DNA from: Thermoanaerobaculia bacterium
GTDB lineage: Bacteria > Acidobacteriota > Thermoanaerobaculia > Gp7-AA8
Assembly: GCA_963715895.1 (NCBI GenBank)
Contig: OY970284.1
Location: 5,167,600-5,231,599, forward strand
Direction of reading: 5' to 3'
Length of the DNA: 64,000 nt
In this document: one piece after another, positions 1-64,000 of the stretch
Layout: the number at the start of each line of letters is the position of its first letter
Numbering within the stretch: position 1 is the stretch's first letter
The notes under the pieces: generated by a model
Told to the model about the DNA's origin: nothing
The model's database searches: none
The model's input: only the letters and a program-made list of their open reading frames with translations
Made by a program: the position numbers and the translations under genes

Positions 1-743
1 AATCCTTCGAGTACGCCGACCGGATCGCGCTCGTCCCGGACCGTGAGGTGCCACGGCACACCCACACCGACGCGCACTTCGTGCTCGTGCTCCGCGGGAC
101 GTACATCACGGAGGCGGGCGATACGCCGGGCCTCTGCGGACCGGGGACGCTCATCTTCAATCCCGCCGGCACCAGTCACCGCGACCGATTCCGTACCGAT
201 CTCGGACGCTTCTTCACGATCTCCCTCGGCCCGGAGCTGACGGCGCGTTTCGCGAACGATCCAGCCACGACCATCCCGGCGCCCGGCCTCGTGCTGGCTG
301 CGAATCGGGCGCATGGGGAGTTGCTGCGCGAGACGGCGCTCTCCGAGCTCGTTCTCGAAGACCTCGGCCTGGAGCTGGTGGCGCGCCTGTTACGAGTCAA
401 CGTGTCTCACGACCGGCAGCCGCCGCGGTGGCTGCTGCGGGTACGCGACTCCATCCACGACCGCTGCACGGAGAGAGTGACGATCCGCGAGCTGGCAGCC
501 GAGGCGGGTGTGCATCCGATTCATTTGGCAAGGACCTTCCGGCGGTACTTCGACTGCTCGCCGGGTGAATACCTCCGGCGTTGCCGGATCGAGAAGGTCC
601 GCGTGCTTCTGGCAACGACGGACACGCCTCTGGCGGAGCTCTCGTTCCAGGCAGGGTTCAACGATCAGAGCCAGCTCACCAACGTCTTCCGGCGGCTCAT
701 CGGCGTACCGCCGGGAGAGTACCGGCGATCGTTCATGGCGTAA
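1..743 (+). CDS. AraC family transcriptional regulator (cupin N-domain + HTH), probably 5'-truncated by the window edge
   Basis: The C-terminal region IRELAAEAGVHPIHLARTFRRYFDCSPGEYLRRCRIEKVRVLLATTDTPLAELSFQAGFNDQSQLTNVFRRLIGVPPGEYRR is a typical AraC double HTH. The frame stays open upstream of the GTG at 48 back to nt 3. Confidence 0.8.
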   Translation, partial: SFEYADRIALVPDREVPRHTHTDAHFVLVLRGTYITEAGDTPGLCGPGTLIFNPAGTSHRDRFRTDLGRFFTISLGPELTARFANDPATTIPAPGLVLAANRAHGELLRETALSELVLEDLGLELVARLLRVNVSHDRQPPRWLLRVRDSIHDRCTERVTIRELAAEAGVHPIHLARTFRRYFDCSPGEYLRRCRIEKVRVLLATTDTPLAELSFQAGFNDQSQLTNVFRRLIGVPPGEYRRSFMA

Positions 744-986
744 CAGGAGGAAAGACCTGTCATCCTGAGCGGTCCAACGGGGCGAGCGCCGTTGATGAGG
801 GAATGAACCGGTATCCTGCACGTGCGGTCCCGCAGACGAGGCCGTCAAAGCAGTGGTGCTCGGTACGAGCCCGTTCCTGAGAGTGGTCCCGGAAGGCCGA
901 AGTCGCCTTGGTGACGCGGCACGATTAGGAGTCGTGTTCGCGATCCCGTTTAGAAGAGTCATTTGAGCTAGGTCTTCCGCTGCGGG

Positions 987-1009
987 TCCGCAAAATTTCA
1001 TTTTGCGGA
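987..1009 (+). promoter_or_regulatory. 10-bp stem-loop overlapping the transposase Shine-Dalgarno
   Basis: TCCGCAAAAT-TTC-ATTTTGCGGA. The 3' arm overlaps GGAGG (1007-1011), 8 nt upstream of the ATG at 1019. Confidence 0.6.
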
Positions 1010-1018
1010 GGTGTTGTC

Positions 1019-2383
1019 ATGGCAAAGCGACCTCGGGTCCTCCGGTCCAAACGCAAGATTATCGGTGATCTGGTCGTAGTCAACCCGGATGCAGCAGGAA
1101 TCGACGCCGGGTCGGAAGAGCACTGGGTGTCGGTTCCCGAAGATCGCAGCGATCAGCCGGTTCGCTCGTTCGGAACATTCACGGCCGATCTACATGCACT
1201 GGCCGACTGGCTGGTGGAATGCCGGATCACCACGGTGGCCATCGAAGCGACGGGGGTGTATTGGATTCCGCTATTCGAGATTTTGGAGGAGCGCGGTCTG
1301 AACCCGAAACTGGTCGACTCGCGAAGCATCGGCTCACGAAAAAAGAAGTCAGACGTGGTCGACTGCCAGTGGCTCCGGCAACTGCACACGTATGGTCTGC
1401 TCAACGGAGCGTTCCGGCCAGGTGCAGACATGCTTCCGCTCCGGGCGTTGATGCGTCAGCGAGACATGCTGATCAGGTACGCCGCTGACCATATCCGGCA
1501 CATTCAGAAAGCTCTCGATCTGATGAATGTGAAGCTTCACCTAGCCGTTTCCGACACGGTTGGCGTCACCGGACTGCGGATCATTCACGCGATCCTTTCC
1601 GGAAAACGTGATCCGATGGAACTGGCCGCATTACGCGAGCCGAGCTGCAAGAGCTCCGAGGAAACCTTCGTGAAGGCGTTGACAGGCAACTACCGCGCTG
1701 AGCATCTGTTTGCGCTCAAACAAGCGGTGGATCTGTTCACCACCTACCAGAACAAGATCAAAGAGTGCGATGCGCAGATAGAGGCTGCGCTCTCGAAGTT
1801 CGACAAAACGCCGGCCACGGCCAGTCTGACACCCAAGCCTGCAAAACGGCGTCGCAAGAACCAGCCTCACTTCGACGGACGGACCCTCCTGTTCGAAATC
1901 ACCGGCATTGATCTCACGTCGGTTCCCTCGCTGGAAGCCTCCACGATCCTGACCATCATCTCCGAAACTGGGACGGACATGTCTGCCTGGTACAACGGCA
2001 AACACTTCGCAGCTTGGCTCAACCTCAGCCCGAACAATCGCATCACCGGCGGCAAACGAATCTTCAAAAACATGCCCGTGATCCGACCAAACCGCGCTGC
2101 TCAGGCCTTTCGAATAGCCGCTCAAACTCTCGAACGGGCTCAGTGTGCTCTCGGAGCATTCTTCCGCCGGGTCAGATCCCGGCTGGGCCGCTCAGGCGCC
2201 ATCAAAGCAACCGCTCACAAGCTCGCCCTCATCTTCTACTCCATGCTCAAGAACAAAACCCAATACCGCGAAGCGGGTGTCGACTACTACGAGGCTCGCT
2301 ATCGCGAACGTCTCGTCAACTCCTTGAAGAAAAAGGCCGCCGAGTTCGGCTTCAACCTCACTCCGATTCAGGAGGTTCATTAG
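1019..2383 (+). CDS. IS110 family transposase/recombinase
   Basis: N-terminal DEDD-like motifs are present (AGIDAGSEEHWV, VAIEATGVYWIPL, SDVVDCQWLRQL). The C-terminal Tnp domain is also present (LTSVPSLEASTILTIISETG...AAWLNLSPNNRITGGKR...HKLALIFYSMLKN). GGAGG lies upstream of the ATG. Confidence 0.9.
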   Translation: MAKRPRVLRSKRKIIGDLVVVNPDAAGIDAGSEEHWVSVPEDRSDQPVRSFGTFTADLHALADWLVECRITTVAIEATGVYWIPLFEILEERGLNPKLVDSRSIGSRKKKSDVVDCQWLRQLHTYGLLNGAFRPGADMLPLRALMRQRDMLIRYAADHIRHIQKALDLMNVKLHLAVSDTVGVTGLRIIHAILSGKRDPMELAALREPSCKSSEETFVKALTGNYRAEHLFALKQAVDLFTTYQNKIKECDAQIEAALSKFDKTPATASLTPKPAKRRRKNQPHFDGRTLLFEITGIDLTSVPSLEASTILTIISETGTDMSAWYNGKHFAAWLNLSPNNRITGGKRIFKNMPVIRPNRAAQAFRIAAQTLERAQCALGAFFRRVRSRLGRSGAIKATAHKLALIFYSMLKNKTQYREAGVDYYEARYRERLVNSLKKKAAEFGFNLTPIQEVH

Positions 2384-2420
2384 AAGACGCCGGAGGCGCG
2401 TAGCCGCAGGCGGAGCGCCG

Positions 2421-2523
2421 GAGGACGGTCGAAGGACCCCCGGCTGCTAACCCGGTTGGGTGGTGGAAGTCGGCGGCCCCCGCCCGTCCCGGGTTAGCAG
2501 CCGGGGGTCCTTCGACCGTCCTC
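2421..2523. repeat. 35-bp perfect inverted repeat with a 33-nt spacer
   Basis: GAGGACGGTCGAAGGACCCCCGGCTGCTAACCCGG (2421-2455) is the exact reverse complement of 2489-2523. Confidence 0.9.
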
Positions 2524-2636
2524 AGCCCCATCCGGGGCATCGGCGACTCAGGATGACGTGTGTTTGTATTGGGGATTCGCCCTACGATGTTTCGTCCGCA
2601 CAAGACCTACGCGGTTCCCCGCTCTATTCTGTCGAC

Positions 2637-3722
2637 ATGCGCCGCGTACTGATCGCCCTACTCGTTGCCACCTTCGCACTCCCCTCCTTCGCCGACGACT
2701 GGCAGACCGCCGACCCCGCCTCGGCCGGCCTCAACGCCGCGCGGCTCGAAACGATGGCCGCGGCCATCAAGGCCGGGGACTTCAAGAGCATCACCAGTGT
2801 GCTGATCGAACGGCACGGAAAACTCGTTTATGAGGCGTACTTCGACGCCGGCGGCGCGGAAGAGCTTCGGAACACACGCTCGGCCACGAAGACGATCACC
2901 GGCATGCTGGCCGGGATCGCCATCGACCGCGGCCAGCTCGCCGGCGTCAGCACCCCCATCCTCCCCTTCTTCAAGGACAAGCTGCCGCTGGCCAATCCCG
3001 ACAAGCGAAAGGAGCAGATCACCGTCGAGGATCTGCTGACCATGAGCTCCCTCCTCGAATGCGACGACTGGAACGATCACTCGCGCGGCAACGAGGAGGG
3101 GATGTACCTGATCGAAGACTGGAGCCGTTTCTATCTCGATCTTCCGATCAAGGGCTTCCCGGCGTGGACAAAGAAACCTGCCGATTCACCTCACGGCCGC
3201 GCCTTCAGCTACTGCACCGCCGGCGTATTCGTTCTCGGCAGAGTGATCGAGCGCGCCACGAAGACGCCGATCCCCGACTTCGCCAACCGTAATCTCTTCC
3301 TTCCCCTCGGCATCCAAAAGGCGGAGTGGCAGTTCTCCCCGCTGGGCGAGGCCATGACCGGCGGCGGACTCGGCCTCCGCAGCCGCGATCTGCTCAAGCT
3401 GGCGCGGCTCTACCTGAACGGCGGCAGGTGGGAAGGAAAGCAGATCGTTCCCGCCGCCTGGGTGGCGCAGTCGCTCCAACCGCATGCGCGCATCGACGAC
3501 GACAACGAGTACGGCTACCTGCTGTGGATGCGCGCCTTCCGCAAGAACGATCCGGCCAGCTTCGCCTGGTACATGAGCGGCAACGGCGGCAACAAGATCC
3601 TCGGCTTCCCCACGCTGGATATGGCCGTGGTCATCACCACAACCAACTACAACATCCGCAACGCCCACCCGCTGGTGGAACAGCTCATCGCGGAACACGT
3701 TCTCGCGGCGGTCGAGAAGTGA
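2637..3722 (+). CDS. Serine hydrolase, beta-lactamase (class C/PBP-like) family, secreted
   Basis: The signal peptide MRRVLIALLVATFALPSFA is present. The SxxK motif SATK lies in NTRSATKTITGML. The track ORF (2460) extends upstream through the inverted repeat, so the ATG at 2637 is preferred. Confidence 0.8.
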   Translation: MRRVLIALLVATFALPSFADDWQTADPASAGLNAARLETMAAAIKAGDFKSITSVLIERHGKLVYEAYFDAGGAEELRNTRSATKTITGMLAGIAIDRGQLAGVSTPILPFFKDKLPLANPDKRKEQITVEDLLTMSSLLECDDWNDHSRGNEEGMYLIEDWSRFYLDLPIKGFPAWTKKPADSPHGRAFSYCTAGVFVLGRVIERATKTPIPDFANRNLFLPLGIQKAEWQFSPLGEAMTGGGLGLRSRDLLKLARLYLNGGRWEGKQIVPAAWVAQSLQPHARIDDDNEYGYLLWMRAFRKNDPASFAWYMSGNGGNKILGFPTLDMAVVITTTNYNIRNAHPLVEQLIAEHVLAAVEK

Positions 3723-3732
3723 CGGTGAGGTT

Positions 3733-6700
3733 CTAAGGCAGATCGATCGTCGCCGTCTCCCCCGCCACGATCATCACCGGCAGGCTGCGGATGACCGTCC
3801 GGTCGGCGGCGATCGTCGAAATCAGATAGGAGCCGGGCGGGAGGGAGTCGTAGGGGCCGTTCAGCCCGATCTGGATGGGGCCGAGGAAGCGTTGCGTTAC
3901 GCCGCCGGGGACGTCCAACCGGACCATTTGCGCACTTCGGGCGCGGATCAGCAGCGAACCGGCGCGTGAAATGGCCACGCTCACCTCAGCGGGCGGCGTG
4001 GTGAAACTCATCATCCTCGGGACGTATCCGCGCGCATACGCACTGGCGTTATAACTTCCCGGCTTGAGCCACACTTTGAAGGTGCCCGTATCGACCTTCG
4101 TGGCCTGGCCGTTGAACTTGTGTGCCGCGTCGGTGACTGCCACGTTCCCGTCGACCGGCGAGCCGGTCGTGGCGTCGACGACGTGAATGAGCACCGCCGG
4201 ACCCTCCTCCAAGCGGATCTCGACGTCCGGCACGGCACCGTTGGCGATGACGATCTGCTGGGACGACGTGACGTACTGATCGCTGCTCACGTTCAGATCG
4301 TACGTGGCGTCGGCCAGCGCATCGATGGTGAATCGGCCGTCGGAATCGGTGCTTGTCGACCCGTATGCCGGCAACCGTGAGGTGACGGTGACGCGCGCGC
4401 TCGACACCGGCCCGCCTGTGGATGCATCGACGACATGGCCTCGCAGCAGCGCGCCGCGGATGTCGATGTCGAACGTTCCGCTCGCGGCCACCGTGTATTT
4501 CGTTCCAAAGGCGACGTTGGGAGCATTGACGCGTACGTCGTAGTCACCCGTGGACAGTCCGGAAGCGATGTAGCTGCCGTCGGACGAGATCATGGCATTG
4601 GCCACCTGCCGGTCCGCCGATGGCGGGATGCCCGGCTGCCTGCTCGGCATGAAAAGGACGCTGCCCGTCGTCACCAGCCCGCCGGCGCGGGTCACATGCC
4701 CGCTGACAGTTATCCCCGCGTCGAAATTCATCTCCACCGCCGGCGCAATGCCGTTCTCGATGGTGATGGTCTTTGAAGGCGCCATGCGGCGCTGCCCCGC
4801 CGCATTCAGAAACGCGTCGACCCGCACCCGGCCGTCGGGCATCCCGCTGAGCGTGAAGTTACCGCCGGAGTCGGCGAAGGCCTGATTGCGCGTCGTGTTG
4901 CCCGATGCTGTGACCGTCACCTGCGTGAACTGCTCCGGCGGAATTCCTGTCACCCGTCCGTTGATCGTCGCGCCGGTCTCCATCGTCAGCGTGACCGGTC
5001 CGCTCTGCGGCAGAACGACGTCACTGGCATCCGCGCTTACGTAGCCGTCCTTCCGCGCCGTCACCTTGTAGGTGCCATCCGCGAGTCCCTGCAGGACGAA
5101 CGACCCCTCGCCGTCCGAGCTCACCATCCCCACCGGCCGGCCATCGCCGCCGACCGTGGCCACATTCGCCATGGCGATCCCCTGGCCGGAGTGGTCGACG
5201 ACGCGGCCATGCAGCTCGCGGCCGGGATCGAGCTCGGCATCGAGATGAATGTCCTTCCCTGCCGTGATCGTGACCGGCTTGTGCAGGATGACGAAGCCCT
5301 GCTTCTGAAACTCGATCGTTTGATCCCCTTCCGCCAGCCCTTCGAGCGTGTACAGACCGTCGCCGTCCGTCGTGGCATTGCCGAAGAACGCCGAGCGCTG
5401 GAAGGCCAGGCGTACCTGCGCTCCGGAAACCGGGGCGCTCGCCGCGGTGACGCGGCCGGAGACCGTCGCACCGCGGTCGAGGGAGATATCGATGCCGCTG
5501 ACGGTCTTGCCATCCTCGACCGTGATGTCGCCGCGCGTAGCGGCCACATATCCGGTCGCATGAACCATGAGTTGCAACTGGCCGGGAGGGATATTGTCGA
5601 GGGCGTAGTGGCCATCGTCCGCATGGATCGGCTGACCGCCAGAGAACGAGCTCCCGGGACCGATGACGTTCGGGGTGGTGCGCCCCGGCAGGAGAATCGT
5701 GAAGTCGGTGACCGGCTGCTGCGTGGCCCGATCGAGGATGCGGCCCTCGACGCGTGCCCCCCGAGGCATCGTGATCGTCACATCGCTGGCCGGCGCGGTG
5801 ACGGATCGAGGCGTTGACGAAAGCCGGCGGTCGCTGGAGAACGCCGTGACCATCGTTGCGCCGGGGGCGATGCCCGCGATCCTGAATGTCCCGTCGGAAC
5901 CGGTGTTGGCATTCCGCGGCATGATCCCCGTCGGCGTCTCCACGATGGCATCGGCGACCGGCGTGCCGTCGGCAAGCACCACGCGCCCGCTGATCTCGAT
6001 GCCGCGGTCGACGTGCACGACGACGGTCGCCGTACGCGCGGACAGCACCTGATTCGGCATCCGCACCGGCGCCACGTCGTCGCCGAACACCATCAGATCG
6101 TGGCGTCCTTCGATGGTCCTGACGGCGACCAGTCCCTCCGCGTTGGTGCGGTGACAGTCAGGAAGGGAAGGATCAGCACAGGCGATGAAAGAACGATCCG
6201 CTCCCTGCGCCGCGCTGCGCGAAACGTTCACCTGCGCATTCGGCACGGGACGTTCGCGCTTGTCGAGGACACGCACCTGCGCGACGAAGCCGTGCACGAG
6301 CGTGATGTTGACGTTGTCGCGGACCTCGCCCGGCTGCCAGACTCGCGACGGCGAGCTGCCGGTGACGTAGTCGCGCTTCCATGCATAAACCGGCAACGGC
6401 AGCGAAGAAGCAGTTGTCGTGATACGCACGGCAAATTCGCCGGCCGCATTCGTCGATGTCGATCGCCCGCGCGCGAGGCCGGGGCTGCCCGCGGAGACAA
6501 ATGCTGCCGCCACCGGTTTCTTGTCCTCATCGAGGACATGCCCCCGCGCACGTGCAAACGGCTGCGCCGTAAAGACGCGGCTTCGCTTCGCCGGGAGCGC
6601 GATACTGGCCTGCTCGATCGCAAACGATGGATGCATCCCGTTGACCGAATAGGAGCGCGGGAGAAGCGAAGCGAACGTGAAGCTCCCCTTGGCATCAGTG

Positions 6701-7575
6701 AGAGCGATCGCCGACGTATCGTCCGGACCACTCAGAGTCATCCGCGCGCCGGCGACGGCCACACCATGCTTGAGCTCGCGCACGGTGCCGGTGAACGTGG
6801 CACCCGGGGCGAGAGGGATCTCGACGGACGCTGCTTTCGAGCGGTTCGCGGATCCGACGTCGCTGCCGTGACTGGCCGTGATCGACTTCCAGCCGTCAGG
6901 AGCGTGGGCGATGGCGAACGTCCCGTCGTCACCCGTCTCCGCCAGCGGCCAGCCATTGATCGAAACGATCGCGTGCGCGACCGGATCGGCTCCCTTGACG
7001 ACACGGCCGCGAACGGCCACACCACGGCTCAGTTTGATCTCGGTCGCGTTCGCCAAACCGCCGCGGGACGAAATCGCGTAATCGGGATGGACGACGATGT
7101 AGCTGCCACCAATCTCCGCCGGCACTTCGCCCGACGCTTTCGTCCGATCGACATCGAGACCGGAGACGACGATCGCATTCGCCACCGGCTTGCCGCCGCT
7201 GGTGACGCGTACGGTACGTGCGGACGGAGAGGCGAGAACGACCGAGCCGAGGTCGTCGCCGTCGACCGTGGCGATGGTCATGCGGCGGCGAGAGGGTGCC
7301 TCGATCGTCACGTCGACGGCGCCCGGAGTTTTCAGCTCGATCGAGAATGATCCGTTTTCGGCCGACTGCACCGAGGCCACCGGGTCGCGCTCGGTCTTAC
7401 CGGCCACCAGCCGCGCGCGCATGGCGTCCGATCCCTCGGCCGCGAACGCGCGGACGGTGGCGCCCGCGATCGGTTTTCCCTCCAGGTCGACGACCGAACC
7501 GGTGATCGCGGCGTGAGCGGTTGCGCAGATGGTCAGGAAAACGGGCAAGGCGAAGGCGATGGCTGGTTTTCGCAT
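3733..7575 (-). CDS. Giant secreted protein made of about a dozen carboxypeptidase-regulatory-like (CarboxypepD_reg) domains
   Basis: The protein is 1280 aa with signal peptide MRKPAIAFALPVFLTICATAHA. A module of type I(S/T)GRVVD..G.P(V/I)A.A.V...... recurs throughout. Confidence 0.8.
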   Translation of the reverse strand: MRKPAIAFALPVFLTICATAHAAITGSVVDLEGKPIAGATVRAFAAEGSDAMRARLVAGKTERDPVASVQSAENGSFSIELKTPGAVDVTIEAPSRRRMTIATVDGDDLGSVVLASPSARTVRVTSGGKPVANAIVVSGLDVDRTKASGEVPAEIGGSYIVVHPDYAISSRGGLANATEIKLSRGVAVRGRVVKGADPVAHAIVSINGWPLAETGDDGTFAIAHAPDGWKSITASHGSDVGSANRSKAASVEIPLAPGATFTGTVRELKHGVAVAGARMTLSGPDDTSAIALTDAKGSFTFASLLPRSYSVNGMHPSFAIEQASIALPAKRSRVFTAQPFARARGHVLDEDKKPVAAAFVSAGSPGLARGRSTSTNAAGEFAVRITTTASSLPLPVYAWKRDYVTGSSPSRVWQPGEVRDNVNITLVHGFVAQVRVLDKRERPVPNAQVNVSRSAAQGADRSFIACADPSLPDCHRTNAEGLVAVRTIEGRHDLMVFGDDVAPVRMPNQVLSARTATVVVHVDRGIEISGRVVLADGTPVADAIVETPTGIMPRNANTGSDGTFRIAGIAPGATMVTAFSSDRRLSSTPRSVTAPASDVTITMPRGARVEGRILDRATQQPVTDFTILLPGRTTPNVIGPGSSFSGGQPIHADDGHYALDNIPPGQLQLMVHATGYVAATRGDITVEDGKTVSGIDISLDRGATVSGRVTAASAPVSGAQVRLAFQRSAFFGNATTDGDGLYTLEGLAEGDQTIEFQKQGFVILHKPVTITAGKDIHLDAELDPGRELHGRVVDHSGQGIAMANVATVGGDGRPVGMVSSDGEGSFVLQGLADGTYKVTARKDGYVSADASDVVLPQSGPVTLTMETGATINGRVTGIPPEQFTQVTVTASGNTTRNQAFADSGGNFTLSGMPDGRVRVDAFLNAAGQRRMAPSKTITIENGIAPAVEMNFDAGITVSGHVTRAGGLVTTGSVLFMPSRQPGIPPSADRQVANAMISSDGSYIASGLSTGDYDVRVNAPNVAFGTKYTVAASGTFDIDIRGALLRGHVVDASTGGPVSSARVTVTSRLPAYGSTSTDSDGRFTIDALADATYDLNVSSDQYVTSSQQIVIANGAVPDVEIRLEEGPAVLIHVVDATTGSPVDGNVAVTDAAHKFNGQATKVDTGTFKVWLKPGSYNASAYARGYVPRMMSFTTPPAEVSVAISRAGSLLIRARSAQMVRLDVPGGVTQRFLGPIQIGLNGPYDSLPPGSYLISTIAADRTVIRSLPVMIVAGETATIDLP

Positions 7576-7593
7576 ATATGTCGTTCGGACGGT

Positions 7594-8238
7594 TCAGGAA
7601 GAAAGACGTTTCACGATTGCAACATGTCCATGTGCGGCGGCGAGATCCGAGGGAGTCTTGCCGTCATCGCCGGCGGCGCGCGGATCGGCGCCGTGGGCGA
7701 GAAGAAGATCGATGATGGTTTCGTCGCCATGCTGCGCGGCGGTGTGCAACGCGGTGTAGCCAAGCTGCTGACGTGCGTTTGCCTCCGCGCCGCGACCGAG
7801 GAGCCGCGTCATCGAGGCGGCGTCGCGGACGGCAGCCGCGGCATGAACGGGCGCCACGCGAAAGACATTGCGCGCGGCCGCATTCACGTCCGCCCCGCGC
7901 TCGATCAGCGTCCGCGCCAGGTCCGGCTGGCGAAAGAAGATTGCCAGTCCGAGCGAAGGGAATCCATCCTCCGAATACGCATCGAGCAGATCGGGATCTC
8001 CGTCGAGCATCCGCAGCGCCAGCGACGCATCACCGAGCGCGCACGCCTCGCCGAACGTCAATACCGCGCCGCGATCGAGAAAGAGCCGCGCCAGCTCCGC
8101 ATGTCCGTTGTAAACCGCGAAGAGGATCGGCGTAACGCCATTCTGCCGCGCACCGATCAGCGAGCGATCCCCATCGAGCAGCGCCGCGACCGCCGCTGCA
8201 TCGTTCGTACGGATGGCTTCGAAGAGATCGTTTGACAT
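7594..8238 (-). CDS. Ankyrin repeat protein
   Basis: Ankyrin consensus repeats are present (GVTPILFAVYNGHAELARLFLDRGA; YTALHTAAQHGDETIIDLLLAHGADP; KTPSDLAAAHGHVAIVKRL). The gene ends 18 nt upstream of the giant repeat protein on the same strand. Confidence 0.85.
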   Translation of the reverse strand: MSNDLFEAIRTNDAAAVAALLDGDRSLIGARQNGVTPILFAVYNGHAELARLFLDRGAVLTFGEACALGDASLALRMLDGDPDLLDAYSEDGFPSLGLAIFFRQPDLARTLIERGADVNAAARNVFRVAPVHAAAAVRDAASMTRLLGRGAEANARQQLGYTALHTAAQHGDETIIDLLLAHGADPRAAGDDGKTPSDLAAAHGHVAIVKRLSS

Positions 8239-8608
8239 GCGCCTCTACTCTGTGGAGAACACCATTGTCCGCGAAAGTTGCTGGACAGTCTAAGGCGGTG
8301 CCCCCTCACTCCACCTATTGCAGAGTTTCGTCATCTCCCGCCCCACCTCGGCGACAATTTTCCGGCACGAATCTTGAGAAGGAACAAGGTGATGGAAAAA
8401 CGGCTTTGCGAGGTTTGCGGGCATTCGCGGGCGGCACACGTCGATGGGGTGCACTGCGCGCTCTGCCGTTGCGCCTCGGAACGGCCCGCGGCGGTGCAGC
8501 AGTCGCTGGCGTTCCGTACCGCGCTGCCGGTTCGTACCGCCGGCATGGGCCGGAAGCGGTAGTCGGGCCGGCAGGATTACTTGGGCCCTCATCGTCGTTG
8601 CCATCCTT

Positions 8609-8827
8609 ATGAGCGACAAGGCCACGAAAGTTTCGAAGACCGTTTCCGTGTCCGAACGCAACCTGCAAAGCGCGGCCCTCCGGCTGCTGCCGAAGCACAA
8701 CAAGCTCGTCTCGCCCGAGGTCGATTATCTTCGACGGGTCCTCGGCGAGCGGGCCACACAGCAGCAGATCGACGAGAAAGTGCTGCAGGTTCGCAAGCTC
8801 CCCTGGTCGGAAATCGTCCACGATTGA
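8609..8827 (+). CDS. Hypothetical small protein (72 aa)
   Basis: The ORF starts at an internal ATG of the track ORF 8444..8827 (MSDKATKVSK...). Composition looks protein-like, but no recognisable motif was found. Confidence 0.35.
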   Translation: MSDKATKVSKTVSVSERNLQSAALRLLPKHNKLVSPEVDYLRRVLGERATQQQIDEKVLQVRKLPWSEIVHD

Positions 8828-8985
8828 ACGACGCAGCCCGCCCCTCTGACGACGCATCGATCCCTTCTCCGGAAGGCGCATGCGATGCGCCCGCCGTGGC
8901 CGAGAACCCTCCTCCCCGCCCCGAAATCCGCGCCGCCCTCGAGCCGACGTGCTGTGGGTCTGGTTGCGCGGACTGTCCTTTCTGA
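8824..8985 (+). CDS. Mini-protein ending in an oxidoreductase-like CCxSGCxxC motif
   Basis: A TTG start at 8824 overlaps the TGA of the upstream ORF (ATTGA). The C-terminus PRPEIRAALEPTCCGSGCADCPF resembles the Oxidored-like (PF09791-type) P..P...CC.SGC..C signature. Confidence 0.4.
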   Translation: MNDAARPSDDASIPSPEGACDAPAVAENPPPRPEIRAALEPTCCGSGCADCPF

Positions 8986-8993
8986 CGCGCTAC

Positions 8994-9094
8994 GCGCGTT
9001 GTCGGTTATCGGTTATCGGTTGTTGGTCCCGCGGCACAGCCGACCACGATGTGATTACCCGAATCCAACCGACAACCGATAACCGATAACCGAT
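8994..9094. repeat. Heptamer-arm hairpin element, copy A (CGGTTRT type)
   Basis: The left arm is GCGCGTTGTCGGTTATCGGTTATCGGTTGTTGG. The right arm is CCAACCGACAACCGATAACCGATAACCGAT. The loop is about 38 nt and contains CCGCGG. Confidence 0.85.
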
Positions 9095-9140
9095 TCCAGC
9101 GCAGCAGTAGACAAAACCTTCAGGCCAGACGTACCGTCTC

Positions 9141-9686
9141 ATGGTCATGCAAAAACTGTTGGTCTCCGCCGCCTTCATCCTCGTTGCGATCTCCGCGGCC
9201 GCGCAGCCGGCGCGCGATGTGTCCGATGCCAATGCCGCCGCGCGGCAACACCTGCGCGACATCGAGCCGGCGCTCACTCTGATGCGGAACGAGGCTGAGG
9301 CGCTGGGGAAGATCAACGAGATCCAGCGGGCCTTGTCGGGGCCGCCGCTGTCGTCGGTCGATCGCGCCTTCCGTCTCATCGACGACTACTCCGGCGGAAT
9401 TGGAAGGCGGGGGGTGAGCCTGCCGCATGAGCAGCAGATCATCGTCATGCACGCCCAGCGAATGATCCAGGATGCGCGGACCCTCACGCCGACCGACTAC
9501 GCCAAATTTCGCGACGACTTTCACCACCTCATCCAGCTCCCGATGGAGTTCGCCGTCGCCCGCGACCTTCAACAGCTCATGTCGCTGACGAACCTCTATA
9601 CGCAGATGACCAACCAGCTCCGCGTCATCGAGACCTCGTCGGTCAACGCCATCAACGGCGCGGCCATCGACTCGACGCGACAGTAG
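9141..9686 (+). CDS. Hypothetical secreted protein
   Basis: An N-terminal signal-like segment is present (MVMQKLLVSAAFILVAISAAAQP). No family was recognised. The gene is bracketed by hairpin elements A and B. Confidence 0.55.
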   Translation: MVMQKLLVSAAFILVAISAAAQPARDVSDANAAARQHLRDIEPALTLMRNEAEALGKINEIQRALSGPPLSSVDRAFRLIDDYSGGIGRRGVSLPHEQQIIVMHAQRMIQDARTLTPTDYAKFRDDFHHLIQLPMEFAVARDLQQLMSLTNLYTQMTNQLRVIETSSVNAINGAAIDSTRQ

Positions 9687-9687
9687 T

Positions 9688-9820
9688 TGCGCTATCGCGC
9701 GTTATCGGTTCTCGGTTGTCAGTTGTATCCGCGGGTCGGCTGCGGGTGATTGCAGTTTGATTGCACGGACGTGATGGTTCAACCGACAACCGATAACCGA
9801 TAACCGACAACGCGCGCAGC
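9688..9820. repeat. Heptamer-arm hairpin element, copy B (CGGTTRT type)
   Basis: The sequence is GCGCTATCGCGCG-TTATCGGTTCTCGGTTGTCAGTTGT ... CAACCGACAACCGATAACCGATAACCGACAA-CGCGCGCAGCGC. It lies between convergent genes. Confidence 0.85.
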
Positions 9821-9822
9821 GC

Positions 9823-10887
9823 CTAGAAACCCATCGCCGCGGCGTACAGCCCGTGAAAGTGATGCACGCCGTTCTCGCGCGGCGGGGAGTAGCGGCCGCT
9901 GTCGTAGGTCGATGAGCGGAGGCCGCGCTGGACGGCCTGGCAGATGTCGATGTCCTCGCGCTGGATCTCGTCGCTGAAGGCGATGGTCTCATCGATGCGC
10001 CGACGGACATCCGCAGCATCGGGATCCCGGAAGTGCCACTCGAAGATCGTCAACGTCCTCTCAGGCCCGAGGGGGACGATGAGGTTGGTCGAGAAGTTGT
10101 CGGGATAAACGTTCAGCATCAGGTTCGGCCAGATCCAGAAGTAGTCGATGTCATCCGACGGATCGTTGAGGCGGATGCGCTCGGGGCGCTTGAGCGGCGC
10201 GTGCTGGATCGAATAGTTAGCCCTCGTCTCGGTGCGATAGCCTGGGTAGTCGATCTCCCGGAAGAGGCCGGGATGAACGATGGGGATGTGATATCCCTCG
10301 AGATAGTTGTCGACGTAAACCTTCCAGTTGCAGTCGAGCGTCCAATCCTTGCGCGCCGCCAGGCGGTAGCCGGCGTAATCGCGCGGCGCAAGGCGCGTCA
10401 CCAGATCGCCGAGAAAATCGCCGAGCGGCGCGGCGGCGGGATCGAGGTTCACGAATACCAACTCGTTCCAGACCTCGACGCGGAAGCGCACCAGCGAGAA
10501 ATCGGCCCGATCGAAACACTCGATGCCGGCCATCTCCGGAGTCTGCAGGAGCCGGCCGTCGAGGCCGTAGGTCCAGCCGTGATAGCCGCACTGCAGCACG
10601 GGGCGTTTTCCCTCCCCTTTGGCAACAGGACCGGCGCGATGGCGGCAGACGTTCGAGAGCGCGCGCAACTCCCCATCCGCACCGCGGACGACGAGGACCG
10701 GTTCGTCCGCGATCGTGGTGGTGAAGAACTGCCCGGCGTCGCGCACCTGACCGGCGCGGCCGGCGAGTTGCCAGGTGCGGGCGAAGATGTTGCGGTTTTC
10801 GGCAGCCAGCACGGCTGGATCGACGTAGTAGTGCGACGGGATCGTGCGCGCAAAGGCGAGGCGGGGATCGAATCGGTAGCCGGTCAT
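9823..10887 (-). CDS. Rieske [2Fe-2S] aromatic-ring-hydroxylating oxygenase alpha-subunit-like protein
   Basis: The Rieske motif CRHRAGPVAKGEGKRPVLQCGYHGWTY (CxH...CxxH) is present, followed by a catalytic domain with YLEGYH. Confidence 0.85.
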   Translation of the reverse strand: MTGYRFDPRLAFARTIPSHYYVDPAVLAAENRNIFARTWQLAGRAGQVRDAGQFFTTTIADEPVLVVRGADGELRALSNVCRHRAGPVAKGEGKRPVLQCGYHGWTYGLDGRLLQTPEMAGIECFDRADFSLVRFRVEVWNELVFVNLDPAAAPLGDFLGDLVTRLAPRDYAGYRLAARKDWTLDCNWKVYVDNYLEGYHIPIVHPGLFREIDYPGYRTETRANYSIQHAPLKRPERIRLNDPSDDIDYFWIWPNLMLNVYPDNFSTNLIVPLGPERTLTIFEWHFRDPDAADVRRRIDETIAFSDEIQREDIDICQAVQRGLRSSTYDSGRYSPPRENGVHHFHGLYAAAMGF

Positions 10888-12182
10888 TTGCGTCGGACAA
10901 GAAGGTACAGCGGAATGGACAGAACGAGCACGCCGACGGCAAAGAGCGAGTTGTGCATGTCGCTCAGGATCGCCCCGATCAGGAAGGCGACGGAGGCCAG
11001 GAAGGCCAGCCCGGTGGTGAAGGGATGGCCGATGGCGCGGAACGGACGCGGCGCGTCGGGCACGCTGCGGCGCATGGCGAAGAGCGAGGCGAAGGAGAGG
11101 GCGTAGTTTGCCACGAAGAAGAACGCCAGGATGGCGATGACCTGCTCGAACCTGCCGGAGATGACGAAGACGGCGGCCAGGAGACTGCTGAAGAGCAACG
11201 CGATGTCCGGCGTCCCCCCTTTATTCACCTCGGCGGCGCCACGCCAGAAGAGGCGGTCGCGGCTCATGGCGAAAAGGACGCGCGGCGCCATCAGGACGTT
11301 CGAGTTCGCCGCGCTGAGCAGCGAGATGATCATGATCACGCGCAGGATCGGATCGCCGTAGGGACCGAAGAGATGGTGCGCCACCACCCCGGCCGCCATC
11401 TTCTGCCCGGCGATGCTGCCGAGCGGCACGACGCGCAGGAAGGCCACATTCACCAGGAGGTAGATGGCCATCACCGCAAACACGCCGCCGAACATCGCCC
11501 GCGGGATGTTGCGTCCCGAGTCCTTCACCTCTTCCGAGAAGTAGATGACCGCGGTCCAGCCGTCGTAGGTATAGATGACCGACTGCAGCGCGAGGATGAA
11601 GGCGATGACGAGCGAGCCTTCATGCACGGCGACGATCGATTCCGTCGTCGGATGGCGCGCGCCGAGGTAGAAACAGGCGGCGATGAGGAAGAGGAAGGCC
11701 AGCGCTTTCAGGAGACTGGTCGCGTCCTGCGTCCAGCCACCCCACCGCACGCCGAACCATTGGATGACCGTGAAGATGGCGATGACCGCCAGCGCGATCG
11801 GCTCGATGCCGCGCAGCGCGGGAAACAGCACCAGCATGTATTCGCCGACGACGATGGAGACCGCGGCCGTGGTGCCGCAGGTCGAGATCCAGTCACTCCA
11901 TCCGACCACCAGCCCGGCGTAGTCGCCCAGAGCGCGGCGGACGAAGACATACTGCCCTCCCGATTCAGGGACGAGCGTGCCCAGCTCCGCAAGGGCATTC
12001 GCGCCGAGGAGCGCGTACAGGCCACCGATGATCCAGACGGCCAGGAACGGCCAGAAGGTGGGGAGCTGTGCCGCGATGTCTCCGGGCGTCCGGAGAATCC
12101 CCGCGCCGATCATGTTCCCGACCGTCACGGCAAGGCCGAACGTCACGCCGAGGACGGTGAGGAGTTTCGCGCGAGGTGGCAA
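10884..12182 (-). CDS. APC superfamily amino-acid permease
   Basis: The protein is a 432-aa polytopic membrane protein. The N-terminus LTVLGVTFGLAVTVGNMIGAGILRTPGDIA is typical of amino-acid permeases. It overlaps the Rieske gene by 4 nt, indicating an operon. Confidence 0.85.
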   Translation of the reverse strand: MPPRAKLLTVLGVTFGLAVTVGNMIGAGILRTPGDIAAQLPTFWPFLAVWIIGGLYALLGANALAELGTLVPESGGQYVFVRRALGDYAGLVVGWSDWISTCGTTAAVSIVVGEYMLVLFPALRGIEPIALAVIAIFTVIQWFGVRWGGWTQDATSLLKALAFLFLIAACFYLGARHPTTESIVAVHEGSLVIAFILALQSVIYTYDGWTAVIYFSEEVKDSGRNIPRAMFGGVFAVMAIYLLVNVAFLRVVPLGSIAGQKMAAGVVAHHLFGPYGDPILRVIMIISLLSAANSNVLMAPRVLFAMSRDRLFWRGAAEVNKGGTPDIALLFSSLLAAVFVISGRFEQVIAILAFFFVANYALSFASLFAMRRSVPDAPRPFRAIGHPFTTGLAFLASVAFLIGAILSDMHNSLFAVGVLVLSIPLYLLVRRK

Positions 12183-12205
12183 GCGGGCGTAAGTGTAGCG
12201 CTGGC

Positions 12206-12323
12206 GGCTTCGCGCGTTGTCGGTTGTCGGTGTGGGGTTGTCGGTTGTCGGTTGTCAGTTGTTATCTGACCACCGATAACCGATAACCCGCACCCCACAC
12301 CGACAGCCAACAACAGCGAAGCC
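12206..12323. repeat. Heptamer-arm hairpin element, copy C (nested)
   Basis: The outer stem pairs GGCTTCGC with GCGAAGCC. The left arm is GTTGTCGGTTGTCGGTGTGGGGTTGTCGGTTGTCGGTTGTCAGTTGTTATC. The right arm is ACCGATAACCGATAACCCGCACCCCACACCGACAGCCAACAAC. Confidence 0.85.
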
Positions 12324-12333
12324 TCCGGAAACC

Positions 12334-13254
12334 CTACTCCCCTTCCTTCACCGACACCGGGCCGTTGTGCGTCGAGAGCGAGACGGTGCGGGCGCCGGAG
12401 CCGAAGTCGAGCTGCCGCGGCCAGCGGGGACCGAGGTCATCGTCGCTGCTGCTCTCGGCGTACGCCTTCTTCGCGGCGCGGCAGGAGGCGCCGCGGCAGC
12501 TCACAGGCGAGTTGCCGTCCGTCTCGACATGCACGCCCGACGCGTAGCTGGCCGGGACCTTGAGCGAGAGCGGGCCATTCTCCGTCGATGCGTCGAGGCT
12601 GCCGGTGGTCCATCCCGATCCGTCCAACTTCACCGAGATCGGGCCGTTGTTCGCGCGCAGCTTCACGTTGCCAGAGTTCCCTACGAACGAGATCGGGCCG
12701 TTCTCCGTGTGAATGTCGAGCGTCCCCGACGATGCCTTGACGGCGATCGGACCGTTCAGCGCATGCGCGGTCACGGAACCGTCGACGCCGTCGACCGAGA
12801 TGGGGCCATTGGTGGCGTCGAGGTCGATCTGGGCGTTGCGGGGGGCGAAGACGAGGAAGTAGATGATGGAGCGCGCGTCGTTGTCGATGTGGCCGGCGCT
12901 CACTTCGTTGCCGGTGACGTTGACGCGGAGATCGTTCACGTTTCCGAGCGCCGAGGCCTTGCAGGCCTTGACGCCGTAGGTCGATGAGGTCGTGCCGATG
13001 ACGCGGATCGATCCGTTCCGGTCGCTGCGCACCTTCAACGAGCGCAAGCTGCTTACCGGCACGTTCTCCTCGACCACCGGAACGTTGCGGTCGTTGTAGG
13101 TGACGTGAATCGCGCTGCAGTCGCGCACGTCCTGCCAGTCATCGGTCGACACCGAGAGACCGTGGCCCGAGTACTCGTTGCTATACGAATGAGATCCGGC
13201 GGCAAGGGGCAATGTGAGGGCGATGAGGGCAGGCAGAAGGGCGAATCGTCGCAT
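12334..13254 (-). CDS. Secreted beta-repeat protein, DUF4097/putative-adhesin-like
   Basis: The signal peptide MRRFALLPALIALTLPLAAG is present. NGPISV/NGPISF/NGPIAV repeats recur about every 20 aa. Confidence 0.6.
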   Translation of the reverse strand: MRRFALLPALIALTLPLAAGSHSYSNEYSGHGLSVSTDDWQDVRDCSAIHVTYNDRNVPVVEENVPVSSLRSLKVRSDRNGSIRVIGTTSSTYGVKACKASALGNVNDLRVNVTGNEVSAGHIDNDARSIIYFLVFAPRNAQIDLDATNGPISVDGVDGSVTAHALNGPIAVKASSGTLDIHTENGPISFVGNSGNVKLRANNGPISVKLDGSGWTTGSLDASTENGPLSLKVPASYASGVHVETDGNSPVSCRGASCRAAKKAYAESSSDDDLGPRWPRQLDFGSGARTVSLSTHNGPVSVKEGE

Positions 13255-13399
13255 GGTGGTTCCTCCGTTCGATCGTTGGACGCCGGGACATCGGGGAAGT
13301 TAGCAGGGGCTGATACGATTGCCGTCTTCCGGAGTTGCTGCCGACAGCAAGAAACTCACATCAGAGTCCGCGGCAGCCTGATCGCCTAGAATCCCCGCT

Positions 13400-14371
13400 G
13401 TGTCCGGCTTTCTCAAACGCGCCGTGCGGCGCCTTCCGTGGCTGAGCGGTCTTCACCGTTACATCGTCGCCCTCGAGGCGGAGGGCGACCAGTTGCGGGC
13501 GGATCTGGCGCACTGGAAGACGTGGATGTCGCCGGGGCACTTCTATTCGCCGATCCCGTCGATGGACGAGATCCGTGCGAGGGAGGGGGAGCTGTTCGGG
13601 ACGCCTCCGCCGTCGCTGCCGGGGATCGATCTACGCGCCGAGGGGCAGGTCGCGCTGGTCAGAGAGCTGGCGGCCTTCTATCCCGAGATGCCCTTTCCTC
13701 GGGAGCAATCGCCGGAGACGCGCTACTGGTTCGAGAACTGGGCCTACTCCTACGCCGACGCCGTCTATCTCTACTCGATGCTGCGCAGGCTCCTGCCGCG
13801 GCGCGTCATCGAAGTCGGCTCCGGATTTTCATCGGCGGCGATGCTCGACACCGCCGACCGCTGGTTGCCGGAGACGTCATTCACCTTCATCGATCCCGAT
13901 ACATCGACGCTCGATGCGCTGTTGCGTCCGCCCGATCGTGAACGCGTCACGGTCATCCGCTCCCGTCTGCAGGAAGTGCCGCTCCAGACATTCGACGCGT
14001 TGGCGGCGAACGACGTCCTCTTCATCGACTCGACGCACGTTTCGAAGACCGGCAGCGACGTGAACCGCATCGTCTTCGAGATCCTCCCCCGCCTCGCCGC
14101 GGGGGTGCTCGTCCACTTCCACGACGTCTTCTATCCGTTCGAGTATCCGAAGGAGTGGGTCTACGAAGGCCGCGCCTGGAATGAGGACTACATCCTCCGG
14201 GCCTTCCTCGAGTACAACGATTCCTTCGAGATCATCCTCTTCGGCACCTGGCTGGCGCGATTCCATCGCGATCTCCTCAAGGAGCTGATGCCGCTGACCC
14301 TGGAGAATCCGGGCGGAAGTCTGTGGCTGAGGAAAACTGCCGCTGGCGCGGCGTTGTCGGTTGTCGGTTGA
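13400..14371 (+). CDS. Class I SAM-dependent methyltransferase-like protein
   Basis: A SAM-binding-like motif is present (VIEVGSGFSSAAMLD), with DVLFIDSTH downstream. The start is GTG. The last codons (ALSVVG*) read into hairpin element D, so the C-terminus is uncertain. Confidence 0.6.
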   Translation: MSGFLKRAVRRLPWLSGLHRYIVALEAEGDQLRADLAHWKTWMSPGHFYSPIPSMDEIRAREGELFGTPPPSLPGIDLRAEGQVALVRELAAFYPEMPFPREQSPETRYWFENWAYSYADAVYLYSMLRRLLPRRVIEVGSGFSSAAMLDTADRWLPETSFTFIDPDTSTLDALLRPPDRERVTVIRSRLQEVPLQTFDALAANDVLFIDSTHVSKTGSDVNRIVFEILPRLAAGVLVHFHDVFYPFEYPKEWVYEGRAWNEDYILRAFLEYNDSFEIILFGTWLARFHRDLLKELMPLTLENPGGSLWLRKTAAGAALSVVG

Positions 14372-14424
14372 TTGGCTGCGCGCGTTGTCACCCGACAACT
14401 GATCACCGACAACCGACAACCGGC
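14350..14424. repeat. Heptamer-arm hairpin element, copy D
   Basis: The left arm is GCGTTGTCGGTTGTCGGTTGAT and the right arm is ATCACCGACAACCGACAACCGGC. An inner mini-hairpin GTTGTC-ACCC-GACAAC is present. It lies between convergent genes. Confidence 0.85.
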
Positions 14425-16347
14425 CTACTGCGTAATCACCAACTCCACCCTCCGATTCTGCTGCCTTCCCGCGGCCGTCTTGTTCGTCGCGACCGGCGCG
14501 TCCTCTCCGCGGCCGGCGGCGGTGATGTGATCCGACGGGATTCCGGCCGAGACGAGGTAGTCGCGCACGGCGTTGGCGCGCTTCTCGGACAAGGCCTGAT
14601 TCTTCGCCGCGGTGCCGACGGTATCCGTATGCCCTTCGACGGCGATCTTGAGCGACGGGTCGGTCTGGAGCTGTTTGGCGATCTTCGTCAGCGTCGACTT
14701 CGCGCCGGCCTTGAGCGACGTCTTGCCGGTATCGAAAAGGATTCCGCCGCTGAGGGTGACGATGATTCCGCGCTGCTCGCTGCGCGTCGATGCGATCCGG
14801 GCAAGCTCGTTCTGGACCCGCAGAATCCGCGCCTCGGCATCCCGCTCGGCGAGCAACCCCTTCGTTTGGTCGAGCTGGGCCTGGGTCTGTTCCGCCGCCG
14901 CCTTCGTCTGATCGAGCTGCGCCTGGGTCTGTTGCGCTGCCGCCTGCGCCTGTTGCGCGGCAGCCTGGGCCTGCTGCGCTTGAACATTCGCCTGCTGCGC
15001 CTGTGCATTGGCCTGCTGGGCCTCGGCCTGGGCCGCCTGCGCCTGCCGCTCGGCATCCTCCGCCTTCTGTCTCAGCGCGGCCGCCTCGGCGTCGGCCTGC
15101 TGGCGGCGAGCCTGTGCCGCGGCGACCGCTTCGTGACGCTGTCTGGCGCGATCGGATCGCGCCGCGTCGTCGCTTTCGAGCGATTGCCGCAACGAGTCGA
15201 GCTCCGCCTGCCGCGCCAGGAGGTCAGCCTGCCGTTGCGAGATGACGTCGGGGCTGATCGCTCCCGACTGCTGCGCGGCGGTCAGATCGCCGCGCAGGCG
15301 CGTGATCCCGGCCTGCATGGCCTCGGCGTTGGCGCGCTCGCGATCGTGGATCGCGCGCAGCGAAAGCTCCTGATCCTCGATCTGCAGCCGGATGATCTCG
15401 ACATCCGAAGGGGATGAGGTGGCGATCGCGGTCTCATACCTGCTGTACGACTCGTCGAGCTGACGCTCCGCGGCGATGCGCGCCTGACGGTCGGCTTCGA
15501 CGCGTGCTTCCGCGGCCCGCCGATTCTCATCGATCTGCTGCCGCAGCCGTTCCACCTCGGCCGCCTGCGCCTGACGGCTGGCTTGTTCGGCGGCAAGTGC
15601 CTGCTGCAGCGCTATTGACCGGCGCTCCGACTCCTCCCGCTGCGCCCGTTCGGCGGCGGCCTGACGCTCGCTGGCCGCCTGCGCCAGACGGGTGCGATCG
15701 AGCTGGATGCCGGGGAGAGCCCGGTTCGATTGCGCGAGACGGGCGAGATAGAACGCACGCCGCCCGATCATCTCGGCGCGATATGCCAGGTGGTCTCCGA
15801 CATCGCTGTTCGTCGTACTCCGTGATACCCGTTTGGCGCTGTCGATGTATCGCTCGGCGTTCCCGAGGTCGTTGTCCGGAACCAGGTCGAGCGCACCCGC
15901 GTCTTTGGCTCGATCGACCGCCAACTGTGCCGTGGCGATGCGGTCCTTCGTGGTGGCGCCGCGGCTGAATTCGATTGTTGGCGACTCTTCGGCCAGCAAC
16001 GTGATGTTGGACGACCCACCGAAGCGCTGGATGTCGGCCTGCAGACCGTGGATCGCTGTATTCGTGCTCAGCCACCGCGCCTTCGCCCCCGCGGCCTCGG
16101 CGGCGATGGTCGCCTCGATGGCGCGCATCTGCGCCTCATTGCGCCTCGATGGCGTGTTCGAGCTCCAGTTCTCCTGGGCAAAGCGCGCCCGGTACGCCGC
16201 GTCGTCGTAAAGGCTCTTGGCGAACACCTGCGCTCCCGCCGCATCCGCCGACGCGAGCGCCTGTTGCGCCATCACCAGATCCGTCGGCTGCGCCTCTACC
16301 GACACAGCAACCAACATGGCGAGCACTGCCGTTCTCAGGATGTGCAT
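14425..16347 (-). CDS. OmpA-family protein with a long coiled-coil / Q-A-rich region
   Basis: The C-terminal OmpA domain is present (LFDTGKTSLKAGAKSTL...VEGHTDTVGTAAKNQALSEKRANAVRDYL...NRRVELVI). The N-terminal signal peptide is MHILRTAVLAMLVAVSVEA. The central region is AQAAQAEAQQANAQAQQANVQAQQAQAAAQQ. Confidence 0.85.
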   Translation of the reverse strand: MHILRTAVLAMLVAVSVEAQPTDLVMAQQALASADAAGAQVFAKSLYDDAAYRARFAQENWSSNTPSRRNEAQMRAIEATIAAEAAGAKARWLSTNTAIHGLQADIQRFGGSSNITLLAEESPTIEFSRGATTKDRIATAQLAVDRAKDAGALDLVPDNDLGNAERYIDSAKRVSRSTTNSDVGDHLAYRAEMIGRRAFYLARLAQSNRALPGIQLDRTRLAQAASERQAAAERAQREESERRSIALQQALAAEQASRQAQAAEVERLRQQIDENRRAAEARVEADRQARIAAERQLDESYSRYETAIATSSPSDVEIIRLQIEDQELSLRAIHDRERANAEAMQAGITRLRGDLTAAQQSGAISPDVISQRQADLLARQAELDSLRQSLESDDAARSDRARQRHEAVAAAQARRQQADAEAAALRQKAEDAERQAQAAQAEAQQANAQAQQANVQAQQAQAAAQQAQAAAQQTQAQLDQTKAAAEQTQAQLDQTKGLLAERDAEARILRVQNELARIASTRSEQRGIIVTLSGGILFDTGKTSLKAGAKSTLTKIAKQLQTDPSLKIAVEGHTDTVGTAAKNQALSEKRANAVRDYLVSAGIPSDHITAAGRGEDAPVATNKTAAGRQQNRRVELVITQ

Positions 16348-16404
16348 GGGTACCTCCTCGTTTGCCGGACGACCCCTGCAAGTGTGATGCGCAGCGGCGC
16401 AACC

Positions 16405-16431
16405 GGAGCGCTGGCGTCTCGCCAGCGCTCC
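16405..16431. terminator. GGCGTCTCGCC-family hairpin downstream of livF
   Basis: GGAGCGCTGGC-GTCTC-GCCAGCGCTCC has an 11-bp stem and lies 6 nt beyond the livF stop. No U-tract follows. Confidence 0.55.
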
Positions 16432-16436
16432 GTCGC

Positions 16437-17147
16437 CTACCCGCCGAGATACGCCTTCTTGATCCGGTCGCTCTTCAGCATCGCGCTCGTGTCATCGGTC
16501 AGCACGATCCGGCCCGTCTCCATGACGTAGCCGCGGTTGGCGGTGACGAGGGCCATGTGCGCGTTCTGCTCGACGAGGAGGATGGGGGTCCCCTCGGCGT
16601 TGATCTCCTTGATGACACGGAAGATCGTCTGCACCATCTGGGGCGCCAGGCCTAAGGAGGGCTCGTCGAGGAGCAGGACCTTCGGCTTCGACATCAGCGC
16701 GCGGGAGATGGCCAGCATCTGCTGCTCGCCGCCGGAAAGCGTCCCCGCGCTCTGCTTGATCCGCTCTTTCAGGACCGGGAAGAGGGTGAAGATCCTCTCG
16801 TACTCCGACGGCTGCACTTTGTCTTTACGCAGGTAGGCGCCGAGCTCGAGGTTGTCGGAAACGGTGAGGTTGGCAAAGATGCCGCGCCCCTCGGGGACGT
16901 GCGACACGCCCATCGCCGCGATGACGTGCGGCTTCGTCCCGGTGATGTTGCGGCCGTCGTAGGTGACCTCGCCGCTGCGCGGCTTGAGCAGGCCGGAGAT
17001 CGTCCGCAGCGTCGTCGTCTTGCCGGCGCCGTTCGCACCGATGAGCGTGACGATCTCCCCCTTCCTCACCTCGAGATCGATCCCGCGCAGCGCCGTGATG
17101 TTGCCGTACGACACTTCGAGTTTGCTGACGCTGAGGATCGCGCTCAT
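16437..17147 (-). CDS. livF: Branched-chain amino-acid ABC transporter ATP-binding protein
   Basis: Walker A (GANGAGKTT), ABC signature (LSGGEQQML) and Walker B (LLLDEPS) are present. It is last in a liv-type operon. Confidence 0.9.
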   Translation of the reverse strand: MSAILSVSKLEVSYGNITALRGIDLEVRKGEIVTLIGANGAGKTTTLRTISGLLKPRSGEVTYDGRNITGTKPHVIAAMGVSHVPEGRGIFANLTVSDNLELGAYLRKDKVQPSEYERIFTLFPVLKERIKQSAGTLSGGEQQMLAISRALMSKPKVLLLDEPSLGLAPQMVQTIFRVIKEINAEGTPILLVEQNAHMALVTANRGYVMETGRIVLTDDTSAMLKSDRIKKAYLGG

Positions 17148-17938
17148 ATGCCGGCCGCCTCCGCCGGTTCGCCAAGGTACGCCTCGATCACGACCGGATT
17201 CGCGCGCACCTCTGCGGGCGTGCCCTGCGCGATCGTTTTGCCGAAGTTGAGGACGATGATCCGCTCGCAGAGCTCCATCACCAGCTCCATGTTGTGCTCG
17301 ATGACCAGGATGGCGATGGCGAAGCGCTGGTGGATGTCGCGGATGGTCTGCAGCAGATCGCGCGTCTCGCGGTCGTTGAGTCCCGCGGCCGGTTCGTCGA
17401 GCAGCAGCAGCTTCGGTTTCGCCGACAACGCCCGGGCGATCTCCAGACGGCGCTGGTCGCCGTACGGGAGGTTTTTCGCGTAGTAATCGGCGCGGTCCTC
17501 CAGCCCGAAGATCTTCAGCAGCTCGATGGCGTCATGTTCCGCGGCCTCCTCGGTGTCGTGAAAGCGATTGGTCTTCAGTACTGCGGCGGCTACCGAGTAT
17601 TCGTAGTGAATGTGGCCGCCGATCTTCACGTTGTCGAGGACGGAGAGTTCTTTGAAGAGCCGGATGTTCTGGAAGGTGCGAGCCACGCCGAGTGCGGTGA
17701 TCTGGTAAGGCTTGAAGTGGTGCGTCGAGACGCCGCCGACGAATATCTCCCCCTCGGTCGGTTTGTAGACGCCAGTCAGCATGTTGAAGATCGTGGTCTT
17801 CCCTGCGCCGTTTGGGCCGATGAGGCCAACCAGCTGGCGCGGCTGAATGGTCAGGTCAAAATGCGACACCGCCGTCAACCCGCCGAAGCGGATGGTCACG
17901 TCGCGCGCGTCGAGCAGAGCGTTTCCGTTCGTCATCAT
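17144..17938 (-). CDS. livG: Branched-chain amino-acid ABC transporter ATP-binding protein
   Basis: GPNGAGKTT, LPYGDQRRLEIARAL and LLLDEPAAG are present. It overlaps livF by 4 nt. Confidence 0.9.
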   Translation of the reverse strand: MMTNGNALLDARDVTIRFGGLTAVSHFDLTIQPRQLVGLIGPNGAGKTTIFNMLTGVYKPTEGEIFVGGVSTHHFKPYQITALGVARTFQNIRLFKELSVLDNVKIGGHIHYEYSVAAAVLKTNRFHDTEEAAEHDAIELLKIFGLEDRADYYAKNLPYGDQRRLEIARALSAKPKLLLLDEPAAGLNDRETRDLLQTIRDIHQRFAIAILVIEHNMELVMELCERIIVLNFGKTIAQGTPAEVRANPVVIEAYLGEPAEAAGI

Positions 17939-18999
17939 TGCGTGGGAGGAGGTGCCGCCTCCTGGTTCCGTTTCTTCTTGCGGCCAAAGACCTGCCAGAG
18001 CTCCCGGCGGCCGAGCAATCCTTGTGGCCGGGTCAGCATCAGGACGATGAGCATGATCGAGTAGATGACCATGCGCGGATCCTTGTCAGCCATCGAATGC
18101 GGCATGAACCCCTTCGCCGCACGCAGCCCCTCCGGGAGGAAGGTGAGGATGATCGCGGCGACGACGGAGCCTGAGATCGAGCCGAGCCCGCCGAGGACCA
18201 CCATGGCCACGACCTCGAACGACTTCTGAAACATGAACGCCGTCGGGTTGAGATACATCGTGTAGTGCGCGTACAGACCGCCTGCCACACCAGCCAGGAA
18301 GGATCCGATGATGAAGGCTTTGACCTTGTAGCGCGTCGTATCCACGCCCATGGCCTCGGCGGCGATCTGATCTTCGCGTACAGCCAGAAAGGCCCGGCCG
18401 ACCGACGAGCGCACCAGCCGCCACGAGATGACGATGGTCAGTCCGCAGACGAGGAAGACCCAGAAGAAATTGCTCCACTGCGGGATGCCGCTGAAGCCGC
18501 GCGCGGCCCCGATCTTGTCGATGTTGAGGATGAACACCCGGATGATCTCGCCGAAGCCCAGGGTGACGATGGCCAGATAATCGCCCCGCAGCCGCAGCGA
18601 CGGCAGACCGACCACGTAGCCTGCAAGAGCCGCGAGCAGCCCTCCGCAGATGACCGCGACGACGAGGAAGACGTTCTGCATCACCCAGTGCAACGTTCCG
18701 GCCGGTATCTTGTCCAGCCGCGGAGCAAAGTGGTAGAAGCTGAGGTAGGCCGCAAAATAGGCGCCGACAGCCATGAATCCCGCGTGGCCGAGCGAAAACT
18801 GCCCGGCATGGCCGTTGATGATGTTCAGCGACACCGCAAGAATGATGTTGATCCCCATGAGGACGAGGATGCGGTTGTAGTAGGCGATTCCGACGATGGG
18901 AATCGCTTCCAACCCGTAGGAAAGTCCGACCAGCACGGCCACGAAGAGAGCCAGCAGGAGGAGGTCGCGGAGCCACCAGGGGATGGATTTGGGGGTCAC
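17935..18999 (-). CDS. livM: Branched-chain amino-acid ABC transporter permease
   Basis: It is a polytopic permease. The track ORF start (19080) translates the GAATGTT repeat (HSTFNIEHSTFNI), so the GTG at 18999 (VTPKSIPWW...) is preferred. Confidence 0.8.
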   Translation of the reverse strand: MTPKSIPWWLRDLLLLALFVAVLVGLSYGLEAIPIVGIAYYNRILVLMGINIILAVSLNIINGHAGQFSLGHAGFMAVGAYFAAYLSFYHFAPRLDKIPAGTLHWVMQNVFLVVAVICGGLLAALAGYVVGLPSLRLRGDYLAIVTLGFGEIIRVFILNIDKIGAARGFSGIPQWSNFFWVFLVCGLTIVISWRLVRSSVGRAFLAVREDQIAAEAMGVDTTRYKVKAFIIGSFLAGVAGGLYAHYTMYLNPTAFMFQKSFEVVAMVVLGGLGSISGSVVAAIILTFLPEGLRAAKGFMPHSMADKDPRMVIYSIMLIVLMLTRPQGLLGRRELWQVFGRKKKRNQEAAPPPTQ

Positions 19000-19016
19000 G
19001 CCCGGCCCCCGAAAGG

Positions 19017-19117
19017 CAATGTTGAATGTTGAATGTTCAATGTTGAATGTTGAATGAGGCTGCGCTCCGCCACAGGGCATTCAACATTCAACATTGAACA
19101 TTCGACATTCAACATTT
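19017..19117. repeat. Heptamer-arm hairpin element, GAATGTT flavour (livH-livM junction)
   Basis: The left arm is AATGTTGAATGTTGAATGTTCAATGTTGAATGTTGAATG. The loop is AGGCTGCGCTCCGCCACAGGG. The right arm is CATTCAACATTCAACATTGAACATTCGACATTCAACATT. Confidence 0.9.
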
Positions 19118-19123
19118 CGGTTC

Positions 19124-20038
19124 TCAAACCTTCTCCGCCTGATACTTCCCAAACAGTCCCGACGGACGGAACAGCAGGATGGCGATCAGGATGATGAAAG
19201 CAATGGCGTCGCGGTAGCTGGAGAACTGGCTGCCGCCGACGAACGATTCGATGATGCCGATGATCAGCCCTCCGATCACGGCCCCCGGAACGTTGCCGAT
19301 CCCGCCGAGCACGGCAGCGATGAAGGCCTTGAGGCCGGGCATGATCCCCATGAGCGGATCGATCTTCGGATACGAGAGGCCGTAGAGGATGCCGGCCACC
19401 GCGGCGAGCACCGAGCCGATGATGAAGGTCATGGAGATGACCCGGTCGGTCGGGATCCCCATCAGCGAGGCTGTCTCGAAGTTGTATGAGACGGCGCGCA
19501 TGGCCCGCCCGAACTTCGTGCCGTAGATGATGTACTGCAAGAGGCCCATGAAGATCACCGCCACGACCAGGACGATGATCTGGTAGTTGGTCGTGGTCAC
19601 GCCGCCGAAGGTGATGAGGTGCTTCTCGACGAGCGTGGGGAAGAATTTCGGATCGGCGCCGAAGACGAACTGGCCGCCGTACTCGAGCAGAAACGAGACA
19701 CCGATGGCGGTGATCAGCGATGCGATGCGCGGGGCGTCGCGCAGAGGCCGGTAGGCGATCCGTTCGTTGAGGAACCCGAACAGGCCGCAGACCACCATGG
19801 CGATGAGCATGACCAGCCCCGCGTAACCCCAGCCGAGGGGACCGCTATGGTTCGGGAGCATCCGGGCGGCGTAGCCGCCGGCGTAGAAGCCGACGAAGGC
19901 GCCGAGCATGAACACGTCGCCGTGAGCGAAGTTGATCAGCTTCAGGATGCCGTACACCATCGTGTAGCCGAGGGCGATCAGCGCGTAAATCGCGCCGACG
20001 GCAATCCCGTTCAGTAGATTCTGGAGGATCTCCTGCAT
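19124..20038 (-). CDS. livH: Branched-chain amino-acid ABC transporter permease
   Basis: It is a 304-aa polytopic protein with the typical LivH start MQEILQNLLNGIAVGAIYALIALGYTMVYG. Confidence 0.9.
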   Translation of the reverse strand: MQEILQNLLNGIAVGAIYALIALGYTMVYGILKLINFAHGDVFMLGAFVGFYAGGYAARMLPNHSGPLGWGYAGLVMLIAMVVCGLFGFLNERIAYRPLRDAPRIASLITAIGVSFLLEYGGQFVFGADPKFFPTLVEKHLITFGGVTTTNYQIIVLVVAVIFMGLLQYIIYGTKFGRAMRAVSYNFETASLMGIPTDRVISMTFIIGSVLAAVAGILYGLSYPKIDPLMGIMPGLKAFIAAVLGGIGNVPGAVIGGLIIGIIESFVGGSQFSSYRDAIAFIILIAILLFRPSGLFGKYQAEKV

Positions 20039-20059
20039 TCAGTGACCGTTGTGGTGTGT

Positions 20060-20198
20060 GGGCTCGCCCTGTTGTCGGTTGTCGGTTATCAGTTGTCAGA
20101 CCGAAAAAAAAGTCCGGCGAACGCTACTCGCCGGACCGGGTTGTGTAAAGACAAATTCGTGTGTCGGGTGTCGGACCGATAACCGACAACCGACAACT
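20060..20198. repeat. Heptamer-arm hairpin element, copy E (livK-livH junction)
   Basis: The left arm is CCTGTTGTCGGTTGTCGGTTATCAGTTGTCAG and the right arm is GTGTCGGACCGATAACCGACAACCGACAAC. The loop carries an intrinsic terminator. Confidence 0.85.
20104..20136 (-). terminator. Rho-independent terminator after livK (intra-operon attenuator)
   Basis: The minus strand reads GTCCGGCGA-GTAGCGT-TCGCCGGAC followed by T8. Confidence 0.8.
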
Positions 20199-20201
20199 AT
20201 T

Positions 20202-21482
20202 CTATTTCCCGCCCGTGGTCGTCGTCGCCGCCGCTGGCGGCGGACCGCCTGTGGTCGTGGTGGCCGCGGCCGGAGCGTTGTTCATCTCCACTTTGCCGCC
20301 CTTGGACGGATCGATCGTGGCCTTGAGCGTGAGCTGGCCGTTCTTGATCTCTTCGATGACGAGCTTCTTGCCCATGGCGTTGCGCTCGGGTCCGATGTTG
20401 ATCGTGCCGGTGACGCCGACCAGACCCTTGGTCTGGCCGATGGCGTCGCGGAGCGACGGCCCGTCCAGCTTCGAGGCCCGCTTCATCGAGTCAGCCAGCG
20501 TCTTCATGGCGTCATAGCCGAGTGCGGCAAGGGCGTCCGGGATCTGGCCGTAGCGCTCCTTGTACTTCTGCACGAAGCTGCTGACCACCGGCGAGGGGTC
20601 GGCGTAGAAGTAATGGTTGGTGTAGAAGCAGCCCTCGAGGGCCTTGCCACCGATCTCGATCAGCTTCGGCGACTCCCAGCCGTCGCCGCCGAGGAGCGGA
20701 GCGGTGATGCCGAGGTCGCGGGCCTGGATGGCGATCTGACCGATGTCGGTGTAGTAGCCGGGGACGTACAGCAGCGAGGGGTTGGTGCCCTTGATGGCCG
20801 TGAGCTGCGAGCGGAAGTCGCTGTCGCCGTTGGCGTAGCTCTGGGTTCCCACGATCTTGCCGCCGAGGGCGGTGAACTTCGCCGTGAAGACCTTGGCCAG
20901 ACCCTGCGAGTAGTCGCTCTTGACGTCGGTGAGCATGGCCACGCTCTTCGGTTTGCCGCTGGTTGTGGCCCATTGGTCGGCGAAGACGGCCTGGTACTCG
21001 CCCTGATAGCTGTCGGTGAAGCAGATGCGGAAGATGTAGTCACCCTTTTTGGTAACCTCGTCGTTGGTCGACGACGGGGTGATCATCGGCACCTTGTTGG
21101 ACTGGCAGATCGGTGCGGCGGCGATGGAGGCGGACGATGCCACTTCCCCGATGATGGCCAGCACGTTGTTCTGCGAGATCAGCTTGGTGACGGCGTTGGC
21201 CGCCTCTTCCTGCTTGGACTGATCGTCCTCGCTGAGGACTTTGATCTTGCGGCCGTTGATGCCGCCGGCGGCGTTGACTTCGTCAGCCGCCATCATGATG
21301 CCGTTGTGGGTCGACTGACCAAACGTGGCCTGTGGCCCGGTCATCGATCCGTACTCGCCGACGAGGATATCCCCCCCGGCCGCGCCCGTGCTGGTGTTTC
21401 CGGTCCCTTCCTTCGGCGGACAGCCCAGAAGTCCGAATGACAACACCGCGAGCGAGATGAAAATGATTAGGTTCTTTCGCAT
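20202..21482 (-). CDS. livK: Branched-chain amino-acid ABC transporter substrate-binding lipoprotein with an A/T/G/P-rich C-terminal tail
   Basis: A lipobox-like signal is present (LSFGLLGCPP). The body belongs to the Leu/Ile/Val-binding family. The C-terminal tail is NNAPAAATTTTGGPPPAAATTTTGGK. Confidence 0.85.
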   Translation of the reverse strand: MRKNLIIFISLAVLSFGLLGCPPKEGTGNTSTGAAGGDILVGEYGSMTGPQATFGQSTHNGIMMAADEVNAAGGINGRKIKVLSEDDQSKQEEAANAVTKLISQNNVLAIIGEVASSASIAAAPICQSNKVPMITPSSTNDEVTKKGDYIFRICFTDSYQGEYQAVFADQWATTSGKPKSVAMLTDVKSDYSQGLAKVFTAKFTALGGKIVGTQSYANGDSDFRSQLTAIKGTNPSLLYVPGYYTDIGQIAIQARDLGITAPLLGGDGWESPKLIEIGGKALEGCFYTNHYFYADPSPVVSSFVQKYKERYGQIPDALAALGYDAMKTLADSMKRASKLDGPSLRDAIGQTKGLVGVTGTINIGPERNAMGKKLVIEEIKNGQLTLKATIDPSKGGKVEMNNAPAAATTTTGGPPPAAATTTTGGK

Positions 21483-21582
21483 AGATCTCCCCTCAAAGAG
21501 CCCGGATTGTACAGCACGCGAGGAAGGCCGCTGACGGCGCCAGGCTCCGGACTGAACAACCTCAGCGCTCGACCGGACCTCA

Positions 21583-21622
21583 GGGGAACCGCGTGGGGCC
21601 GAGGGGGAACCGCGTGGGGCCG
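21583..21622. repeat. Short tandem duplication upstream of livK
   Basis: GGGGAACCGCGTGGGGCCG occurs twice with a 21-nt period (21583-21601 and 21604-21622). Confidence 0.85.
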
Positions 21623-21660
21623 GACCTTCTATTCCCGCTGACGGTTAGAGCGCACCCTCC

Positions 21661-22074
21661 TCACGGCTCCTGACTGATGAAGATCTTGTTGCCGTAGAGA
21701 TCCTCGAGCTGCACGCCGGTGCCCCACGGACCCGACTGCGGTTCGCCGAGGAACGTAACTCCCAGGGGCTTCATCCGCGTGTAATCGGCCACGCAGTCGG
21801 AGGTGTCGACTCCCAACAAGGCGTGACTGCCGGCTTGTTTGCCCACCAAGGCCTTGTCCTCGGCGGTCGTGGCCAGCTCGAGCGCGAGCGTCAGGTCTCT
21901 GTTCCCCGGCAGCGAAATGGTGACCCAGCGATTCTCGCCGAAGGCCTTGTCCTCGACGAGCTCGAAGCCGAGCTTCCGTGTGTAAAACTCGATAGCCGCG
22001 TCGTAATCGAGAACCAGCACGCTGATGATCTTGACCTTGTTCATGTTGTCGCCTCCCGTTGTGTTTTCGCTCAT
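21661..22074 (-). CDS. VOC family (glyoxalase/bleomycin-resistance/dioxygenase) protein
   Basis: The protein is 137 aa. The patterns VLVLDYDAAIEFYTRKLGFELVEDK and PWGTGVQLEDLYGNKIFI are typical VOC fold. Confidence 0.8.
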   Translation of the reverse strand: MSENTTGGDNMNKVKIISVLVLDYDAAIEFYTRKLGFELVEDKAFGENRWVTISLPGNRDLTLALELATTAEDKALVGKQAGSHALLGVDTSDCVADYTRMKPLGVTFLGEPQSGPWGTGVQLEDLYGNKIFISQEP

Positions 22075-22083
22075 GCCGCCAAT

Positions 22084-22977
22084 TTAGCCGCGGCCGCGCG
22101 ACGGGACTTGTAGAAAAACGACATTGTCGTGGTCACGCAGGATGCCTTGAATGTCCCTCATCTCGCGGGCGAACTGGCCCGGTGTACGGCCGGCGAGCTC
22201 CCGGAAGTCGTGGATGAAGTGTGCCTGGTCGGTGTACCCGTACTCGTGAGCCAGGTCCGTCAGGCTCTGGTCGGGGGTGAACATCAGACGCTTGCGAATC
22301 TCCTCGAAACGGATGGCGCGGGCCAGCGTCTTTGGTGAAACGCCGACCACGTCCTGGAACTGCCGCTGAAGCTGGCGGCTGGAGAGGTTGCATTGCTCCG
22401 CAAGCTCGGTGAGTCGGAACTGGCCCTTCCGGAGGTGCAGCATGCGCGCGGCGGCCTTGATCTTTCCAGGATCGACCGTAGCCGTGAGGAGTCTTTCAAT
22501 CAGGTGATCTTCGACGACGGTCACCGCGGTGTCGTATTCACCCGCGAGGACCGCCGGCTCAACCTTCGCTGCCAGCTCCTCCCACTGCTGACCGATCGCC
22601 GTCCTCAGGTTATTGCCGCCCCGCGCCCCATCGGCGAGGAAGGGGAATGCGCCCCAGGCGTGGAATCGTATGGCCACGATCCTGACGGTGCCGCGGCAGC
22701 GGAAGAGCAGTGGTTTCTGGTGAAGTCCGACCAGGATGGCCCTCGGCATCTCGCGATCAGGCACGCCCTCCGCGTGCAGGACATAAGGGTCGCCGAAGTT
22801 CAGGATCAGCTCGATGTACGCATCCGGCGTGACATCCTCGGCAGGATGCTCAGCCGTGTACTCCCGCTCCATGATCCAGAAGCACTTGACGTGGCCCTGA
22901 AGCGATACGTGGGGGACGTGCTCCTTGTATTTCACGTTCGACCCAGGAGAATAACCCTCCGCGGCCCGGCGCTCCAT
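22084..22977 (-). CDS. AraC family transcriptional regulator
   Basis: The C-terminal HTH is LTELAEQCNLSSRQLQRQFQDVVGVSPKTLARAIRFEEIRKRL...LAHEYGYTDQAHFIHDFRELAGRTPGQF. It lies immediately upstream of the VOC gene. Confidence 0.8.
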   Translation of the reverse strand: MERRAAEGYSPGSNVKYKEHVPHVSLQGHVKCFWIMEREYTAEHPAEDVTPDAYIELILNFGDPYVLHAEGVPDREMPRAILVGLHQKPLLFRCRGTVRIVAIRFHAWGAFPFLADGARGGNNLRTAIGQQWEELAAKVEPAVLAGEYDTAVTVVEDHLIERLLTATVDPGKIKAAARMLHLRKGQFRLTELAEQCNLSSRQLQRQFQDVVGVSPKTLARAIRFEEIRKRLMFTPDQSLTDLAHEYGYTDQAHFIHDFRELAGRTPGQFAREMRDIQGILRDHDNVVFLQVPSRGRG

Positions 22978-23079
22978 CCGCGCGGGGTCAGGAACGCTCG
23001 CTCAACTATTCGCCTTCTCCGCCATCGTAAACGGGAAGACATACGTCGCTCCGCGCCGGTCGGACGGGAATGCCTGGAC

Positions 23080-23433
23080 TCAGCGAGCGAAAACAAAGCG
23101 GACCACGGCGAAGCCAACTCCCAACGCAGCGGCACTAAGAAACCGGCGGAACGGTTCCGCGTTTGCCGATTCTTTGCGTATTTCGAGAAAGAAAAAAAGA
23201 GCTCCCAGACCGAGAGGGACAACCACAAGCGCCACGGCGCGCACTGAAGAGGACGCGATGAGATGCTGAGAGAACCGAAGTGTCGCTGTTCCGAGCACGA
23301 TTCCGGTAAGGCAGTGGCCGAGCACCGCTACGAAGTCGGATTTCCATCCTTCCCACGCCACGCGGTCCGCCAGGAAGTCGAAGAAAACCTCTCCCATGAT
23401 CTGAACGCCTATCTCGATCAGGAACTCGATCAT
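23080..23433 (-). CDS. Hypothetical small membrane protein
   Basis: The protein is 117 aa with several hydrophobic segments. It lies in a visibly AT-richer stretch. No family was recognised. Confidence 0.4.
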   Translation of the reverse strand: MIEFLIEIGVQIMGEVFFDFLADRVAWEGWKSDFVAVLGHCLTGIVLGTATLRFSQHLIASSSVRAVALVVVPLGLGALFFFLEIRKESANAEPFRRFLSAAALGVGFAVVRFVFAR

Positions 23434-23599
23434 CCATCACTTCCCGGCTCCATTTTCTGCGATCTTTGAGAAGGAAAGCTGCTTCCCGTCGCATGGGGTC
23501 AGGCCCTCGATTCTTGTCCGCATTCTCTCTCGAAGACAAAGGCGGCCCCGAGATCTCGCGATTGAAACCCAGTCGCGGTGAGCATGCTATTCTCGACGC

Positions 23600-23764
23600 A
23601 TGGAATGGCGTGAAATCATGCCGCCGGTCGTGAAGCCCGATAACGTCGACCCCAAGATCGCGCACGAGACGTTGCTCGAGATCATCGCCGAGCGTAAGGC
23701 GCGGGAAGAGCGCCGGAAATCGAAGCCGGCCAAGTCCGGCAACACCAGACGAGCGAAACGTTAA
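23600..23764 (+). CDS. Hypothetical 54-aa basic-tailed protein (not in the ORF track)
   Basis: The translation is MEWREIMPPVVKPDNVDPKIAHETLLEIIAERKAREERRKSKPAKSGNTRRAKR. Its stop lies 1 nt before the GTG start of the TIR-like gene. Confidence 0.3.
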   Translation: MEWREIMPPVVKPDNVDPKIAHETLLEIIAERKAREERRKSKPAKSGNTRRAKR

Positions 23765-23765
23765 C

Positions 23766-24395
23766 GTGAGCGACCGGTCGTACGATCGCAGCGTCTTCGT
23801 CAACTGTCCGTTCGATCGCGCCTATCGGCCGATGCTCCGGGCAATCATGTTCGCCATTCATGATTGCGGTTTCACAGTCCGCTCAGCGCTGGAAGTTCAG
23901 GACTCCAGCGACGTAAGATTTCAAAAGATCGTGCGGATCATCCGCGGTTCTCAATTTGCGATCCACGACATCTCGCGGGTCCAGCTCGACCGAACCACTC
24001 GTCTCCCACGTTTCAATATGCCTCTCGAGCTTGGGCTGTTCCTCGGCGCGAAGGAGTTCGGTGATTCCGAGCAACATGCAAAGCACTCGCTCGTTCTTGA
24101 TCGGATGCCGTATCGGTACCAGAAGTTCTGCTCAGACCTCGCCGGACAGGACATCGAAGCGCATCACAATCGTCCGTCACGAGCGATCGAGCTCGTGCGC
24201 AACTGGCTGAGCGGACCAGGCGGAGAACGAGGAAAACTCATCCCAAGCGGGTCCGTCATCGCGGCGCGCTACGAAAACTTCGTGGCTGACCTGCCGCGCT
24301 GGTGCGAGCGGCAGAAGCTCGTCCTATCGCGGTTGACCTACGGTGACGACGACTCGCTGATCACGGACTGGCTTAGAACCAATCCGATCATCTGA
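23766..24395 (+). CDS. TIR-like nucleotide-binding domain protein (COG4271/PF10137-like)
   Basis: A TIR-like layout is present: SVFVNCPFDRAYRPMLRAIMFAIHDCGF ... QFAIHDIS ... PRFNMPLELGLFLGA ... FCSDLAGQDI. This is similar to the xRxNVxxELGyFxG / SDLxG pattern of TIR-like predicted nucleotide-binding proteins. The assignment is from memory of the motif, not from a search. Confidence 0.45.
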   Translation: MSDRSYDRSVFVNCPFDRAYRPMLRAIMFAIHDCGFTVRSALEVQDSSDVRFQKIVRIIRGSQFAIHDISRVQLDRTTRLPRFNMPLELGLFLGAKEFGDSEQHAKHSLVLDRMPYRYQKFCSDLAGQDIEAHHNRPSRAIELVRNWLSGPGGERGKLIPSGSVIAARYENFVADLPRWCERQKLVLSRLTYGDDDSLITDWLRTNPII

Positions 24396-24397
24396 CC

Positions 24398-25867
24398 CTA
24401 CAAATTCACCCACACGCTCTTCGTCTGCATGTACTTCTCCAGCGCGTCCCGCCCCTGATCCCGCCCGAATCCCGATTCCTTGAAGCCGCCGAACGGCAAC
24501 GCCGGGTCGTAGAGGTTGTAGCTGTTGATCCAGACCGTGCCGGCTTTGATGGAGCGGGCGATGCGGTGGGCTTTGGAGATGTCGCGGGTCCAGACGGCGG
24601 CGGCGAGGCCGTAGACGGTGGCGTTGCCTTTGGCGATGGCGTCGTCGGCGTCCTTGAATCGGATGGTTGCCAGGACCGGACCGAAGATCTCTTCGCGGGC
24701 GATGCGGTGATCGACTTCGACGTCGTCGAAGATGGTCGGCTTGACGAAGTAGCCCTTGCCGGTGCCGATGTCGGTCCGTTCCCCGCCGGCGACGAGCTTG
24801 GCGCCGTCGCTCTTGCCGGCCTCGATGTACGACAGCACGGTTTCCATCTGTTCTTTGGAGACCAAAGCGCCGAGGCGCGTCTTGGGGTGGAGAGGGTCGG
24901 CGGCCACCATCTTGCTGGCGCGCTCGGTCACCTTGGCCATCAGCTCGTCGTGCGCGGATTCCTCGACGAGGAGCCGCGAACCGGCGGCGCAGACTTCCCC
25001 TTTGCCGTAGAAGATGGCGTTCAGCGCGCCGCGGGCGGCGGCTTCGAGATCGGCGTCGGCGAAGACGATGTTCGGCGACTTGCCCCCGAGCTCGAGCGAC
25101 ACCTTCTTCAACGTCTTCGCCGCGCGGGCCATGATCCCTCTCCCCACCTCGGCGGATCCGGTGAAAGCGATGGCATCGACGCCGGGATGATCGACCAGGG
25201 CGTTGCCAACCACGGAGCCGCGTCCCGGGACGACGTTCAGGACACCGGCCGGCAGGCCGCACTCTTTGGCGTACTCGGCGAACTTAAGCAGCGAGAGCGA
25301 AGTATTCGACGCCGGCTTGATCACTACGGTGTTGCCGCACGCCAGGGCGGGAGCGATCTTCCAGACCGCCAGCATCAGCGGGAAGTTCCACGGCGTGATG
25401 GCGCCGACGACGCCGACCGGCTCGCGCAGCGTGTAGGTGAAGGCGTTGTCGGCGATGGGGATGGTCTCGCCGGTCACTTTTCCGCTCCAGCCCGCGAAGT
25501 AGTACAGGCACTCCGCCGCGGCGGGCGTATCGACGTACTGCGATTCGAAGATCGGCTTGCCGTTGTCGATAGTCTCGATGCGTCCGATGTCGGCGGCGCG
25601 GGCGCTGAGCATGTCGGCGATACGCCAGAGCACCTTGGCGCGGTCGCGCGGCTTCATCTTCTGCCAGTCGCTCCCCGGCTCCATCTGCGCGCGGGCGGCG
25701 CGTACGGCGGCATCGACGTCCTCCGCTCCCGCCGAGGCGATGTCGGTGATCTTCTCCTCGGTGGCGGGATTGGTGGTGGCAAAGGTCTCGCCGGATCGGG
25801 CGTCGACGAATTCGCCGTTGATGAAGAGCTGGTTCCGGATGGTTCCTTCTTCTGGAATCACGCTCAT
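24398..25867 (-). CDS. NAD(P)-dependent aldehyde dehydrogenase
   Basis: ALDH motifs are present: VSLELGGKSP, GEVCAAGSRLLV (catalytic Cys) and EEIFGPV. Confidence 0.9.
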   Translation of the reverse strand: MSVIPEEGTIRNQLFINGEFVDARSGETFATTNPATEEKITDIASAGAEDVDAAVRAARAQMEPGSDWQKMKPRDRAKVLWRIADMLSARAADIGRIETIDNGKPIFESQYVDTPAAAECLYYFAGWSGKVTGETIPIADNAFTYTLREPVGVVGAITPWNFPLMLAVWKIAPALACGNTVVIKPASNTSLSLLKFAEYAKECGLPAGVLNVVPGRGSVVGNALVDHPGVDAIAFTGSAEVGRGIMARAAKTLKKVSLELGGKSPNIVFADADLEAAARGALNAIFYGKGEVCAAGSRLLVEESAHDELMAKVTERASKMVAADPLHPKTRLGALVSKEQMETVLSYIEAGKSDGAKLVAGGERTDIGTGKGYFVKPTIFDDVEVDHRIAREEIFGPVLATIRFKDADDAIAKGNATVYGLAAAVWTRDISKAHRIARSIKAGTVWINSYNLYDPALPFGGFKESGFGRDQGRDALEKYMQTKSVWVNL

Positions 25868-26973
25868 GCCGTTACCGCTTCCTCGACGTACGGGGTAATG
25901 TCGAAGTTCCGCACGTACATCTCGTGGACCTGCTCCATCTCCGCGTCGCTGAGCGGCGGGTGGTCGGAGGAGGCGGCGAATTCGCGGATCTGTTCTTCAT
26001 CGTAGATGTTCGGGAGCGCGGAGAGGATGGACTTGTGGGCGTAGAGCCAGAGAAGAGCGAACTGGCCGAGGGTCACGCCGCGTTCTTTGCGCAGCAACTC
26101 CAGGCGATCGACTTTCTGCAAACCCTCCACCATCCAGGAGCGCGGGCGGTGCGAGCGGTGGTCGGTCTCGTCGAACTTCGTGTCGAGTGTGTACTTCCCT
26201 TCCAGCATCCCCGAGGAGTGGGTGACGCGGATGAGGAACTGCGGATCGGGATCGGCCTTCCAAGCGCGGAACGACGGATCGAAGGCAGATGACGGCGTAC
26301 AGACCTTCTTCCCCAGCTCGCCTCTCATCGATTCGGGCACGCCCGCGTACGCCGGCCCCTTCGCGGCGGCGAGGATGAACTCGCGGCCGGGGTCCTGCTC
26401 GAGGACGTTGTAGATCATCTGCGTGACCGGCGCGTGGCGCACGGCGTTGGCGTAGATCCCTTCGTCGCGCCAGCCGATGGCCGGGCCGAGGGAGGGACCG
26501 TAGGAGAGGATTTTGCCTTCGCTCTTCAGCGCCTCCAGCGTCTCCCAATGCTCGTCTTCCATTAGCGTGACCACGCGCGGGTTGTGCGGCTGATAGATGG
26601 CGACATGATCGACGCCGAGCCGCTGGAGGGACTGCTCGATAGCGAAGCGGACGAACTTCGGCGACATGTCCTGCGGCAGCTCGCGCTGGCCCCGGGGACG
26701 CTCGGGATTGTTGTAGAAGTCGTAGCCGAACTTTGTCCCGACGATGACCTCGGGATGCTCGGCCAGCAGAGGCTTGAGCATCGTCTCGCCGCGGCCGTTT
26801 CCATACGCGTCGGCGGTGTCGATGTAGTTGATGCCGGCGTCGAGCGCGATCCCGATCAGGCGCCGCGCTTCATCGTCGGTGTAATTGCCCCACCAGCCGG
26901 TGGTGAGTGTCCAGGTGCCAAAACCGAGCTCGGAGAGCTCGAGATCAGTGTCATGAAGCTTTCGGTAGCGCAT
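25864..26973 (-). CDS. Aldo/keto reductase
   Basis: MRYRKLHDTDLELSELGFGTW...GINYIDTADAYGNGRGE is present. The ATG at 26973 is preferred over the track start at 27060. It overlaps the ALDH gene by 4 nt. Confidence 0.85.
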   Translation of the reverse strand: MRYRKLHDTDLELSELGFGTWTLTTGWWGNYTDDEARRLIGIALDAGINYIDTADAYGNGRGETMLKPLLAEHPEVIVGTKFGYDFYNNPERPRGQRELPQDMSPKFVRFAIEQSLQRLGVDHVAIYQPHNPRVVTLMEDEHWETLEALKSEGKILSYGPSLGPAIGWRDEGIYANAVRHAPVTQMIYNVLEQDPGREFILAAAKGPAYAGVPESMRGELGKKVCTPSSAFDPSFRAWKADPDPQFLIRVTHSSGMLEGKYTLDTKFDETDHRSHRPRSWMVEGLQKVDRLELLRKERGVTLGQFALLWLYAHKSILSALPNIYDEEQIREFAASSDHPPLSDAEMEQVHEMYVRNFDITPYVEEAVTA

Positions 26974-26986
26974 GACGGAAAAGATA

Positions 26987-27688
26987 TCACCGAGCGGCGC
27001 GCCTGCGACCCTGTGGACCGACGACAGCGAAGGCGTACGTGCCAGTGAAGGTCGGCACACCGAAATCGATCACCTGCCAGTGAACGATGTATGTGCCTGC
27101 CGGGAGTGAGGCAATCGTCGCGGATGCCGTCTGGCAGCGTGCCGGTAGCGGTGTAATGGGAGGCAGTTCGTTATCGACATCGTCGGAAACTGTGACTTCA
27201 TTGCCGCTGATCGAAACGCTCGTCTGCCCAGCGAAGTTCGTCGCGAGCAAGCGCGTGAGCGACAGCACGACAGGCTTTCCGGCGATTGGCGCGAGCGGAT
27301 CTACCGTGAACATTCCGTCGCTGCAGCTCGCCGCCGCGGATGTAACGATGAACGATCCCGACATCGGCGAGGAGGTGCTCAGACGAACCGTCACACTGTA
27401 GTAGCCGGGTGGAAGAGTGCCGATCTGAACGAGTCTTTGTCCGCACGGAATGTCGCCGAGAGAGGCCGGATCGGCGTGAACGGTAGGCTGATCAATGGTG
27501 ATCTGATTCCCATCGATGGCGAGGGAAGGCGCCTGGATGAAGCCGAGATATGGCGCTGAATAGGAAAGCGCGACGGGCTGGCCGGCCACCGGGGAATCGG
27601 GCTGAACGGTAACGCCAAGGGTGCAGGGGGCAGCCGAGGCCAGTGCGGAGAAAAGCAGTAGCGCCGCGGCGATCTTCAGTACTTTCAT
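26987..27688 (-). CDS. Hypothetical secreted protein
   Basis: The signal peptide MKVLKIAAALLLFSALASAAPC is present from the internal ATG at 27688. No family was recognised. Confidence 0.5.
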   Translation of the reverse strand: MKVLKIAAALLLFSALASAAPCTLGVTVQPDSPVAGQPVALSYSAPYLGFIQAPSLAIDGNQITIDQPTVHADPASLGDIPCGQRLVQIGTLPPGYYSVTVRLSTSSPMSGSFIVTSAAASCSDGMFTVDPLAPIAGKPVVLSLTRLLATNFAGQTSVSISGNEVTVSDDVDNELPPITPLPARCQTASATIASLPAGTYIVHWQVIDFGVPTFTGTYAFAVVGPQGRRRAAR

Positions 27689-27761
27689 CAAATCCTCCAA
27701 AAACAAAACGGCGCGACCTGAGGCCGCGCCGTCCGTGGTCACATCTGTATAAGTGATGATA

Positions 27762-28562
27762 CTACTTTCCGGCGAACTGAGGCTTTCTCTTCTGGTTGTA
27801 GGCGCTCAGCCCTTCCTTCGCGTCTTCGCTCTGGAAAAGCTGCTGTTGCAGTTCGCGCTCGATGGCCAGGGCTGACTCGAACGGGACTTCCCAGCCGCTC
27901 TGGACCGCCCGCTTGATGCGGCCGACGGCGCGTGAGGCCTTGTTCGGGGGGCAGAAGCTCTGGGCGTACTCCATGACCCGGTCCCACCACTTCTTGCCGT
28001 CCTGCTCGGCAGGCCAGAGGTAGTTGATCACGCCGAGACGGAGCGCTTCCTCGAATTCGAAGAGGCCCCCTTCGACCATCAGTTCGATCGATTTCGTCTT
28101 CCCGACGAGGCGCGACAGGCGCTGCGTGCCGCCCGTCCCGGGGAGGACGCCCAGGGTCACCTCCGGCAGGCCGCACTTCCCGCCGCCCTGAAGGGCGATA
28201 CGGATGTCGGCGGCCATGGCGATTTCCAGCCCGCCGCCGACGGTGTGGCCGTTCAGCGCGGCGATCACCAGCTTCGGCGTCTGCTCGAGTCGGTTCAGAG
28301 TCTCGTTCGCGTGCAGACAGAAGTAGTACTTGAACTGCGGTGTGACCTCCGAAAGCATCTTGATGTTCGCCCCGGCGGAGAAGAACTTGTCGCCCGAGCC
28401 GCGGAGCACGATCACGTAGACGTCGTCGTCCATACGCGCGCTAAGGATGCACGTATCGAGCTCCTTGTTCATTTCGTAGGTGTAGGTATTCGCCGGGGGG
28501 TCGTTCAGCTCGAGGATCGCCACGCCTTTTTCCACCCGGTAATCGATGAGATTTCCAGCCAT
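27762..28562 (-). CDS. Enoyl-CoA hydratase/isomerase (crotonase) family protein
   Basis: MAGNLIDYRVEKGVAILELNDPPANTY...ALNGHTVGGGLEIAMAADIRIA is present. The track ORF N-terminus (TDNRQPTTDNR) is a translated hairpin repeat, so the ATG at 28562 is preferred. Confidence 0.85.
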   Translation of the reverse strand: MAGNLIDYRVEKGVAILELNDPPANTYTYEMNKELDTCILSARMDDDVYVIVLRGSGDKFFSAGANIKMLSEVTPQFKYYFCLHANETLNRLEQTPKLVIAALNGHTVGGGLEIAMAADIRIALQGGGKCGLPEVTLGVLPGTGGTQRLSRLVGKTKSIELMVEGGLFEFEEALRLGVINYLWPAEQDGKKWWDRVMEYAQSFCPPNKASRAVGRIKRAVQSGWEVPFESALAIERELQQQLFQSEDAKEGLSAYNQKRKPQFAGK

Positions 28563-28613
28563 GTTGTCTCCTGTTCGGTAAATGCGGCGCGCATTGTATG
28601 TGATGCGGGGGCG

Positions 28614-28790
28614 GGGGTCGGTTGTCGGGAGTCGGTTGTCGGTTGTCGGTTGTCGGTTGTCGGTTGTCGGGGAGGTGGGAGTTGACCGGCTCATCTCCAC
28701 CCCACGCGAGAACCGATCACCGGGAACCGACAACCGATAACTGACAACCGACAACTCGATACAGAGGAACCGACACGACAACCGAGAACC
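28614..28790. repeat. Heptamer-arm hairpin element, copy F (longest; divergent intergenic region)
   Basis: The left arm has five consecutive perfect TCGGTTG units (28632-28666). The right arm is GAACCGATCACCGGGAACCGACAACCGATAACTGACAACCGACAAC...GAACCGACACGACAACCGAGAACC. Confidence 0.85.
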
Positions 28791-28852
28791 TCTCGCACTG
28801 GCACCCTAGTTGCTCAACCATACCCAGTGGACAACCTGAAGGAGACACAACC

Positions 28853-29104
28853 ATGAACATCATCGGATGGCTTCTATTCGGCCTCGTAGTGGGCGCGATC
28901 GCCAAGTTCCTCATGCCTGGACGCGACCCGGGTGGGTGGATCGTGACGATCCTCCTCGGCATTGCCGGCTCGTTCGTCGGAGGCTTCCTCGCTTCGATGC
29001 TCGGCCACAACGAACAGACGGCGGGATGGATCGGCTCGATCATCGGCGCGATCGTCCTGCTCTTCATCTACCGCCTCATCGTCGGCCGGCGCGCCGTCGT
29101 CTGA
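28853..29104 (+). CDS. GlsB/YeaQ/YmgE (transglycosylase-associated) family stress membrane protein
   Basis: MNIIGWLLFGLVVGAIAKFLMPGRDPGGWIVTILLGIAGSFVGGFL is the family signature. An RBS GAAGGAG lies upstream. Confidence 0.85.
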   Translation: MNIIGWLLFGLVVGAIAKFLMPGRDPGGWIVTILLGIAGSFVGGFLASMLGHNEQTAGWIGSIIGAIVLLFIYRLIVGRRAVV

Positions 29105-29133
29105 CGACCCAACGCCCCCCGACTCACCCTCCC

Positions 29134-29160
29134 AAGGCCCCCGAAACGGGGCCTTTTTTT
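29134..29160 (+). terminator. Rho-independent terminator
   Basis: AAGGCCCC-CGAAAC-GGGGCCTT runs into a T7 tract. Confidence 0.75.
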
Positions 29161-29320
29161 GTGCCGGAAGGAACGGTTCAACGGCCGGCTGTGTTCTTCG
29201 TAGCATGCAACGGACGCCCGCGAAACATTTCGCCGGCTCGTTCGTCTCAAATTGAAAGCGCGGCCACGCCGCCATCCAAACCGGCATGGCGCCGCTCCCA
29301 ACCGTTAAAATGACCAGAAA

Positions 29321-30910
29321 ATGACCAGCAACAAAGGAGCTTCAACCCATATGAATCCATCCACCAAACGCATTCTGTCGACGATCGCGATCATCATCGC
29401 TTCGGTCGCGTTCGGTGTCGTCATCAGCGCCGACCTCGGCCTGATGCGGCCGTCGAACGCTCAGTCAGCAGCCATCCAGACCACCTCAGGCGGTGTGCCG
29501 GCCGTCTCGGTCACCATCCCGTCGTTCGCCGACGTCGCCGCCCGCGTCATGCCGGCCGTCGTGTCGATCACGTCGACCGAGGTCATCAAGACGAGCGACC
29601 TTCGCAATAAGAGCCCCTTCGGAGGCGACCCCTTCGAATTCTTCTTCCCGAATCCAAACGGACAGCGAAGCCCGCACGGAAAGACTCCGGATGAAGACGA
29701 CGAGCGCAAGCAGGTCGCCGGCGGCTCGGGCTTCATCATTTCACCGGATGGTTACATCGTCACGAACAACCACGTCATCGACGGCGCCAGCAAGGTTCAG
29801 GTCCACTGGGGCGCCGACGAGAACGGCAATGGCGGACACACCAGCGAGGCCAAGATCATCGGCCGCGATCCGGCCACCGACATTGCCCTTCTGAAGATCG
29901 AGGCCGGCCAGACACTGCCGAGTCTCCCCCTCGGCGACTCCGACCGCATCCGCAAGGGTGACTGGGCCATCGCCATCGGCAACCCGTTCCAGTTCGAGAA
30001 CACGCTGACTGTCGGTGTGATCTCCGCAAAGGGACGGGCCCTGGGGCTGAGCGACCAGACCCGTTCCTTCGAGAACTTCATTCAGACTGACGCCGCCATC
30101 AACTTCGGCAATTCGGGCGGCCCGCTCATGAACATCAACGGTGAGGTCATCGGAATCAACACCGCCATCCGCGGCGGCGGCGCGCAGGGCCTCGGCTTTG
30201 CCACTCCGATCAACACCGCCAAGCGCCTGCTGCCGCAGCTCCGGCAAGGCCATGTGACGCGCGGCTACCTCGGCATGGGCATCCTCGATCTCTCCGAAGA
30301 CGCGCGCGCGGGCTTCAACCTTCCGCCTGATACGCGTGGCGCACTCGTCCAGACCGTCGAGCCGGGACTTCCGGCGGCGAAGGCCGGACTCCAGCCGGGC
30401 GACGTCATCATCGAAGCCGATAAACAAACGATCAACAGCAACCGCGCCCTCATCGACTACATTTCCTATCTGCCCGTCGGCAGCAAGATCGATCTGACGG
30501 TCATTCGCGACGGCAAGCACCGTACGATGACCGCCTCGACGATCGAGCGGACACTCGAGACCGACAACAAGACGGATACGACGAAACCCGAAGAGGTCGC
30601 CCCTGCCCGCAACAAGCTGGGCATGTCAGTCCAGGAGCTGACGCCGCAGTTGCGCCAGACCTACGGCCATTCCGACAACATCGCAGGTGTCGTCGTGACG
30701 AATGTCAAAGAAGTCTCGGCAGCCGGCGACGTCCTCAGCGAAGGCGACGTGATCAGCGAAGTGCAGGGCGAGAAGGTTACGAACCTCGCGCAGTTCCGCG
30801 CGGCGATCGATCGTCTCAAGCCGGGCCAGACGGCGCGTATCTATGTGACGTCACCGGGCCGCAGCGGCGCCGCGATCTCTGGATACCGTTTCATCCACGT
30901 TCCCGCCTGA
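29321..30910 (+). CDS. htrA: Do/DegP/HtrA family periplasmic serine endoprotease with two PDZ domains
   Basis: The catalytic motifs are TNNHVI, DIALLKI and GNSGGPLMN. C-terminal PDZ-like regions are present. Confidence 0.9.
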   Translation: MTSNKGASTHMNPSTKRILSTIAIIIASVAFGVVISADLGLMRPSNAQSAAIQTTSGGVPAVSVTIPSFADVAARVMPAVVSITSTEVIKTSDLRNKSPFGGDPFEFFFPNPNGQRSPHGKTPDEDDERKQVAGGSGFIISPDGYIVTNNHVIDGASKVQVHWGADENGNGGHTSEAKIIGRDPATDIALLKIEAGQTLPSLPLGDSDRIRKGDWAIAIGNPFQFENTLTVGVISAKGRALGLSDQTRSFENFIQTDAAINFGNSGGPLMNINGEVIGINTAIRGGGAQGLGFATPINTAKRLLPQLRQGHVTRGYLGMGILDLSEDARAGFNLPPDTRGALVQTVEPGLPAAKAGLQPGDVIIEADKQTINSNRALIDYISYLPVGSKIDLTVIRDGKHRTMTASTIERTLETDNKTDTTKPEEVAPARNKLGMSVQELTPQLRQTYGHSDNIAGVVVTNVKEVSAAGDVLSEGDVISEVQGEKVTNLAQFRAAIDRLKPGQTARIYVTSPGRSGAAISGYRFIHVPA

Positions 30911-30938
30911 ACACACCTCAAACAACGTTCGAACGAAA

Positions 30939-30965
30939 AGCCGGCGAGCAATCGCCGGCTTTTTT
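30939..30965 (+). terminator. Rho-independent terminator
   Basis: AGCCGGCGA-GCAA-TCGCCGGCT is followed by a T-run. Confidence 0.8.
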
Positions 30966-30982
30966 GTTGGACAATCGCTCTC

Positions 30983-31990
30983 GTGCAAGACCTCATGCGC
31001 CGCGCGCTGGAGCTGGCCGCCCGCGGCCGCTACTCCGTCAGCCCGAATCCAATGGTCGGCTGCCTCATCGTGCGCGACGGAAACGTCATCGCCGAGGGAT
31101 GGCATCAGAGAGCCGGCGAACCGCACGCGGAGATCGAGGCGCTGCGTAACGTCGATGCCCGCGGTGCGACGATGATCGTGACGCTCGAGCCATGCACACA
31201 CCACGGCCGCACGCCGCCCTGCGCCGACGCCATCATCGCCGCCAGCGTCTCGCGAGTCGTCATCGCCATGCGTGATCCGCATGCTGTCGCCGCTGGCGGC
31301 GTCGAGAAACTGCGTGAGGCCGGCATCGAGGTCGTCACCGGAGTCCTCGAAGAGGAGGCGCGCAAGCTCAACGAGATTTTCGTTCACGCCGTCACGCACC
31401 GCCGCCCCTTCGTGCTGCTGAAGGCCGGCATGACGCTCGACGGCAAACTGGCCACGGTCACGCGTGAAAGCAAATGGATCACGTCCGAGGCCGCACGTCA
31501 GAAGAGCCTGGAGCTGCGCGAAGAGTACGACGCCATCCTTGCCGGCGGCGGCACGGTGGCAACCGACAATCCCCACCTCACCCGACGCCTCGGCTGGAAC
31601 ACCGCACGCGCCGGCTGGATGCGCATCATCCTCGACCGCCGCCGGATCGTGCCGCCGGACGCGCACGTCTTGACCGATGGCGGTACAACGGTTCACATCG
31701 TCGATGATGCCGATCTCGACGCTCTTCTCGCCGACCTATACGAACGCGGCATCCATTCGGTGATCGTCGAAGGTGGTTCACAGGTGCTCTCGGAGTTCAT
31801 CCGCCGAGGACTGTGGCAGAAGATGATCCTCTTCATCGCTCCGATGATGATCGGCGGCGCGGAAGCGCCATCGATATTCAGCGGCGAGGGCATCGCGAAG
31901 TTGACGGACGCGTATCGGTTTCGGTTTGATCGGGTGGAGGCTGTGGGTGGGGATGTGATGATTACTACTTACCCCTCAGAGTCCTCCTGA
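30983..31990 (+). CDS. ribD: Bifunctional riboflavin biosynthesis deaminase/reductase
   Basis: The deaminase motifs HAEIEAL and TLEPCTHHGRTPPC are present, with a C-terminal reductase domain. The start is GTG. Confidence 0.9.
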   Translation: MQDLMRRALELAARGRYSVSPNPMVGCLIVRDGNVIAEGWHQRAGEPHAEIEALRNVDARGATMIVTLEPCTHHGRTPPCADAIIAASVSRVVIAMRDPHAVAAGGVEKLREAGIEVVTGVLEEEARKLNEIFVHAVTHRRPFVLLKAGMTLDGKLATVTRESKWITSEAARQKSLELREEYDAILAGGGTVATDNPHLTRRLGWNTARAGWMRIILDRRRIVPPDAHVLTDGGTTVHIVDDADLDALLADLYERGIHSVIVEGGSQVLSEFIRRGLWQKMILFIAPMMIGGAEAPSIFSGEGIAKLTDAYRFRFDRVEAVGGDVMITTYPSESS

Positions 31991-32078
31991 GAAGGACGTT
32001 TTATGAGTCTGCTGCACCGGTCGCTGCAGAGACAGTCAGCGCACTGCAGCGCGAGGATCGCTGCGGTAGAATCAGGCC

Positions 32079-32224
32079 GTGTATAACGAGTTCACATCCA
32101 TCATCGAGCAGGACGGCGAATGGTTTGTAGCCTACTCACCCGAGAGGACGCTCGCGAAAATCTGGCCGAGGCGATCGCACTCATCCTCGAAGATCTCCGC
32201 CAAACTAACCAGTGGGGAGTGTAG
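32079..32224 (+). pseudogene. Decayed HicB-family antitoxin remnant (internal deletion/frameshift)
   Basis: Frame A reads VYNEFTSIIEQDGEWFVAYSPE. After a frame change the sequence reads EDARENLAEAIALILEDLRQTNQWGV*. Together these resemble the two ends of about 70-aa HicB-like proteins with the middle missing. Confidence 0.45.
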
Positions 32225-32229
32225 TCACG

Positions 32230-32430
32230 ATGACGAGAGTTCAGGCGCTTGAACAAGAGATCGAACGGCTTTCCCCAGAGGAATTGGTGGAGCTGCGGGT
32301 GTGGCTTGACGAACGCGAAGCCGAAGCATGGGATCGCGAAATCGAACGCGATGCGGCATCGGGCAAGCTCGACAAGCTTTTCGAAAAGTCGATGGCAGAT
32401 CACCGCGCGGGTAAGAGCCGCGAGATTTGA
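32230..32430 (+). CDS. Putative addiction-module antitoxin
   Basis: The translation is MTRVQALEQEIERLSPEELVELRVWLDEREAEAWDREIERDAASGKLDKLFEKSMADHRAGKSREI. Its stop overlaps the toxin start (TTGA). Confidence 0.6.
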   Translation: MTRVQALEQEIERLSPEELVELRVWLDEREAEAWDREIERDAASGKLDKLFEKSMADHRAGKSREI

Positions 32431-32684
32431 AACACTACACCAGCCCGGATTTCTGGCACCTCTTCGACCGTCTTCCCTCGGATATTCAGACTCTCGCGCG
32501 CGAAAACTATGAGTTGCTGAAAGCCAACCCACGCCATCCATCGCTCCATCTGAAAAAGGCCGGAGAGTACTGGTCCGTACGAATTGGTCTCGGCTATCGT
32601 GCCCTTGGCAAGGACGTCGAAGGTGGCATCCTGTGGGGCTGGATCGGACTGCACGCCAAATATACGAGAATCCTTTCGTCTTAG
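32427..32684 (+). CDS. RelE/ParE-superfamily type II toxin
   Basis: The protein is 85 aa: FWHLFDRLPSDIQTLARENYELLKANPRHPSLHLKKAGEYWSVRIGLGYRALGKDVEGGILWGWIGLHAKY. The TTG start is coupled to the antitoxin stop. Confidence 0.6.
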   Translation: MKHYTSPDFWHLFDRLPSDIQTLARENYELLKANPRHPSLHLKKAGEYWSVRIGLGYRALGKDVEGGILWGWIGLHAKYTRILSS

Positions 32685-32692
32685 GACTAGCC

Positions 32693-33286
32693 ATGTTCAC
32701 CGGCATCATCAATCACAGCGGCATCATCGATTCTCTCGAACGCCTGGCGTCGGGAGCACGGTTGCGGCTGCGCACGACCGACAGCGAGCCGTTCACGCTT
32801 GGCGAAAGCCTGGCGGTGAATGGCGTCTGCCTGACCGTCCTGCCGCAGGAGGACGGCATGCTACTCACCGATGTCTCCAACGAAACGCTCGCGCGCACGA
32901 CGCTGGGCGCGCTGACCAGCGGCGCGCGCGTGAACGTCGAGCGTGCCATGGCCCTCGGCGATCGCCTCGGCGGGCATCTCGTCCAGGGACATGTCGACTG
33001 CGTCGGGACGCTTCTGTCGATCGCCCCCGAGGGCGACTTCGCGGTCTATCGCTGGAGCTGCCCGGCCGAATACAAGGAGCTCATCGTCGACAAGGGCTCG
33101 ATTGCCGTCGACGGGGTGTCATTGACTGTCGTCGATCCGGACAGCGCGAGCTTCGGCGCGGCGCTGATTCCGGAGACTCTCCGCCGCACAAACCTCGGCG
33201 ATGCCGCGATCGGCGACCGCGTGAACCTCGAGCTGGACATGATCGCCAAGTACGTCCGTTCGCTCGTAGCGCCGTATTTGCGGTAG
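32693..33286 (+). CDS. ribE: Riboflavin synthase alpha chain
   Basis: MFTGIINHSGII...GESLAVNGVCLTV...GSIAVDGVSLTV shows the duplicated Lum-binding repeats. The ATG at 32693 is preferred over the track start. Confidence 0.9.
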   Translation: MFTGIINHSGIIDSLERLASGARLRLRTTDSEPFTLGESLAVNGVCLTVLPQEDGMLLTDVSNETLARTTLGALTSGARVNVERAMALGDRLGGHLVQGHVDCVGTLLSIAPEGDFAVYRWSCPAEYKELIVDKGSIAVDGVSLTVVDPDSASFGAALIPETLRRTNLGDAAIGDRVNLELDMIAKYVRSLVAPYLR

Positions 33287-33310
33287 CGCAGTCTCGCGGT
33301 CTCGCGGCAT

Positions 33311-33726
33311 GTTCCTCCGCCTGCGTGTCGTGTTCCTCCGCCTGCGTGTCGTGTACCTTCGCCCGCGTGTCGTGTACCTTCGCCCGCGTGTCGTGCTCCT
33401 CCGCCTGCGTGTCGTGTACCTTCGCCCGCGTGTCGTGCTCCTCCGCCTGCGTGTCGTGTACCTTCGCCTGCGTGTCGTGAACCTTCGCCTGTGTGTCGTG
33501 AACCTTCGCCTGCGTGTCGTGTCCCTCCGCCGGCGTGTCGTGTACCTTCGCCTGTGTATCGTGTACCTTCGCCTGCGTGTCGTGTTCCTCCGCCCGCGTG
33601 TCGTGTACCTTCGCCTGCGTGTCGTGTACCTTCGCCTGCGTGTCGTGAACCTTTGCCGGCGTGTCGTGTACCTTCGCCGGCGTGTCGTGTTCCTCCGCCT
33701 GCGTGTCGCGTTACTCCGCCTGCTGG
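33311..33726. repeat. 21-bp tandem repeat array (about 19.5 units), non-coding minisatellite
   Basis: The unit consensus is GTACCTTCGCCTGCGTGTCGT, with variants GTTCCTCCGCC, GCTCCTCCGCC, GAACCTTCGCC and GTCCCTCCGCC. Units follow head-to-tail with no spacers. All six frames are open across the array. Confidence 0.95.
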
Positions 33727-33984
33727 ACAAAACCGCGGGGGGTCACACCTTCGTATTTCGCAGAGCGCTAAACCACTGACCTCGCACGACTTGAGCACAT
33801 CAAGATCAACGCCGCGACCAGTCAGGTAGTTATTCGCATTTCACCGTCGCCGGGAAATGTCGCGCCGTATTTGCGGTAGCGCAGGAACGCTGTTTCGCGG
33901 CATTGAAGGTCGAGTTGCCGCGAGACCCCGCAACCGGCAGACCCCGTAACCGCGTCCTCGCAACCGCGAATACACTGTCGCGGC

Positions 33985-35028
33985 GTGATCGTCTACAAGA
34001 AAACGCCGCATTTGCGCATCGCGCGCGCACAGGTGCCGGAGCCGCCGTACTGGGCAGCCTCAACGATTGCTCCGTACAGCCCCCGGCGTGCGGCGCCGAT
34101 CGCCGTCGACTACCTCGATCTTCGCGCTTCCTGCGCCGAGCGCTTCGAGGTCTCGGTCTGCGACAACGTCCGCGACGATCTGGATCGCAGCACGGCGCGG
34201 CATCCTCTGCACGCGCCGGCGCTGATCGATGCCGCCGAGTTCGCGGAAGTCATTTTCGGCCGCGGCGAGGAAGTGCTCCAGTTCTGCGCCGACCAGCACG
34301 TTGCGGCGATGCAGCTCGTTTCGGCGCGCGGTGCGCTGCCGGGGCAGGTTCCGGACAACACGGTCATCACCATCGCCGCCTGGCCGCTGGAGCTGGCGCG
34401 CCTCGGCGCTCTCTTCGCCGAGGCGAAAGAGCGCGGGCTGCGGTGGGGCGTGGTCATTCCGATCATCTTTCCGGTGACGACCGACCTCGCCGGCCTCGCC
34501 CAGCTCGCGGAGCTGGCCAAAACGTACGAGGCGTCGTTCTTTACCGGCGTTCCGATCGAGCTGGACGCCACGGCGCGCAACGCGCTGGCGCAATCGCTGA
34601 CCGGCGAGGTGCGCGACGATCACTTCGAGATGCTCTTCCACTCCGACCTCGGCCCCATACGGCTGGCCACCGAACGCCACATCGCCGCACTGGCCGGCGA
34701 GATCAACGCCGCCGACTTCGTCATTCCGCCGCGCTGGGACCGCCCGACCAATTGGAACGCCGCCGTTCTCCTCACGCTGACGGCCAGCCGCATCCTGGCG
34801 ATGAACCGCGACGAGGAGCTGGCCTGGCGACTGACCCGGTCGGCGAAAGTGGTGGCCTTGCTCGAAAAGCCGATCGAGCGCGTTGCGCAGGCCGCAAGTC
34901 TGTCGATCATCGACTCGCTCGACGAGATCAGCGTCGACCTGCTGACGGAGTGGCTCGAAACCGGCAGATCAAGCTTTGCCGGACACATCGAGAAGCAGTG
35001 GAGGCTCCGGAGGGATAGCGGGGGGTAA
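33985..35028 (+). CDS. Hypothetical protein
   Basis: The ORF is 347 aa with a GTG start and protein-like composition. No motif was recognised. Confidence 0.5.
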   Translation: MIVYKKTPHLRIARAQVPEPPYWAASTIAPYSPRRAAPIAVDYLDLRASCAERFEVSVCDNVRDDLDRSTARHPLHAPALIDAAEFAEVIFGRGEEVLQFCADQHVAAMQLVSARGALPGQVPDNTVITIAAWPLELARLGALFAEAKERGLRWGVVIPIIFPVTTDLAGLAQLAELAKTYEASFFTGVPIELDATARNALAQSLTGEVRDDHFEMLFHSDLGPIRLATERHIAALAGEINAADFVIPPRWDRPTNWNAAVLLTLTASRILAMNRDEELAWRLTRSAKVVALLEKPIERVAQAASLSIIDSLDEISVDLLTEWLETGRSSFAGHIEKQWRLRRDSGG

Positions 35029-35137
35029 GTCGGGCCGAAGGCAAGCGGCCCATCCGCTTGAATGCTTCCTTGAATCCTACCGGGATGAAAGCAGGATATA
35101 CCAGAAAATTCCAAAAGCGAACGGAATTGTGGAATCG

Positions 35138-35782
35138 ATGACAAGACGCCAGACAGTCGCGCTCGTCGCATCCGTCGGGCTGGTCATCCTTCTCGGCATT
35201 GCAGCCGGAGCCTGGTTCATCGCGCACCGCATGGAGCAGATAGCGGCCGCAGCCATAACTCGCAAAGAGGAGATGGCCGACCTCGGCTCACTCGTCACCC
35301 GCGTCCGTAACCTGAATCGCCTGGAGACGGCCACGATGCGCGTGGCCAGCATCAGCACGACCAGGCAGACGTACGACCTGATCCCGAACGCGCTGGCCGG
35401 CGACGAGCTGACCCTTTACTCCGCCGGCGATGTGATCGCCGGCGTCGACCTCTCACTCCTGAAGCCCGATGACGTCCACCGCGAGCCTGACGGAACCATC
35501 GTCGTCCGCCTCCCCTCACCGCAACTGCTGGTCTCGCGCCTGGACAACCGCGCCTCCCACGTCATCCAGCGCCGCACCGGCGTCTTCCGCCGCGCCGACA
35601 TCGGCATGGAAGGCCGCGCCCGCCAATACGCCGAGCAGAACATCCGCAACGAAGCGATCCGCCGCGGCATCCTGCAACTCGCGCAGAAGAACGCGGAAGG
35701 GCGGGTGGCGGAGCTGCTGCACACGCTAGGGGCGGCGAAGGTGAGGTTTGAGGGTGGGAAAGGGAATGCCGTGGCCCGCTAG
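35138..35782 (+). CDS. DUF4230-like membrane-anchored protein
   Basis: An N-terminal TM segment is present (VALVASVGLVILLGIAAGAWFI). The body resembles DUF4230 (LETATMRVASI...AGDVIAGVDLSLL...VRLPSPQLL). The ATG at 35138 is preferred. Confidence 0.6.
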   Translation: MTRRQTVALVASVGLVILLGIAAGAWFIAHRMEQIAAAAITRKEEMADLGSLVTRVRNLNRLETATMRVASISTTRQTYDLIPNALAGDELTLYSAGDVIAGVDLSLLKPDDVHREPDGTIVVRLPSPQLLVSRLDNRASHVIQRRTGVFRRADIGMEGRARQYAEQNIRNEAIRRGILQLAQKNAEGRVAELLHTLGAAKVRFEGGKGNAVAR

Positions 35783-35888
35783 ACGCCGATACGCGACGTA
35801 GTACTGAAGTGTTCATCTAATTTGTATTGACAAAATACTTCAACGGGCTCACATTGCTCGTTGAGAGCCGGGACAATGAGAATTAGCA

Positions 35889-36194
35889 ATGTTCGAAGCA
35901 AACGCGACCAAGGTAACGATGCTTTTCCCACTGCTCGGAAACGACAGCGAGCCCTTTTCGGCGGGCGTCTGGGGATGGTGGCTGGATAACATCGTCACGT
36001 TCGGTGCGTACCACGAGCTGGCGTCAAGAGGCACATGGAGAGGCATGACCGAGCAGCATCGGTGCGTCAAGATCGTTATCGTCGACGAATCCGAGATTCA
36101 GCGTCTGGAAGCTTTCCTGGCAGAGGCGCGTGAGGCGTTTGGGCAGGAAGTGATGTACTTCGAAGCCGTACGAGTTCACTTCAAGCTCATCTAG
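35889..36194 (+). CDS. Hypothetical protein (AT-richer islet)
   Basis: The ORF is 101 aa and no family was recognised. Confidence 0.35.
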   Translation: MFEANATKVTMLFPLLGNDSEPFSAGVWGWWLDNIVTFGAYHELASRGTWRGMTEQHRCVKIVIVDESEIQRLEAFLAEAREAFGQEVMYFEAVRVHFKLI

Positions 36195-36221
36195 CTCTCC
36201 GCCGCGCGGAACATAAACTGA

Positions 36222-36611
36222 ATGAGATACCTCAATCGTAATTCCGGGTTGCAGATCGACCTGTCGCACCTCGACAGCGATCGAAAGCGTTTCTACCAAT
36301 CGGCTATCGAGAAGCTCGATGAGAACGTCCCCTGGCTCGAGTTTGAAGATTTTGCGTTTTCCTTCGGCTCTCCCGTCTTCAGAGCTTCGCGGAATCGGCA
36401 GGAAGTTCTTGGCGACCCGCTCTACGTCGTGCTGAAGGACATCTGGTTGCGACTTGGCATCAGGCAAGGCCTTGTTGCACCGTCAAAGGAGCCCGTTGCC
36501 AGTGCCAAAACGACCAGCAAAGCCCGGCAGGCCAATCCGCACATCGCGGCGCATCGCGGTCACCTGGAGATTGCCGATAAACCTGCTCTTCCGCGTCGAC
36601 GCAGTCGCTGA
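36222..36611 (+). CDS. Hypothetical protein (3' end uncertain)
   Basis: The first roughly 90 aa of this 129-aa ORF look protein-like. The tail overlaps the RHH ORF out of frame and looks non-native. Confidence 0.3.
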   Translation: MRYLNRNSGLQIDLSHLDSDRKRFYQSAIEKLDENVPWLEFEDFAFSFGSPVFRASRNRQEVLGDPLYVVLKDIWLRLGIRQGLVAPSKEPVASAKTTSKARQANPHIAAHRGHLEIADKPALPRRRSR

Positions 36612-36717
36612 AGCCGAAGGCGTCACGACGACGGAGTGGGTCGAGCGAGCGATTTTGAGCACGCTTAATTCGCGCACCCTGCCTACGAGCGATCCAACAC
36701 TTTCTTCGCCACGCTGA
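36502..36717 (+). CDS. Ribbon-helix-helix (CopG-like) small DNA-binding protein candidate
   Basis: AAGGAG (36485-36490) lies upstream of the TTG at 36496 and the GTG at 36502. The segment RRIAVTWRLPINLLFRVDAVAEAEGVTTTEWVERAILSTL fits a beta-strand + helix RHH pattern. It overlaps the convergent trpE end by about 35 nt. Confidence 0.4.
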   Translation: MPKRPAKPGRPIRTSRRIAVTWRLPINLLFRVDAVAEAEGVTTTEWVERAILSTLNSRTLPTSDPTLSSPR

Positions 36718-38107
36718 TCGCCTGTTTCAGCGCGGCCGACTTGCTCATCGCCTCCTCGTATTCGCGTGCTGGATCCGAGTCGTAGACGATGCCGGCGCCG
36801 GCCTGGACGGAGGCGTGGCCTTTGGCAAGCACGATCGTGCGGATGGCGATGCAGGAGTCCATGTTGCCGCTGAAACCGAAGTAGGCCACCGCGCCGCCGT
36901 ACGGGCCGCGGCGAGTCGTTTCGTGGGCGTCGATCAACTCCATGGCCCGAATCTTCGGCGCACCGGTGAGGGTGCCGGCGGGAAAACAGGAGAGGAAGAG
37001 ATCGACGGGACTGCGGTCGCCGCGCAGCGTCCCCTGGACGTTGGTGACGAGATGCATGACGTGGCTGTAGCGCTCGATGTGGGCGAAGTCGGAGACGGAG
37101 ACCGAGCCGCTGACGCAGACGCGGCCGAGATCGTTGCGGCCGAGGTCGACCAGCATCAGGTGCTCCGCCCGCTCCTTGGGGTCGGCCAGAAGCGCGTGCT
37201 CCAGCGCGGCGTCCTCAGCCGGCGTCGCTCCGCGCGGGCGGGTGCCGGCGATCGGCCGCGTCTCCGCGCGCGTGCCGTCGACGCGTACCAGCATCTCCGG
37301 CGACGCGCCGACCAGCGTGCACTCGGGCGTGCGCAGCAGGAACATGTATGGCGACGGATTGATCGAGCGGAGCACGCGATACAGCGTCAGCGCGTCCGAC
37401 TCGCAGAATTCGGTGCTCCACCGCTGCGACAGAACGATCTGAAAGATCTCGCCGGAGACGATCTCCTCCTTCGCCGTCCGTACCACGGACTCGAAGTCCT
37501 CCCGCGGAATGTTGGGAGAGAACGTCACGTCCGCCCCCTTGTCCGGAAACGCCAGCAGCTCTACGCGCGCGGCCCGCAGCCGCTCGATGGCGCGGTCGAG
37601 GCGCGCGTTCGCTTCCGCGAGCGACGCATGCGCATCAGAGGTGAAGATGTTGGCGATGACGTAAAGGCGCTGCTTCACGTGATCGAAGACCACTACGTTG
37701 TCAAAGAAGATCAGCCGCGCGTCGGGGATGCCGGTTTCGTTCCGATACGAATCGGGGATGCGCTCGATCCAGCCGGCCACGCTGTAGCCGAAGAAGCCCA
37801 CCGCGCCGCCGAAGAACGGCGGAAGCGACTCCTCGCCGTAAACGCGCAGCGGCTGCAGCTCGTTGTTCAACACGCCGACCGGATCGGGCGTCGACTCGTC
37901 GAAGCGAAGGCTGCGCCGCGGCTCGAAGCCGACGAACGAATAGCGGCCGACGTTTTCACCTCGCTCGACGCTCTCGAACAGAAAAGCCTCGCCATCGCCG
38001 GATAGGGCGGCGAATGCCGCAACAGGGGTGATGGCGTCCGCGCTCAATTCGCGGGCGATGGGTACGATGTCGTAGTCCTTGCGAAGGTCATCCAGGTTCA
38101 TTGACAT
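36683..38107 (-). CDS. trpE: Anthranilate synthase component I (TrpE/PabB family)
   Basis: Chorismate-binding motifs are present (GTRPRG, LMLVDLGRNDLGRV, GGAVAYFGFSGNMDSCIAIRT). The start is MSMNLDD (38107) or MNLDD (38101). The latter overlaps the aroDE stop as ATGA. Confidence 0.85.
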   Translation of the reverse strand: MSMNLDDLRKDYDIVPIARELSADAITPVAAFAALSGDGEAFLFESVERGENVGRYSFVGFEPRRSLRFDESTPDPVGVLNNELQPLRVYGEESLPPFFGGAVGFFGYSVAGWIERIPDSYRNETGIPDARLIFFDNVVVFDHVKQRLYVIANIFTSDAHASLAEANARLDRAIERLRAARVELLAFPDKGADVTFSPNIPREDFESVVRTAKEEIVSGEIFQIVLSQRWSTEFCESDALTLYRVLRSINPSPYMFLLRTPECTLVGASPEMLVRVDGTRAETRPIAGTRPRGATPAEDAALEHALLADPKERAEHLMLVDLGRNDLGRVCVSGSVSVSDFAHIERYSHVMHLVTNVQGTLRGDRSPVDLFLSCFPAGTLTGAPKIRAMELIDAHETTRRGPYGGAVAYFGFSGNMDSCIAIRTIVLAKGHASVQAGAGIVYDSDPAREYEEAMSKSAALKQAISVAKKVLDRS

Positions 38108-39372
38108 GCCTCGAGAAAAAGCTCGCTCTGCCGCGCAGCTTGCGCGCGGAGGAGGTCGAGCCCGTTGAAGTCTGCGTGGGAATCGCGTCCGTATGCCGCT
38201 TCGATGATGGTAGCGGCATCCGGCAGCGGAATGGATACGTTTTGCGGCAACGTGTTGATGACGAGATCGCCGCGCCACGACGGCAGTTGATCGAGCGGCC
38301 GGGCACTCAGTTTGCCCGCGGTGCGATTGAACACGGTTGACTCGATGCCGGCGCGGCGAAGGGCCACCAGCGCCGCACGCGCCGTGCCGCCCGCGCCGAT
38401 GACCGCCGCCGTCCGTGCCGAGGTTCTGCCGATCAGCGCCGCGAAGCCGTCGACGTCGGTGTTGTCGGCGACGATCCTGCCGCCGATCCGGACGAGTGTG
38501 TTCACCGCTTCCGCGTCGCGCACGTTCCGGCGAATGTCCGCGCCGATTTCCGAGGCGAACGCAAAGGCTTCTTCCTTGAACGGAGCGGTGATCGACATAC
38601 CGGTCGGCGCGAAACGTTCACCTCGGACAAATGGTTCGGCGATGTCGCGAAAATCGTCGCTCTCGAAGATCGCGTACGCAGCCGCGACGCCGCGCTCACG
38701 GAAAATGGCGTTGTGAATGGCCGGTGAGCCGCTGTGCGCGGCCGGGTTGCCGGCGATGGTGAAAATCTTCTCCGCATGCAACGCCTTGCGATCCGGGCCA
38801 TAGATCGCCAGCCCCTGCGCCAGCGTGAGCTGCCCCGGTGCGGCGTGCCGGGCCTCGTCGACGCTGACGAACTGCAGCTCCGATCCGAAGAAGGGAGCCA
38901 GGATGCGGGCATACAACCCGCGGCCTCCCATTCCGATGACGGAGAGGTTGCTCCTTCCTTCGAGCAGCGCCAGCAGGCGGACGTTGTCAGCGAAGTTCCG
39001 CGGCGTCACTGCAAGCTTCACGTGGTCCGCGCGCATCTCCGAGACGAGGGCGTCAACGTCCGGCATCCCTTCGTAATCGTGATGCGAGAGGATCACGCGA
39101 CGCCCAACCGGTATGGGTTGACCCCACTCAGCATCGATCATGTCCGCCTCAGCATCCGCGACCGGCGCCCCGCCGCGATTCGTGGCGATGACCGGTTTTG
39201 CCGTCGCCGCCCGCACCGCCGCCCAGTCGACGGCCCGTCCGCCGAAGGCATCGACGCGCAGTTCGATGGCATCGTGATCGTCGCGCAGTGCGCCGATCAC
39301 CTCGATGGCCTTTCCCGGCGTCTCTTCGTAGATCGTTACCACCAGTTGCATCAACGTTAGCCTCATCCTCAT
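38098..39372 (-). CDS. Fused type I 3-dehydroquinate dehydratase / shikimate 5-dehydrogenase
   Basis: The N-terminal half is AroD-like (AIELRVDAF...ILSHHDYEG...VKLAV). The C-terminal half is AroE-like (GNPAAHSGSPAIHNAIF...VIGAGGTARA). Confidence 0.8.
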   Translation of the reverse strand: MRMRLTLMQLVVTIYEETPGKAIEVIGALRDDHDAIELRVDAFGGRAVDWAAVRAATAKPVIATNRGGAPVADAEADMIDAEWGQPIPVGRRVILSHHDYEGMPDVDALVSEMRADHVKLAVTPRNFADNVRLLALLEGRSNLSVIGMGGRGLYARILAPFFGSELQFVSVDEARHAAPGQLTLAQGLAIYGPDRKALHAEKIFTIAGNPAAHSGSPAIHNAIFRERGVAAAYAIFESDDFRDIAEPFVRGERFAPTGMSITAPFKEEAFAFASEIGADIRRNVRDAEAVNTLVRIGGRIVADNTDVDGFAALIGRTSARTAAVIGAGGTARAALVALRRAGIESTVFNRTAGKLSARPLDQLPSWRGDLVINTLPQNVSIPLPDAATIIEAAYGRDSHADFNGLDLLRAQAARQSELFLEACQ

Positions 39373-39670
39373 CGGGAAGAGGTGCGGATACGACCGGTCG
39401 ATATTCGCGCCCCTTCCGTTGCGGGGCGCGTCTTCACGCTACCCGCTAGCTGCGGCGAAACCACCACCAGTTGCGCGGCGCGTTCATCGTCCGAGGAGAG
39501 TAACGGCGAAGATCGGGAGTGTCAACTGGGTGAGAATGCAGGCTGAGCGCTCGATCCATTCCGGCGCAAGTCTTGCTGAATCGACGAGTGCTCTTGCGTA
39601 CCGCCGAAAAAAGGAGCATCGTTACAACCTTCCCTGGTCAGTTGTCCCAAGCAGATCGTGGAGGTGCCGC

Positions 39671-42600
39671 GTGGAACTGTCACGTAGGGGTTTCCTGAAG
39701 GCGACGACAATCGGTGGCGCAGTCGCCCTGGGGTTCGATCTCACCAAAGCCCACGCGGAGATGCGGGAGTTCAAAATCTCCCGCACGACCGAGACGCGCA
39801 GCATCTGTCCGTACTGCGCTGTTTCCTGCGGCGTGATCATCCACACGCTCGGCGACCGCTCGAAAAATGCCACCTCCTCGGTGGTGCATATCGAAGGTGA
39901 TCCCGATCATCCGGTCAGCCGCGGCAGCCTCTGTCCCAAGGGCATCACCCTCAAGGACGACATCAACAACACCAACCGCATCACCTCTCCGAAGGTGCGC
40001 CGGCCCGGCTCCGATCACTGGGAGAGCATCAGTTGGGACGACGCCATCGCCGGGATCGCCCGGCACATCAAGGACACCCGCGACCGCTGTTTCGTGGCCA
40101 AGAACGCGGCCGGACAGGTGGTGAACCGCAATCCCGGCATGGCCATGATCGGCGGCTGCACCGATACCAACGAATTCAACTTCCTGCAGTGGAAGGCCAT
40201 CACCGGCCTGGGGGTGCCGTACCGGGATACCCAGGCCAGAGTTTGACACGGCCCCACGGTGGCCAGTTTGGCCGCCACATTTGGCCGTGGAGCGATGACC
40301 AACGGATGGGTCGACATCAAGAACGCCGACGTCATCCTGGCCATGGGCGGTAACCCCGCCGAAAACCATCCTGTCGGCTTCAAGTGGTTCATGGAAGCGA
40401 GGAAGACGCGGGGCGCGAAGATCATCGCCGTCGACCCGCGCTTCACTCGGACGGCAGCGGTGGCCGACCTCCACTCACCCATCCGCTCGGGGACGGACAT
40501 CGCCTACCTGCTTGGCCTGATCCGCTATGCCATCAACACCGGCCGCTTCCATTCCGACTATGTGAAGATCCATACGAACGCGCCTTACATCGTGAACGAC
40601 AAGTACGCGTTCAATGACGGTCTGTTCTCCGGCTTCGATTCCGCCAAGCATCAGTATGTGAAAGACAGTTGGGCGTACGAGGCCGATCCGAAGACGAAGG
40701 GATATACGCTCGATCCTACGCTGCAGCATCCCCGCAGCGTGTTCCAGCTCCTGAAGCAGCACGTCGACCGCTACACGCCGGAGATGGTGGAGCGGATCTG
40801 CGGCACGCCGAAGGAGACCTTCCTGAAGGTCGCCGACATCGTCACCTCCACCGGCAACGCCCAGCGCGTCGGGACGATCACGTACGCGCTGGGATGGACG
40901 CAGCATTCGACCGGCGTCCAGATCATCCGGGCCGGAGCAATGCTGCAGCTCCTTCTCGGTAACGTCGGCAGGCCAGGCGGCGGCGTGAACGCCTTCCGCG
41001 GACACTCGAACATTCAGGGAGCGACCGATACGGCCGGAACGTTCGAGATCCTTCCCGGCTACCTGAAAACACCCGCCGCGGCCGCCCAGACGCTGGCCGA
41101 CTACTACACGGCCGCCGTACCGACCACACTCAACAAAGAGGCGTGGACCTCGATGAACTACTGGGTCAATTACCCGAAGTTCATGGTGTCTCTGCTCAAG
41201 TCCATCTATGGCAACGCCGCGACGAAGGATAACGACTACGGCTACGCCTGGCTCCCCAAGGTGGATGGCAACTATTCGTGGATGTACATCTACGACGACA
41301 TGTACCGCGGCAGCTCGATGCGGGCCGGCGGCAAGGAGCCCGGTCCTGAAGGCTTCATTACCTTCGGCATGAACCCGGTCGGACTGGGGCCCAATTCGAA
41401 GAAGATGATCGCCGCCTTATCGAAGCTGAAGTGGGCGGTGGTGATCGAGAACGTGGAGACAGAGACCGCCCGCTTCTGGAACGCGCCGTCCCAATATGGC
41501 GGCGCGCCGCCGTCCAAGATCCAGACGGAGGTCTACATGCTGCCGGCGGCCTCCTTCGCGGAAAAGGACGGCACGTTCACGAACTCCGCGCGCTGGCTGC
41601 AATGGAAGTGGAAGGCGCTCGATCCGCCCGGACAGGCCAGGAGCGATCAGGAGATCATCTCCCGCATCTTCCTGGCCGTGCAGAACCTCTATCGCAAGGA
41701 AGGTGGCGCGCTTCCCGAGCAGGTGCTGAACGTCAACTGGGCGTACAGCAACCCGACCAACCCCGATCTCTCCGAGGTGTTGAAGGAGATGAATGGGAAA
41801 GCGCTGGCCGACCTTCACGATCCGGCCGATCCGACGAAGGTCCTCAAGACCGCCGGCCAGCAGATCGACGGGTTCGGGCAGCTCATGGACGACGGCTCGA
41901 CAATGTGCGGCAACTGGCTGCACTCGGGCGTGTTCACCGAGGCCGGGAACAACGCGCAGCGCCGCAACAACGCTGATCCGACCGGGCTGGGGATGTTCCC
42001 CACCTGGGCCTTCTCCTGGCCGGCGAACCGGCGGATCATGTACAACCGGGCCTCGGCCGACGCCCAGGGAAATCCGTGGGATCCGACCCGCGTCGGCATC
42101 AAGTGGAACGGCCAGAAGTGGGTCGGCGACGTACCGGACATGAAGCCCGACGCGCCTCCCGGCACCTTCGGCGCCTTCATCATGCTGCCCGAGGGTGTGG
42201 GACGGCTTTACGCCGGCGCGTTGAATGACGGACCGTTCCCCGAACACTACGAGGCCGTTGAGGCTCCGGTCGACAATCCGCTGCATCCGAAGGTGACCTC
42301 CAATCCGACGGCCTTGAAGTTTGCCTCGGACAAAGACGTGATCGGAGACCGGAAGGACTTCCCGATCGTCTGCACGACCTACCGGCTGACCGAGCACTTC
42401 CACTACTGGACGCAGCACCAGCACAAGGGGGTGCTCAACGAGCTGGCGCCGGGATTCTTCGTCGAGATTCCGCAGGCGCTTGCCGATCAGAAGGGAATCG
42501 CGAACGGCTCCAAGGTCAAAGTCACCTCGGCTCGCGGATCGATCGAGGGGACGGCCATGGTCACCAAACGCCTCCGGCCGATGAAGGTCGACGGCAAGGA

Positions 42601-42754
42601 GCTCTGGCAGATCGGTTTCCCGATCCATTGGGGCTTCGCGGGCGATCCCGGCCATACCGGGCCGCTCGCCAACTTCCTGACCGCCTCGGTAGGCGACCCA
42701 AACACATGGACGCCCGAATACAAGGCGTTCCTCGTGAACCTCGACAAGGCGTGA
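39671..42754 (+). CDS. fdnG: Formate dehydrogenase major (alpha) subunit, Tat-exported, selenocysteine-containing (in-frame TGA at 40244..40246)
   Basis: A GTG start follows GGAGG. The Tat signal is VELSRRGFLKATTIGGAVALGFDLTKAHA. The 4Fe-4S motif CPYCAVSCG is present. Track ORFs 39419..40246 and 40259..42754 share a frame and are joined by TGA in the conserved context QARV-U-HGPTVASLAATFGRGAMTN. Confidence 0.9.
40247..40290 (+). promoter_or_regulatory. Candidate bacterial SECIS hairpin
   Basis: The stem GGUGGCC (40258-64) pairs with GGCCGCC (40270-76) around the loop AGUUU. It starts 11 nt after the UGA. An outer pairing CCACGG/CCGUGG (40254-59 with 40285-90) is also possible. Confidence 0.5.
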
Positions 42755-42764
42755 GGAGACGACG

Positions 42765-43643
42765 ATGGCCGGTCAAACGCTCGAGATCAAACGCTCCTCC
42801 GCCGCGATGTGGGGCACCCGCACCGGGATTCGCACCACCCCGACGGTGGCCAAGTACATCGATACGACCACCTGCATCGGATGCAAGGCCTGCGAGGCAG
42901 CGTGCCAGGAATGGAACGACCTCGGAACGGTGGAGACGGAGCAGACGGGGACCTATCAGACGCTGCCGACGCTCGATGCGAAGTTCTGGAACCTGATCCG
43001 CTTCAACGAGCGGGAGGTCGACGGCGGCCTGATGTGGATGATGCGCAAAGACCAGTGCATGCACTGCGCGGAGCCGGGCTGCCTGGAAGCGTGTCCGGCC
43101 CCCGGAGCGATCGTGCAGTACGGGAACGGAATCGTCGACGTCGATCCGTCGAAGTGCATCGGCTGCGGCTATTGCGCGACCGGCTGCCCGTTCGACGTGC
43201 CGAAGTTCCACGTCAAGAGCGGAAAGATGGCCAAGTGCACCCTGTGCGTCGACCGCGTCGAGGTGGGGCTGGAGCCGGCATGCGTGAAGGCATGCCCAAC
43301 AGGCTGCCTGAACTTCGGCACGAAAGACGACATGGTGGCTCTCGGGAAGGCGCGCGTGGGCCAGCTCAACAAGAGCGGCTTCAAGGATGCCATGCTCTAC
43401 GATCCGGAAGGTGTCGGCGGCACGAGCGTGGTCACGGTGCTCGGTCACGGACATCCGGAATGGTACGACCTGCCCGTCGATCCGAACGTCCCGGTGCTGG
43501 TGCGCCTGTGGAAGTCGGTCATCCGCCCGGTCGGCGTTCTAGCCGCACTGGTTACGGCGATCGGAACATTCGCTCACTACACGAAGTACGGGCCGATCGA
43601 GCCCCCGCCGCGGGATGGTGGACCGGACGATCACGCGAATTGA
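42765..43643 (+). CDS. fdnH: Formate dehydrogenase iron-sulfur (beta) subunit
   Basis: Four ferredoxin-type Cys clusters are present (CIGCKACEAAC; CMHCAEPGCLEAC; CIGCGYCATGC; CTLCVDRV...C). A C-terminal TM anchor is present. Confidence 0.9.
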   Translation: MAGQTLEIKRSSAAMWGTRTGIRTTPTVAKYIDTTTCIGCKACEAACQEWNDLGTVETEQTGTYQTLPTLDAKFWNLIRFNEREVDGGLMWMMRKDQCMHCAEPGCLEACPAPGAIVQYGNGIVDVDPSKCIGCGYCATGCPFDVPKFHVKSGKMAKCTLCVDRVEVGLEPACVKACPTGCLNFGTKDDMVALGKARVGQLNKSGFKDAMLYDPEGVGGTSVVTVLGHGHPEWYDLPVDPNVPVLVRLWKSVIRPVGVLAALVTAIGTFAHYTKYGPIEPPPRDGGPDDHAN

Positions 43644-43677
43644 TGGAATCCTGACGTTCTTACCTGCGGAGGGAAGC

Positions 43678-44373
43678 ATGACTACGATGGCGCACGGACA
43701 GACTGAGGCCGGAGTCGCAGCGGCTCGCGCTCGTGAGAATGTCGTCGCCGGCGGCGACATCGTGCGGCATCGCCGCTCGTCACGGCTCATTCACTGGTCG
43801 TTGGCCGCAACGTTCATCCTGGCGCTTTTGAGCGGTATGCCGATCTGGACTCCGCTCTTCGGCTGGATGGCCGGTCTGCTCGGCGGATTGGAAGTCTGCC
43901 GTTGGCTGCATCCCTACGTCGGATCGCTCTTCTTCATCCTCTCGGTCGTGCAGTTCTTTCACTGGTTGGGCGACATGCACCTCACGTCTGCCGATCGGAA
44001 ATGGTTTGGCGGGAAAACGATCAGGTACATGAAACATGAAGAGATCGGGACCGACCCCGGCAAGTACAACGGCGGCCAGAAGCTCTTCTTCTGGGCGGCC
44101 ACTCTCGGCGCGATCGGTCTGCTGCTATCGGGATTGATCATGTGGTTTCCGCTGTATTTCCCGCAGATGGTCAGAGAGTTGGCGATTCTTCTTCACGACA
44201 TCACCTTCATCTGCTTCCTCCTCGCCATCATCGGTCATATCTACCTCGGCACGGCCGCAGAGCCGGGGACGTTCCGGGCCATGACCCGCGGCACGGTCAC
44301 CCGTGCCTGGGCGCGCCTGCATCATCCCGGCTGGTTCGAGGAAGTGACGGGGGATGAGGCGCGAAAGCGCTGA
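43678..44373 (+). CDS. fdnI: Formate dehydrogenase cytochrome b556 (gamma) subunit
   Basis: It is a four-TM protein with conserved His (RLIHWSLA, WLHPY, HDITF, IGHIY). The ATG at 43678 follows an RBS. Confidence 0.8.
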   Translation: MTTMAHGQTEAGVAAARARENVVAGGDIVRHRRSSRLIHWSLAATFILALLSGMPIWTPLFGWMAGLLGGLEVCRWLHPYVGSLFFILSVVQFFHWLGDMHLTSADRKWFGGKTIRYMKHEEIGTDPGKYNGGQKLFFWAATLGAIGLLLSGLIMWFPLYFPQMVRELAILLHDITFICFLLAIIGHIYLGTAAEPGTFRAMTRGTVTRAWARLHHPGWFEEVTGDEARKR

Positions 44374-45196
44374 CCTTCTCCTGATGATCGGGACATCGCG
44401 GAGACTCTCACCGGCAGCAGAGTTGGAACGCCGCGCCGGGCGTGCCGCGTTGCTGGCCGGCCAGACATCCATCGCGAACGAACCGCTCCTCTTCGCGTCG
44501 TCACTCTGCCGCGCGCAGAGCGCGTCTGCCGCCGTGATCGATGAGGCGCATGCGGCACGGCCGCTGACCGGTCGCCTCGACGACGACGTCGCGCGCCTCC
44601 TGCCATTGTGCGAAACGATCATCCGGGCCGGGGCGGAGCACGGCCCCGAGCCGCTCGCCGCCGACGCGCATAGACGGCGATCGGAGGGAAGCGAGACGGC
44701 GGCAATACGTCTGCTGACCTACTGGAATGACGATACCAGCGCGCGGGAGGACTACCTCTCGCGCGCGGTTCTGCGACCTTACGCGGAGGTTCTTCGCGCG
44801 AATCAGGTGACGCCCGGCCGGCTTCACCGTCCCGGTCATTGTCCGTTCTGCGGCGGAGCACCTTGGATCGGCGTTCTGGTTCCCATGCAAGATTCCGAGG
44901 GAAGCTTGCGTCTTCTCGGTTGCGCGCTCTGCGGCAACGAATGGAACGTCAACCGCGTCCGCTGTCCCTCCTGTCAGGAGGAAAATCCGGCCAAACTGCC
45001 GGTCTACCAGAGCGATGCCCATCCGCTGGTGAGAATCGAATCGTGTGAGACCTGCCGTCGCTACGTGAAGTCGATCGATCTCACAAAGGACGCACGGCTC
45101 ATCCCCGAAATCGACGAGATGCTCTCCATTTCGATGGACCTCTGGGCAATGGACGAGGGTCTGACGCGCATCGAGCCGGGACTGGCGGGGATCTGA
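44354..45196 (+). CDS. fdhE: Formate dehydrogenase accessory protein FdhE
   Basis: Four CxxC pairs are present (CPFCGG, CALCGN, CPSCQ, CETCRRY) in FdhE spacing. Confidence 0.85.
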   Translation: MRRESADLLLMIGTSRRLSPAAELERRAGRAALLAGQTSIANEPLLFASSLCRAQSASAAVIDEAHAARPLTGRLDDDVARLLPLCETIIRAGAEHGPEPLAADAHRRRSEGSETAAIRLLTYWNDDTSAREDYLSRAVLRPYAEVLRANQVTPGRLHRPGHCPFCGGAPWIGVLVPMQDSEGSLRLLGCALCGNEWNVNRVRCPSCQEENPAKLPVYQSDAHPLVRIESCETCRRYVKSIDLTKDARLIPEIDEMLSISMDLWAMDEGLTRIEPGLAGI

Positions 45197-45198
45197 CT

Positions 45199-45633
45199 TT
45201 GAAAAATACCGATACGCTGCTGCGCGCGCAACGCGCGTTGCGCAGCCGCTTTGACGATTTCCGGCAGGCCTTTCAACGCGACGATCGCACGGCGCTGCAT
45301 GTCGCCCTGGTCGACTTTGAAGAGCAGTTCCGGCGATGGACGGAGACCGAAGAGAAGACCCTCATTCCAGCGCTGGCGCGGAACGGCATTCCCGGACGCG
45401 ATCCTCGGCGCGAGCTTCGTCTCGAATACGTGCAGATCCGGGAGCTGACGCGTTATCTCGTCCGCCAGCTCGACGAAGGAATCCGCGCCAACGATCTGAC
45501 CGGCTTCGTCGAGAACCTCGACCGCCGCCTGCGCGCGCACGAATCGGAAATGGAGCGGATCTATTACCCGGCCGCGCGAACCCTGCTGACCGCGGAGGAG
45601 TGGAGCATCCTGGAATCGGCGCAGCCGGAGTAG
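45199..45633 (+). CDS. Hypothetical protein, weakly hemerythrin-like
   Basis: The ORF is 144 aa with a TTG start 2 nt after fdhE. Spaced H/E motifs are present (HVALVDFEEQF...EEKTLIPAL...HESEMERIYYPA). The call is tentative. Confidence 0.35.
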   Translation: MKNTDTLLRAQRALRSRFDDFRQAFQRDDRTALHVALVDFEEQFRRWTETEEKTLIPALARNGIPGRDPRRELRLEYVQIRELTRYLVRQLDEGIRANDLTGFVENLDRRLRAHESEMERIYYPAARTLLTAEEWSILESAQPE

Positions 45634-45642
45634 CGGTCTTCG

Positions 45643-45772
45643 GGAGCGCTGGCGTCTCGCCGGCTGGCCCAGCGGCGTCTCGCCGCTGAGAGGGGTTACC
45701 AGCGAAGGTATGGTGACTCGCCAGCCCGGAGGCGAGACGCCTCCGGGCCAGCCGGCGAGACGCCAGCGCTCC
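45643..45772. repeat. Composite palindrome of the GGCGTCTCGCC family
   Basis: The outer 27-nt arms are GGAGCGCTGGCGTCTCGCCGGCTGGCC (45643-69) and its exact reverse complement (45746-72). The inner hairpins are CAGCGGC-GTCTC-GCCGCTG and CCGGAGGC-GAGAC-GCCTCCGG. Confidence 0.9.
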
Positions 45773-45796
45773 GTTCCGGCAGCGCTCCGCGCTGTC

Positions 45797-46105
45797 TTAT
45801 CCGAGCTGGTGAATCTCGAACGCTGGCTCGTCCGGGACTTCGCGCATGGCGTCGTAGGTGGCTTCCAGTTGCTCGCGCGGCCAGCCGAGGAACATGCCAT
45901 CTCCACGATAGACGGATCGGCCGTCGGGCAATTCGGCCAGCATGATCGATCCGCTTCCCTGATCGGCGCTGATCTCCATCCGCCAGCCGGCATGCGTGAC
46001 GCCACTCTCGCGCATCCGGATGGGAGCACGCTCGAGCGAACCAAGAGTGGCATTGGTCAGCAGGGAGCCGATTTTCCCCGGAGCGTCGTCGTCCATCGTC
46101 GACAT
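45797..46105 (-). CDS. Hypothetical protein
   Basis: The ORF is 102 aa and no family was recognised. Confidence 0.4.
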   Translation of the reverse strand: MSTMDDDAPGKIGSLLTNATLGSLERAPIRMRESGVTHAGWRMEISADQGSGSIMLAELPDGRSVYRGDGMFLGWPREQLEATYDAMREVPDEPAFEIHQLG

Positions 46106-46113
46106 TGTAGTTC

Positions 46114-46926
46114 TCAGGCAACCTGACCGGCGTAGATGTTGAACCTGCCGTCGCGGACGAAGCCGAGGAGGGTCAGGTTGAACTCGCGGGCCAGATCGAC
46201 GGCCAGCGAGGATGGCGCGCCGACGGAGGCCAGGAGCGGAATGCCGGCTACGATCGCTTTCTGCACTAGCTCGAAGCTGGCGCGGCTGCTGACCATGAGG
46301 ATCCTCCCGGAGAGCGGCGTCGCCCCTTCGCGAAAGAGGGAACCGATCACTTTGTCGACGGCGTTGTGACGGCCGATGTCTTCGCGGGCCCGGAGCAGGT
46401 TCCCGTCATAATCGAAGATCGCGGCGCCGTGAATCCCTCCCGTGGCGCGAAAAGCCGTTTGGTGCTCCTGCAGGACGGACGGAAGACGATGGATGATATC
46501 TCCGCCGATCGATCGTCCCGCGGGCAACATCGTGGCCGCGACGCGGAGCGCATCGATGGAGGTCTTGCCGCAGACGCCGCAACTGGACGTGGTGTAGAAG
46601 TGGCGGTCGAGCTTACTGACGTCGAGCTTCGCGCCTCGATGCAGCGACAGGCGGATGATGTTCGGCGACCCCCAGTGGCGGATGGAATCGATCTCTTCAT
46701 GGGAGCGGATCAGCCCTTCGGTGAAGAGAAAGCCGCTGGCCAGGTCGGCGTCGTCGCCCGGCGTGCGCATCGTCACGGCGATGTTCTTCTCCCGCGCTTC
46801 TCCGCCGGCCTCCCACGCCACGCGGATCTCCAGCGGCTCCTCGACGGCAAGGACGTCGGTATCCTCGGTCGACGCCTGCTGCGTCACCCGGGTCATGGTA
46901 ACGGAGGCGATTCGTTCTTCGGGCAT
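46114..46926 (-). CDS. fdhD: Formate dehydrogenase accessory sulfurtransferase FdhD
   Basis: SSCGVCGK and GRHNAVDK motifs are present. The ATG at 46926 gives 270 aa. The 751-aa track ORF is a read-through artefact. Confidence 0.9.
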   Translation of the reverse strand: MPEERIASVTMTRVTQQASTEDTDVLAVEEPLEIRVAWEAGGEAREKNIAVTMRTPGDDADLASGFLFTEGLIRSHEEIDSIRHWGSPNIIRLSLHRGAKLDVSKLDRHFYTTSSCGVCGKTSIDALRVAATMLPAGRSIGGDIIHRLPSVLQEHQTAFRATGGIHGAAIFDYDGNLLRAREDIGRHNAVDKVIGSLFREGATPLSGRILMVSSRASFELVQKAIVAGIPLLASVGAPSSLAVDLAREFNLTLLGFVRDGRFNIYAGQVA

Positions 46927-46964
46927 CGCTGCGATTGTGAATGAAGTGAGACCTGTATCGTTCT

Positions 46965-47813
46965 CTATTTGACCGCGCCCACAGTGAAGCCCTCGATGAA
47001 CCGGTCGAGAAAGAGGTTGTAGAGGAAGCCGATCGGCAGGCTGGTGATCAGGCACGCCGCCATCAGCGATCCCCAGTAATAGACGTCGCCGCGCACCAGA
47101 AACGTCGGCACACCGACACCGACGGTCTGATGGGCCGCCGAGGAGATGAAGGTCAGCGCGTAGACAAACTCCTGCGTCACCAGGGTAAAGGCGAAGATCA
47201 CCACCGTAAGGATCCCCGACGTCGACATCGGGATCATCAGCTTCACGAACGCGCCCCATTGCGTGAGGCCATCCACCAGTGCCGCATCCTCGAGATCGCG
47301 CGGGATCGATTTGAAGAACCCCATCAGCAGCCAGGTCGAGAACGGGATGGTAAAGGTGGGATAGACGACGATGATCGACCAGAGCGAGTCCTGCAGGCCG
47401 AGGAATGAGACCACCTTTGATAACGGGATGAAGAGCAGCGTCGGCGGCACCAGGTAGGTGAGAAAGACACCGATGCCGAGCTGCGTTCCCCACTGGCCGG
47501 TGAGGCGTGCCAGTGCATACGCGGCCGGCACCGCCAGCAGCAGCGTGATGATCACCACGATCACGCCGGCGAACATCGTGTTCAGGACCCATCGCGGAAA
47601 AAGCGTCTCGTGGAAGAGCAGCCGCAGGTGATCGAGCGTCGGCGGCTCGGTGAAGAGGAACGGATTGTTCTTGAGGTTGTTGAGGTCCGTGTTGCGTTTG
47701 AAGGTGGTGATCAGCATCCAGTAAAACGGGAAGGCCAGCACCACCGCGAAGAAGATCCGCACCAGCCACATCACGATCTTCGGAAGAATCCAGGTCAGCC
47801 GCCGGCGTGCCAT
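46965..47813 (-). CDS. Carbohydrate ABC transporter permease (MalG-like)
   Basis: It is a 6-TM protein with an EAA-like loop (IPRDLEDAALVDGLTQWGAFVKLMIP). Confidence 0.85.
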   Translation of the reverse strand: MARRRLTWILPKIVMWLVRIFFAVVLAFPFYWMLITTFKRNTDLNNLKNNPFLFTEPPTLDHLRLLFHETLFPRWVLNTMFAGVIVVIITLLLAVPAAYALARLTGQWGTQLGIGVFLTYLVPPTLLFIPLSKVVSFLGLQDSLWSIIVVYPTFTIPFSTWLLMGFFKSIPRDLEDAALVDGLTQWGAFVKLMIPMSTSGILTVVIFAFTLVTQEFVYALTFISSAAHQTVGVGVPTFLVRGDVYYWGSLMAACLITSLPIGFLYNLFLDRFIEGFTVGAVK

Positions 47814-48695
47814 CTACGTCACCTCCGCGCGGTGCGCCGAGCGCAGGACGACATAGGCGGCGATGACCAGCAGCGGCACCAGGAAGATCGAGATGGCCGC
47901 CCCCTCCGCCAGGTCGGAGCCGAGGATCCCGGCGAAGAACGCCTCCGTCGGAATCACCTGCGTCGTGTCGTACGGTCCTCCTCGGGTGAGGATATAGATC
48001 ACGGTCATGTCGGTGAAGGTGAAGATCGCCCCGAACAGCACCGCGACGTTGATGATCGGCAGCATCATCGGAATCGTGATCTGAAAGGTCGTACGGAAAA
48101 AGCCCGCACCATCCACCGCCGCGGCCTCGGGGATGTCTTTGGGGATGGCTGTCAGCCCCGCCAGAATGATCACCGTCGCGAACGGCAGCATGTGCCAGGT
48201 GTGCACGAGGATGACCGACATCATGGCCAGCTTCGGTTCGCCTAGCCACATCGGCGTGTCGTATTGATTCACGAGGTGGAACCGCACCAGCACCCAACTG
48301 ATCACGCTGTAGAGCGAGTCGAGGATCCACTTCCATCCGAGGGATCCGATCGACACCGGCGCCACCCACGGCAGCAGGATGAGAAAGCGAAAGAATCGGC
48401 GGCCCGGGAAGGCTTCTCGCAACGAAAGGGCCAGAATGTTCGCGCCGATGAGCACCAGCGCCTGGGAGCTGATGGTAAAGACGAACGAGTTCTGAAGCGC
48501 GCGCCGGAAGGCCGGGTTGTGCAGGATGCTGACGAAGTTCTGCAGGCCGACGAAGTGGTAGGAGACGCTGCCCACTTTGGCGTCGCTCACGCTGTAGAGA
48601 AAGGCCATGACGAAGGGCACGCCGACGAGCGCGACGATGTAAACGATGGCCGGCATGAACATCGCCGGCCCGAGCCAGCGCTGACGCCGGATCAT
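47814..48695 (-). CDS. Carbohydrate ABC transporter permease (MalF-like)
   Basis: It is a 6-TM protein with an EAA-like loop (IPKDIPEAAAVDGAGFFRTTFQITIP). Confidence 0.85.
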   Translation of the reverse strand: MIRRQRWLGPAMFMPAIVYIVALVGVPFVMAFLYSVSDAKVGSVSYHFVGLQNFVSILHNPAFRRALQNSFVFTISSQALVLIGANILALSLREAFPGRRFFRFLILLPWVAPVSIGSLGWKWILDSLYSVISWVLVRFHLVNQYDTPMWLGEPKLAMMSVILVHTWHMLPFATVIILAGLTAIPKDIPEAAAVDGAGFFRTTFQITIPMMLPIINVAVLFGAIFTFTDMTVIYILTRGGPYDTTQVIPTEAFFAGILGSDLAEGAAISIFLVPLLVIAAYVVLRSAHRAEVT

Positions 48696-49738
48696 GCGGG
48701 GATGCTCCTCGGCGCAGTCCTCTTCTCGCTGACGTGGTCGAAGAACTTCACGTCGCCGAGGGCAACGGCGAAGTTCTGCAGCGAACCGTCGGGCAGCGAT
48801 ACGGCGTGCGTGGAGGGAATGCGCGACACCGCCTTCCGCCCGTCGAATGCCCCTCCGGCGATCGTTCCGTACAGGACGCGCTCGGCGCCGAGATACTCGC
48901 CGTGTGAGATCTGGAATCCAAAGGAGATGTGCTCTCCCGACCGCACCGCCACACCCGGCGGCAGAAAGTGCTCGGGACGGAATCCGATGATGACGTCGGG
49001 CCCGGGCAGGATGTTCATCGGCGGCGAACCGAGGAACGTGGCCACGAAGGTATCGGCCGGCTCGTCGTAGACGTCGGCCGGCGTACCGATCTGCCGCACG
49101 GCGCCCTGCGACATCACCACGACGCGGTCGCCCATGGCCATGGCCTCGACCTGATCGTGGGTGACGTAGATGGCGGTCGTGCCGATGCGTTTCTGAAAGT
49201 GCTCGAGCTCCTCACGTGCCGAGGCGCGGAGCTTGGCATCGAGGTTCGAGAGCGGCTCATCGAGAAGAAACAGCGACGGCTCGCGCACGATGGCGCGGGC
49301 CAATGCCACGCGCTGGCGCTCTCCGCCGGAGAGCTCGCGCGGCTTTCGGTCGAAGAGATGCTGGATGCCGAGCAGCGATGCCGCCCACTCGGCCTGCTTC
49401 TGCCGCCGCTCCTTCGGCACGCCCTGCGCTTTCAGCGGAAAGACGATGTTTTTGAACACGGATAGATGCGGATAGAGCGCGTAGCTCTGGAAGACCATGG
49501 CGATTCCGCGCTCGCGCGGCGTGAGGTCATTGACCAGCTTGCCGCCGATGAGGATCTCGCCGGAGGTCGGCTCCTCGAGGCCGGCGATCATTCGGAGAAG
49601 CGTAGTCTTGCCCGAGCCGGAAGGGCCGAGGAGGACGAGGAACTCGCCCTCCCGGCTCTGAAGATCGACATTGACGACGGCGCCGACGTTTCCGCGCTTG
49701 AAGACTTTGTTGAGTTTGCGTGTCTCGACGACCGCCAT
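48692..49738 (-). CDS. Sugar ABC transporter ATP-binding protein (MalK/UgpC-like)
   Basis: GPSGSGKTT, LSGGERQRVALARA and FLLDEPLSNLD are present, with a C-terminal regulatory domain. Confidence 0.9.
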   Translation of the reverse strand: MAVVETRKLNKVFKRGNVGAVVNVDLQSREGEFLVLLGPSGSGKTTLLRMIAGLEEPTSGEILIGGKLVNDLTPRERGIAMVFQSYALYPHLSVFKNIVFPLKAQGVPKERRQKQAEWAASLLGIQHLFDRKPRELSGGERQRVALARAIVREPSLFLLDEPLSNLDAKLRASAREELEHFQKRIGTTAIYVTHDQVEAMAMGDRVVVMSQGAVRQIGTPADVYDEPADTFVATFLGSPPMNILPGPDVIIGFRPEHFLPPGVAVRSGEHISFGFQISHGEYLGAERVLYGTIAGGAFDGRKAVSRIPSTHAVSLPDGSLQNFAVALGDVKFFDHVSEKRTAPRSIPA

Positions 49739-49762
49739 TCCGTTGCGCTCCTCCCCGAAAGC

Positions 49763-51112
49763 TCACTTCCACTTGGCAAAGATACGGCGGACTTCCGTGT
49801 CGGCGGCCTTGACGGCATCCTCGGGGGACATCTCGTCGCGCGCCGCCTTGGCGAACATCGTCGGAATGACGAAGGTGTTGAAGATCTCGTCGATCGGTGC
49901 CGTGGCATAGCCGGGAAATCCGACGTTCGTCGACCAGGTCATCGCATCTCCGAGGACCGCGTACTTGTTCGTCGGCACGGCCTTCGGATCGTTGGCCAGT
50001 TGCTCCTTCAGGTTGGGAACCGTCTTCGGGAAGCAGGGGAAGTTGTAGAACTCGCTCCCCTTGAAGGCGTTGCCGAAGTCGTCGATGAGATCGGCCAGGA
50101 ACTGCTTGGCCCCCTCCTTGTTCTCGGCGAACTCCCAGACCACGTAGCAGCTCATGACGTGCTCGGAAGCGATGCGGCGCACCGGTCCTTTGAGCGCCGG
50201 ACGAAGCTGGATCTGCTTCGACATCTCGGGGTTATCCTTCTCCGCCGAACGCGTGACCGAGATGGCATTCTGCACGTACGACAACTTGCCGGCCAGAATC
50301 CCGCGGTTGTTCGACGACGGATCCCACGAGAAGACTTCGGCCGTCTCGGTCTGCTTGAAGAGATCGCGGAAGAACTTGACCGCTTCCACGGTCGCCTTCG
50401 AGTTCAGCGAGGGGTTGCCGTTCGCGTCCTGCTCCGATCCGCCGAACGACCAGAGACAGGCCCGGGTGGCCATGTTCGTGTCCAGCTCCTGCGAGAGGCC
50501 CAGGCCGCAGGGATTGCCGAGCTTCGGATCGTCTTTGATTCTCTTTGCGCCGACGAGGAGGTCGTGCCACGAGTCCGGCCCGTGCGGGAAGCCAACCTGC
50601 GACCAGAGGTCCTGCCGATAGTTGCCCGGATCGGGAACGAAGGAGTCGGAGAAGGCGAAGAACTTCTTGGTCTTGGGGTTGTAGCTGGACCTGACCGCAA
50701 GTTCGATCGGATTCCCGTGCTTGTTCTTGACATGCTCGACGATCTCGCGGTGATCGATGACCTGTTTCTCGTACGCGGCCGGCGGCGCCAGGAACATGAA
50801 GAGGTCGTGCCCCTTCTGCGCAGCCACCTCGGCGGCGGCGCGGGCGTTGATCTCTCCGATGGCGATGTGGTCGACGATGACGTTGGTGTTGTGCTTCGCT
50901 CCCCACTCCTTGGTGAAGACGTTGTCGAACCATTTGTCGTACCCGGGAACGAAGTGACTCCACTGCACGATCTTGAGGGTCTTCTGCTGGGCCAGCGCCC
51001 GCGCCGGGAAGAGGAACGCCGAGGTCATCCCCGCGGCAACGGCCGCTCCTCCTGTCAGCTTGACGAACTTCCTCCGACTGATCTTTCCACCTGATTGCTT
51101 TGACATGACCAC
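49763..51112 (-). CDS. ABC transporter extracellular solute-binding protein (Tat signal)
   Basis: SRRKFVKLTGGAAVAAGMTSAFLFPARALA is present. It is the first gene of the sugar ABC operon. Confidence 0.8.
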   Translation of the reverse strand: MVMSKQSGGKISRRKFVKLTGGAAVAAGMTSAFLFPARALAQQKTLKIVQWSHFVPGYDKWFDNVFTKEWGAKHNTNVIVDHIAIGEINARAAAEVAAQKGHDLFMFLAPPAAYEKQVIDHREIVEHVKNKHGNPIELAVRSSYNPKTKKFFAFSDSFVPDPGNYRQDLWSQVGFPHGPDSWHDLLVGAKRIKDDPKLGNPCGLGLSQELDTNMATRACLWSFGGSEQDANGNPSLNSKATVEAVKFFRDLFKQTETAEVFSWDPSSNNRGILAGKLSYVQNAISVTRSAEKDNPEMSKQIQLRPALKGPVRRIASEHVMSCYVVWEFAENKEGAKQFLADLIDDFGNAFKGSEFYNFPCFPKTVPNLKEQLANDPKAVPTNKYAVLGDAMTWSTNVGFPGYATAPIDEIFNTFVIPTMFAKAARDEMSPEDAVKAADTEVRRIFAKWK

Positions 51113-51692
51113 CCTCCTTTCTTCAGCGACCGGTCACCTGTGGAAGCGCCATACACCGCGTCATGAATCACTCATGAACGTTTGCTTGCGGGGATGCGGA
51201 ACGACCTGGTCCGCGCATGAAAAACGAAGTGGATCGCCTGCGCGGGACTGATGCACCGCGGATCGAAGCGACGGGTATCGAGGAAGGTCCTCGAGGAAAG
51301 AGTATCGATTGCCTCGCCCGGGGATCACTTCCATCGTCGTCCTCCGATGGGGGCCGGAAACAGCGAAAAGTATACTGCGCCCAGGTACCGAAACGGAGCT
51401 TACGTTCAGGTCATCCGGGGCTAACCCCTGGCTAACCGGGGAGGTTCATTTTTCAGTGGCTTTCTTCCACCTCTTCGTCTAGTGTGAGCAAAGGAAACCC
51501 GCTTACTCCTAATGTCGCGCGCCCCGGGGGGAGATCGATTGATTGACCCTGTCCAGAGAGGTTCGCTGTTGCCCGCAAGTGCTGCCCGGCACTTCTTCAC
51601 ACGTGTCTTCCGACCAGGTTGTGAGCTGCGCTCGTGCGCATCGCTTACTCGTTCCTCTGTCGACTAAAGGCCCCCGAGTGAAAGGAGATGAC

Positions 51693-52802
51693 ATGGAAAA
51701 ACCTACCCCCAGGACCCGCGGTTTCTTGTTTCCGTTATCGATCCTCGCAATCCTTCTCTTCGCCACCGCCGCTCATGCCCAGGCAATCATCAAGGTCAAC
51801 GACAACGTCAACATGAAGATCGGAGCGCTCGTTCAGGGATGGGCCGATGAGGCGCAGGACGCCACGACGAAGGGTTACGCCCAGAACCTGTTCCTGAGAC
51901 GGATGCGCTTCATCGTCGCCGGTCAGGTCTCGCCCACCGTCTCCTTCTTCTTCGAGACCGACAATCCGAACCTCGGAAAGGCCCCCAAAGCGCTCGCCAG
52001 CGGCTTCGTCACGCAGGATGCCTTCATCGAATGGAAGCCGATCAGCAGCGCCTTCATGATCGACGCCGGGATGATGCTTCCGCCTCTCTGCCGCAACTGC
52101 CTGGAGAGCGCTGCCACCCTGCTGTCGCTCGACTACGGCACCTATTCCTTCACCGAGAGTGCTCCGACGCAGTCGGCGGTCGGCCGCGACACGGGATTCC
52201 TGGCCAAGGGATACCTGGATGACAGTCACGTCGAATATCGCGCCGGACTGTTCCAGGGGGTACGCCAGAACGCCTCCCTCGGCCATACCGCGGCCGGGAA
52301 TCCGTTCCGTACCACCGGGCGTGTCATGTACAACGTGTGGGACACCGAGGTCGGATACGTGATCCCCGGCATGTACCTGGGAAACAAGAAGGTCCTCTCA
52401 TTCGGCGTCGGTGCGGATCACCAGAGCAGCTACAAGGCCTACTCCGCGGACGCCTTCCTGTCGCTGCCGTCGGTGAACAAGGACGCCTTCAACGGCGAGC
52501 TCACGCTGCTCCATTTCGATGGTGGAACGTTCCTCACGTCCATTCCCCGGCAGCGCGACATGACGCTGCAGGCGGGCTACTACCTGGCTGCCTCGAAGGT
52601 CATGCCCTTCGTCCGCTTCGAAGACCAGAAGTTCAGTCTCTCGTCGAACAACGGAAAGGACAACCAGCGCCTCCAGGGTGGTCTGACGTGGTATCCGAAC
52701 GGCAATAACTACAACATCAAAGGAGCCTACGGCCGCGTGAAACCGAAGGTGGGGAACACCACCAACGAGCTCACGGTGCAGATGCAGTTCTTCTACTTCT
52801 GA
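51693..52802 (+). CDS. Outer-membrane porin (phosphate-selective porin O/P-like)
   Basis: An RBS AAAGGAG lies upstream. The signal peptide is FLFPLSILAILLFATAAHA. The pattern is beta-strand-rich and the protein ends in a C-terminal aromatic residue (...QMQFFYF). Confidence 0.6.
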   Translation: MEKPTPRTRGFLFPLSILAILLFATAAHAQAIIKVNDNVNMKIGALVQGWADEAQDATTKGYAQNLFLRRMRFIVAGQVSPTVSFFFETDNPNLGKAPKALASGFVTQDAFIEWKPISSAFMIDAGMMLPPLCRNCLESAATLLSLDYGTYSFTESAPTQSAVGRDTGFLAKGYLDDSHVEYRAGLFQGVRQNASLGHTAAGNPFRTTGRVMYNVWDTEVGYVIPGMYLGNKKVLSFGVGADHQSSYKAYSADAFLSLPSVNKDAFNGELTLLHFDGGTFLTSIPRQRDMTLQAGYYLAASKVMPFVRFEDQKFSLSSNNGKDNQRLQGGLTWYPNGNNYNIKGAYGRVKPKVGNTTNELTVQMQFFYF

Positions 52803-52862
52803 CGAGGCGCAGTCATCAAGTCGAGCGCCCTTGGGGGCGGCTTGCGGAAAGAGAGACTGGAT

Positions 52863-54236
52863 ATGAGTAGTACCGCAGCGGGAAGTTTAGGCACTGCCTC
52901 CGGACGAACTACCTACCCCATCGGCAAGATCATCTTTGCCTCCGGGCTCGGGACGATGATCGAGTGGTACGACTTCTACATCTTCGGAAGTCTCGCCGTG
53001 ATCATGTCGGAGCTCATGTTTCCGAAAGGCGACCCGGCCTGGGCACTGATCAAGACCTGGGCTTTGTTCGCAACGGGCTTCGTCGTCCGCCCCTTTGGAG
53101 CGATCGTGTTCGGACGGGTCGGCGATCTGATCGGACGCAAGTACGCCTTCCTGGTGACGCTGACGATCATGGGTCTGTCCACCTTCGTCATCGGTCTCCT
53201 TCCGACGTACTCCAGCATCGGCTTGCTGGCGCCCTCGATCCTGCTGGTCCTCCGGCTCCTGCAGGGTCTGGCCCTCGGCGGCGAATACGGCGGAGCCGCT
53301 GTTTATGTCGCCGAGCACGTCCCGGACAATAAGCGCGGCTACTACACGAGCTTCATCCAGGTCACCGCCACGCTCGGCCTCTTCGTCTCTCTCGGCGTGA
53401 TCCTGGGTGTGAAGAAGATGATGTCAGACGCCGACTTCAAGGCGTGGGGATGGCGCGTGCCGTTCCTTCTGTCGATCATTCTCGTGGGAATGTCTCTCTA
53501 CATCCGCATGAAACTGAAGGAGTCGCCCCTTTTCAGCTCCCTCAAAGCGTCAGGCAAGTCTTCCATCGCGCCGCTTCGCGAGAGTTTCGGCAACTGGGCC
53601 AATCTCAAGATCGTGCTGCTCGTCCTCTTCGGTGCCACGGCCGGGCAGGGGATCGTCTGGTACACCGGACAGTTCTATGCACTGTCGTTCCTGCAGACGG
53701 TGCTGAAGGTTGACCTCGTCAAGGCCAGCATCGTCGTGGCCGTTGCCCTCCTGTTCGGCATGCCGTTCTTCGTCGTCTTCGGCGCCCTTTCGGACAAGAT
53801 CGGACGCCTCAAGATCATGATGGCCGGCAATCTGATCGCCGCCCTTACCTATCTTCCGATCTACCACGCCATGAAAAACAACATGGGCGACCCGAAGCAT
53901 CCGAACATGGTGATCCTGATGTTGCTGGTCTTCGTCCAGGTCATCTACGTAACGATGGTGTACGGGCCGATTGCGGCGTTTCTCATCGAGTCGTTCCCGG
54001 CGAAGATCCGCTATACCTCGTTCTCGCTCCCCTACCACATCGGCAACGGCTGGTTCGGCGGAACCCTACCGCTCATCGCCGGTCTGATGGTCGAGAAGAC
54101 GGGAAACATCTTCGCCGGTCTGTACTGGGTCATTGGCGTGGCCCTGATGACGTTCTTAGTGGGCTCCTTCGGACTCAACGAACGTAACCGCGTTCAAATC
54201 TGGGACGAGGCGAAGGAAGCCCGGCCGACGGACTGA
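52863..54236 (+). CDS. MFS transporter, metabolite:H+ symporter-like
   Basis: It is a 12-TM pattern with the motif FGRVGDLIGRKY. The ATG at 52863 is preferred over the TTG at 52842. Confidence 0.85.
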   Translation: MSSTAAGSLGTASGRTTYPIGKIIFASGLGTMIEWYDFYIFGSLAVIMSELMFPKGDPAWALIKTWALFATGFVVRPFGAIVFGRVGDLIGRKYAFLVTLTIMGLSTFVIGLLPTYSSIGLLAPSILLVLRLLQGLALGGEYGGAAVYVAEHVPDNKRGYYTSFIQVTATLGLFVSLGVILGVKKMMSDADFKAWGWRVPFLLSIILVGMSLYIRMKLKESPLFSSLKASGKSSIAPLRESFGNWANLKIVLLVLFGATAGQGIVWYTGQFYALSFLQTVLKVDLVKASIVVAVALLFGMPFFVVFGALSDKIGRLKIMMAGNLIAALTYLPIYHAMKNNMGDPKHPNMVILMLLVFVQVIYVTMVYGPIAAFLIESFPAKIRYTSFSLPYHIGNGWFGGTLPLIAGLMVEKTGNIFAGLYWVIGVALMTFLVGSFGLNERNRVQIWDEAKEARPTD

Positions 54237-54247
54237 GTCGATTTTCA

Positions 54248-54275
54248 CGACGGGGGCAGAGAGTTCTGCCCCCGT
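54248..54275 (+). terminator. 12-bp GC-rich hairpin after the MFS gene
   Basis: The hairpin is GACGGGGGCAGA-GAGT-TCTGCCCCCGTC. No clear U-tract follows. Confidence 0.55.
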
Positions 54276-54285
54276 CACTGTGTAC

Positions 54286-54355
54286 TCGGGGTTGCTGGGT
54301 TGCTGGATTGCTGGATTGCTCGGTAACCCTGTAACCCAGCAACTCAGCAACTCCG
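54286..54355. repeat. Repeat-arm hairpin element, 8-nt GGRTTGCT flavour
   Basis: The left arm is GGGTTGCT GGGTTGCT GGATTGCT GGATTGCT. The loop is CGGTAACCCTGTA. The right arm is ACCCAGCAACTCAGCAACTCC. Confidence 0.85.
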
Positions 54356-54479
54356 ATCGAGGCAAACGCACACGCGGAACGCCGGTTCGTGATCGCCGAC
54401 ACATCTAATCGTGACGAGGCTCGTTTCCCAGGCCGGCCGCCGGCCTGACGATGAGCAAATCATCAAAGAAGAGGTCACG

Positions 54480-56390
54480 ATGCCGCGAACCTGCCGGAGT
54501 TACGAAGAGACCTACGCGCAATCGATGCAGGATCCGGAGGGGTTCTGGGCGGAGGCAGCGGAGGACGTCCACTGGTTCCGCAAGTGGGATCAGGTTCTGG
54601 ACCGCTCCCATGCCCCTTTCTACCGATGGTTCGCCGGCGGTGTGACCAACACCTGCTACAACGCGCTCGACATTCACGTCGAGAACGGCCGCGGAGAGCA
54701 GGCGGCGCTGATTTATGACAGTCCGCTTGCCGGCATCGTCCGCTCGTTCACGTATCGCGAGCTGCGGGATCTCGTGGCCCGTTTCGCCGGTGTGCTCGTC
54801 TCGCAGGGAGTCCGGAAAGGCGGCCGCGTCATCATCTATATGCCGATGGTCCCCGAAGCGGTGGTGGCCATGCTCGCGTGCGCACGCATCGGGGCCATTC
54901 ACTCGGTCGTGTTTGGAGGGTTCGCCGCGCCGGAGCTTGCCAAGCGGATCACGGATGCGAAGCCGAAACTGATCGTCTCGGCGTCCTGCGGGCTCGAGCC
55001 CGGCCGTATCGTCCCTTACAAGCCGCTGCTCGATGACGCTATCGCCCTCTCTCCCGAAAAACCGGAACGTTGCATCATCCTGCAGAGGCCCCAACTCGCG
55101 GCTTCACTGATGGATAGCCGCGATGCCGACTGGGAAGAGCTGATGAAGGAGGCCGTGCCGGCCGATTGCGTCCCGGTCCAGGCCACCGATCCGCTCTACA
55201 TTCTTTATACGTCCGGAACGACCGGGCACCCGAAAGGGGTCATTCGCGATAACGGCGGACACCTGGTGGCGCTGAAATGGAGCATGGAGTTCGTCTATGG
55301 CGTCAAGCCGGGGGAGGTGTTCTGGTCCGCCTCCGACATCGGCTGGGTCGTCGGCCATTCGTACATCGTTTACGCCCCGTTGTTCCACGGTTGCACCTCG
55401 GTGCTCTACGAAGGAAAGCCCGTGGGGACGCCGGATCCCGGCGCCTTCTGGCGCGTCATTTCCCAGCACGGTGTGACCGTCCTCTTCACCGCTCCCACCG
55501 CCTTCCGGGCGATCAAACGAGACGATCCCAACGGTGAGCACATGCGCCGCTATGACCTGCGCGCGCTTCGCTATCTCTTCCTTGCCGGCGAACGCTGCGA
55601 TCCCGACACGCTGCTCTGGGCGCAGGAGAAGTTAGGCATTCCGGTCATCGATCACTGGTGGCAGACCGAGACCGGCTGGGCCGTCGGCGCCAATTGCGTC
55701 GGGCTCGGCCCCTTTCCGGTAAAGCCGGGATCGTGCACCAAGCCGGTTCCGGGATACGACGTGCGTATCCTCGACGAGGCCCACGAGGAAGTCGCCGCCG
55801 GAGTATTGGGAAACATCGTCATCAAGCTGCCGTTGCCGCCAGGTTGCCTGCCGACGATGTGGAATGCCGACGCCGAATACGAGAAGTGGTATCTGCAAAC
55901 CTATCCCGGTTATTACAGGACCGCCGACGCCGGCATCAAGGACGCGGACGGCTACCTCTGGGTCATGAGCCGTACGGACGACATCATCAACGTCTCCGGA
56001 CACCGGCTCTCTACCGGTGCCATGGAGGAAGTGCTGGCCTCGCATCCCGACGTCGCCGAGTGTGCGGTCCTCGGCGTGGCCGACCCGATCAAGGGAGAGG
56101 TTCCGCTCGGCTTCGTCGTCCTCAAATCGGGCGTAAACCGTGATCACCGCCTGATCGTCGACGAGCTGATCCGCGCCGTACGCGATCGCATCGGACCGGT
56201 GGCGTCGTTCAAGACCGCGACCGTTGTGAAGCGCCTGCCGAAGACCCGTTCCGGAAAGATCGTGCGCGGCACGATGAAGAAGATCGCCGACGGTTCGGCG
56301 TACACCGTTCCGCCGACGATCGACGATCCGGCAACGCTCGACGAGATTGCAGGATCGCTGGCCGCCCTCGGCTATCCGCACACGGGTTAA
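54480..56390 (+). CDS. Propionate/acetate--CoA ligase (AMP-forming acyl-CoA synthetase)
   Basis: The AMP-binding motif YTSGTTGHPKG is present. The N-terminus YAQSMQDPEGFWAEAA is Acs/PrpE-type. The ATG at 54480 is preferred. Confidence 0.85.
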   Translation: MPRTCRSYEETYAQSMQDPEGFWAEAAEDVHWFRKWDQVLDRSHAPFYRWFAGGVTNTCYNALDIHVENGRGEQAALIYDSPLAGIVRSFTYRELRDLVARFAGVLVSQGVRKGGRVIIYMPMVPEAVVAMLACARIGAIHSVVFGGFAAPELAKRITDAKPKLIVSASCGLEPGRIVPYKPLLDDAIALSPEKPERCIILQRPQLAASLMDSRDADWEELMKEAVPADCVPVQATDPLYILYTSGTTGHPKGVIRDNGGHLVALKWSMEFVYGVKPGEVFWSASDIGWVVGHSYIVYAPLFHGCTSVLYEGKPVGTPDPGAFWRVISQHGVTVLFTAPTAFRAIKRDDPNGEHMRRYDLRALRYLFLAGERCDPDTLLWAQEKLGIPVIDHWWQTETGWAVGANCVGLGPFPVKPGSCTKPVPGYDVRILDEAHEEVAAGVLGNIVIKLPLPPGCLPTMWNADAEYEKWYLQTYPGYYRTADAGIKDADGYLWVMSRTDDIINVSGHRLSTGAMEEVLASHPDVAECAVLGVADPIKGEVPLGFVVLKSGVNRDHRLIVDELIRAVRDRIGPVASFKTATVVKRLPKTRSGKIVRGTMKKIADGSAYTVPPTIDDPATLDEIAGSLAALGYPHTG

Positions 56391-56459
56391 GAGAATCTTC
56401 GCGACTTCACCGATAAATTCGCCGCCGCGGTCGTCTCCCCTGACGAAAGGAGATGAACC

Positions 56460-56795
56460 ATGAGTGAGCAAGTACGCAGTGAACAAATCGCGAGATCGAG
56501 GACAGATGAGAACCCTGGGCCGCTGGCCGGCATTACCCTGATCAACGACAGCGGAACGACGGTGACGGCGATCGTCGGCCATTGGTGGTGGGGGCTGGTC
56601 ACCGTCGCCTATGTGAATCCGGGCCATCGGATCCTGTTGCCCGCGGGGAGCGCCGCGAACGACGTCTTCCTGCTCAACCAGGTGACGGCGCACGTCGCGG
56701 TCACGGTGATCGAGCTGCCATGCACCTCCTTCGTCACCTTCAATAAGAAGAAGGTCGTCCATTCCGGTGCCACGGTGAAGGTGAGCGAGTTCTAG
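56460..56795 (+). CDS. Hypothetical protein
   Basis: The ORF is 111 aa, preceded by AAAGGAG. No family was recognised. Confidence 0.45.
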   Translation: MSEQVRSEQIARSRTDENPGPLAGITLINDSGTTVTAIVGHWWWGLVTVAYVNPGHRILLPAGSAANDVFLLNQVTAHVAVTVIELPCTSFVTFNKKKVVHSGATVKVSEF

Positions 56796-56870
56796 AGGCA
56801 CCGCCGCGTCGCGCGATACGACTCCACCCTCACCCGATCAGGGTGGGGGTGGAGTCTGTGCGGGGATCGC

Positions 56871-57287
56871 TCAGTCCCAGCGCCCGCGGCCACGTGACAA
56901 CGCAAAGCGGCCGCTGCCGAGGAAGGCGATCGCCAGGGCGCTGAAGAAGTAGAGCAATTGGAGCTCTCCATGCAGGGCGCCGGTCTGACGGTCGACGTCA
57001 AACATCTTCATGCCGAGAACGAGGTACGACGCCATCGACATCTCGAATACGACGACGAGAGCCGCGACTCGCGTGAAGATCCCGGCGATGAGCAGGATCG
57101 GCGCCACGACTTCCGCGACGTACACGCCGTACGCGAGCCATGCGGGCAGGTGATGCGCCTGCAGCGGTCCGGCCATCCAGGCCACGCCGTGCCGCAGTTT
57201 CGAGATTCCGTGAAAGGCGAGCAGGACCGCCACGGTGAGTCGGAGAATGAGCTTTCCTTGGTCGTCCATGACGTTCTCCTTAGCCAC
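56871..57287 (-). CDS. DoxX family membrane protein
   Basis: It is a 138-aa four-TM protein. LLAFHGISKL...GVYVAEVVAPILLIAGIFTRVAAL is typical of DoxX. Confidence 0.7.
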   Translation of the reverse strand: MAKENVMDDQGKLILRLTVAVLLAFHGISKLRHGVAWMAGPLQAHHLPAWLAYGVYVAEVVAPILLIAGIFTRVAALVVVFEMSMASYLVLGMKMFDVDRQTGALHGELQLLYFFSALAIAFLGSGRFALSRGRGRWD

Positions 57288-57494
57288 TAACGTTGAATCG
57301 CATGGCTCACTTTAGCGAAGAGAGACCGATCGAGCTTCTAGAGCCGAGGTAGAGGACAGTCTGCCAGTTGATTTTGTCGCTGTACAGGGTCGGCCTGGAT
57401 GCCGAGCTAAGATATCGTCGAAAGGAAATATCCGCGTATGTCCGTAGAGAGAAGGGGCGATCCCGGTTCGATCCCGTTCAGTTCCACCAACCCG

Positions 57495-58253
57495 ATGGAC
57501 CGGCAGCTCTTTCTCGTCCTTGGACTCAACCGCAGCGGCACCTCGGCTCTGACCAAGGCACTGGCGGCGTGTGGCGCCGCGATCGGGTTTCAGCATCCAG
57601 CGCTCGCCACCGGCCTCTGGAAAAATGACCAATGGCATCCCGCCGGCGGCTACGAAAGCCACGAGGTCCCTCCGGTGCTGTGGCTGGTGCGGGAGATCGT
57701 CGATCGCGCCGGCGGCACCCAGGCCAACCCGCTCATCGGCGATGAAATCAGTCTAAGCGTCACGGACACCTTCGCCGTGGCCGGGCTCCTCAACTCCATC
57801 CCTTCGTTCCCGTTCGCGATCAAAGATCCGCTGCTGACGTTCCAATACCGGCAGTGGAAGCAGATTGCGCGCGAGGCGAAGATCGACACGCGCGCTGTCG
57901 TTTCGCTGCGCGACCCGCTGCAGAGCGCGCACGCGCTGCTCAAGCGCCGCTTCTGCCGGACCATTCGCGGCGGTCTGGAACAGTGGCTTCGGTACTACAG
58001 CGAGGTCAAATTCCTCCTCGACGCCGGCGAGCAGCCGATGATCGTCTTCTATGACGGCGACATGGACTCGTACCTGCCGCAGATAGCGGCGCTCTGCGGC
58101 GCGCTCGGCCTGACCTTCGACCGGGAGAAGGTCCGGGGAGGCTTTACTCCCGCCCCGCGCCAGGAGCACGACGCGGGCGAGATGGACCAGCATCCTCTCG
58201 GCGACGCCATCCGCCGGCTGTTCGACGATCTGCGGTCACGCAAACTCGAATAG
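57495..58253 (+). CDS. Sulfotransferase-family protein candidate
   Basis: MDRQLFLVLGLNRSGTSALTKAL resembles the PAPS 5'-phosphosulfate-binding loop (xxRSGTT/S) at the extreme N-terminus. The rest was not assignable by eye. Confidence 0.5.
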   Translation: MDRQLFLVLGLNRSGTSALTKALAACGAAIGFQHPALATGLWKNDQWHPAGGYESHEVPPVLWLVREIVDRAGGTQANPLIGDEISLSVTDTFAVAGLLNSIPSFPFAIKDPLLTFQYRQWKQIAREAKIDTRAVVSLRDPLQSAHALLKRRFCRTIRGGLEQWLRYYSEVKFLLDAGEQPMIVFYDGDMDSYLPQIAALCGALGLTFDREKVRGGFTPAPRQEHDAGEMDQHPLGDAIRRLFDDLRSRKLE

Positions 58254-59408
58254 CGGCCGCAGCAGCATCTCCTGGCCCAAGGTGCGTTTGAGCACGCGCG
58301 GCACGGCGTCGCGGTCACGCTCGCCGCGAAGGATGCCGGCGAGCATGGCGCGCGACTCGGGCGGCAGACGCAATGGGATCGTTCCCTCGGCAGCGAGGCG
58401 CGCGAGCGACTCGGCGACCCATTCCGCCGGATCGGCTTCCGGCAGCAGTTCCGCGAGCGCATCGCGGATCGGCGGCCAGGAGCGGTATGTCAGCAACAGC
58501 GCCAGCAGGATGCGATCCTCCGGTCTGGCCACGCGCGACCACCGGATCGAATAGAAAAGATCGACCTCGTGGCCGGCGTCGGCCATCCCGGCAAACCACG
58601 CCCCCTGATGCTTTGCGCCGAGCGCAACCGTCTCCTCGATCGCCCCCGCCGCGCGCAGGTAGTGCCAGTTCTCGAGCAGGTGCCATACCGCGTCCCACGG
58701 CTGCTCGCGTTTGATCAGCAGGCGGATGTAGTCGAGCCCCTTCGGCGTGGCGCGCAGGCTCTCCGCCATCTTGCGCGTGTAACGGAACCGCTCGGGCACG
58801 GCCACGAAACGCCAGTCCTCGCGCAACACCTGCGTGGCGATGGCCGGCCGAAAGTACTGGAACTGCCGCAGCGCCGGCGTGCGCGGCGGCGTGCGGATGA
58901 CCAGAACGACCGTCGGTTCGTCGAGATGCCACACCTGATGGATGAAGCTGGAGCCCGGATCGATACGCCGCACGTCGCCTTCGCGGATCATTTCGATCGC
59001 GGCCACGCGAAGCTCGCCGGTGCGGACGGCCGGATCGACCCGACCGGCGCCTGCAAAGTCGAAGGTGCCATGCAGGGTCCTTCCCGAAAGGTTGAGAAAG
59101 GCCCCGGCGAAGTCGTGATCGTGCACCACCACCTCGGGCGTGGTGTAGACGTAGACACTGACGAAAAAGCGCGCATTCGACCAGACCGTGAACGCCGACG
59201 GTCCGAACGGTCCGAAGGGATTGCACGCCGCGGGAAAGCGCTGCCGGGACAGCGTCCAGTCGGCGAGCGCGGCGAGATCAAAGGAGCGGTCGGGGCGGGC
59301 CTCCGCGAGCAGGCGCGCCGCGATCCGCGGAAGGTCACGAGGTTTGTAGCCTGCCGCCTTCCACTCCGCATCGATCCGCGCGGCCAGCCGCCGCAGCGCC
59401 GGGACCAT
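58236..59408 (-). CDS. Hypothetical 390-aa protein (possible cupin-like core), divergent from the lasso operon
   Basis: Coding-like composition is present. The segment VVVHDHDFAGAFLNLSGRTLHGTF...IHQVWHL suggests a His-rich metal site. No family was recognised. Confidence 0.5.
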   Translation of the reverse strand: MVPALRRLAARIDAEWKAAGYKPRDLPRIAARLLAEARPDRSFDLAALADWTLSRQRFPAACNPFGPFGPSAFTVWSNARFFVSVYVYTTPEVVVHDHDFAGAFLNLSGRTLHGTFDFAGAGRVDPAVRTGELRVAAIEMIREGDVRRIDPGSSFIHQVWHLDEPTVVLVIRTPPRTPALRQFQYFRPAIATQVLREDWRFVAVPERFRYTRKMAESLRATPKGLDYIRLLIKREQPWDAVWHLLENWHYLRAAGAIEETVALGAKHQGAWFAGMADAGHEVDLFYSIRWSRVARPEDRILLALLLTYRSWPPIRDALAELLPEADPAEWVAESLARLAAEGTIPLRLPPESRAMLAGILRGERDRDAVPRVLKRTLGQEMLLRPLFEFA

Positions 59409-59577
59409 CGTCAGGAGTCTCGCTTACATAATTCCATTCGTCAAGCGCCGCGGCAACCCGCCGTCACCCCCTTGACTGCATGGCCAGCCGATGAGCCGGG
59501 CCATGCCGCACGCGTTTCAAGAAATAAATAGCGAAACCCATTGACACGCACGTGTGTTTTTGTGCACCCTTACGTCT

Positions 59578-59844
59578 ATGCGCGCCGACCCGCGAGTCCG
59601 GCTGGTCATGAAGGACGAAGGCGCGGTATTGCTCCACCTTGGGAACGGCCACTACCAGAGTCTCAACAAGACCGGGGCGCTGATCTGGAAAGAGATCACC
59701 TCCGGTGCCACGCTCGATGAGACGGTGACGCGGCTCTGCAGTCGATTTCCAGCCATTCCCCGGGAGCGCGTCGAAGGGGACGTGCGCGAATTCGTAGCGC
59801 AACTCAAGGAACGCGACCTGGTTGCGCTGGAGACTGAACGATGA
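59578..59844 (+). CDS. Lasso peptide biosynthesis PqqD-family chaperone (B1 / RRE)
   Basis: LVMKDEGAVLLHLGNGHYQSLNKTGALIWKEITSGATLDETVTRLCSRFPAIPRERVEGDVREFVAQLKERDLV is a typical PqqD/RRE fold sequence. It overlaps B2 as ATGA. Confidence 0.85.
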   Translation: MRADPRVRLVMKDEGAVLLHLGNGHYQSLNKTGALIWKEITSGATLDETVTRLCSRFPAIPRERVEGDVREFVAQLKERDLVALETER

Positions 59845-60203
59845 TCGCCGCCTGGCTTCGGCTGGCCGTTGTCGACTTGCTCGTCTCCTTTGGCGGCTTT
59901 CCTCGTCTGCACCGCTTCATGCGCGGCATCGCGGTTCGCCAAACGGAGAAGGCCGCCACGGCCGAGCAGGTCTGCCGCACCCTCGACCGCGCCGCGGTCC
60001 ACTACCCCCGCGAGCTGCAGTGCCTGAAACGCTCTGCGGCGATGACCTGGCTCCTCCGCGCCCGCGGCTACCCCGCGGCGATGATGTTCGGCGCCACCGT
60101 CACTCCGTTCATGGCCCACGCCTGGGTCGAACTCGACGGCCGCGTTATCAGTGAAGACGAGCGGACGATTCGCGGTACCTACGACGTCCTGGACCAATGG
60201 TGA
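59841..60203 (+). CDS. Lasso peptide biosynthesis B2 protein (transglutaminase-like leader peptidase)
   Basis: The catalytic Cys context is RELQCLKRSAAMTWLL and the His context is FMAHAWVELDG. The size of 120 aa fits split-B systems. Confidence 0.85.
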   Translation: MIAAWLRLAVVDLLVSFGGFPRLHRFMRGIAVRQTEKAATAEQVCRTLDRAAVHYPRELQCLKRSAAMTWLLRARGYPAAMMFGATVTPFMAHAWVELDGRVISEDERTIRGTYDVLDQW

Positions 60204-61954
60204 TGGAGCTCTTCGGAACGCTCCATCGCTTTCCTTCCGACTCGGTGACGATGTCTCCGTCGGTCGCGGACGGCGAGCTGGCGATCTCGTTCGACGGCCG
60301 TCTCGACGATCCGAACGACCTCCGTGCCGAGCTCTCGCTTCCGTGGCATGCCGGCAGCGAAGCGATCATCGCCGCCGCGCATCGCCGCTGGAACGACGAC
60401 TTCCTCGCCCACCTCACCGGCGACTTCGCTTTTGCTCTCTGGGACTCACGCACAGCGCGACTTCTCCTGGCGCGCGACTGCTTCGGCGTACGCCCGCTCT
60501 TCTTTCATCGGAGACCCGAGGCCATCACCTGGTCGTCGCGTCTGCAACTGCTGCTCGACTACACCGGCTGCGACCGCACCCCTGACGACGACTACATCGT
60601 CGCCGTCCTGGCCAACGGCGGGCGGCTCGACGTCAGCCCCTACGCCGCCATCGCGGCGGTGCCGCCGGCGAATTTCGTCACGTTCACCCGGGACGGGCAA
60701 TCGACACGCACCTACTGGCGGCTCGATCCCGCAAGCGAGGTCCGCCTCGCTTCCGATGCCGAATACGAGGAGCGGTTTTTCACCCTCTTCCGCAGATCGG
60801 TGCGCAACCGGCTGCAGGCCAAGGGTCCCGTTTTCGCGGAACTGAGTGGTGGCGTCGACTCCTCGTCGATCGCCGCGGCCGCCGACGACGTCATGCGCGG
60901 CGAAGGCCGGCCCAACGACGCGCTGCAGACGGTCTCGCACATCTACGAGGAGACCGCACAATCGGACGACGGCCCCTTCATCGCCATCGCCGAACGAGCG
61001 CTCGGCCGGCCGGCACATCACTTCCTTGAACGCGATGCGCGGATCTTCTCTTCGATCGCCGAAGAGTACCCGTACGAGGCGCCGGCGCCGTACTGGGCCG
61101 GCGCGGAGCTCCGCGCGCGCGTCGCCGCGCGCGTGGCAGAACGCGGGGGCTCGGTAATCCTCAGCGGCCTCGGCGGCGATCACATCTGCTGGAGCGATAC
61201 CGACACGCCTCCGGCCGTCAGCGACCACCTGGCCCGCCTGCGCATCGGAGCGGCGGCGCGGGAGGCCAGGGAGTGGTCCGCCGCGATCGCCGTCCCGCAA
61301 ATGAGAATCCTGGCACGCGCCGCACGGCTGGCCATCGGCGCCCGCTTCGGCCTGCGCCACCACGCTCCGAACCTTCCTCCCTGGCTCGACCCGCGCCTCG
61401 CCAAACGCCGCCCGGGCCTCGACCTCAGCGGGTTTCGTCTCCCCAGCCGGCGGGAGTTCGTGCTGGTCATGCGCGCACTGCTGGATGCGATCCGGCTCCG
61501 GCACTCCGTCGATCCATCCATCGAGGTGCGCTATCCATTCGCCGACCGCGACCTCGTCGAATTCACCTTCGCCCTGCCCATCGAACAGCATCTTCGCCCG
61601 CACGAGATGCGCTCGCTCCAGCGGCGCGCCATGGCCCGCCTGCTGCCGCCGGAGATCGCCCAGCGGAAGTCGAAAGGGGGTCCGGCCAAGGCCATTTACC
61701 TGCGGCTGCGGCAGGTCTGGCCGGCGCTCCGTCCGCTCGTCGAGCGCGAGCGCCTGCGCGTCGTCGAGCGCGGCTACGCCGACCGCGCCATCCTGCTGAA
61801 CGCGCTGCAGCGGGCGGGACACGGACAGAACGTCAACGCGCCCTTCCTGATGCGCGTTCTGGCCGTCGAATTCTGGCTCCGCAAACTGGAACGGGCCGCC
61901 ACGGCCGGCGAATCGCCGCGGCGGAATCCCGCAATCACGACCGAAAGGAGGTGA
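60197..61954 (+). CDS. Lasso peptide isopeptide-bond-forming cyclase (asparagine synthetase-like, C protein)
   Basis: The ATP pyrophosphatase motif ELSGGVDSSSIAAAA is present. The Asn-synthetase B-like architecture spans 585 aa. Confidence 0.9.
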   Translation: MVMELFGTLHRFPSDSVTMSPSVADGELAISFDGRLDDPNDLRAELSLPWHAGSEAIIAAAHRRWNDDFLAHLTGDFAFALWDSRTARLLLARDCFGVRPLFFHRRPEAITWSSRLQLLLDYTGCDRTPDDDYIVAVLANGGRLDVSPYAAIAAVPPANFVTFTRDGQSTRTYWRLDPASEVRLASDAEYEERFFTLFRRSVRNRLQAKGPVFAELSGGVDSSSIAAAADDVMRGEGRPNDALQTVSHIYEETAQSDDGPFIAIAERALGRPAHHFLERDARIFSSIAEEYPYEAPAPYWAGAELRARVAARVAERGGSVILSGLGGDHICWSDTDTPPAVSDHLARLRIGAAAREAREWSAAIAVPQMRILARAARLAIGARFGLRHHAPNLPPWLDPRLAKRRPGLDLSGFRLPSRREFVLVMRALLDAIRLRHSVDPSIEVRYPFADRDLVEFTFALPIEQHLRPHEMRSLQRRAMARLLPPEIAQRKSKGGPAKAIYLRLRQVWPALRPLVERERLRVVERGYADRAILLNALQRAGHGQNVNAPFLMRVLAVEFWLRKLERAATAGESPRRNPAITTERR

Positions 61955-61961
61955 AATCAAA

Positions 61962-62108
61962 ATGACGGAAAGAAAGGAAGAAGAAGGCTACGAAGCGCCT
62001 GAGATCTTCGAGCTCGGCCGCGCCGAGGAACTGACGCTCGGCAAACCGATGGGCGGATGGCCCGACGACTTCGAGCAGTTCATCAAGCCGCAGCCGCCGT
62101 ACTGCTGA
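61962..62108 (+). CDS. Lasso peptide precursor (A peptide), 48 aa; not in the ORF track
   Basis: The translation is MTERKEEEGYEAPEIFELGRAEELTL|GKPMGGWPDDFEQFIKPQPPYC. AAAGGAGG lies 9 nt upstream. The leader has Y-17, P-14, I-12, G-8 and T-2. The core starts with Gly and has Asp at position 9. Confidence 0.8.
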   Translation: MTERKEEEGYEAPEIFELGRAEELTLGKPMGGWPDDFEQFIKPQPPYC

Positions 62109-62115
62109 TGGCGCC

Positions 62116-62144
62116 CGAGGTGCCCTGTCCCGCAGGGCACCTCG
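62116..62144 (+). terminator. 12-bp hairpin immediately after the precursor gene
   Basis: The hairpin is CGAGGTGCCCTG-TCCCG-CAGGGCACCTCG. No U-tract follows. Confidence 0.55.
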
Positions 62145-62238
62145 TCTAGCGGTCACGGTCGCCGGTTCCCTCCGCTTTGCGTATCATTCGGAAGCGTTAC
62201 AGAAGCTTTCTTGTAACGACCGGCATCGGAGGTGACAC

Positions 62239-62973
62239 ATGAGAATCGTCTGGATCGTGACCGCACTCCTCGTAATTTCCGCCTCGGCGTTTGCGCAACC
62301 CTCCGGCCAGTACCTCCGGATGCAGGGCTTTCCGCAACACGGTTATATCGAGATCCCCGATGACGTCCTGCTCGACACCCCCTCGATGACGGTCGAGGCC
62401 TGGGTCTCGGTTCGTGACGCGCACGGCGGTACGGGCTGCTCCTCGATCGCGGGGAAGGGATTCCAGACCGGTTGGTGGCTCGGACTGTGCGGCACGACGA
62501 TGCGCAGCTACTTCAACGGCTCGTCAAGCCTCAGGGACGGCGGCGTCATCCCGGATGTGCCCACCACCGTCTGGATCCACATCGCGGCCGTGACGGATGA
62601 GACGACACACACACGCAAACACTACATCAACGGAAATCTCGTGTCCCAGGGAGCAGAGGCTCCCCGGTCCGTGTCGACGCTCCCCATGCGCATCGGGAGC
62701 GACCCGAACTGGGACTTCATGCCCGAGGGAGGCATCGACGACTTGAGGATCTGGAAGGTTGCCCGGACGCAGGAGCAGATTCGCCAGACCATGTTTACGG
62801 GCTTCATTCCGGAAGCGAACGACGTCACCGGCGTGTTCCAGGGACTCGAAGCCTGGTACCGATTCGAAGGCAACGCCTTTGACTCGTGGCGTACGCACCA
62901 CGGAACGATCGTCGGAACCGGAATCAGCTTCGCCCAAGCCCCCCCCTTCCGGCGGCACTCGGCGGGACACTGA
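62239..62973 (+). CDS. Secreted LamG / concanavalin-A-like lectin domain protein
   Basis: The signal peptide is MRIVWIVTALLVISASAFAQP. Typical LamG strings are present (MTVEAWV..., WIHIAAV..., GGIDDLRIWKVARTQEQIRQ). Confidence 0.6.
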   Translation: MRIVWIVTALLVISASAFAQPSGQYLRMQGFPQHGYIEIPDDVLLDTPSMTVEAWVSVRDAHGGTGCSSIAGKGFQTGWWLGLCGTTMRSYFNGSSSLRDGGVIPDVPTTVWIHIAAVTDETTHTRKHYINGNLVSQGAEAPRSVSTLPMRIGSDPNWDFMPEGGIDDLRIWKVARTQEQIRQTMFTGFIPEANDVTGVFQGLEAWYRFEGNAFDSWRTHHGTIVGTGISFAQAPPFRRHSAGH

Positions 62974-63767
62974 TGGTCATGACACGATTCGTTGCCGCGC
63001 TCGCGATCAGCCTCGGCATGGCCACATCCTGCCTTGCCGGGGACACGCTCGCCGACGCACTCAGGATCATCCAGAGCAAGGAGATCGTCGATCTCACGCA
63101 CACCTTCAGCGCGGCCACGCCGGTGTGGAGCGGCTTCGGACCAGCCACGATGAGCGCCGCGTGCGATCCGAAAACCCACAACCCCTACACGATCGAGCAC
63201 GACGGCTTCCGCACGACGTTCTATTCGATGGTGGGGCAGTACGGCACGCACGTCGATCCGCCGGCGCATTTCCGCGCCGACGGCATGACCATGGACGAGA
63301 TTCCGCTGAAGCAGATGATCCTGCCGCTGGTCGTTTTCGACATCACGCCGTTGCTGCCGAAGGATCCGAATCACGCCCTCACCATCGACGACATCAAGGC
63401 GTGGGAAAAGGAGCACGGCACGGTCCCGGCCGGCGCATTCGCCGCGCTGCGCACGGACATGAGCAGAGACTGGACGGCTAATCCCGAGCGCTTCAAGCGC
63501 TCGCCGTTCCCGGCGTGGTCGCTTGCCGCCATCAAGTTTCTATTCGAAGAGCGGAAAGTAACGGCGATCGGACACGAGTCACTCGACACCGACACGACGG
63601 AGTCGATGGATTCGGAGACGTGGATCCTGAAGCAGAATCACTATCAGATCGAGGCCATGGCCAATCTCGATAAGGTGCCGCCTGCCGGCGCCGTCATCGT
63701 CGTCACCTGGCCAAAGGTGGAGCATGGCGTCGGCTTTCCGGCGCGGGCGTTTGCGATCCTGCCGTGA
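62973..63767 (+). CDS. Cyclase family protein (kynurenine formamidase-like), secreted
   Basis: The motifs VDLTHTF and YGTHVDPPAHF (HxGTHxDxPxH type) are present, with a signal-like N-terminus. The ATG overlaps the upstream stop (TGATG). Confidence 0.8.
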   Translation: MVMTRFVAALAISLGMATSCLAGDTLADALRIIQSKEIVDLTHTFSAATPVWSGFGPATMSAACDPKTHNPYTIEHDGFRTTFYSMVGQYGTHVDPPAHFRADGMTMDEIPLKQMILPLVVFDITPLLPKDPNHALTIDDIKAWEKEHGTVPAGAFAALRTDMSRDWTANPERFKRSPFPAWSLAAIKFLFEERKVTAIGHESLDTDTTESMDSETWILKQNHYQIEAMANLDKVPPAGAVIVVTWPKVEHGVGFPARAFAILP

Positions 63768-63770
63768 GGC

Positions 63771-63795
63771 GTTCTCGGTTATCGGTTATCGGTCA
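63771..63795. repeat. Solo arm of the CGGTTRT heptamer element
   Basis: GCGTTCTCGGTTATCGGTTATCGGT lies between convergent genes. No complementary arm is visible nearby. Confidence 0.6.
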
Positions 63796-64000
63796 GCTCT
63801 TCCGGACTCGGTAGCCGAGGCGCTCGAGCTCGGCGGCGACGCGCGCGGCGTGATCGCCCTGGATCTCGATCTCGCCGTCTCCTGCCGTGCCGCCGGCACC
63901 GCATCGTTTTTTCAACGACGCCGCCAGATCCGACAGCGAGTCAGCCGTCAACTGGAATCCGCTGGCGATGGTCACGCTCTTTCCCGCGCGGCGCTTGCGG
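63793..64000 (-). CDS. yciH: SUI1/YciH family translation initiation factor, 5'-truncated by the window end
   Basis: LKKRCGAGGTAGDGEIEIQGDHAARVAAELERLGYRVR is the SUI1 C-terminal signature. The frame stays open to nt 64000. Confidence 0.85.
   Translation of the reverse strand, partial: RKRRAGKSVTIASGFQLTADSLSDLAASLKKRCGAGGTAGDGEIEIQGDHAARVAAELERLGYRVRKS

Follow-up and report, generated by a model that had tools for sequence, protein, structure and literature searches.

What are the repeated hairpins found at gene boundaries in this Thermoanaerobaculia genome, and how do they arise? The window (the whole stretch of 64,000 nucleotides analysed here) was originally predicted to contain a multi-copy family of intergenic hairpins, with seven loci that share one heptamer-arm architecture. 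We find that this family is real, based on motif counts, predicted folds, and the gene map, and all seven loci are present: CGGTTRT/AYAACCG heptamers build six hairpins and one solo arm. The motif (CGGTTRT)2, with at most one mismatch, has 29 matches (0.04 are expected from dinucleotide shuffles of the window). GGTTRTCGG also has 29 matches, 28 of them within the seven loci (0.85 expected from dinucleotide shuffles). GC-rich flanks are likewise confirmed; the clamp GCGCGTTRTC occurs five times (0.8 expected), every time within elements A-D. Tandem Repeats Finder (TRF) reports period 7, with 2.4-12 copies, at all CGGTTRT loci. Pairing is seen at six of the seven loci, the loops being 6-82 nt, and every paired element has the CGGTTRT arm 5′ and the AYAACCG arm 3′. 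The predicted RNA folds of the tandem-armed elements range from -45 to -99 kcal/mol (z -5.0 to -10.7), and equally good folding occurred in 0 of 200 shuffles. All CGGTTRT loci are intergenic on a GC3-based gene map supplemented with Pfam, except that the left arm of D overlaps the 3′ end (the last ~19 nt) of the methyltransferase gene at 13400-14371. The features are as follows, with minimum free energies (MFE) in kcal/mol.

8994-9094, no strand assigned: element A, with a GCGCG clamp (MFE -54.9, z -6.9); left arm 8998-9027 (GTTGTCG/GTTATCG, 3.4 units), a ~40-nt loop, and right arm 9066-9094 (AACCGAT, 4 units), the arms being 26 nt and 96% complementary; the stop of a small plus-strand ORF (8985) is upstream and the start of ORF 9141 downstream.
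9688-9820, no strand assigned: element B, with the clamp GCGCTATCGCGCGTT...AACGCGCGCAGCGC (MFE -71.5, z -5.7); left arm 9697-9727, right arm 9778-9815; between the convergent stops of ORF 9141-9686 (plus) and a Rieske oxygenase gene, 9823-10887 (minus).
12206-12323, no strand assigned: element C, in which outer and inner heptamer arms form a nested hairpin (MFE -84.2, z -10.7); starts 10 nt past the stop of gene 12334-13254 (minus), its far end ~23 nt short of the TTG start of an amino-acid permease gene (12182, minus).
14350-14424, no strand assigned: element D (MFE -45.4, z -5.0); at the convergent stops of the methyltransferase gene 13400-14371 (plus) and an OmpA-family gene, 14425-16347 (minus).
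19011-19123, no strand assigned: AATGTTG hairpin, (AATGTTG)5.6, a 21-nt loop, and (CATTCAA)5.6 (MFE -67.4, z -9.9); occupies the gap between LivH-like and LivM-like permease genes on the minus strand.
20060-20198, no strand assigned: element E, arms 20069-20099 and 20171-20198 with a 77-nt loop (MFE -68.1, z -7.9); from the stop of a liv-type binding-protein gene (20202, minus) to the start of the LivH-like gene (20038, minus).
20098-20140, minus strand: canonical intrinsic terminator in the E loop, GGTCCGGCGAGTAGCGTTCGCCGGACC plus T8.
28614-28790, no strand assigned: element F, the largest copy (MFE -98.7, z -10.0); left arm (GTCGGTT)7.7, right arm degenerate with 12 units; between the divergent starts of an enoyl-CoA hydratase gene (28562, minus) and ORF 28867 (plus).
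54289-54353, no strand assigned: 8-mer hairpin, (GGRTTGCT)4.5 and (AGCAACYC)2.6 (MFE -48.4, z -8.0); between an MFS transporter gene (stop 54236) and an acetyl-CoA synthetase gene (start 54411).
63771-63795, plus strand: G/T-rich solo arm, GTTATCG, 3.3 units; 3 nt past the stop of a cyclase gene, 62886-63767 (plus).

No complementary arm is found downstream of the solo arm. The hairpin design goes beyond CGGTTRT, as the AATGTTG hairpin (arms of 46 nt, 91% complementary) and the GGRTTGCT hairpin have a like architecture. In a liv-type ABC operon, element E separates the binding-protein gene from the first permease gene, and the AATGTTG hairpin separates the two permease genes. A REP-like placement is supported.

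Arms of separate elements are as alike as the two arms inside one element; the left arm of A and the reverse-complemented right arm of B match at 30 of 31 positions. Within-element co-evolution of arms is not detected, as complementarity is no higher within than between elements. The loops of the six CGGTTRT copies are unrelated to one another, and most are only 8-40 nt and have no recognisable signal. The A and B loops were thought to share CCGCGG and GTGATT, but the sharing is not significant (P = 0.054, shuffle) and the loops align poorly. The stems are ~95% Watson-Crick and equally stable on either strand. G.U pairs have no strand bias (68 sense and 60 antisense) and folding energies of the sense and antisense strands do not differ, so nothing here points to strand-specific RNA selection.

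Several known classes do not account for the elements. No T-run is found after the 3′ arms, and the sole canonical terminator is the separate hairpin within the E loop. Integron attC sites are imperfect palindromes after a cassette ORF, with the inverse core RYYYAAC 5′ and the core GTTRRRY 3′; here the GTT arm is 5′ and the AAC arm 3′ (the reverse order), the units depart from GTTRRRY, and no integrase is found in the window. With Rfam, no element is matched in the whole window at the gathering threshold. In E-value mode the region 8900-14500 gives only miRNA-precursor look-alikes on C, with 27-44 bits (thresholds are 100-150).

The design is common in related genomes. With a detector that accepts any unit, 727 kb of related metagenome contigs yield 42 tandem-armed hairpins (~1 per 16 kb), and the window yields 7, some of its nine loci being merged or missed. 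Hairpins in the related contigs have periods of 7 (29), 8 (12), and 9 (1), and the modal arm has 4.3-4.6 units (~4.4), near 31 nt. Period-7 arrays occur in inverted pairs in 70 of 167 cases. The units are highly diverse, with dozens of unrelated ones within one lineage. CGGTTRT and GAATGTT turn up again at sites that are not orthologous and in further genomes, including other Acidobacteriota MAGs. A tblastx comparison of the window with 115 GTDB loci from a motif scan found no close relative; TrpE homologs carry the name Thermoanaerobaculia. Exact matching of the small ORF (with either of two starts), the Rieske protein, LivH, and the enoyl-CoA hydratase gave no recorded protein, whereas LivF led to strain L196 and the product of gene 12334 to a Logan contig. 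An assembly artefact is unlikely, since independent assemblies, isolate genomes (Algivirga, Halpernia), and the literature all contain the design.

Based on gene calls that beyond the window come from a crude GC3 filter, the tandem-armed hairpins are in co-directional (32), convergent (9), divergent (6), and intragenic (1) contexts. The distance from the upstream stop codon to the 5′ arm is 0-20 nt, and about 15-45 nt separate the A/C-rich 3′ arm from the next start; in A, C, and E this spacing is 21-47 nt. The G-rich arm is 5′ in 35 hairpins and the order is opposite in 3. This strong polarity is specific to tandem-armed hairpins, as plain inverted repeats do not have it. Unpaired arrays show a similar tendency, being G-rich after stops (12 vs 3) and C-rich before starts (11 vs 6).

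Orthologous sites keep the design even as they differ in unit, copy number, loop, and loop orientation. As anticipated, unit number differs between relatives: the window has 4 left-arm units at site D where L116 has 3, and 3.7 right-arm units at E where L116 has 4, and site B differs between the window, L119, and L120. Site C has a tandem-armed hairpin in every relative, and it persists across genomes with only 60-90% protein identity. Its units may be the 7-mer GGTTRTC, the 8-mers GGTTGCWN or GGTTGCCN, or the 7-mer GTGCTGA, and the 8-mer unit family of 54289-54353 is found at site C in relatives. Between the window and L116 (93% protein identity), four of five hairpins are remodelled.

At the LivH-LivM junction, stop and start overlap in distant relatives, with no hairpin gap. 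The units at this junction are AATGTTG in the window, L117, L118, and L120, GAAGGCA in L116, GAAGGAT in L119, and GAAATTG in L137. The AATGTTG palindrome core is inverted in L196, a strain with 97.9% DNA identity. Loop orientation falls into two classes (window, L117, and L118; L120 and L196), the flipped loop being known from metagenome assemblies. Among four AATGTTG orthologs, both sides changed in only 3 of 41 pairs, too few to weigh as compensatory change. Copying of the unit from flanking coding sequence is not general, and GAATGTT is present at an unrelated site in L111 as well. The livH end carries GAAGGTT, which resembles GAAGGCA, GAAGGAT, and GAATGTT; this is suggestive at that single site.

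The bracketing of ORF 9141-9686 by A and B, a feature of the original prediction, looks incidental. In L119 the ORF is accompanied by only one hairpin (A is missing), in L120 a single hairpin occurs without the ORF, and in L123 both are lacking and site B is empty. Other palindromes, clearly multi-copy, also occupy insertion sites of the family.

The terminator in the E loop is conserved without heptamer arms in L118, L120, L144, L165, L147, and L138. This comparison of orthologs shows it to be ancestral, with complementary arms gained on both flanks. Its orientation is identical in the window, L116, and L196.

We give about an even chance to the following explanation: the elements are palindromes of the kind formed by cyanobacterial STRRs and by the Xanthomonas GGGAATC inverted pairs, remodelled in place at gene boundaries, with a REP-like role in mRNA. 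Because the design is kept while unit, copy number, and loop change, and arms are added around a terminator, the sequences point to local slippage and template switching and not to transposition. The elements would be built and remodelled in situ at gene boundaries, in part by replication slippage in a 7-8-nt register and otherwise by template switching or recombination between the two arms. Such arm-to-arm exchange could keep complementarity, swap units, and flip the loop, and a palindrome could grow outward around a pre-existing hairpin. The hairpins would be transcribed within mRNAs, with the G/U-rich arm first, starting no more than about 10 nt from the stop codon, and the A/C-rich arm ahead of the next start. 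Stems of 25-45 bp, with length set by unit number, may block 3′-5′ exonucleases, be cut by RNase III, or both, and so may uncouple the fates of neighbouring cistrons as REP/BIME elements might. We infer this role in mRNA stabilisation or processing from position and analogy.

Some observations do not fit easily. The E-loop terminator would end most transcripts ahead of the 3′ arm, so that the two E arms would often be in different RNAs. Slippage and template switching alone leave the polarity (35 vs 3) unaccounted for, as well as the recurrence of CGGTTRT and GAATGTT at non-orthologous sites and in other genomes. There is also no sense-strand G.U excess or difference between sense and antisense energies.

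The lack of strand bias in near-perfect stems is what would be seen if the hairpins were a functionless, self-perpetuating by-product of heptamer slippage and imperfect-palindrome correction, tolerated only in intergenic DNA. We regard this as possible but doubtful. The very fast turnover relative to L116, the very diverse units, and the empty sites in some relatives are consistent with it, and heptamers are the commonest long simple repeats in prokaryotes, according to Mrazek 2007 as cited in PMC4679880. However, the design persists at individual sites across 60-90% protein identity, placement is tight (from just past the stop codon to just ahead of the ribosome-binding site), the arm length has a mode near 31 nt, and the strict polarity is limited to tandem-armed hairpins.

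It is unlikely that the elements are non-autonomous mobile hairpins (REPIN- or MITE-like) with arms serving as terminal inverted repeats for a remote transposase, e.g., RAYT/Y1. MITEs have terminal inverted repeats, a target-site duplication, and internal sequence common to the copies. The original prediction allowed for a MITE with target-site duplications, but comparison of empty and filled versions of site B reveals no duplication, and the loops are unrelated. E cannot have come from one contiguous insertion, since its arms flank the ancestral terminator on both sides. Orthologous sites bear different units, and the arms are non-palindromic and lack a GTAG head. Pfam detects no transposase, RAYT, or integrase domain in ~50 window ORFs, a weak point because the window is only ~1% of the genome. 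Mobility could explain why copies share arms and the terminal clamp GCGCGTTRTC, why arms are as alike between elements as within them, and why elements are present or absent at orthologous sites (L123 empty at B, L119 without A). It could also explain the same units at unrelated sites and in other Acidobacteriota MAGs, and the use of the same insertion sites by other multi-copy palindromes.

The 7-8 nt period, the ~4 units, and a G/U-rich arm that is transcribed first could indicate sites for a single-strand RNA-binding protein with a footprint of ~7 nt (a cold-shock-domain protein, S1, or Rho), with the hairpin as a switch. The protein might capture the first-transcribed G/U-rich arm, or the C-rich arm might be masked, and folding, termination, or translation would be decided in this way. 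The A/C-rich arms adjoin start codons, like TAACTGA repeats (PMC4679880), and solo arms and biased unpaired arrays exist. Dozens of unrelated units in one lineage argue against a sequence-specific binder, it is arm complementarity and not any sequence that is conserved, and no candidate protein emerged; we consider this switch improbable.

To a similarly small degree we entertain a dedicated polar process, distinct from generic slippage, that in many phyla would create tandem-armed palindromes de novo where genes meet. Examples might include a heptamer-binding protein or a polymerase activity linked to repair or transcription. Such a process would suit the G-rich arm being 5′ on either strand, the 7-8-nt period, and the ~31-nt arm whatever the unit, as well as arrays added on both sides of a terminator, a hairpin where stop and start once overlapped, and recurrent loop flipping. 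Action at the DNA level, with arms recombining to flip the loop as a recombinase-independent invertible switch or with cruciforms affecting replication or transcription, is very improbable: the AATGTTG loop and inner arms are inverted in L196 and L120 and the E loop bears an orientation-dependent terminator, but that terminator does not change direction between the window, L116, and L196, most loops have no recognisable signal, and the flip may be no more than a rare neutral event or a choice made during assembly.

Whether or not the elements are remodelled palindromes with a role in mRNA, any mechanism proposed must account for the polarity rule. The orthologous series show birth, growth around a terminator, unit swap, and flipping, and are a natural system for palindrome dynamics. 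In practice, such hairpins can be expected to interrupt assemblies of soil metagenomes and to mislead searches there for small RNAs, terminators, and microRNA-like structures.

Among known systems, the REP, BIME, and REPIN elements of Enterobacteria and Pseudomonas are also abundant intergenic palindromes at gene 3′ ends and in cistron gaps of ABC operons (e.g., malE-malF and hisJ-hisQ), and are likely mRNA stabilisers or partial terminators. The likeness to REP/BIME elements that was originally proposed holds for position (E and the AATGTTG hairpin) and does not extend to their defining features. RAYT genes usually have REPs on their flanks. Each REP is a palindromic unit in its own right, 20-40 nt long and headed by a conserved GTAG, and is spread by RAYTs (PMC3116915, PMC2817692), whereas palindromic units, the GTAG head, and RAYT spread are not seen for the tandem-heptamer elements. 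In Haemophilus influenzae, the hmw 5′-UTR was shown experimentally to form an (ATCTTTC)n hairpin cut by RNase III; this processing sets expression, and change in repeat number needs the RNA hairpin and transcription (PMC12721329). There too a heptamer repeat is one arm of a long RNA hairpin. However, only one arm is repetitive, the pyrimidine-rich arm is 5′ (the opposite polarity), and it is a single phase-variable locus and not a genome-wide class.

TAACTGA direct repeats occur in Beggiatoaceae, Cyanobacteria, and Bacteroidetes (MacGregor 2015, PMC4679880), and Csp, S1, and CsrA were proposed to act on them. The A/C-rich arm (TAACCGA, CAACCGA, and once TAACTGA) is 0-2 bases from this unit, but a complementary partner is the rule here and is absent there (1 inverted case in 170 sets; PMC4679880). 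The unit in the window is YAACCGA and has a partner arm. TAACTGA repeats end a few nt ahead of a start codon, while the distance to the start is 21-47 nt in A, C, and E.

The cyanobacterial STRRs were reportedly described by Mazel in 1990, and their units include CCCCAGT, TTGGTCA, and CAACAGT. Such 7-bp repeats between cistrons can fold as hairpins (Nostoc/Anabaena hupS-hupL, and upstream of hoxW), with proposed roles in transcript stability, translational coupling, and termination, although function is unproven (PMC2670836). As in Thermoanaerobaculia, they are tandem, intergenic or intercistronic, and hairpin-forming; the phylum and the units differ. The window loci have the hallmarks of this type: a unit of ~7 nt, at least 2 tandem intergenic units, a nearby complementary convergent array capable of forming a stem-loop (6 of 7 loci), and copy number and sequence that differ among close relatives at one site. 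We did not find polarity, unit turnover at orthologous sites, or loop flipping described for STRRs in the literature.

Xanthomonas genomes have ~186 GGGAATC arrays each, 89-93% intergenic (Rehm et al. 2015, PMC4692102). They include 70-75 convergent inverted pairs per genome, one array per strand, with four units preferred. Sense-strand arrays lie at most 50 bp past a stop and antisense-strand arrays upstream of an ORF, and their length and sequence differ between close species. The units are G-tract-rich and were interpreted as G-quadruplex formers (PMC4692102). Convergent heptamer pairs, ~4 units, and arrays near stop codons are shared with the Thermoanaerobaculia elements, but most units of the latter (CGGTTRT, AATGTTG, and others) have no G-tracts, and neither CGGTTRT nor AATGTTG has a GGG run. 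Quadruplexes therefore explain neither the four-unit preference nor the polarity, and the sharing of the hairpin design by many non-quadruplex units removes this explanation of convergent pairing as well. The design was first taken to be undescribed, but hairpins or inverted pairs of heptamer arrays were already known from cyanobacteria (PMC2670836) and Xanthomonas (PMC4692102), and the architecture is of the same kind. The units CGGTTRT, AATGTTG, and GGTTGCWN of Thermoanaerobaculia (Acidobacteriota) are additions to it, and this fast-evolving repeat class is thereby extended to a new lineage, in which it shows a strict polarity.

The seven loci for which the original prediction described hairpins with tandem heptamer arms are borne out by sequence, motif counts and RNA folds. 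Read at their coordinates, the 5′ arms of elements A to F are runs of GTTGTCG/GTTATCG and the 3′ arms are complementary runs of CGACAAC/CGATAAC. Tandem Repeats Finder and an inverted-repeat scan identified two hairpins with other units, so the tandem-armed architecture (a palindrome whose arms are short tandem repeats) is wider than the predicted CGGTTRT heptamer.

Tandem-armed loci of the window
8994-9094: element A, between a stop (8985) and a start (9141)
9688-9820: element B, between convergent stops
12206-12323: element C, among minus-strand genes, between a stop and a permease start
14350-14424: element D, between convergent stops
19011-19123: AATGTTG hairpin, (AATGTTG)5.6/(CATTCAA)5.6
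20060-20198: element E, among minus-strand genes, between a stop and the LivH start
28614-28790: element F, between divergent starts
54289-54353: 8-mer hairpin, (GGRTTGCT)4.5/(AGCAACYC)2.6
63771-63795: solo arm with no partner

The window has 29 matches to a pair of adjacent CGGTTRT units when one mismatch is allowed (0.04 expected from dinucleotide shuffles). GGTTRTCGG also has 29 matches (0.85 expected), 28 of them inside the seven loci, and all five copies of the outer clamp GCGCGTTRTC (0.8 expected) are in A to D. Predicted RNA folds of A to F reach −45 to −99 kcal/mol (z-scores −5.0 to −10.7), a stability matched by 0 of 200 shuffles for any of the six; the AATGTTG and GGRTTGCT hairpins also fold strongly. 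The hexamers said to be common to the loops of A and B were not significant (P = 0.054). Rfam contains no family match for the hairpins.

Based on a GC3-based gene map and Pfam, the window is unremarkable chromosomal DNA, and none of the genes of the 64 kb encodes a transposase, RAYT, integrase or reverse transcriptase. Proteins named "Thermoanaerobaculia bacterium" share 97% identity with its TrpE, which places the window in Acidobacteriota. Every hairpin is intergenic, and tandem-armed hairpins are the main class among long intergenic palindromes. In 8 of 9 loci, no more than about 10 nt separate a stop codon from the start of the G/T-rich arm. A liv-type ABC operon has the order binding-protein gene, element E, LivH, AATGTTG hairpin, LivM, LivG, LivF; in enterobacterial transporter operons, REP elements occupy positions like those of these two hairpins. 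The left boundary of element A is a short ORF (~8830-8985, plus strand) ending in CCGSGCADCPF, which is probably a real gene for a small cysteine-rich protein; over its C-terminal 22 residues, conservation is 91% even in a distant metagenome locus (L144).

The window also encodes a SECIS_3 element (40241-40299, plus strand; 76.7 bits, threshold 63) directly 3′ of a TGA that divides a molybdopterin formate-dehydrogenase gene into ORFs 39419-40246 and 40259-42754, very likely one gene encoding selenocysteine. A 21-nt tandem repeat (33310-33723, plus strand; 19.7 copies, 87% match) makes up most of ORF 33309-33779, giving 7-residue repeats in a 156 aa protein with no Pfam match. In-frame 21/42-nt repeats (14859-15044, minus strand; 2-4.6 copies, 73-86% match) in an OmpA-family gene (14425-16347) encode a repetitive segment of the protein and have no relation to the heptamer hairpins. 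Upstream of the liv-type binding-protein gene, the 178-nt gap contains an exact 21-nt direct duplication, GGGGAACCGCGTGGGGCCGAG x1.9 (21583-21622).

In GTDB genomes, (CGGTTRT)3 matches at least 115 loci in many phyla, those among the matches listed including Acidobacteriota (Thermoanaerobaculia, Blastocatellia), Bacteroidota, Poribacteria and Chloroflexota, along with Lysobacterales. About 30 of the loci listed have the hairpin arrangement; the CGGTTRT arm is 5′ in 30 and 3′ in 3 of the hairpins listed, many of which stop just short of an ATG. We also analyzed 80 related loci (51-93% protein identity, 727 kb) found by searching metagenomes with the Rieske protein. A detector accepting any unit found 42 tandem-armed hairpins, about 1 per 16 kb, with periods of 7 (n=29), 8 (n=12) and 9 (n=1), an arm mode of 4.3-4.6 units, a median loop of ~23 nt, and highly diverse units (GAAGGCA, TGATGAG, AGTGCTG, GTAAGGAG and others). 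Inverted pairs account for 70 of the 167 period-7 arrays. On gene calls that are crude in these loci, 32 hairpins lie between co-directional genes, 9 between convergent and 6 between divergent genes, and 1 is intragenic, with 0-20 nt between the upstream stop and the 5′ arm.

The arms have a polarity. In the unbiased any-unit set, G exceeds C in the 5′ arm of 35 hairpins and the reverse holds in 3 (p = 7e-8). An independent inverted-repeat finder gave 51 versus 6 G-rich-5′ for repeats overlapping tandem arrays; plain inverted repeats in the same DNA, at 32 versus 30, have no polarity. The rule is present in every gene context, including 9/9 convergent hairpins. Because the two strands fold equally well, it cannot result from hairpin thermodynamics.

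At orthologous sites in related metagenome contigs (the L numbers), the design persists and the units change. At site C no relative lacks a tandem-armed hairpin, placed ~20 nt before the permease start. The window builds it from the 7-mer GGTTRTC; L116 and L118-L123 use the 8-mers GGTTGCWN or GGTTGCCN, and L124 uses the 7-mer GTGCTGA. The LivH-LivM junction has AATGTTG in the window, L117, L118 and L120, GAAGGCA in L116 (the closest metagenome contig, 93% protein identity), GAAGGAT in L119 and GAAATTG in L137; loops and flanks have also been replaced, and in the distant L147, L165, L144 and L138 stop and start overlap or adjoin. At site B, the window, L119 and L120 have hairpins of the CGGTTRT type, L116 has one made of ~19-nt GCGCAGACAACGCGCG repeats, L117, L121, L122 and L124 have unrelated palindromes, and L123 is empty. 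The clamp module itself can turn into the repeating unit; hairpins at L116 11060-11200 and 11800-11930, flanking a small ORF, are partly ~19-nt clamp-module repeats, GCGCAGACAACGCGCG(AA), not heptamers. At site E, the binding-protein and LivH genes are separated by an intrinsic terminator, which six relatives keep without arms; in the window, L116 and L196, complementary heptamer arrays bound it on both sides, and therefore the arms did not come from one contiguous insertion.

The window and its relatives have other palindrome families too. A perfect palindrome with 37-bp arms (CGGAGGACGGTCGAAGGACCCCCGGCTGCTAACCCGG...) lies at 2419-2525, with a relative after the Rieske gene in L122 (~11060-11200), at the element B site. 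A third family, GGAGCGCTGGCG(TCTCGCC), has one copy with 42-nt arms and a direct repeat inside it (45643-45772) and a short copy after LivF (~16375-16405), where L196 has a longer one (4715-4831) at its contig end. The multi-copy palindrome GGAGTGCGCGTGGCAGAGCCACCGCTTTGGGAGG... stands alone after the Rieske gene in L121 (3144-3257) and is nested in a CGGTTGT hairpin loop in L120 (~11095-11225); palindromes therefore insert into palindromes.

The strain L196 is 97.9% identical to the window over 4.7 kb of DNA. Its element E is conserved, with two uncompensated substitutions, and the core of its AATGTTG palindrome (loop and inner arms; 2028-2136, versus window 19008-19126) is inverted. Loop orientation separates the window, L117 and L118 from L196 and the more distant L120 (1814-1913), and we read the inversion as a flip-flop of a small palindrome. 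The inversion and unit differences are known from metagenome assemblies, with arms (≤45 nt) shorter than typical reads; the design recurs in independent assemblies and isolates. Watson-Crick pairs make up ~95% of stems, and arms of different elements resemble each other as closely as do the arms of one element. Together with the unit swaps and the two-sided arms of E, these data point to DNA-level processes that would build the hairpins, preserve their symmetry and reshape them. Slippage in a 7-8-nt register is one candidate; arm-to-arm template switching or recombination is the other.

Position and analogy suggest that the hairpins act on mRNA decay as REP-like RNA stem-loops, because they span from just past a stop codon to just ahead of the next ribosome-binding site, their design stays at fixed sites despite sequence change, and two lie within a transporter operon. 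Such stem-loops would halt 3′-5′ exonucleases or undergo RNase III cutting, so that neighboring cistrons would decay separately. Perfect stems of 25-45 bp are RNase III substrates. In Haemophilus, a heptamer-repeat hairpin was shown to be cut by RNase III (PMC12721329), and for the STRR hairpins of cyanobacteria transcript stability or translational coupling was proposed (PMC2670836). Against a simple RNA reading, G·U pairs lack strand bias (68 sense, 60 antisense), the terminator in the E loop would often place the two arms in different transcripts, and the very fast turnover is equally expected of a neutral self-perpetuating palindrome.

The suggested REP/BIME resemblance holds for positions, including the transporter operon, but not for membership: we could assign the window hairpins to none of REP/REPIN, MITE, attC, intrinsic terminator or G-quadruplex. 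Nor is the arm design undescribed, as had been thought. In cyanobacteria, 7-bp STRR repeats fold into hairpins of this architecture at the hupS-hupL gap among other places (PMC2670836), and Xanthomonas genomes each have 70-75 convergent inverted pairs of this kind among ~186 GGGAATC arrays, which prefer four units and adjoin stop codons (PMC4692102). Beggiatoaceae, Cyanobacteria and Bacteroidetes have TAACTGA direct repeats ahead of start codons (PMC4679880), and the A/C-rich arm is 0-2 bases away from that unit. What seems new is the hairpin families of Thermoanaerobaculia, four-unit arms and convergent pairing also with units unable to form quadruplexes, a polarity rule specific to tandem-armed hairpins, two-sided growth around a terminator, and loop flipping.

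Follow-up and report, generated by a model that had tools for sequence, protein, structure and literature searches.

In its home form, a class of tandem arrays found in the genome of a Thermoanaerobaculia bacterium is followed by (i) a consensus promoter; (ii) a conserved, structured leader of approximately 165 nt; and (iii) gene X, which codes for a small helical protein. These arrays amount to hundreds in one soil-bacterial lineage, they are intergenic and unrelated in sequence, and they keep one and the same period of two helical turns. Different genera share the same home position, in which the array precedes a promoter, a structured leader RNA and a multi-copy gene family as yet uncharacterised. 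This regularity provides a testable hypothesis, that of protein docking arrays with rapidly changing specificity, and flags two further unknowns, the leader RNA and gene X. No published description of such arrays in Acidobacteria or Thermoanaerobaculia was found in a literature search.

The array described in most detail here lies downstream of ribE, within a window of 64,000 nucleotides (the whole stretch of DNA that was analysed). The genome holding this 64-kb window (6.64 Mb) is designated G000; the other G-numbers denote comparison genomes, and none of the claims made here depends on the unpublished genome G030. By itself, the ribE array is a harmless insertion, hypervariable and of potential use as a typing marker. 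Its value is that of an entry point to the class-wide regularity.

The class of arrays and its home position

Whole-genome analysis of G000 with TRF yielded 1458 merged arrays. Period 21 dominates the long ones (231 TRF arrays, 92 of them of at least 200 bp), and periods 22, 42-44 and 63 come next, as higher-order versions. The class was defined by periods of 20-22 bp or multiples thereof (42-44, 63-66 bp), and in G000 it comprises 207 arrays of at least 100 bp that fall into 75 BLAST sequence families. Among the 166 arrays that reach 150 bp, a rough gene caller of our own places 158 between genes; by a similarly rough count, arrays are enriched between convergent genes (54 versus about 31 expected) and lie nearer to gene 3' ends. 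Palindromes make up the units of many other families, and their stems covary from one family to the next; the ribE-family unit is not palindromic.

The gene X superfamily is represented in G000 by 46 ORFs, as detected with an iterated HMM. A class array is present within 1.3 kb upstream of 35 of them and downstream of none (0/46), chance being about 6% per side. This home position, upstream of a small gene family, had been missed by the sequence-only reading of the window. When gene X copies are located by tblastn, 38 read away from the adjacent array and 5 toward it. The arrays linked to gene X span 30 families, more than the 25.0 +/- 2.4 obtained in permutations (P = 0.03). Some 80% of the arrays lie away from gene X.

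Gene X shows a patchy distribution: in a sample of 31 genomes, each from a different genus, 8 have it, in 2-25 copies. An array upstream of gene X is also found in G005, G042, G045, G048, G053, G061 and G062, six of which belong to other genera. In these seven genomes, the arrays have a period of 21, 42, 43 or 63, lie 180-780 bp upstream and differ in unit sequence each time. Gene X is present in 31 copies in G014, 18 in G018 and 30 in G012. Regarding class arrays of at least 150 bp, samples of 400 kb contained 8 in G000 (with about 46 copies of gene X in the genome) versus none in G003 (same genus; one copy of gene X), G024 (another genus; no copy) and G036 (same class; no copy). Among the few genomes sampled, gene X copy number thus tracks array abundance. 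In G003, no array precedes the only gene X copy.

The home form can be read in detail in the family of the ribE array. The sequence-only reading had proposed a search for its unit elsewhere in the genome and, when the 416-bp array was used as a query against the 6.64 Mb of G000, 10 arrays of this family were recovered, the ribE copy included. In four of them, the array runs directly into TTGACA-N17-TAAACT (a sigma-70-type promoter) and then into the conserved leader, and one of these four carries an intact gene X of about 200 aa after the leader. In a fifth copy, the leader is gone and gene X persists only in an internally deleted form. In terms of cassettes, the family consists of one intact, three decayed (leader only or internally deleted gene) and six gene-less copies, and the decayed ones retain their arrays. 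The gene X of the intact cassette is at C1:3284576-3285328 and has been kept, together with its array, in G005, G006 and G014. The ribE array is among the six gene-less copies, with neither gene X nor a consensus promoter. Beyond these genomes, the two-unit pattern of the family was present in 3 MAGs among 185,579 species genomes, all of them titled 'Thermoanaerobaculia bacterium'.

The flanks of the family copies are modular (modL, modA, modB) and not constant from copy to copy. At the array junctions that were read, there is no common element end or target-site duplication. The decayed copy at the 5970769 site corresponds to an insertion of about 730 bp relative to G018, where the site is empty, and this insertion has no transposase-type ends and no target-site duplication.

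As for the leader, 44 pairs are predicted along its approximately 165 nt, seven of them with compensatory changes, and no match was obtained in Rfam. The arrays change much faster than the genes: related arrays are detectable in only 8 of 18 pairs of gene X proteins of 72-86% identity, and no pair below 70% identity has more than 10% of array 9-mers in common.

Gene X has no match in Pfam, NCBIfam, PHROGs, PADLOC or a PDB-sequence profile search, and these domain and profile searches revealed no recognisable DNA-binding domain. In a protein atlas it appears only within 'hypothetical protein' clusters from Acidobacteriota, and all of its named homologues are entitled 'hypothetical protein [Thermoanaerobaculia bacterium]'. 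With a shallow alignment, AF2 gave no usable model (pLDDT 44). A second AF2 model is confident (pLDDT 78) and comprises a small helical domain at the N-terminus, a long hairpin of helices and a tail predicted to be disordered, basic and rich in proline. Compared with the PDB using Foldseek, this model gave no match at E <= 0.001 (best E 0.58); its best Z in VIA wide was 6.0, no more than helical models reach by chance. Downstream of several gene X copies lies a second helical gene. A weak Pfam Chap-C match is present in 7 of 36 gene X members (best E 0.0013).

The ribE locus as a nested insertion

TRF places the period-21 array at 33310-33723, with 19.7 copies, 87% matches, 0% indels and a score of 590. 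The head-to-tail array of 21-bp units that the sequence-only reading had reported after ribE is real. The unit consensus over 33311-33726 is exactly GTACCTTCGCCTGCGTGTCGT, and two main unit types can be differentiated, GTACCTTCGCC... and G[TC]TCCTCCGCC... The plus strand is poor in A (one A in 21). The half that had been called invariant, GCGTGTCGT, is identical in 16 of 19 units, not in all of them. With up to one mismatch allowed, the 14-mer core occurs 18 times in the 64-kb window, always within the array (0.06 in shuffles). Unit positions 2, 3, 7 and 12 hold 26 of the 31 mismatches; most of the changes between units fall in the linker or at one degenerate core position. Such non-uniform variation could arise from the amplification of a few variant units instead of selection. 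Conservation per position was also computed across the ribE family; this analysis is biased by its anchoring on the core and, in consequence, it is not used as evidence of selection. As in a minisatellite or VNTR, the units fall within 10-100 bp, are arranged head to tail and lie in non-coding DNA, after the stop codon of ribE (33284-33286).

The array is not a gene. It contains 0, 3 and 0 stops in the plus frames and 1, 0 and 0 in the minus frames, so that four of the six frames, and not all six as had been claimed, are fully open; the five overlapping phantom ORFs that had been pointed out are indeed in the ORF list. These open frames exist because the strands are poor in A or T. When the frames were compared across 17 arrays of the family (10 in G000 plus 7 in G005, G014 and G018), none was open in all 17, the best one was open in 8, and several arrays had stops in all six, in agreement with the earlier non-coding call. 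The long minus-strand ORF already described as antisense to ribE (250 aa, 33046..33798, with RHAGEGT repeats) would run through ribE, and in G018 it meets a stop within the first unit. The reading as a protein-coding heptad repeat, for which the open frames and the five listed ORFs could be invoked, is thus refuted for the whole family by the frame test and keeps practically no probability. Annotators should be warned that open frames across arrays of this kind are phantom ORFs.

The array is not a CRISPR either, as had been stated: the units follow one another head to tail at a spacing of exactly 21 bp, and the spacers that define a CRISPR array are absent. An assignment to REP, BIME or REPIN elements was rejected too, in that these require a palindromic, hairpin-forming unit and the ribE-family unit is not palindromic and folds like its shuffles. 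Six-unit stretches of both strands have no hairpin potential (DNA fold z = +0.07, -1.6, +0.9 and +0.9 versus shuffles), and the 687-bp insert as a whole is less well folded than its shuffles (z = +1.8). Eight family loci were run against Rfam at E <= 1 with no relevant match, and a scan of 33100-34100 found neither promoter nor terminator.

The array forms part of a nest of repeats (Table 1), which starts within the end of ribE and has altered its last codons (...APYLR* here versus ...APYIAR* in congeners). The true start of ribE is likely the ATG of MFTGII, inside ORF 32633..33286, and ribD is located upstream.

Table 1. Features of the ribE locus, in window coordinates
Feature	Position	Strand	Basis or detail
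ribE (riboflavin synthase alpha chain)	32693..33286	+	Pfam Lum_binding, two stretches, E 1.3e-45
45-nt direct repeat, copy 1 (last 21 nt of ribE plus left arm of hairpin)	33266..33310	+	87% identity to 33859-33903
Whole insertion, 687 bp, a nest of elements	33278..33964	+	Comparison with the ancestral junction, where ribE and the gene after it are about 25 bp apart
21-bp array	33311..33726	+	19 full units plus a 17-nt partial unit (sliced in the register of the sequence-only reading)
Post-array junction with TGGACA	33724..33739	+	Flank comparison of the 10 family copies
modB, truncated copy of a MITE-like module of about 135 bp	33740..33858	+	Copies in G000 and G018
45-nt direct repeat, copy 2 (duplicated ribE 3' end plus left arm of hairpin)	33859..33903	+	Repeat search
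Loop (TGAAGGTCGAGT) and right arm of octamer-repeat hairpin (GCGAGACC / CCGCAACC / ...)	33904..33963	+	Inverted repeats
Conserved 347-aa gene, function unassigned	33985..35028	+	ORF list; follows ribE directly in relatives

The outermost component is a hairpin with arms made of octamer repeats, at 33287-33310 and 33916-33963. In its left arm, CGCGGTCT is repeated 2.6 times (33287-33307; TRF row of 8 bp), inverted repeats pair this arm with 33916-33936, and an RNA fold pairs 33298-33309 with about 33916-33927. The hairpin-arm segment is a dispersed repeat with about 60 BLAST matches elsewhere in the genome. Immediately after the array, TGGACA occupies the place that the -35 box TTGACA has in the gene-linked family copies, and no acceptable -10 box follows it.

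Next comes modB, whose full copies have terminal inverted repeats of 13-14 bp. At ribE, the left one (GGGTCACACCTTCG) is present and the right one (CGAAGGTTTGACCC), kept in the full copies, is missing. A second, full copy in G000 (C1:3482899-3483034, 88% identical) also adjoins an array of the same family, as do the full copies at the ribE locus of G018 and at G018:C33. No target-site duplication was identified for modB. With only three inverted-repeat pairs in G000, it does not qualify as an abundant MITE.

The 45-nt direct repeat contains the end of ribE together with a hairpin arm and, hence, it looks like a scar of recombination or duplication instead of a transposon target-site duplication; Campbell-type integration would be compatible with it. 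Copy 2 is absent from the G018 allele, in which modB continues into its right end and the right arm of the hairpin. As G018 thus has array and modB inside the hairpin loop without the 45-nt duplication, this duplication would be a secondary scar.

The ribE-downstream spacer was compared in 18 genomes of the same genus. In 15 of them there is no insertion, the matches to the ribE side and to the next gene being 14-27 bp apart. Nine of the congener spacers were read directly and measure 25-26 bp, with the sequence ...GCGCCGTATATCGCGCGCTGAGACGCGAATACACTG...; they represent the short ancestral junction, and therefore 33278-33964 is lineage-specific. The suggestion that the array was part of an insertion is borne out by the absence of the 687-bp segment from these 15 congeners. 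In G009 the spacer is about 120 bp long, and in G012 it contains an unrelated insert of 719 bp. The only congener with an array at this site, G018, has one of the same family with 22.2 units in a different order, against 19.7 here, which upholds the earlier description as hypervariable or VNTR. This comparison of orthologous copy numbers consists of two alleles (19.7 and 22.2) plus a partial, G018-like metagenome allele, the only one that a metagenome scan provided. The closest relative at the locus, G014 (91-94% identity), has an empty site, whereas the more distant G018 (83-86%) has the insertion and the derived ribE end in common with G000. To judge from this distribution, the insertion allele has probably moved by recombination or is polymorphic.

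The gene that follows has no match in Pfam, NCBIfam or PHROGs, is syntenic in all congeners and in three other genera, and is not a homologue of gene X. In the relatives it lies 25 bp from ribE and is probably co-transcribed with it, so that in G000 the insert must be read through or supply a promoter: either transcription passes through some 690 bp of repeats or the gene after them is transcribed from a start of its own. A link of the array to the riboflavin genes is not supported, and nothing about it is specific to ribE.

Proposed protein docking and the competing explanations

The favoured explanation, held with slightly less than even confidence, sees in the ribE array a copy, devoid of its gene, of a phased array that docks proteins and changes its copy number by slippage. 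A protein-binding array with two helical turns per unit had already been suggested from the letters of the window; this suggestion is now the preferred one, and the docking that it implies is putative. With units two helical turns apart, the roughly 15-bp core (CGCCNGYGTGTCGYG) would recur about 20 times along the same side of the helix, and the array would then provide many sites at which a protein could dock. The likeliest such protein would be the gene X paralogue of the ribE family (G000:C1:3284576-3285328); a protein of this type may act in trans on gene-less copies. The ribE copy would have arrived in a nested insertion of about 690 bp, comprising the array and the MITE-like module inside the loop of the octamer-armed hairpin, and its spread would be due to recombination, not to transposition. 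Whole units may be gained or lost by slippage or unequal exchange, and the copy would play no part peculiar to riboflavin synthesis. In short, we infer the protein binding, the action in trans on gene-less copies and the slippage dynamics.

Docking is supported because: (i) one two-turn period holds across 75 unrelated families; (ii) position relative to the promoter and polarity are conserved across genera and sequence is not; (iii) the units consist of a core of about 15 bp and a variable linker; (iv) the arrays linked to gene X span more families than predicted by chance; and (v) gene X copy number tracks array abundance in the few genomes sampled. The helical phasing of iteron-like or centromere-like arrays is found in the ribE array (period 21, no indels) and in the class (20-22, 42-44, 63-66 bp), and the location of the array at a promoter is found in the class and in the intact cassette of the family, but not in the ribE copy, whose lack of a consensus promoter counts against docking. 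So do the lack of a recognisable DNA-binding domain and of a significant structural match in gene X, the missing array upstream of the single gene X of G003, the location of about 80% of the arrays away from gene X, and the enrichment of arrays in convergent gaps, like that of tolerated selfish DNA. Besides, array turnover is much faster than that of gene X, which is awkward for strict cognate recognition.

The main competitor, less probable than docking and yet a serious one, is a selfish or neutral minisatellite, i.e., intergenic DNA of fast turnover which has no docking function and survives where it is harmless. The link to gene X would then result from a cassette that duplicates and later decays, leaving arrays behind, or from a favoured upstream site. 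This would fit the large majority of arrays away from gene X, their enrichment in convergent gaps and near gene 3' ends, and their variable presence among close relatives (the ribE site is empty in G014 and the 5970769 site in G018). It would likewise fit the persistence of arrays in decayed cassettes, the lack of conservation of array sequence even between gene X copies that are 75-86% identical, and the fact that G000 and G018 carry unrelated arrays at the same spot. Nevertheless, neutral slippage leaves unexplained why 75 unrelated families have a period of 20-22 bp or multiples thereof, as well as the position relative to the promoter and the polarity kept across at least seven genera with unconserved sequence; nor do the junctions read show transposase-type ends or a target-site duplication. 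It is improbable that the main biological effect of the arrays is to act as a hot spot of recombination or insertion, that is, as sites where other repeats and genes land or are exchanged. Two different arrays do abut (<= 50 bp) 17 times, the nest in the ribE spacer combines four types of repeat here and has a relative in G018, the same spacer in G012 contains the unrelated insert, and at the orthologous spot of the 3483 locus G018 carries a different, unrelated 43/44-bp array. But no insertion sequence was found to split a same-family array in G000, and repeats are expected to cluster in safe intergenic sites without targeting. Nor are inverted flanks enriched (15 of the 207 arrays versus 9 in random controls); insertion into hairpin loops was discarded as a general rule.

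An element acting at the RNA level, within the message of ribD, ribE and the downstream gene, is slightly more improbable still. It might be a spacer, a stabiliser, an attenuator or a sponge for proteins or ribosomes; the minus strand of the ribE array has about 20 GGAGG/GAAGG motifs, and the plus strand has CCTCC. The probable co-transcription of ribE with the next gene and the absence of any terminator-like site in 33100-34100 would agree with such a role. On the other hand, neither the array nor the whole insert has secondary structure beyond that of shuffles, Rfam provides no match, no common RNA motif is found among the other unit families and, in the home context, the promoter is downstream of the array, which therefore lies upstream of the transcript. 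The evidence for and against, taken together, leads to a ranking with docking in the lead, tentatively; then the selfish or neutral minisatellite, as an unlikely but weighty option; the hot spot and, close to it, the RNA element, both with a low probability; and the coding repeat, with a negligible one. A bolder proposal, rather unlikely, is an undescribed chromosomal system of Thermoanaerobaculia, in which dozens of gene X paralogues all of them small helical proteins, would each have their own fast-evolving array of about 10-25 docking sites, two helical turns apart, and a conserved structured leader, gene-less copies such as that at ribE providing further sites; or else a dedicated mechanism, tied to the module, that makes 21-bp arrays de novo from arbitrary seeds.

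Relation to known repeat systems

Known examples of repeat arrays beside the gene of a binding protein are plasmid iterons and Rep, parC and ParR, and sopC (12 x 43 bp) and SopB. By analogy, such direct-repeat operators or centromere-like arrays beside the gene of their binding protein seem to be the closest match for the arrays described here. In both cases, helix-phased direct repeats are located at or next to the promoter of a small gene, and the sequence differs between paralogous systems while period and position remain constant. They differ in that the arrays of G000 are chromosomal, with dozens of modules per genome, and have 10-25 units instead of 4-12; furthermore, about 80% of them are away from the gene and, in the home form, a structured RNA leader separates promoter and gene. 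KfrA of plasmid RA3 is an alpha-helical autoregulator that binds five 9-bp direct repeats (PMC7783346). Like gene X, KfrA is all-helical with a long helical tail, and a second helical protein, KfrC, is encoded beside it, just as a second helical gene accompanies several gene X copies. The KfrA fold consists of an N-terminal HTH and a long coiled-coil tail; the gene X model combines a small helical domain at its N-terminus with a long helical hairpin and has no significant structural match. In Pfam, gene X gave no match at E <= 0.01, and none to KfrA among 36 members at E <= 1. No similarity of gene X to Rep, ParR, SopB or KfrA was detected, its assignment to a protein family is not supported, and binding is here putative.

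The REP/BIME/REPIN elements and SMAG-type clusters also form an abundant, lineage-specific intergenic class enriched at gene 3' ends, and the many palindromic unit families of G000 with covarying stems are reminiscent of them. The ribE-family unit differs from these elements in that it is neither palindromic nor able to fold, and in that its copies are strictly direct and in register.

Mycobacterial MIRUs have units of 46-101 bp with short ORFs that overlap the stop codon of one neighbouring gene and the start codon of the other. Like the ribE array, MIRUs and other VNTRs are arranged head to tail at dispersed intergenic loci, operons included, and their copy number varies between relatives. 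In contrast to MIRUs, the unit is here 21 bp, there is no small ORF coupling the flanking genes, and the ribE array is parted from both of them by other repeats. At the level of the class, the differences are the 75 unrelated families with one period and the home position upstream of one gene family. The BOX elements of Streptococcus pneumoniae have a modular structure, boxA-(boxB)n-boxC, with a variable number of internal repeats. They too are dispersed, with a variable tandem core and reusable end modules (here modL, modA and modB), but the flank modules described here are not constant, the units are far more numerous and nothing in BOX elements corresponds to the link with a gene family. 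The ribE array behaves like bacterial minisatellites such as the MIRU-VNTR loci and is put together from modules in a manner reminiscent of BOX.

Gene X and its leader RNA

The products of gene X form a multi-copy family of small, predicted-helical proteins with a basic, proline-rich tail, for which neither a database annotation nor a structural match was found. The distribution of the family over genera is patchy: there are approximately 46 ORFs in G000 (the genome of the window) and, among its congeners, 31 in G014, 30 in G012, 18 in G018 and 1 in G003. A second, distantly related helical gene is often located 3' of gene X, and an nSTAND6-TPR gene adjoins one gene X copy.

Between gene X and the array-adjacent promoter lies a conserved and structured leader of approximately 165 nt, present in at least five genomes from several genera. 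According to alignment A2, which comprises the four leader loci of the table and 11 more, (i) a GCGGCC...GGCCGC stem closes the predicted structure; (ii) the GCGGGAGU/CUCCUCCUGCCG helix is invariant; and (iii) compensatory changes occur in 7 of the 44 predicted pairs. No Rfam match to the leader was found, and it is a candidate for a new cis-regulatory RNA.

Coordinates of the arrays, genes, leaders and inserts discussed in the text
Feature	Location	Strand	Remark
43/44-bp array with internal palindromes	L031:2700-3150 (G018:C40)		Unrelated to, and at the orthologous spot of, the array at G000 C1:3483054-3483559
Paired different-family arrays (examples)	G000 C1:2803579-2804554; C1:3160652-3161211; C1:5906455-5907038
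modL	G000:C1:2803470-2803584		~45 similar sites besides
Gene X copy	G000:C1:5338376-5338975 = L024:8092-8691	-	One of ~46 paralogues
Gene X paralogue (example)	G000:C1:3284576-3285328
Leader	L021:8759-8922	-	Alignment A2
Leader	L023:1556-1719	+	Alignment A2
Leader	L024:8757-8921	-	Alignment A2
Leader	L026:1579-1742	+	Alignment A2
Pair of overlapping small ORFs, 72 aa and 85 aa long	Window 32212-32684		ribD-ribE interval
Insert at ribE junction	L014 (G012:C54)		Unrelated to G000 insert; ribE-to-downstream-gene spacer 719 bp

Array turnover and neighbouring repeats

Since G000 and G018 carry unrelated arrays at an orthologous spot, different families substitute for each other at one intergenic position. 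Throughout the G000 genome, arrays of two different families lie no more than 50 bp apart in 17 places, and there are 825 short arrays with a period of 7, 8 or 14-16. The element modL, a dispersed REP-like hairpin pair (CCCCCGCTGGAAAGCGCGGGGG plus GCTCTCGAGG...CTCGAGATC), borders four ribE-family arrays as their left flank; many other loci carry it as well.

An insert and a possible insertion around ribE

The overlapping ORFs between ribD and ribE are possibly a toxin-antitoxin pair inserted in the rib operon, the second one being weakly ParE-like (PF24732, E 1.1e-4, just under the Pfam cut-off). Within the G012 insert at the ribE junction, REP-like hairpins and an apparent small ORF on the minus strand were observed; octamer repeats (CACGCAACC) end this insert, adjoining the gene downstream of ribE.

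Follow-up and report, generated by a model that had tools for sequence, protein, structure and literature searches.

The question raised by this locus is whether four adjacent genes in the window (the whole stretch of 64,000 nucleotides that was analysed) make up an intact pathway for a lasso peptide, and whether two genes lying immediately upstream of them have a part in tailoring its product. The four genes, in the order B1-B2-C-A, span positions 59578-62108 with an HMM family match for each of the four products, and we are highly confident that they constitute a minimal operon for lasso peptide biosynthesis that looks functional. The first-pass annotation had described a complete split-B lasso cluster here, and all of the features it listed were recovered at the same coordinates with matching families; assignment by HMM search, which it had named beforehand as the test of its reading, succeeded for B1, B2, the Asn-synthetase fold of C and the precursor. 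Among named homologues of the neighbouring genes, the closest belong to Thermoanaerobaculia and Vicinamibacterales MAGs, consistent with the Acidobacteriota-like host that had been proposed. The features of the operon are as follows.

59409..59577, no strand: divergent intergenic region between the upstream gene X390 and B1, presumed from the gene arrangement only to be the promoter region of the B1-B2-C-A operon and of X390
59578..59844, + strand: B1, PqqD-like RiPP recognition element, predicted to bind the leader (PF05402, 67.2 bits, cutoff 23.4)
59841..60203, + strand: B2, transglutaminase-like Cys protease, predicted to remove the leader (NF033537 lasso_biosyn_B2, 75.5 bits, cutoff 33; Transglut_core3 PF13471, 79 bits)
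60197..61954, + strand: C, predicted ATP-dependent lasso cyclase (macrolactam synthetase) (Asn_synthase PF00733, 134.5 bits; GATase_7 PF13537, 70.8 bits)
61945..61951, + strand: Shine-Dalgarno sequence AAGGAGG of the precursor gene, read from the sequence, 10 nt upstream of the ATG
61962..62108, + strand: A, precursor of 48 aa (NF033521 lasso_leader_L3, 24.5 bits, cutoff 19)
62116..62144, + strand: GC-rich hairpin with a 12-13 bp stem, 8 nt past the precursor stop codon and without a U-tract

The three proteins that had been predicted as a PqqD/RRE-like B1, a transglutaminase-like B2 with Cys and His contexts and an Asn-synthetase-like cyclase with SGGxDS all carry the corresponding signatures. 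B1 lies below the cutoffs of two lasso-specific PqqD models (59.7 bits against 70 for NF033530 lasso_PqqD and 40.4 against 80 for the second), has an alternative GTG start at 59554 and is 74% identical to B1 of the related contig L010, which begins at the equivalent Met. The dN/dS between these two genes is 0.20, and B1 is, as judged from this sequence comparison, under purifying selection. Across 12 homologues of B2, no change occurs at Cys61 (60021-60023) or His93 (60117-60119), and Asp106 (60156-60158) is retained in at least 90%. The B2 start overlaps the B1 stop (ATGA), and the alternative start of C at 60203 would overlap as TGATG, a feature shared with the related locus L012; the translational coupling of B1, B2 and C by overlapping stop and start codons, also part of the earlier description, can thus be read directly from the DNA. 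The PP-loop SGGVDS of C occupies residues 217-222 (60845-60862), and the best NCBIfam match of this protein is the lasso cyclase model NF033535, at 235 bits and short of its cutoff of 525; the AsnB-type model TIGR01536 of the same library reaches 150 bits, 85 fewer. C lacks the N-terminal portion of the GATase domain, with its nucleophile Cys, since the profile matches start at model position 62-66. Among species representatives the best match of the cyclase is 35% identical, and an exact-sequence look-up of it returned no record.

The product of the 48-aa ORF with a strong Shine-Dalgarno sequence, put forward earlier as the precursor, scores above the cutoff of the lasso leader model, and its division into leader and core is given by its relatives. 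The leader comprises 26 residues (61962-62039, MTERKEEEGYEAPEIFELGRAEELTL) and carries Y-17, P-14, I-12, G-8 and T-2, fitting the recognition motif YxxPxLxxxGxxxxxTx, and the core comprises 22 residues (62040-62105, GKPMGGWPDDFEQFIKPQPPYC). A word-indexed search returned only the precursor itself, and relatives were obtained with an exhaustive phmmer search of 1.84 billion proteins, which gave 8 matches (the best with 65% identity, E 2e-11). Four metagenomic precursors (P0162 and P0164-P0166) and that of the locus L013 have the leader and the G1...WPD9 pattern in common with it; in the alignment of this family Y-17, P-14, E-13, L-9, G-8, L-3 and T-2 are invariant, and G1 as well as W7-P8-D/E9 occur in six of the seven members. 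With L012 included, six related precursors from metagenomes fix the cleavage site and the ring, the conservation of G1...W7-P8-D9 in the cores implying a nine-residue macrolactam between G1 and D9. The core of the window is the sole member of the family that contains Tyr or Cys, which it has as a C-terminal YC.

The 12-bp hairpin that had been noted behind the precursor was likewise found, with arms (62116-62127 and 62133-62144, 12 nt each) that are 100% complementary and a folding z-score of -4.4, none of 200 shuffled sequences folding as well. It probably marks the operon end or serves as a 3' stabiliser of the mRNA. At L012 a different 13-bp hairpin closes the cluster at the same place, so that the position is conserved and the sequence is not. 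This locus has the same B1-B2-C-A order (cyclase 56%, B2 63% and B1 51% identical to those of the window), a precursor of sequence MTDKEQTTGYETPEVFELGDAQALTQ/FNQFADWPEVVGVRFIFSP and no exporter. The precursor also follows C at L013, and in the related soil-metagenome clade B2-C-A with no exporter is the usual layout; the terminal position of the precursor, which the first-pass annotation had singled out, was therefore confirmed as an order but not as a peculiarity. In the more distant loci L015-L029, many precursors of MKYExPEL type follow the cyclase, with ...IQ/VQ before the core. Gene identities, catalytic motifs and the conserved operon layout are established by these observations, and conservation among the precursors shows where the leader is cut and the ring closed.

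For the product, the chemistry, threading and export can be proposed by analogy with the established lasso pathway. A single mRNA would carry B1, B2 and C with their overlapping stop and start codons, followed by the precursor gene with its own strong ribosome-binding site, and the stable hairpin would close the transcript. The PqqD-like B1 would bind the 26-residue leader through Y-17, P-14, I-12, G-8 and T-2 and present the precursor to the B2 protease (Cys61-His93-Asp106), which would cut after Leu-1. Cyclase C would then adenylate the side chain of Asp9 and couple it to the amine of Gly1, yielding a macrolactam of nine residues, and the 13-residue tail (DFEQFIKPQPPYC) would be threaded through it. 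The predicted product is a disulfide-free lasso peptide of 22 residues with a monoisotopic mass of 2518.14 Da and a free C-terminal Tyr-Cys, its lariat-knot (threaded) topology being a prediction from the same analogy.

Taking the cluster to start at 59578, as had been done earlier, holds for its core genes, but misses two adjacent candidate tailoring genes upstream, whose folds were recognised from AF2 models searched with Foldseek.

57495..58253, + strand: S271, candidate accessory gene for a protein of sulfotransferase fold
58236..59408, - strand: X390, candidate accessory gene for a thiol-dioxygenase-like cupin

The mechanical ORF of S271 starts at 57438, and its homologues align from Met20, corresponding to 57495. 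No Pfam or NCBIfam family was found for S271 above threshold, and sequence searches against the PDB, with the single sequence and with a profile, gave nothing useful, leaving the fold to structure prediction and Foldseek. Its AF2 model (pLDDT 88) has TPST2 and TPST1 as best PDB matches (E 3e-5, probability 1.0, TM modest at about 0.5), and all 13 Foldseek matches with E of at most 1e-3 are sulfotransferases. The Sulfotransfer_3 model scores sub-threshold (13-17.6 bits, cutoff 27) on all six members of the family that were tested, and the invariant motifs GLNRSGTS, GGYE, IKDP, RxP and RDPxxSxH align with PAPS-binding and catalytic motifs of TPST2 (hhalign E 0.027, not significant by itself). 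The modelled S271 thus looks like the tyrosylprotein sulfotransferases and may be regarded as a candidate peptide sulfotransferase. No PAPS-synthesis genes were found near it. A 25-mer at 57465-57489 resembling a tRNA 3' end was dismissed, as neither ARAGORN nor Rfam recognised a tRNA or tmRNA and the 25-mer has no further copy.

X390 is convergent with S271 (18 bp overlap) and divergent from B1, and encodes 390 aa with a cupin at residues of about 60-200 and an all-helical C-terminal domain at 206-387. Searches of Pfam (including CDO_I and ADO), of NCBIfam and of PDB sequences gave no match. With its AF2 model (pLDDT 86), Foldseek returns thiol, cysteine, 3-mercaptopropionate and cysteamine dioxygenases (E 1e-8, probability 1.0). 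The invariant H96, H98 and H157 fall on H86, H88 and H140, the iron ligands of CDO (alignment E 0.24, not significant by itself), and the Ser-His-Tyr triad of CDO is missing, with Val168, Val170 and Arg172 at those positions. Since no Pfam or NCBIfam model matches and the triad is replaced, X390 is termed thiol-dioxygenase-like and is not filed as a member of the thiol dioxygenases.

Outside the lasso setting, the company of S271 is that of class I lanthipeptide genes. Its homologues (57-61% identity at 8 loci) are adjoined by LanB/LanC in all seven cases with readable flanks, the truncated context of the eighth being consistent with this, and the arrangement of the genes at these loci takes at least three forms. 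A 269-aa protein at L008 was rejected as an S271 homologue after comparison. In the long-form homologues an N-terminal domain is present that recurs on a neighbouring methyltransferase; the idea that this extension is a PqqD-like RRE was discarded (hhalign probability of 1.5% against the B1 alignment, and no PqqD in Pfam), as was the idea that the short form, which lacks the domain, is specific to lasso clusters, given that the short forms at L043 and L044 adjoin LanB/LanC. Most lanthipeptide precursors next to S271 homologues have no Tyr, and hence the acceptor of S271 need not be Tyr if its function is conserved. X390 does not qualify as core lasso machinery, being absent from L012, and its homologues are also found at L007-L009 without RiPP genes nearby.

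That the pair tailors the lasso peptide is plausible, although we would give it distinctly less than even weight. S271 and X390 would then act on the exposed tail, by O-sulfation of Tyr21 and/or oxidation of Cys22 to the sulfinate. The fuller proposal, that a TPST-like sulfotransferase and a three-His thiol-dioxygenase-like cupin, both family-less, are a hitherto undescribed RiPP-associated enzyme pair that has moved from class I lanthipeptide clusters to yield the first sulfated and/or Cys-sulfinylated lasso peptide (at Tyr21-Cys22), is put forward more tentatively still. The pairing of the two genes is conserved across loci, and on the related contigs L010/L011 the pair adjoins B1 as it does in the window. 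The explanation towards which we lean is that the lasso operon is real and the pair unrelated to it, being a lanthipeptide-tailoring or sulfur-metabolism module stranded by rearrangement or a chance neighbour, with the lasso product left unmodified. This is favoured by the lanthipeptide clusters that form the other contexts of the pair, by the X390 homologues that also stand alone in unrelated neighbourhoods, by the lack of the pair at L012, by the position of X390 on the opposite strand and of S271 outside the operon, and by the association of the pair with lasso genes in one lineage only. Against it, neither gene is disrupted and both are under purifying selection in the lineage that has them next to lasso genes (dN/dS 0.18-0.26 for the window and L010/L011), though no lanthipeptide genes exist in the window, which covers 57 kb upstream and 2 kb downstream; moreover, the core of the window uniquely offers Tyr and Cys in an exposed tail. 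A recent arrival of the 57.5-62.1 kb segment as an island was considered and rejected: its GC content of 0.671 exceeds that of all equal-sized windows elsewhere (maximum 0.661), but GC3 matches that of host genes, which leaves no clear sign of foreign origin.

For the four lasso genes themselves, a decaying or silent cluster, in which the genes look intact and no peptide is made, or in which the real substrate is something other than the 48-aa ORF, was also considered. A sigma-70 consensus scan around the operon gave no promoter site, a terminator scan of the same region was negative, the hairpin not matching the canonical intrinsic-terminator pattern, and the precursor clusters with no other protein at 90% identity. 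The domain search of the window genes confirmed the earlier remark that no ABC exporter (D) or isopeptidase adjoins the cluster; the nearest ABC ATPase (48692-49738) lies beside a sugar-type binding protein, an MFS gene is located 5 kb upstream, and no immunity gene is present beside the cluster. An exporter D and an isopeptidase are accessory in lasso clusters and not a defining trait. No catalytic motif has been lost, translational coupling links the genes and a strong Shine-Dalgarno sequence precedes the precursor, the dN/dS of B1 is low, the precursor homologues retain exactly the recognition and ring residues, and L012 and L013 have kept the layout, which together make such decay or silence quite improbable. 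An ordinary amidotransferase accompanied by PqqD- and transglutaminase-like genes of another RiPP class or function, to which the sub-cutoff lasso cyclase score of C and its match to AsnB-type models would point, is very improbable indeed, given the 85-bit lead of the lasso cyclase model, the missing glutaminase nucleophile region, a B2-specific model that passes its cutoff and a precursor that passes the lasso leader model with T-2, G1 and D9 in place.

With a minimal lasso operon as the preferred reading, its kinship can be considered. In the split-B clusters of lariatin, fusilassin/fuscanodin and paeninodin (Actinobacteria and Firmicutes) the leader is recognised via YxxPxL and T-2, and these clusters share with the window a discrete PqqD-like B1, a transglutaminase-like B2, an Asn-synthetase-like C and the YxxPxL/T-2 leader. 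They usually have the precursor first and an ABC exporter D, whereas the cluster of the window has the order B1-B2-C-A, no exporter and low identity to anything named. Peptides of the astexin, caulosegnin and capistruin type (Proteobacteria) form a macrolactam from Gly1 to Asp8/9, some with a ring-closing Pro-Asp. The leader model lasso_leader_L3 is common to them and the window; however, their clusters have a fused B and an isopeptidase or D exporter, and their cores are unrelated to that of the window except for G1 and P8-D9. The phosphorylated lasso precursors of Acidobacteriaceae, Bradymonadales and Sphingomonadales are of the rare Ile/Val(-2) type (PMC10368454). Many precursors of L015-L029 match this type, while that of the window differs from it by the canonical Thr(-2), no kinase gene and no C-terminal Ser. 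The cluster has no named or characterised close relative, and its predicted lasso peptide is thus new, as had been anticipated, though of a known kind.

Among RiPP sulfotransferases, SslST of sulfonated class II lanthipeptides has TPST1/2 as closest solved structures, and a co-occurrence search for sulfotransferases in that study was positive only for LanM (PMC11143521). The modelled S271, itself nearest to TPST1/2, resembles RaxST (acting with RaxX) and SslST in a sulfotransferase fold, in adjoining RiPP machinery and in Tyr as a plausible acceptor, but differs from them in having no Pfam family and in its occurrence with LanB-type (class I) genes and a lasso cluster. X390 is like CDO, 3-mercaptopropionate dioxygenase and ADO in its cupin fold with three invariant His at the iron-ligand positions, and departs from these thiol dioxygenases in an extra helical domain of 180 residues, in Val/Val/Arg in place of the triad and in its association with RiPP clusters. 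No link between RiPPs and a thiol dioxygenase turned up in the literature searches.

Lasso clusters have been predicted in very large numbers, and this one adds one more predicted lasso peptide, from poorly sampled Thermoanaerobaculia-like Acidobacteriota, with a core that defines a small new sequence family, G-x5-W-P-D, and an unusual free C-terminal Cys that could be used for conjugation. Potentially of more value is the neighbouring family-less pair that tracks RiPP clusters in soil Acidobacteriota. If S271 and X390 act on peptides, they would provide the RiPP toolbox with two polar modifications that introduce charge, O-sulfation and the Cys sulfinate, and RiPP biosynthesis would gain in X390 its first peptidyl-cysteine dioxygenase. 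If this is true, the lack of a family for either protein would also explain why co-occurrence mining based on Pfam has missed such modifications.

The window carries a lasso peptide operon of four genes on one strand, for which the ORF map, the sequence and profile searches gave the following features.

Genes and signals of the lasso operon, with profile matches
59578..59844, + strand: B1, PqqD-like RRE; alternative start GTG at 59554; PqqD PF05402, 67 bits (cutoff 23.4)
59841..60203, + strand: B2, Cys protease; start overlaps the B1 end in ATGA; Transglut_core3, 79 bits; NF033537 'lasso peptide biosynthesis B2 protein', 75.5 bits (cutoff 33)
60197..61954, + strand: C, Asn-synthetase-like cyclase; alternative ATG at 60203; NF033535 lasso cyclase as top NCBIfam match, 235 bits, below its narrow cutoff of 525; AsnB-type TIGR01536, 150 bits; Asn_synthase, 134.5 bits; GATase_7, 70.8 bits
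61945-61951, + strand: AAGGAGG ahead of the precursor ORF
61962..62108, + strand: precursor, ORF of 48 codons; NF033521 lasso_leader_L3, 24.5 bits (cutoff 19)

The overlap between B2 and C is 7 nt; with 60203 as the start of C, the form found in the related lasso locus L012, it shrinks to 1 nt (TGATG). The first-pass annotation had described coupled B1-B2-C genes, a 48-aa ORF with its own Shine-Dalgarno sequence and a 12-bp hairpin, a layout found to be accurate, and had made its reading depend on the placement of the three proteins by HMMs; families were indeed assigned to all three, with the lasso cyclase as the top, sub-cutoff match of C. The PP-loop SGGVDS occupies C residues 217-222 (60845-60862). 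Profile alignments of C start only at model positions 62-66, and hence this protein lacks the N-terminal glutaminase nucleophile region, as is expected for lasso cyclases. Across 12 aligned B2 homologues, Cys61 and His93 never vary, and conservation of Asp106 is 90% or higher. Gene identities, catalytic residues, leader/core architecture, conserved layout and the terminal hairpin count as shown, and the interpretation as a lasso cluster is supported.

This cluster has no named or characterized close relative and resides on a chromosome of Acidobacteriota type, about 6.6 Mb long. A word-indexed search with the precursor returned no match beyond the window's own peptide, and no cyclase homologue more than 35% identical was present among species-representative genomes. 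A metagenome scan revealed L012, with the same gene order B1-B2-C-A and identities of 56% for the cyclase, 63% for B2 and 51% for B1, whose precursor consists of the leader MTDKEQTTGYETPEVFELGDAQALTQ and the core FNQFADWPEVVGVRFIFSP. An exhaustive phmmer search over 1.84 billion proteins added four further short relatives, P0162, P0164, P0165 and P0166, all metagenomic, with P0162 being 65% identical to the window precursor (E 2e-11). In the resulting seven-sequence alignment, the leader residues Y-17, P-14, E-13, L-9, G-8, L-3 and T-2 are invariant, core position 1 is Gly in six precursors and W7-P8-D/E9 is present in six of the seven. This conservation places the cleavage after Leu-1 and defines a nine-membered Gly1-Asp9 macrolactam. 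The predicted core is GKPMGGWPDDFEQFIKPQPPYC, comprising 22 aa with a tail of 13 residues, and the calculated mass of the predicted lasso is 2518.145 Da. Following the established lasso pathway, B1 would bind the leader, B2 would cut behind Leu-1 and C would adenylate Asp9, closing the ring around the tail.

The first-pass annotation had also pointed out the terminal position of the precursor and the lack of an exporter. Both are true here, but neither is a peculiarity, since B2 directly ahead of C with the precursor behind the cyclase recurs in most distant loci (L013, L015-L029, L035), making this arrangement the norm of the clade. Several of these loci contain two tandem cyclase paralogues. 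Tandem cyclases in the order B2-C-C are located at L014 4377-8015, L020 890-4611, L021 6012-9733, L022 6080-9173 and L023 3437-7115, followed by one or two MKYxxPxL-type precursors with Ile/Val at -2. Position -2 is Ile or Val in many distant precursors, a rarity described from Acidobacteriaceae and other groups (PMC10368454); in the window peptide it is the canonical Thr. Three longer proteins, P0163 (268 aa), P0168 (107 aa) and P0169 (199 aa), contain two to five tandem repeats, every repeat resembling a lasso leader with a short core (...YEAPEATAIGRVEELTG...) and having a conserved SDERLKE...ALxRLR spacer behind it; they may be multi-core precursors.

Beginning 8 nt past the precursor stop, a perfect inverted repeat of 12 nt (62116-62127 / 62133-62144) folds with -38.4 kcal/mol (z = -4.4), a stability not reached by any of 200 shuffles. 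The hairpin lacks a U-tract and does not match the canonical terminator pattern. As L012 also has a hairpin immediately 3' of its precursor, with a 13-bp stem of other sequence (z = -4.65), conservation of a structural operon end is suggested. Just past the hairpin lie genes for a secreted Laminin_G_3 (LamG) protein (62239-62973) and a PF04199 'putative cyclase' (arylformamidase-like, 62886-63767), the latter probably starting near 62973, as its mechanical ORF overlaps the LamG ORF by about 90 bp. Both are probably outside the lasso cluster, because L012 carries different genes there. The segment 57495-62145 has a GC content of 0.671, which no other segment of equal size in the 64 kb reaches (mean 0.632, maximum 0.661); because GC3 matches that of flanking genes, this excess is attributed to amino-acid composition and not to recent transfer. 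An IS110-family transposase at 1019-2383, close to the beginning of the window, and a formate dehydrogenase operon with accessory genes (FdhE-like, FdhD; 40259-48369), about 12-20 kb upstream, constitute ordinary chromosomal context. A DoxX-family membrane protein is encoded at 56871-57287 (-), and its weak match to HvfX 'Cu-binding RiPP maturation' (29 bits, cutoff 80) probably reflects generic DoxX similarity.

Directly upstream of B1 lie two further genes.

The pair upstream of the lasso operon
57438..58253, + strand: S271, sulfotransferase-like; homologues align from Met20, i.e. from 57495
58236..59408, - strand: X390, thiol-dioxygenase-like; convergent with S271 (18-bp overlap), divergent from B1

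Neither S271 nor X390 belongs to a Pfam or NCBIfam family, and their many homologues (50-87% identical) are every one called 'hypothetical', the named ones coming from Thermoanaerobaculia or Vicinamibacterales MAGs, both Acidobacteriota. AlphaFold models built from homologue alignments reached pLDDT 88 (S271) and 86 (X390). The S271 model is most similar in structure to TPST2/TPST1 (E 3e-5, probability 1.0, TM ~0.5), then to other sulfotransferases; its invariant GLNRSGTS, GGYE and RDPxxSxH align with the TPST 5'-PSB, catalytic Glu and 3'-PB motifs, and all members give a sub-threshold match to Sulfotransfer_3. On this model, S271 resembles tyrosylprotein sulfotransferases. X390 contains a cupin (residues ~60-200), whose model matches thiol, cysteine, 3-mercaptopropionate and cysteamine dioxygenases (E 1e-8), followed by a helical domain of ~180 residues. 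Invariant H96, H98 and H157 occupy the three iron-binding histidine positions, and the CDO Ser-His-Tyr triad is replaced; as modelled, X390 is thiol-dioxygenase-like. Directly before the probable S271 start, 57465-57489 (GGTTCGATCCCGTTCAGTTCCACCA) resembles a tRNA 3' end (T-loop, acceptor stem, CCA) and may be an old integration-site remnant; ARAGORN and Rfam detected no tRNA or tmRNA there, and the window holds no second copy.

The genomic context of the pair was surveyed in eight loci (L037-L044) around S271 homologues of 57-61% identity, with readable flanks in seven. In all seven (L037-L043), class I lanthipeptide genes adjoin the S271 homologue, namely LanB, LanC, a leader-domain precursor and often a C39-ABC exporter, in at least three different gene arrangements. 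On the corresponding side, L044 shows just one truncated unannotated ORF, perhaps the end of a LanB gene. Six of the eight loci contain X390 as well as S271. Thermoanaerobaculia-type lanthipeptide clusters (e.g. L038 1967-10239, L040 2738-11020, L043 4130-10804), with precursors of 48-52 aa ending ...CP, regularly contain an S271-like gene and often an X390-like one. Because neither gene has a Pfam family, domain-based co-occurrence mining would miss this combination. The long form of the S271 homologues has a domain of ~85 residues at its N-terminus, which recurs (42-47% identity) N-terminally on an adjacent PrmA-like methyltransferase or a 230-aa neighbour protein.

Copies of the ~85-residue domain
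L038: 6793-7053 and 8001-8270
L040: 9312-9578 and 10001-10270
L041: 8796-9062 and 10001-10267

Substrate-recruitment domains of RiPP tailoring enzymes are typically shared in this way, and this domain looks like one; its direct comparison with B1-type (PqqD) RREs gave no significant similarity.

It is possible, although we lean against it, that at least one of S271 and X390 modifies the window lasso peptide. The family is associated with RiPP clusters, and the pair directly adjoins a lasso B1 in the window and likewise in the related metagenome contigs L010 and L011 (71-80% identical; lineage in JGI 3300047634 and SRR35491079). The window contains no lanthipeptide genes, neither in the 57 kb upstream of this region nor in the 2 kb downstream. 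In this lasso-adjacent lineage the pair is under purifying selection (dN/dS 0.18 and 0.26). Among the precursor family, the window core alone contains any Tyr or Cys, and both are C-terminal and exposed (Y21, C22); Tyr21 is its only hydroxyl-bearing residue, and the single Cys makes an internal disulfide impossible. Neither residue occurs in the core of L012, a locus without the pair. Against such tailoring, X390 homologues exist without RiPP genes nearby (L007-L009), Tyr is absent from most lanthipeptide precursors beside S271 homologues, and only one lineage links the pair to a lasso operon.

Sulfonated RiPPs so far comprise RaxX, some methanobactins and SslST-made class II lanthipeptides, and the SslST study obtained a negative result in a search for LanB-sulfotransferase co-occurrence (PMC11143521). 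A review mentions lasso clusters that contain 'putative sulfotransferase' genes but reports no product for them (PMC8498205), and our literature search found no link between RiPPs and thiol dioxygenases. The S271/X390 pair and its occurrence alongside RiPP clusters, overlooked by the first-pass annotation, constitute a more interesting lead than the lasso cluster itself.
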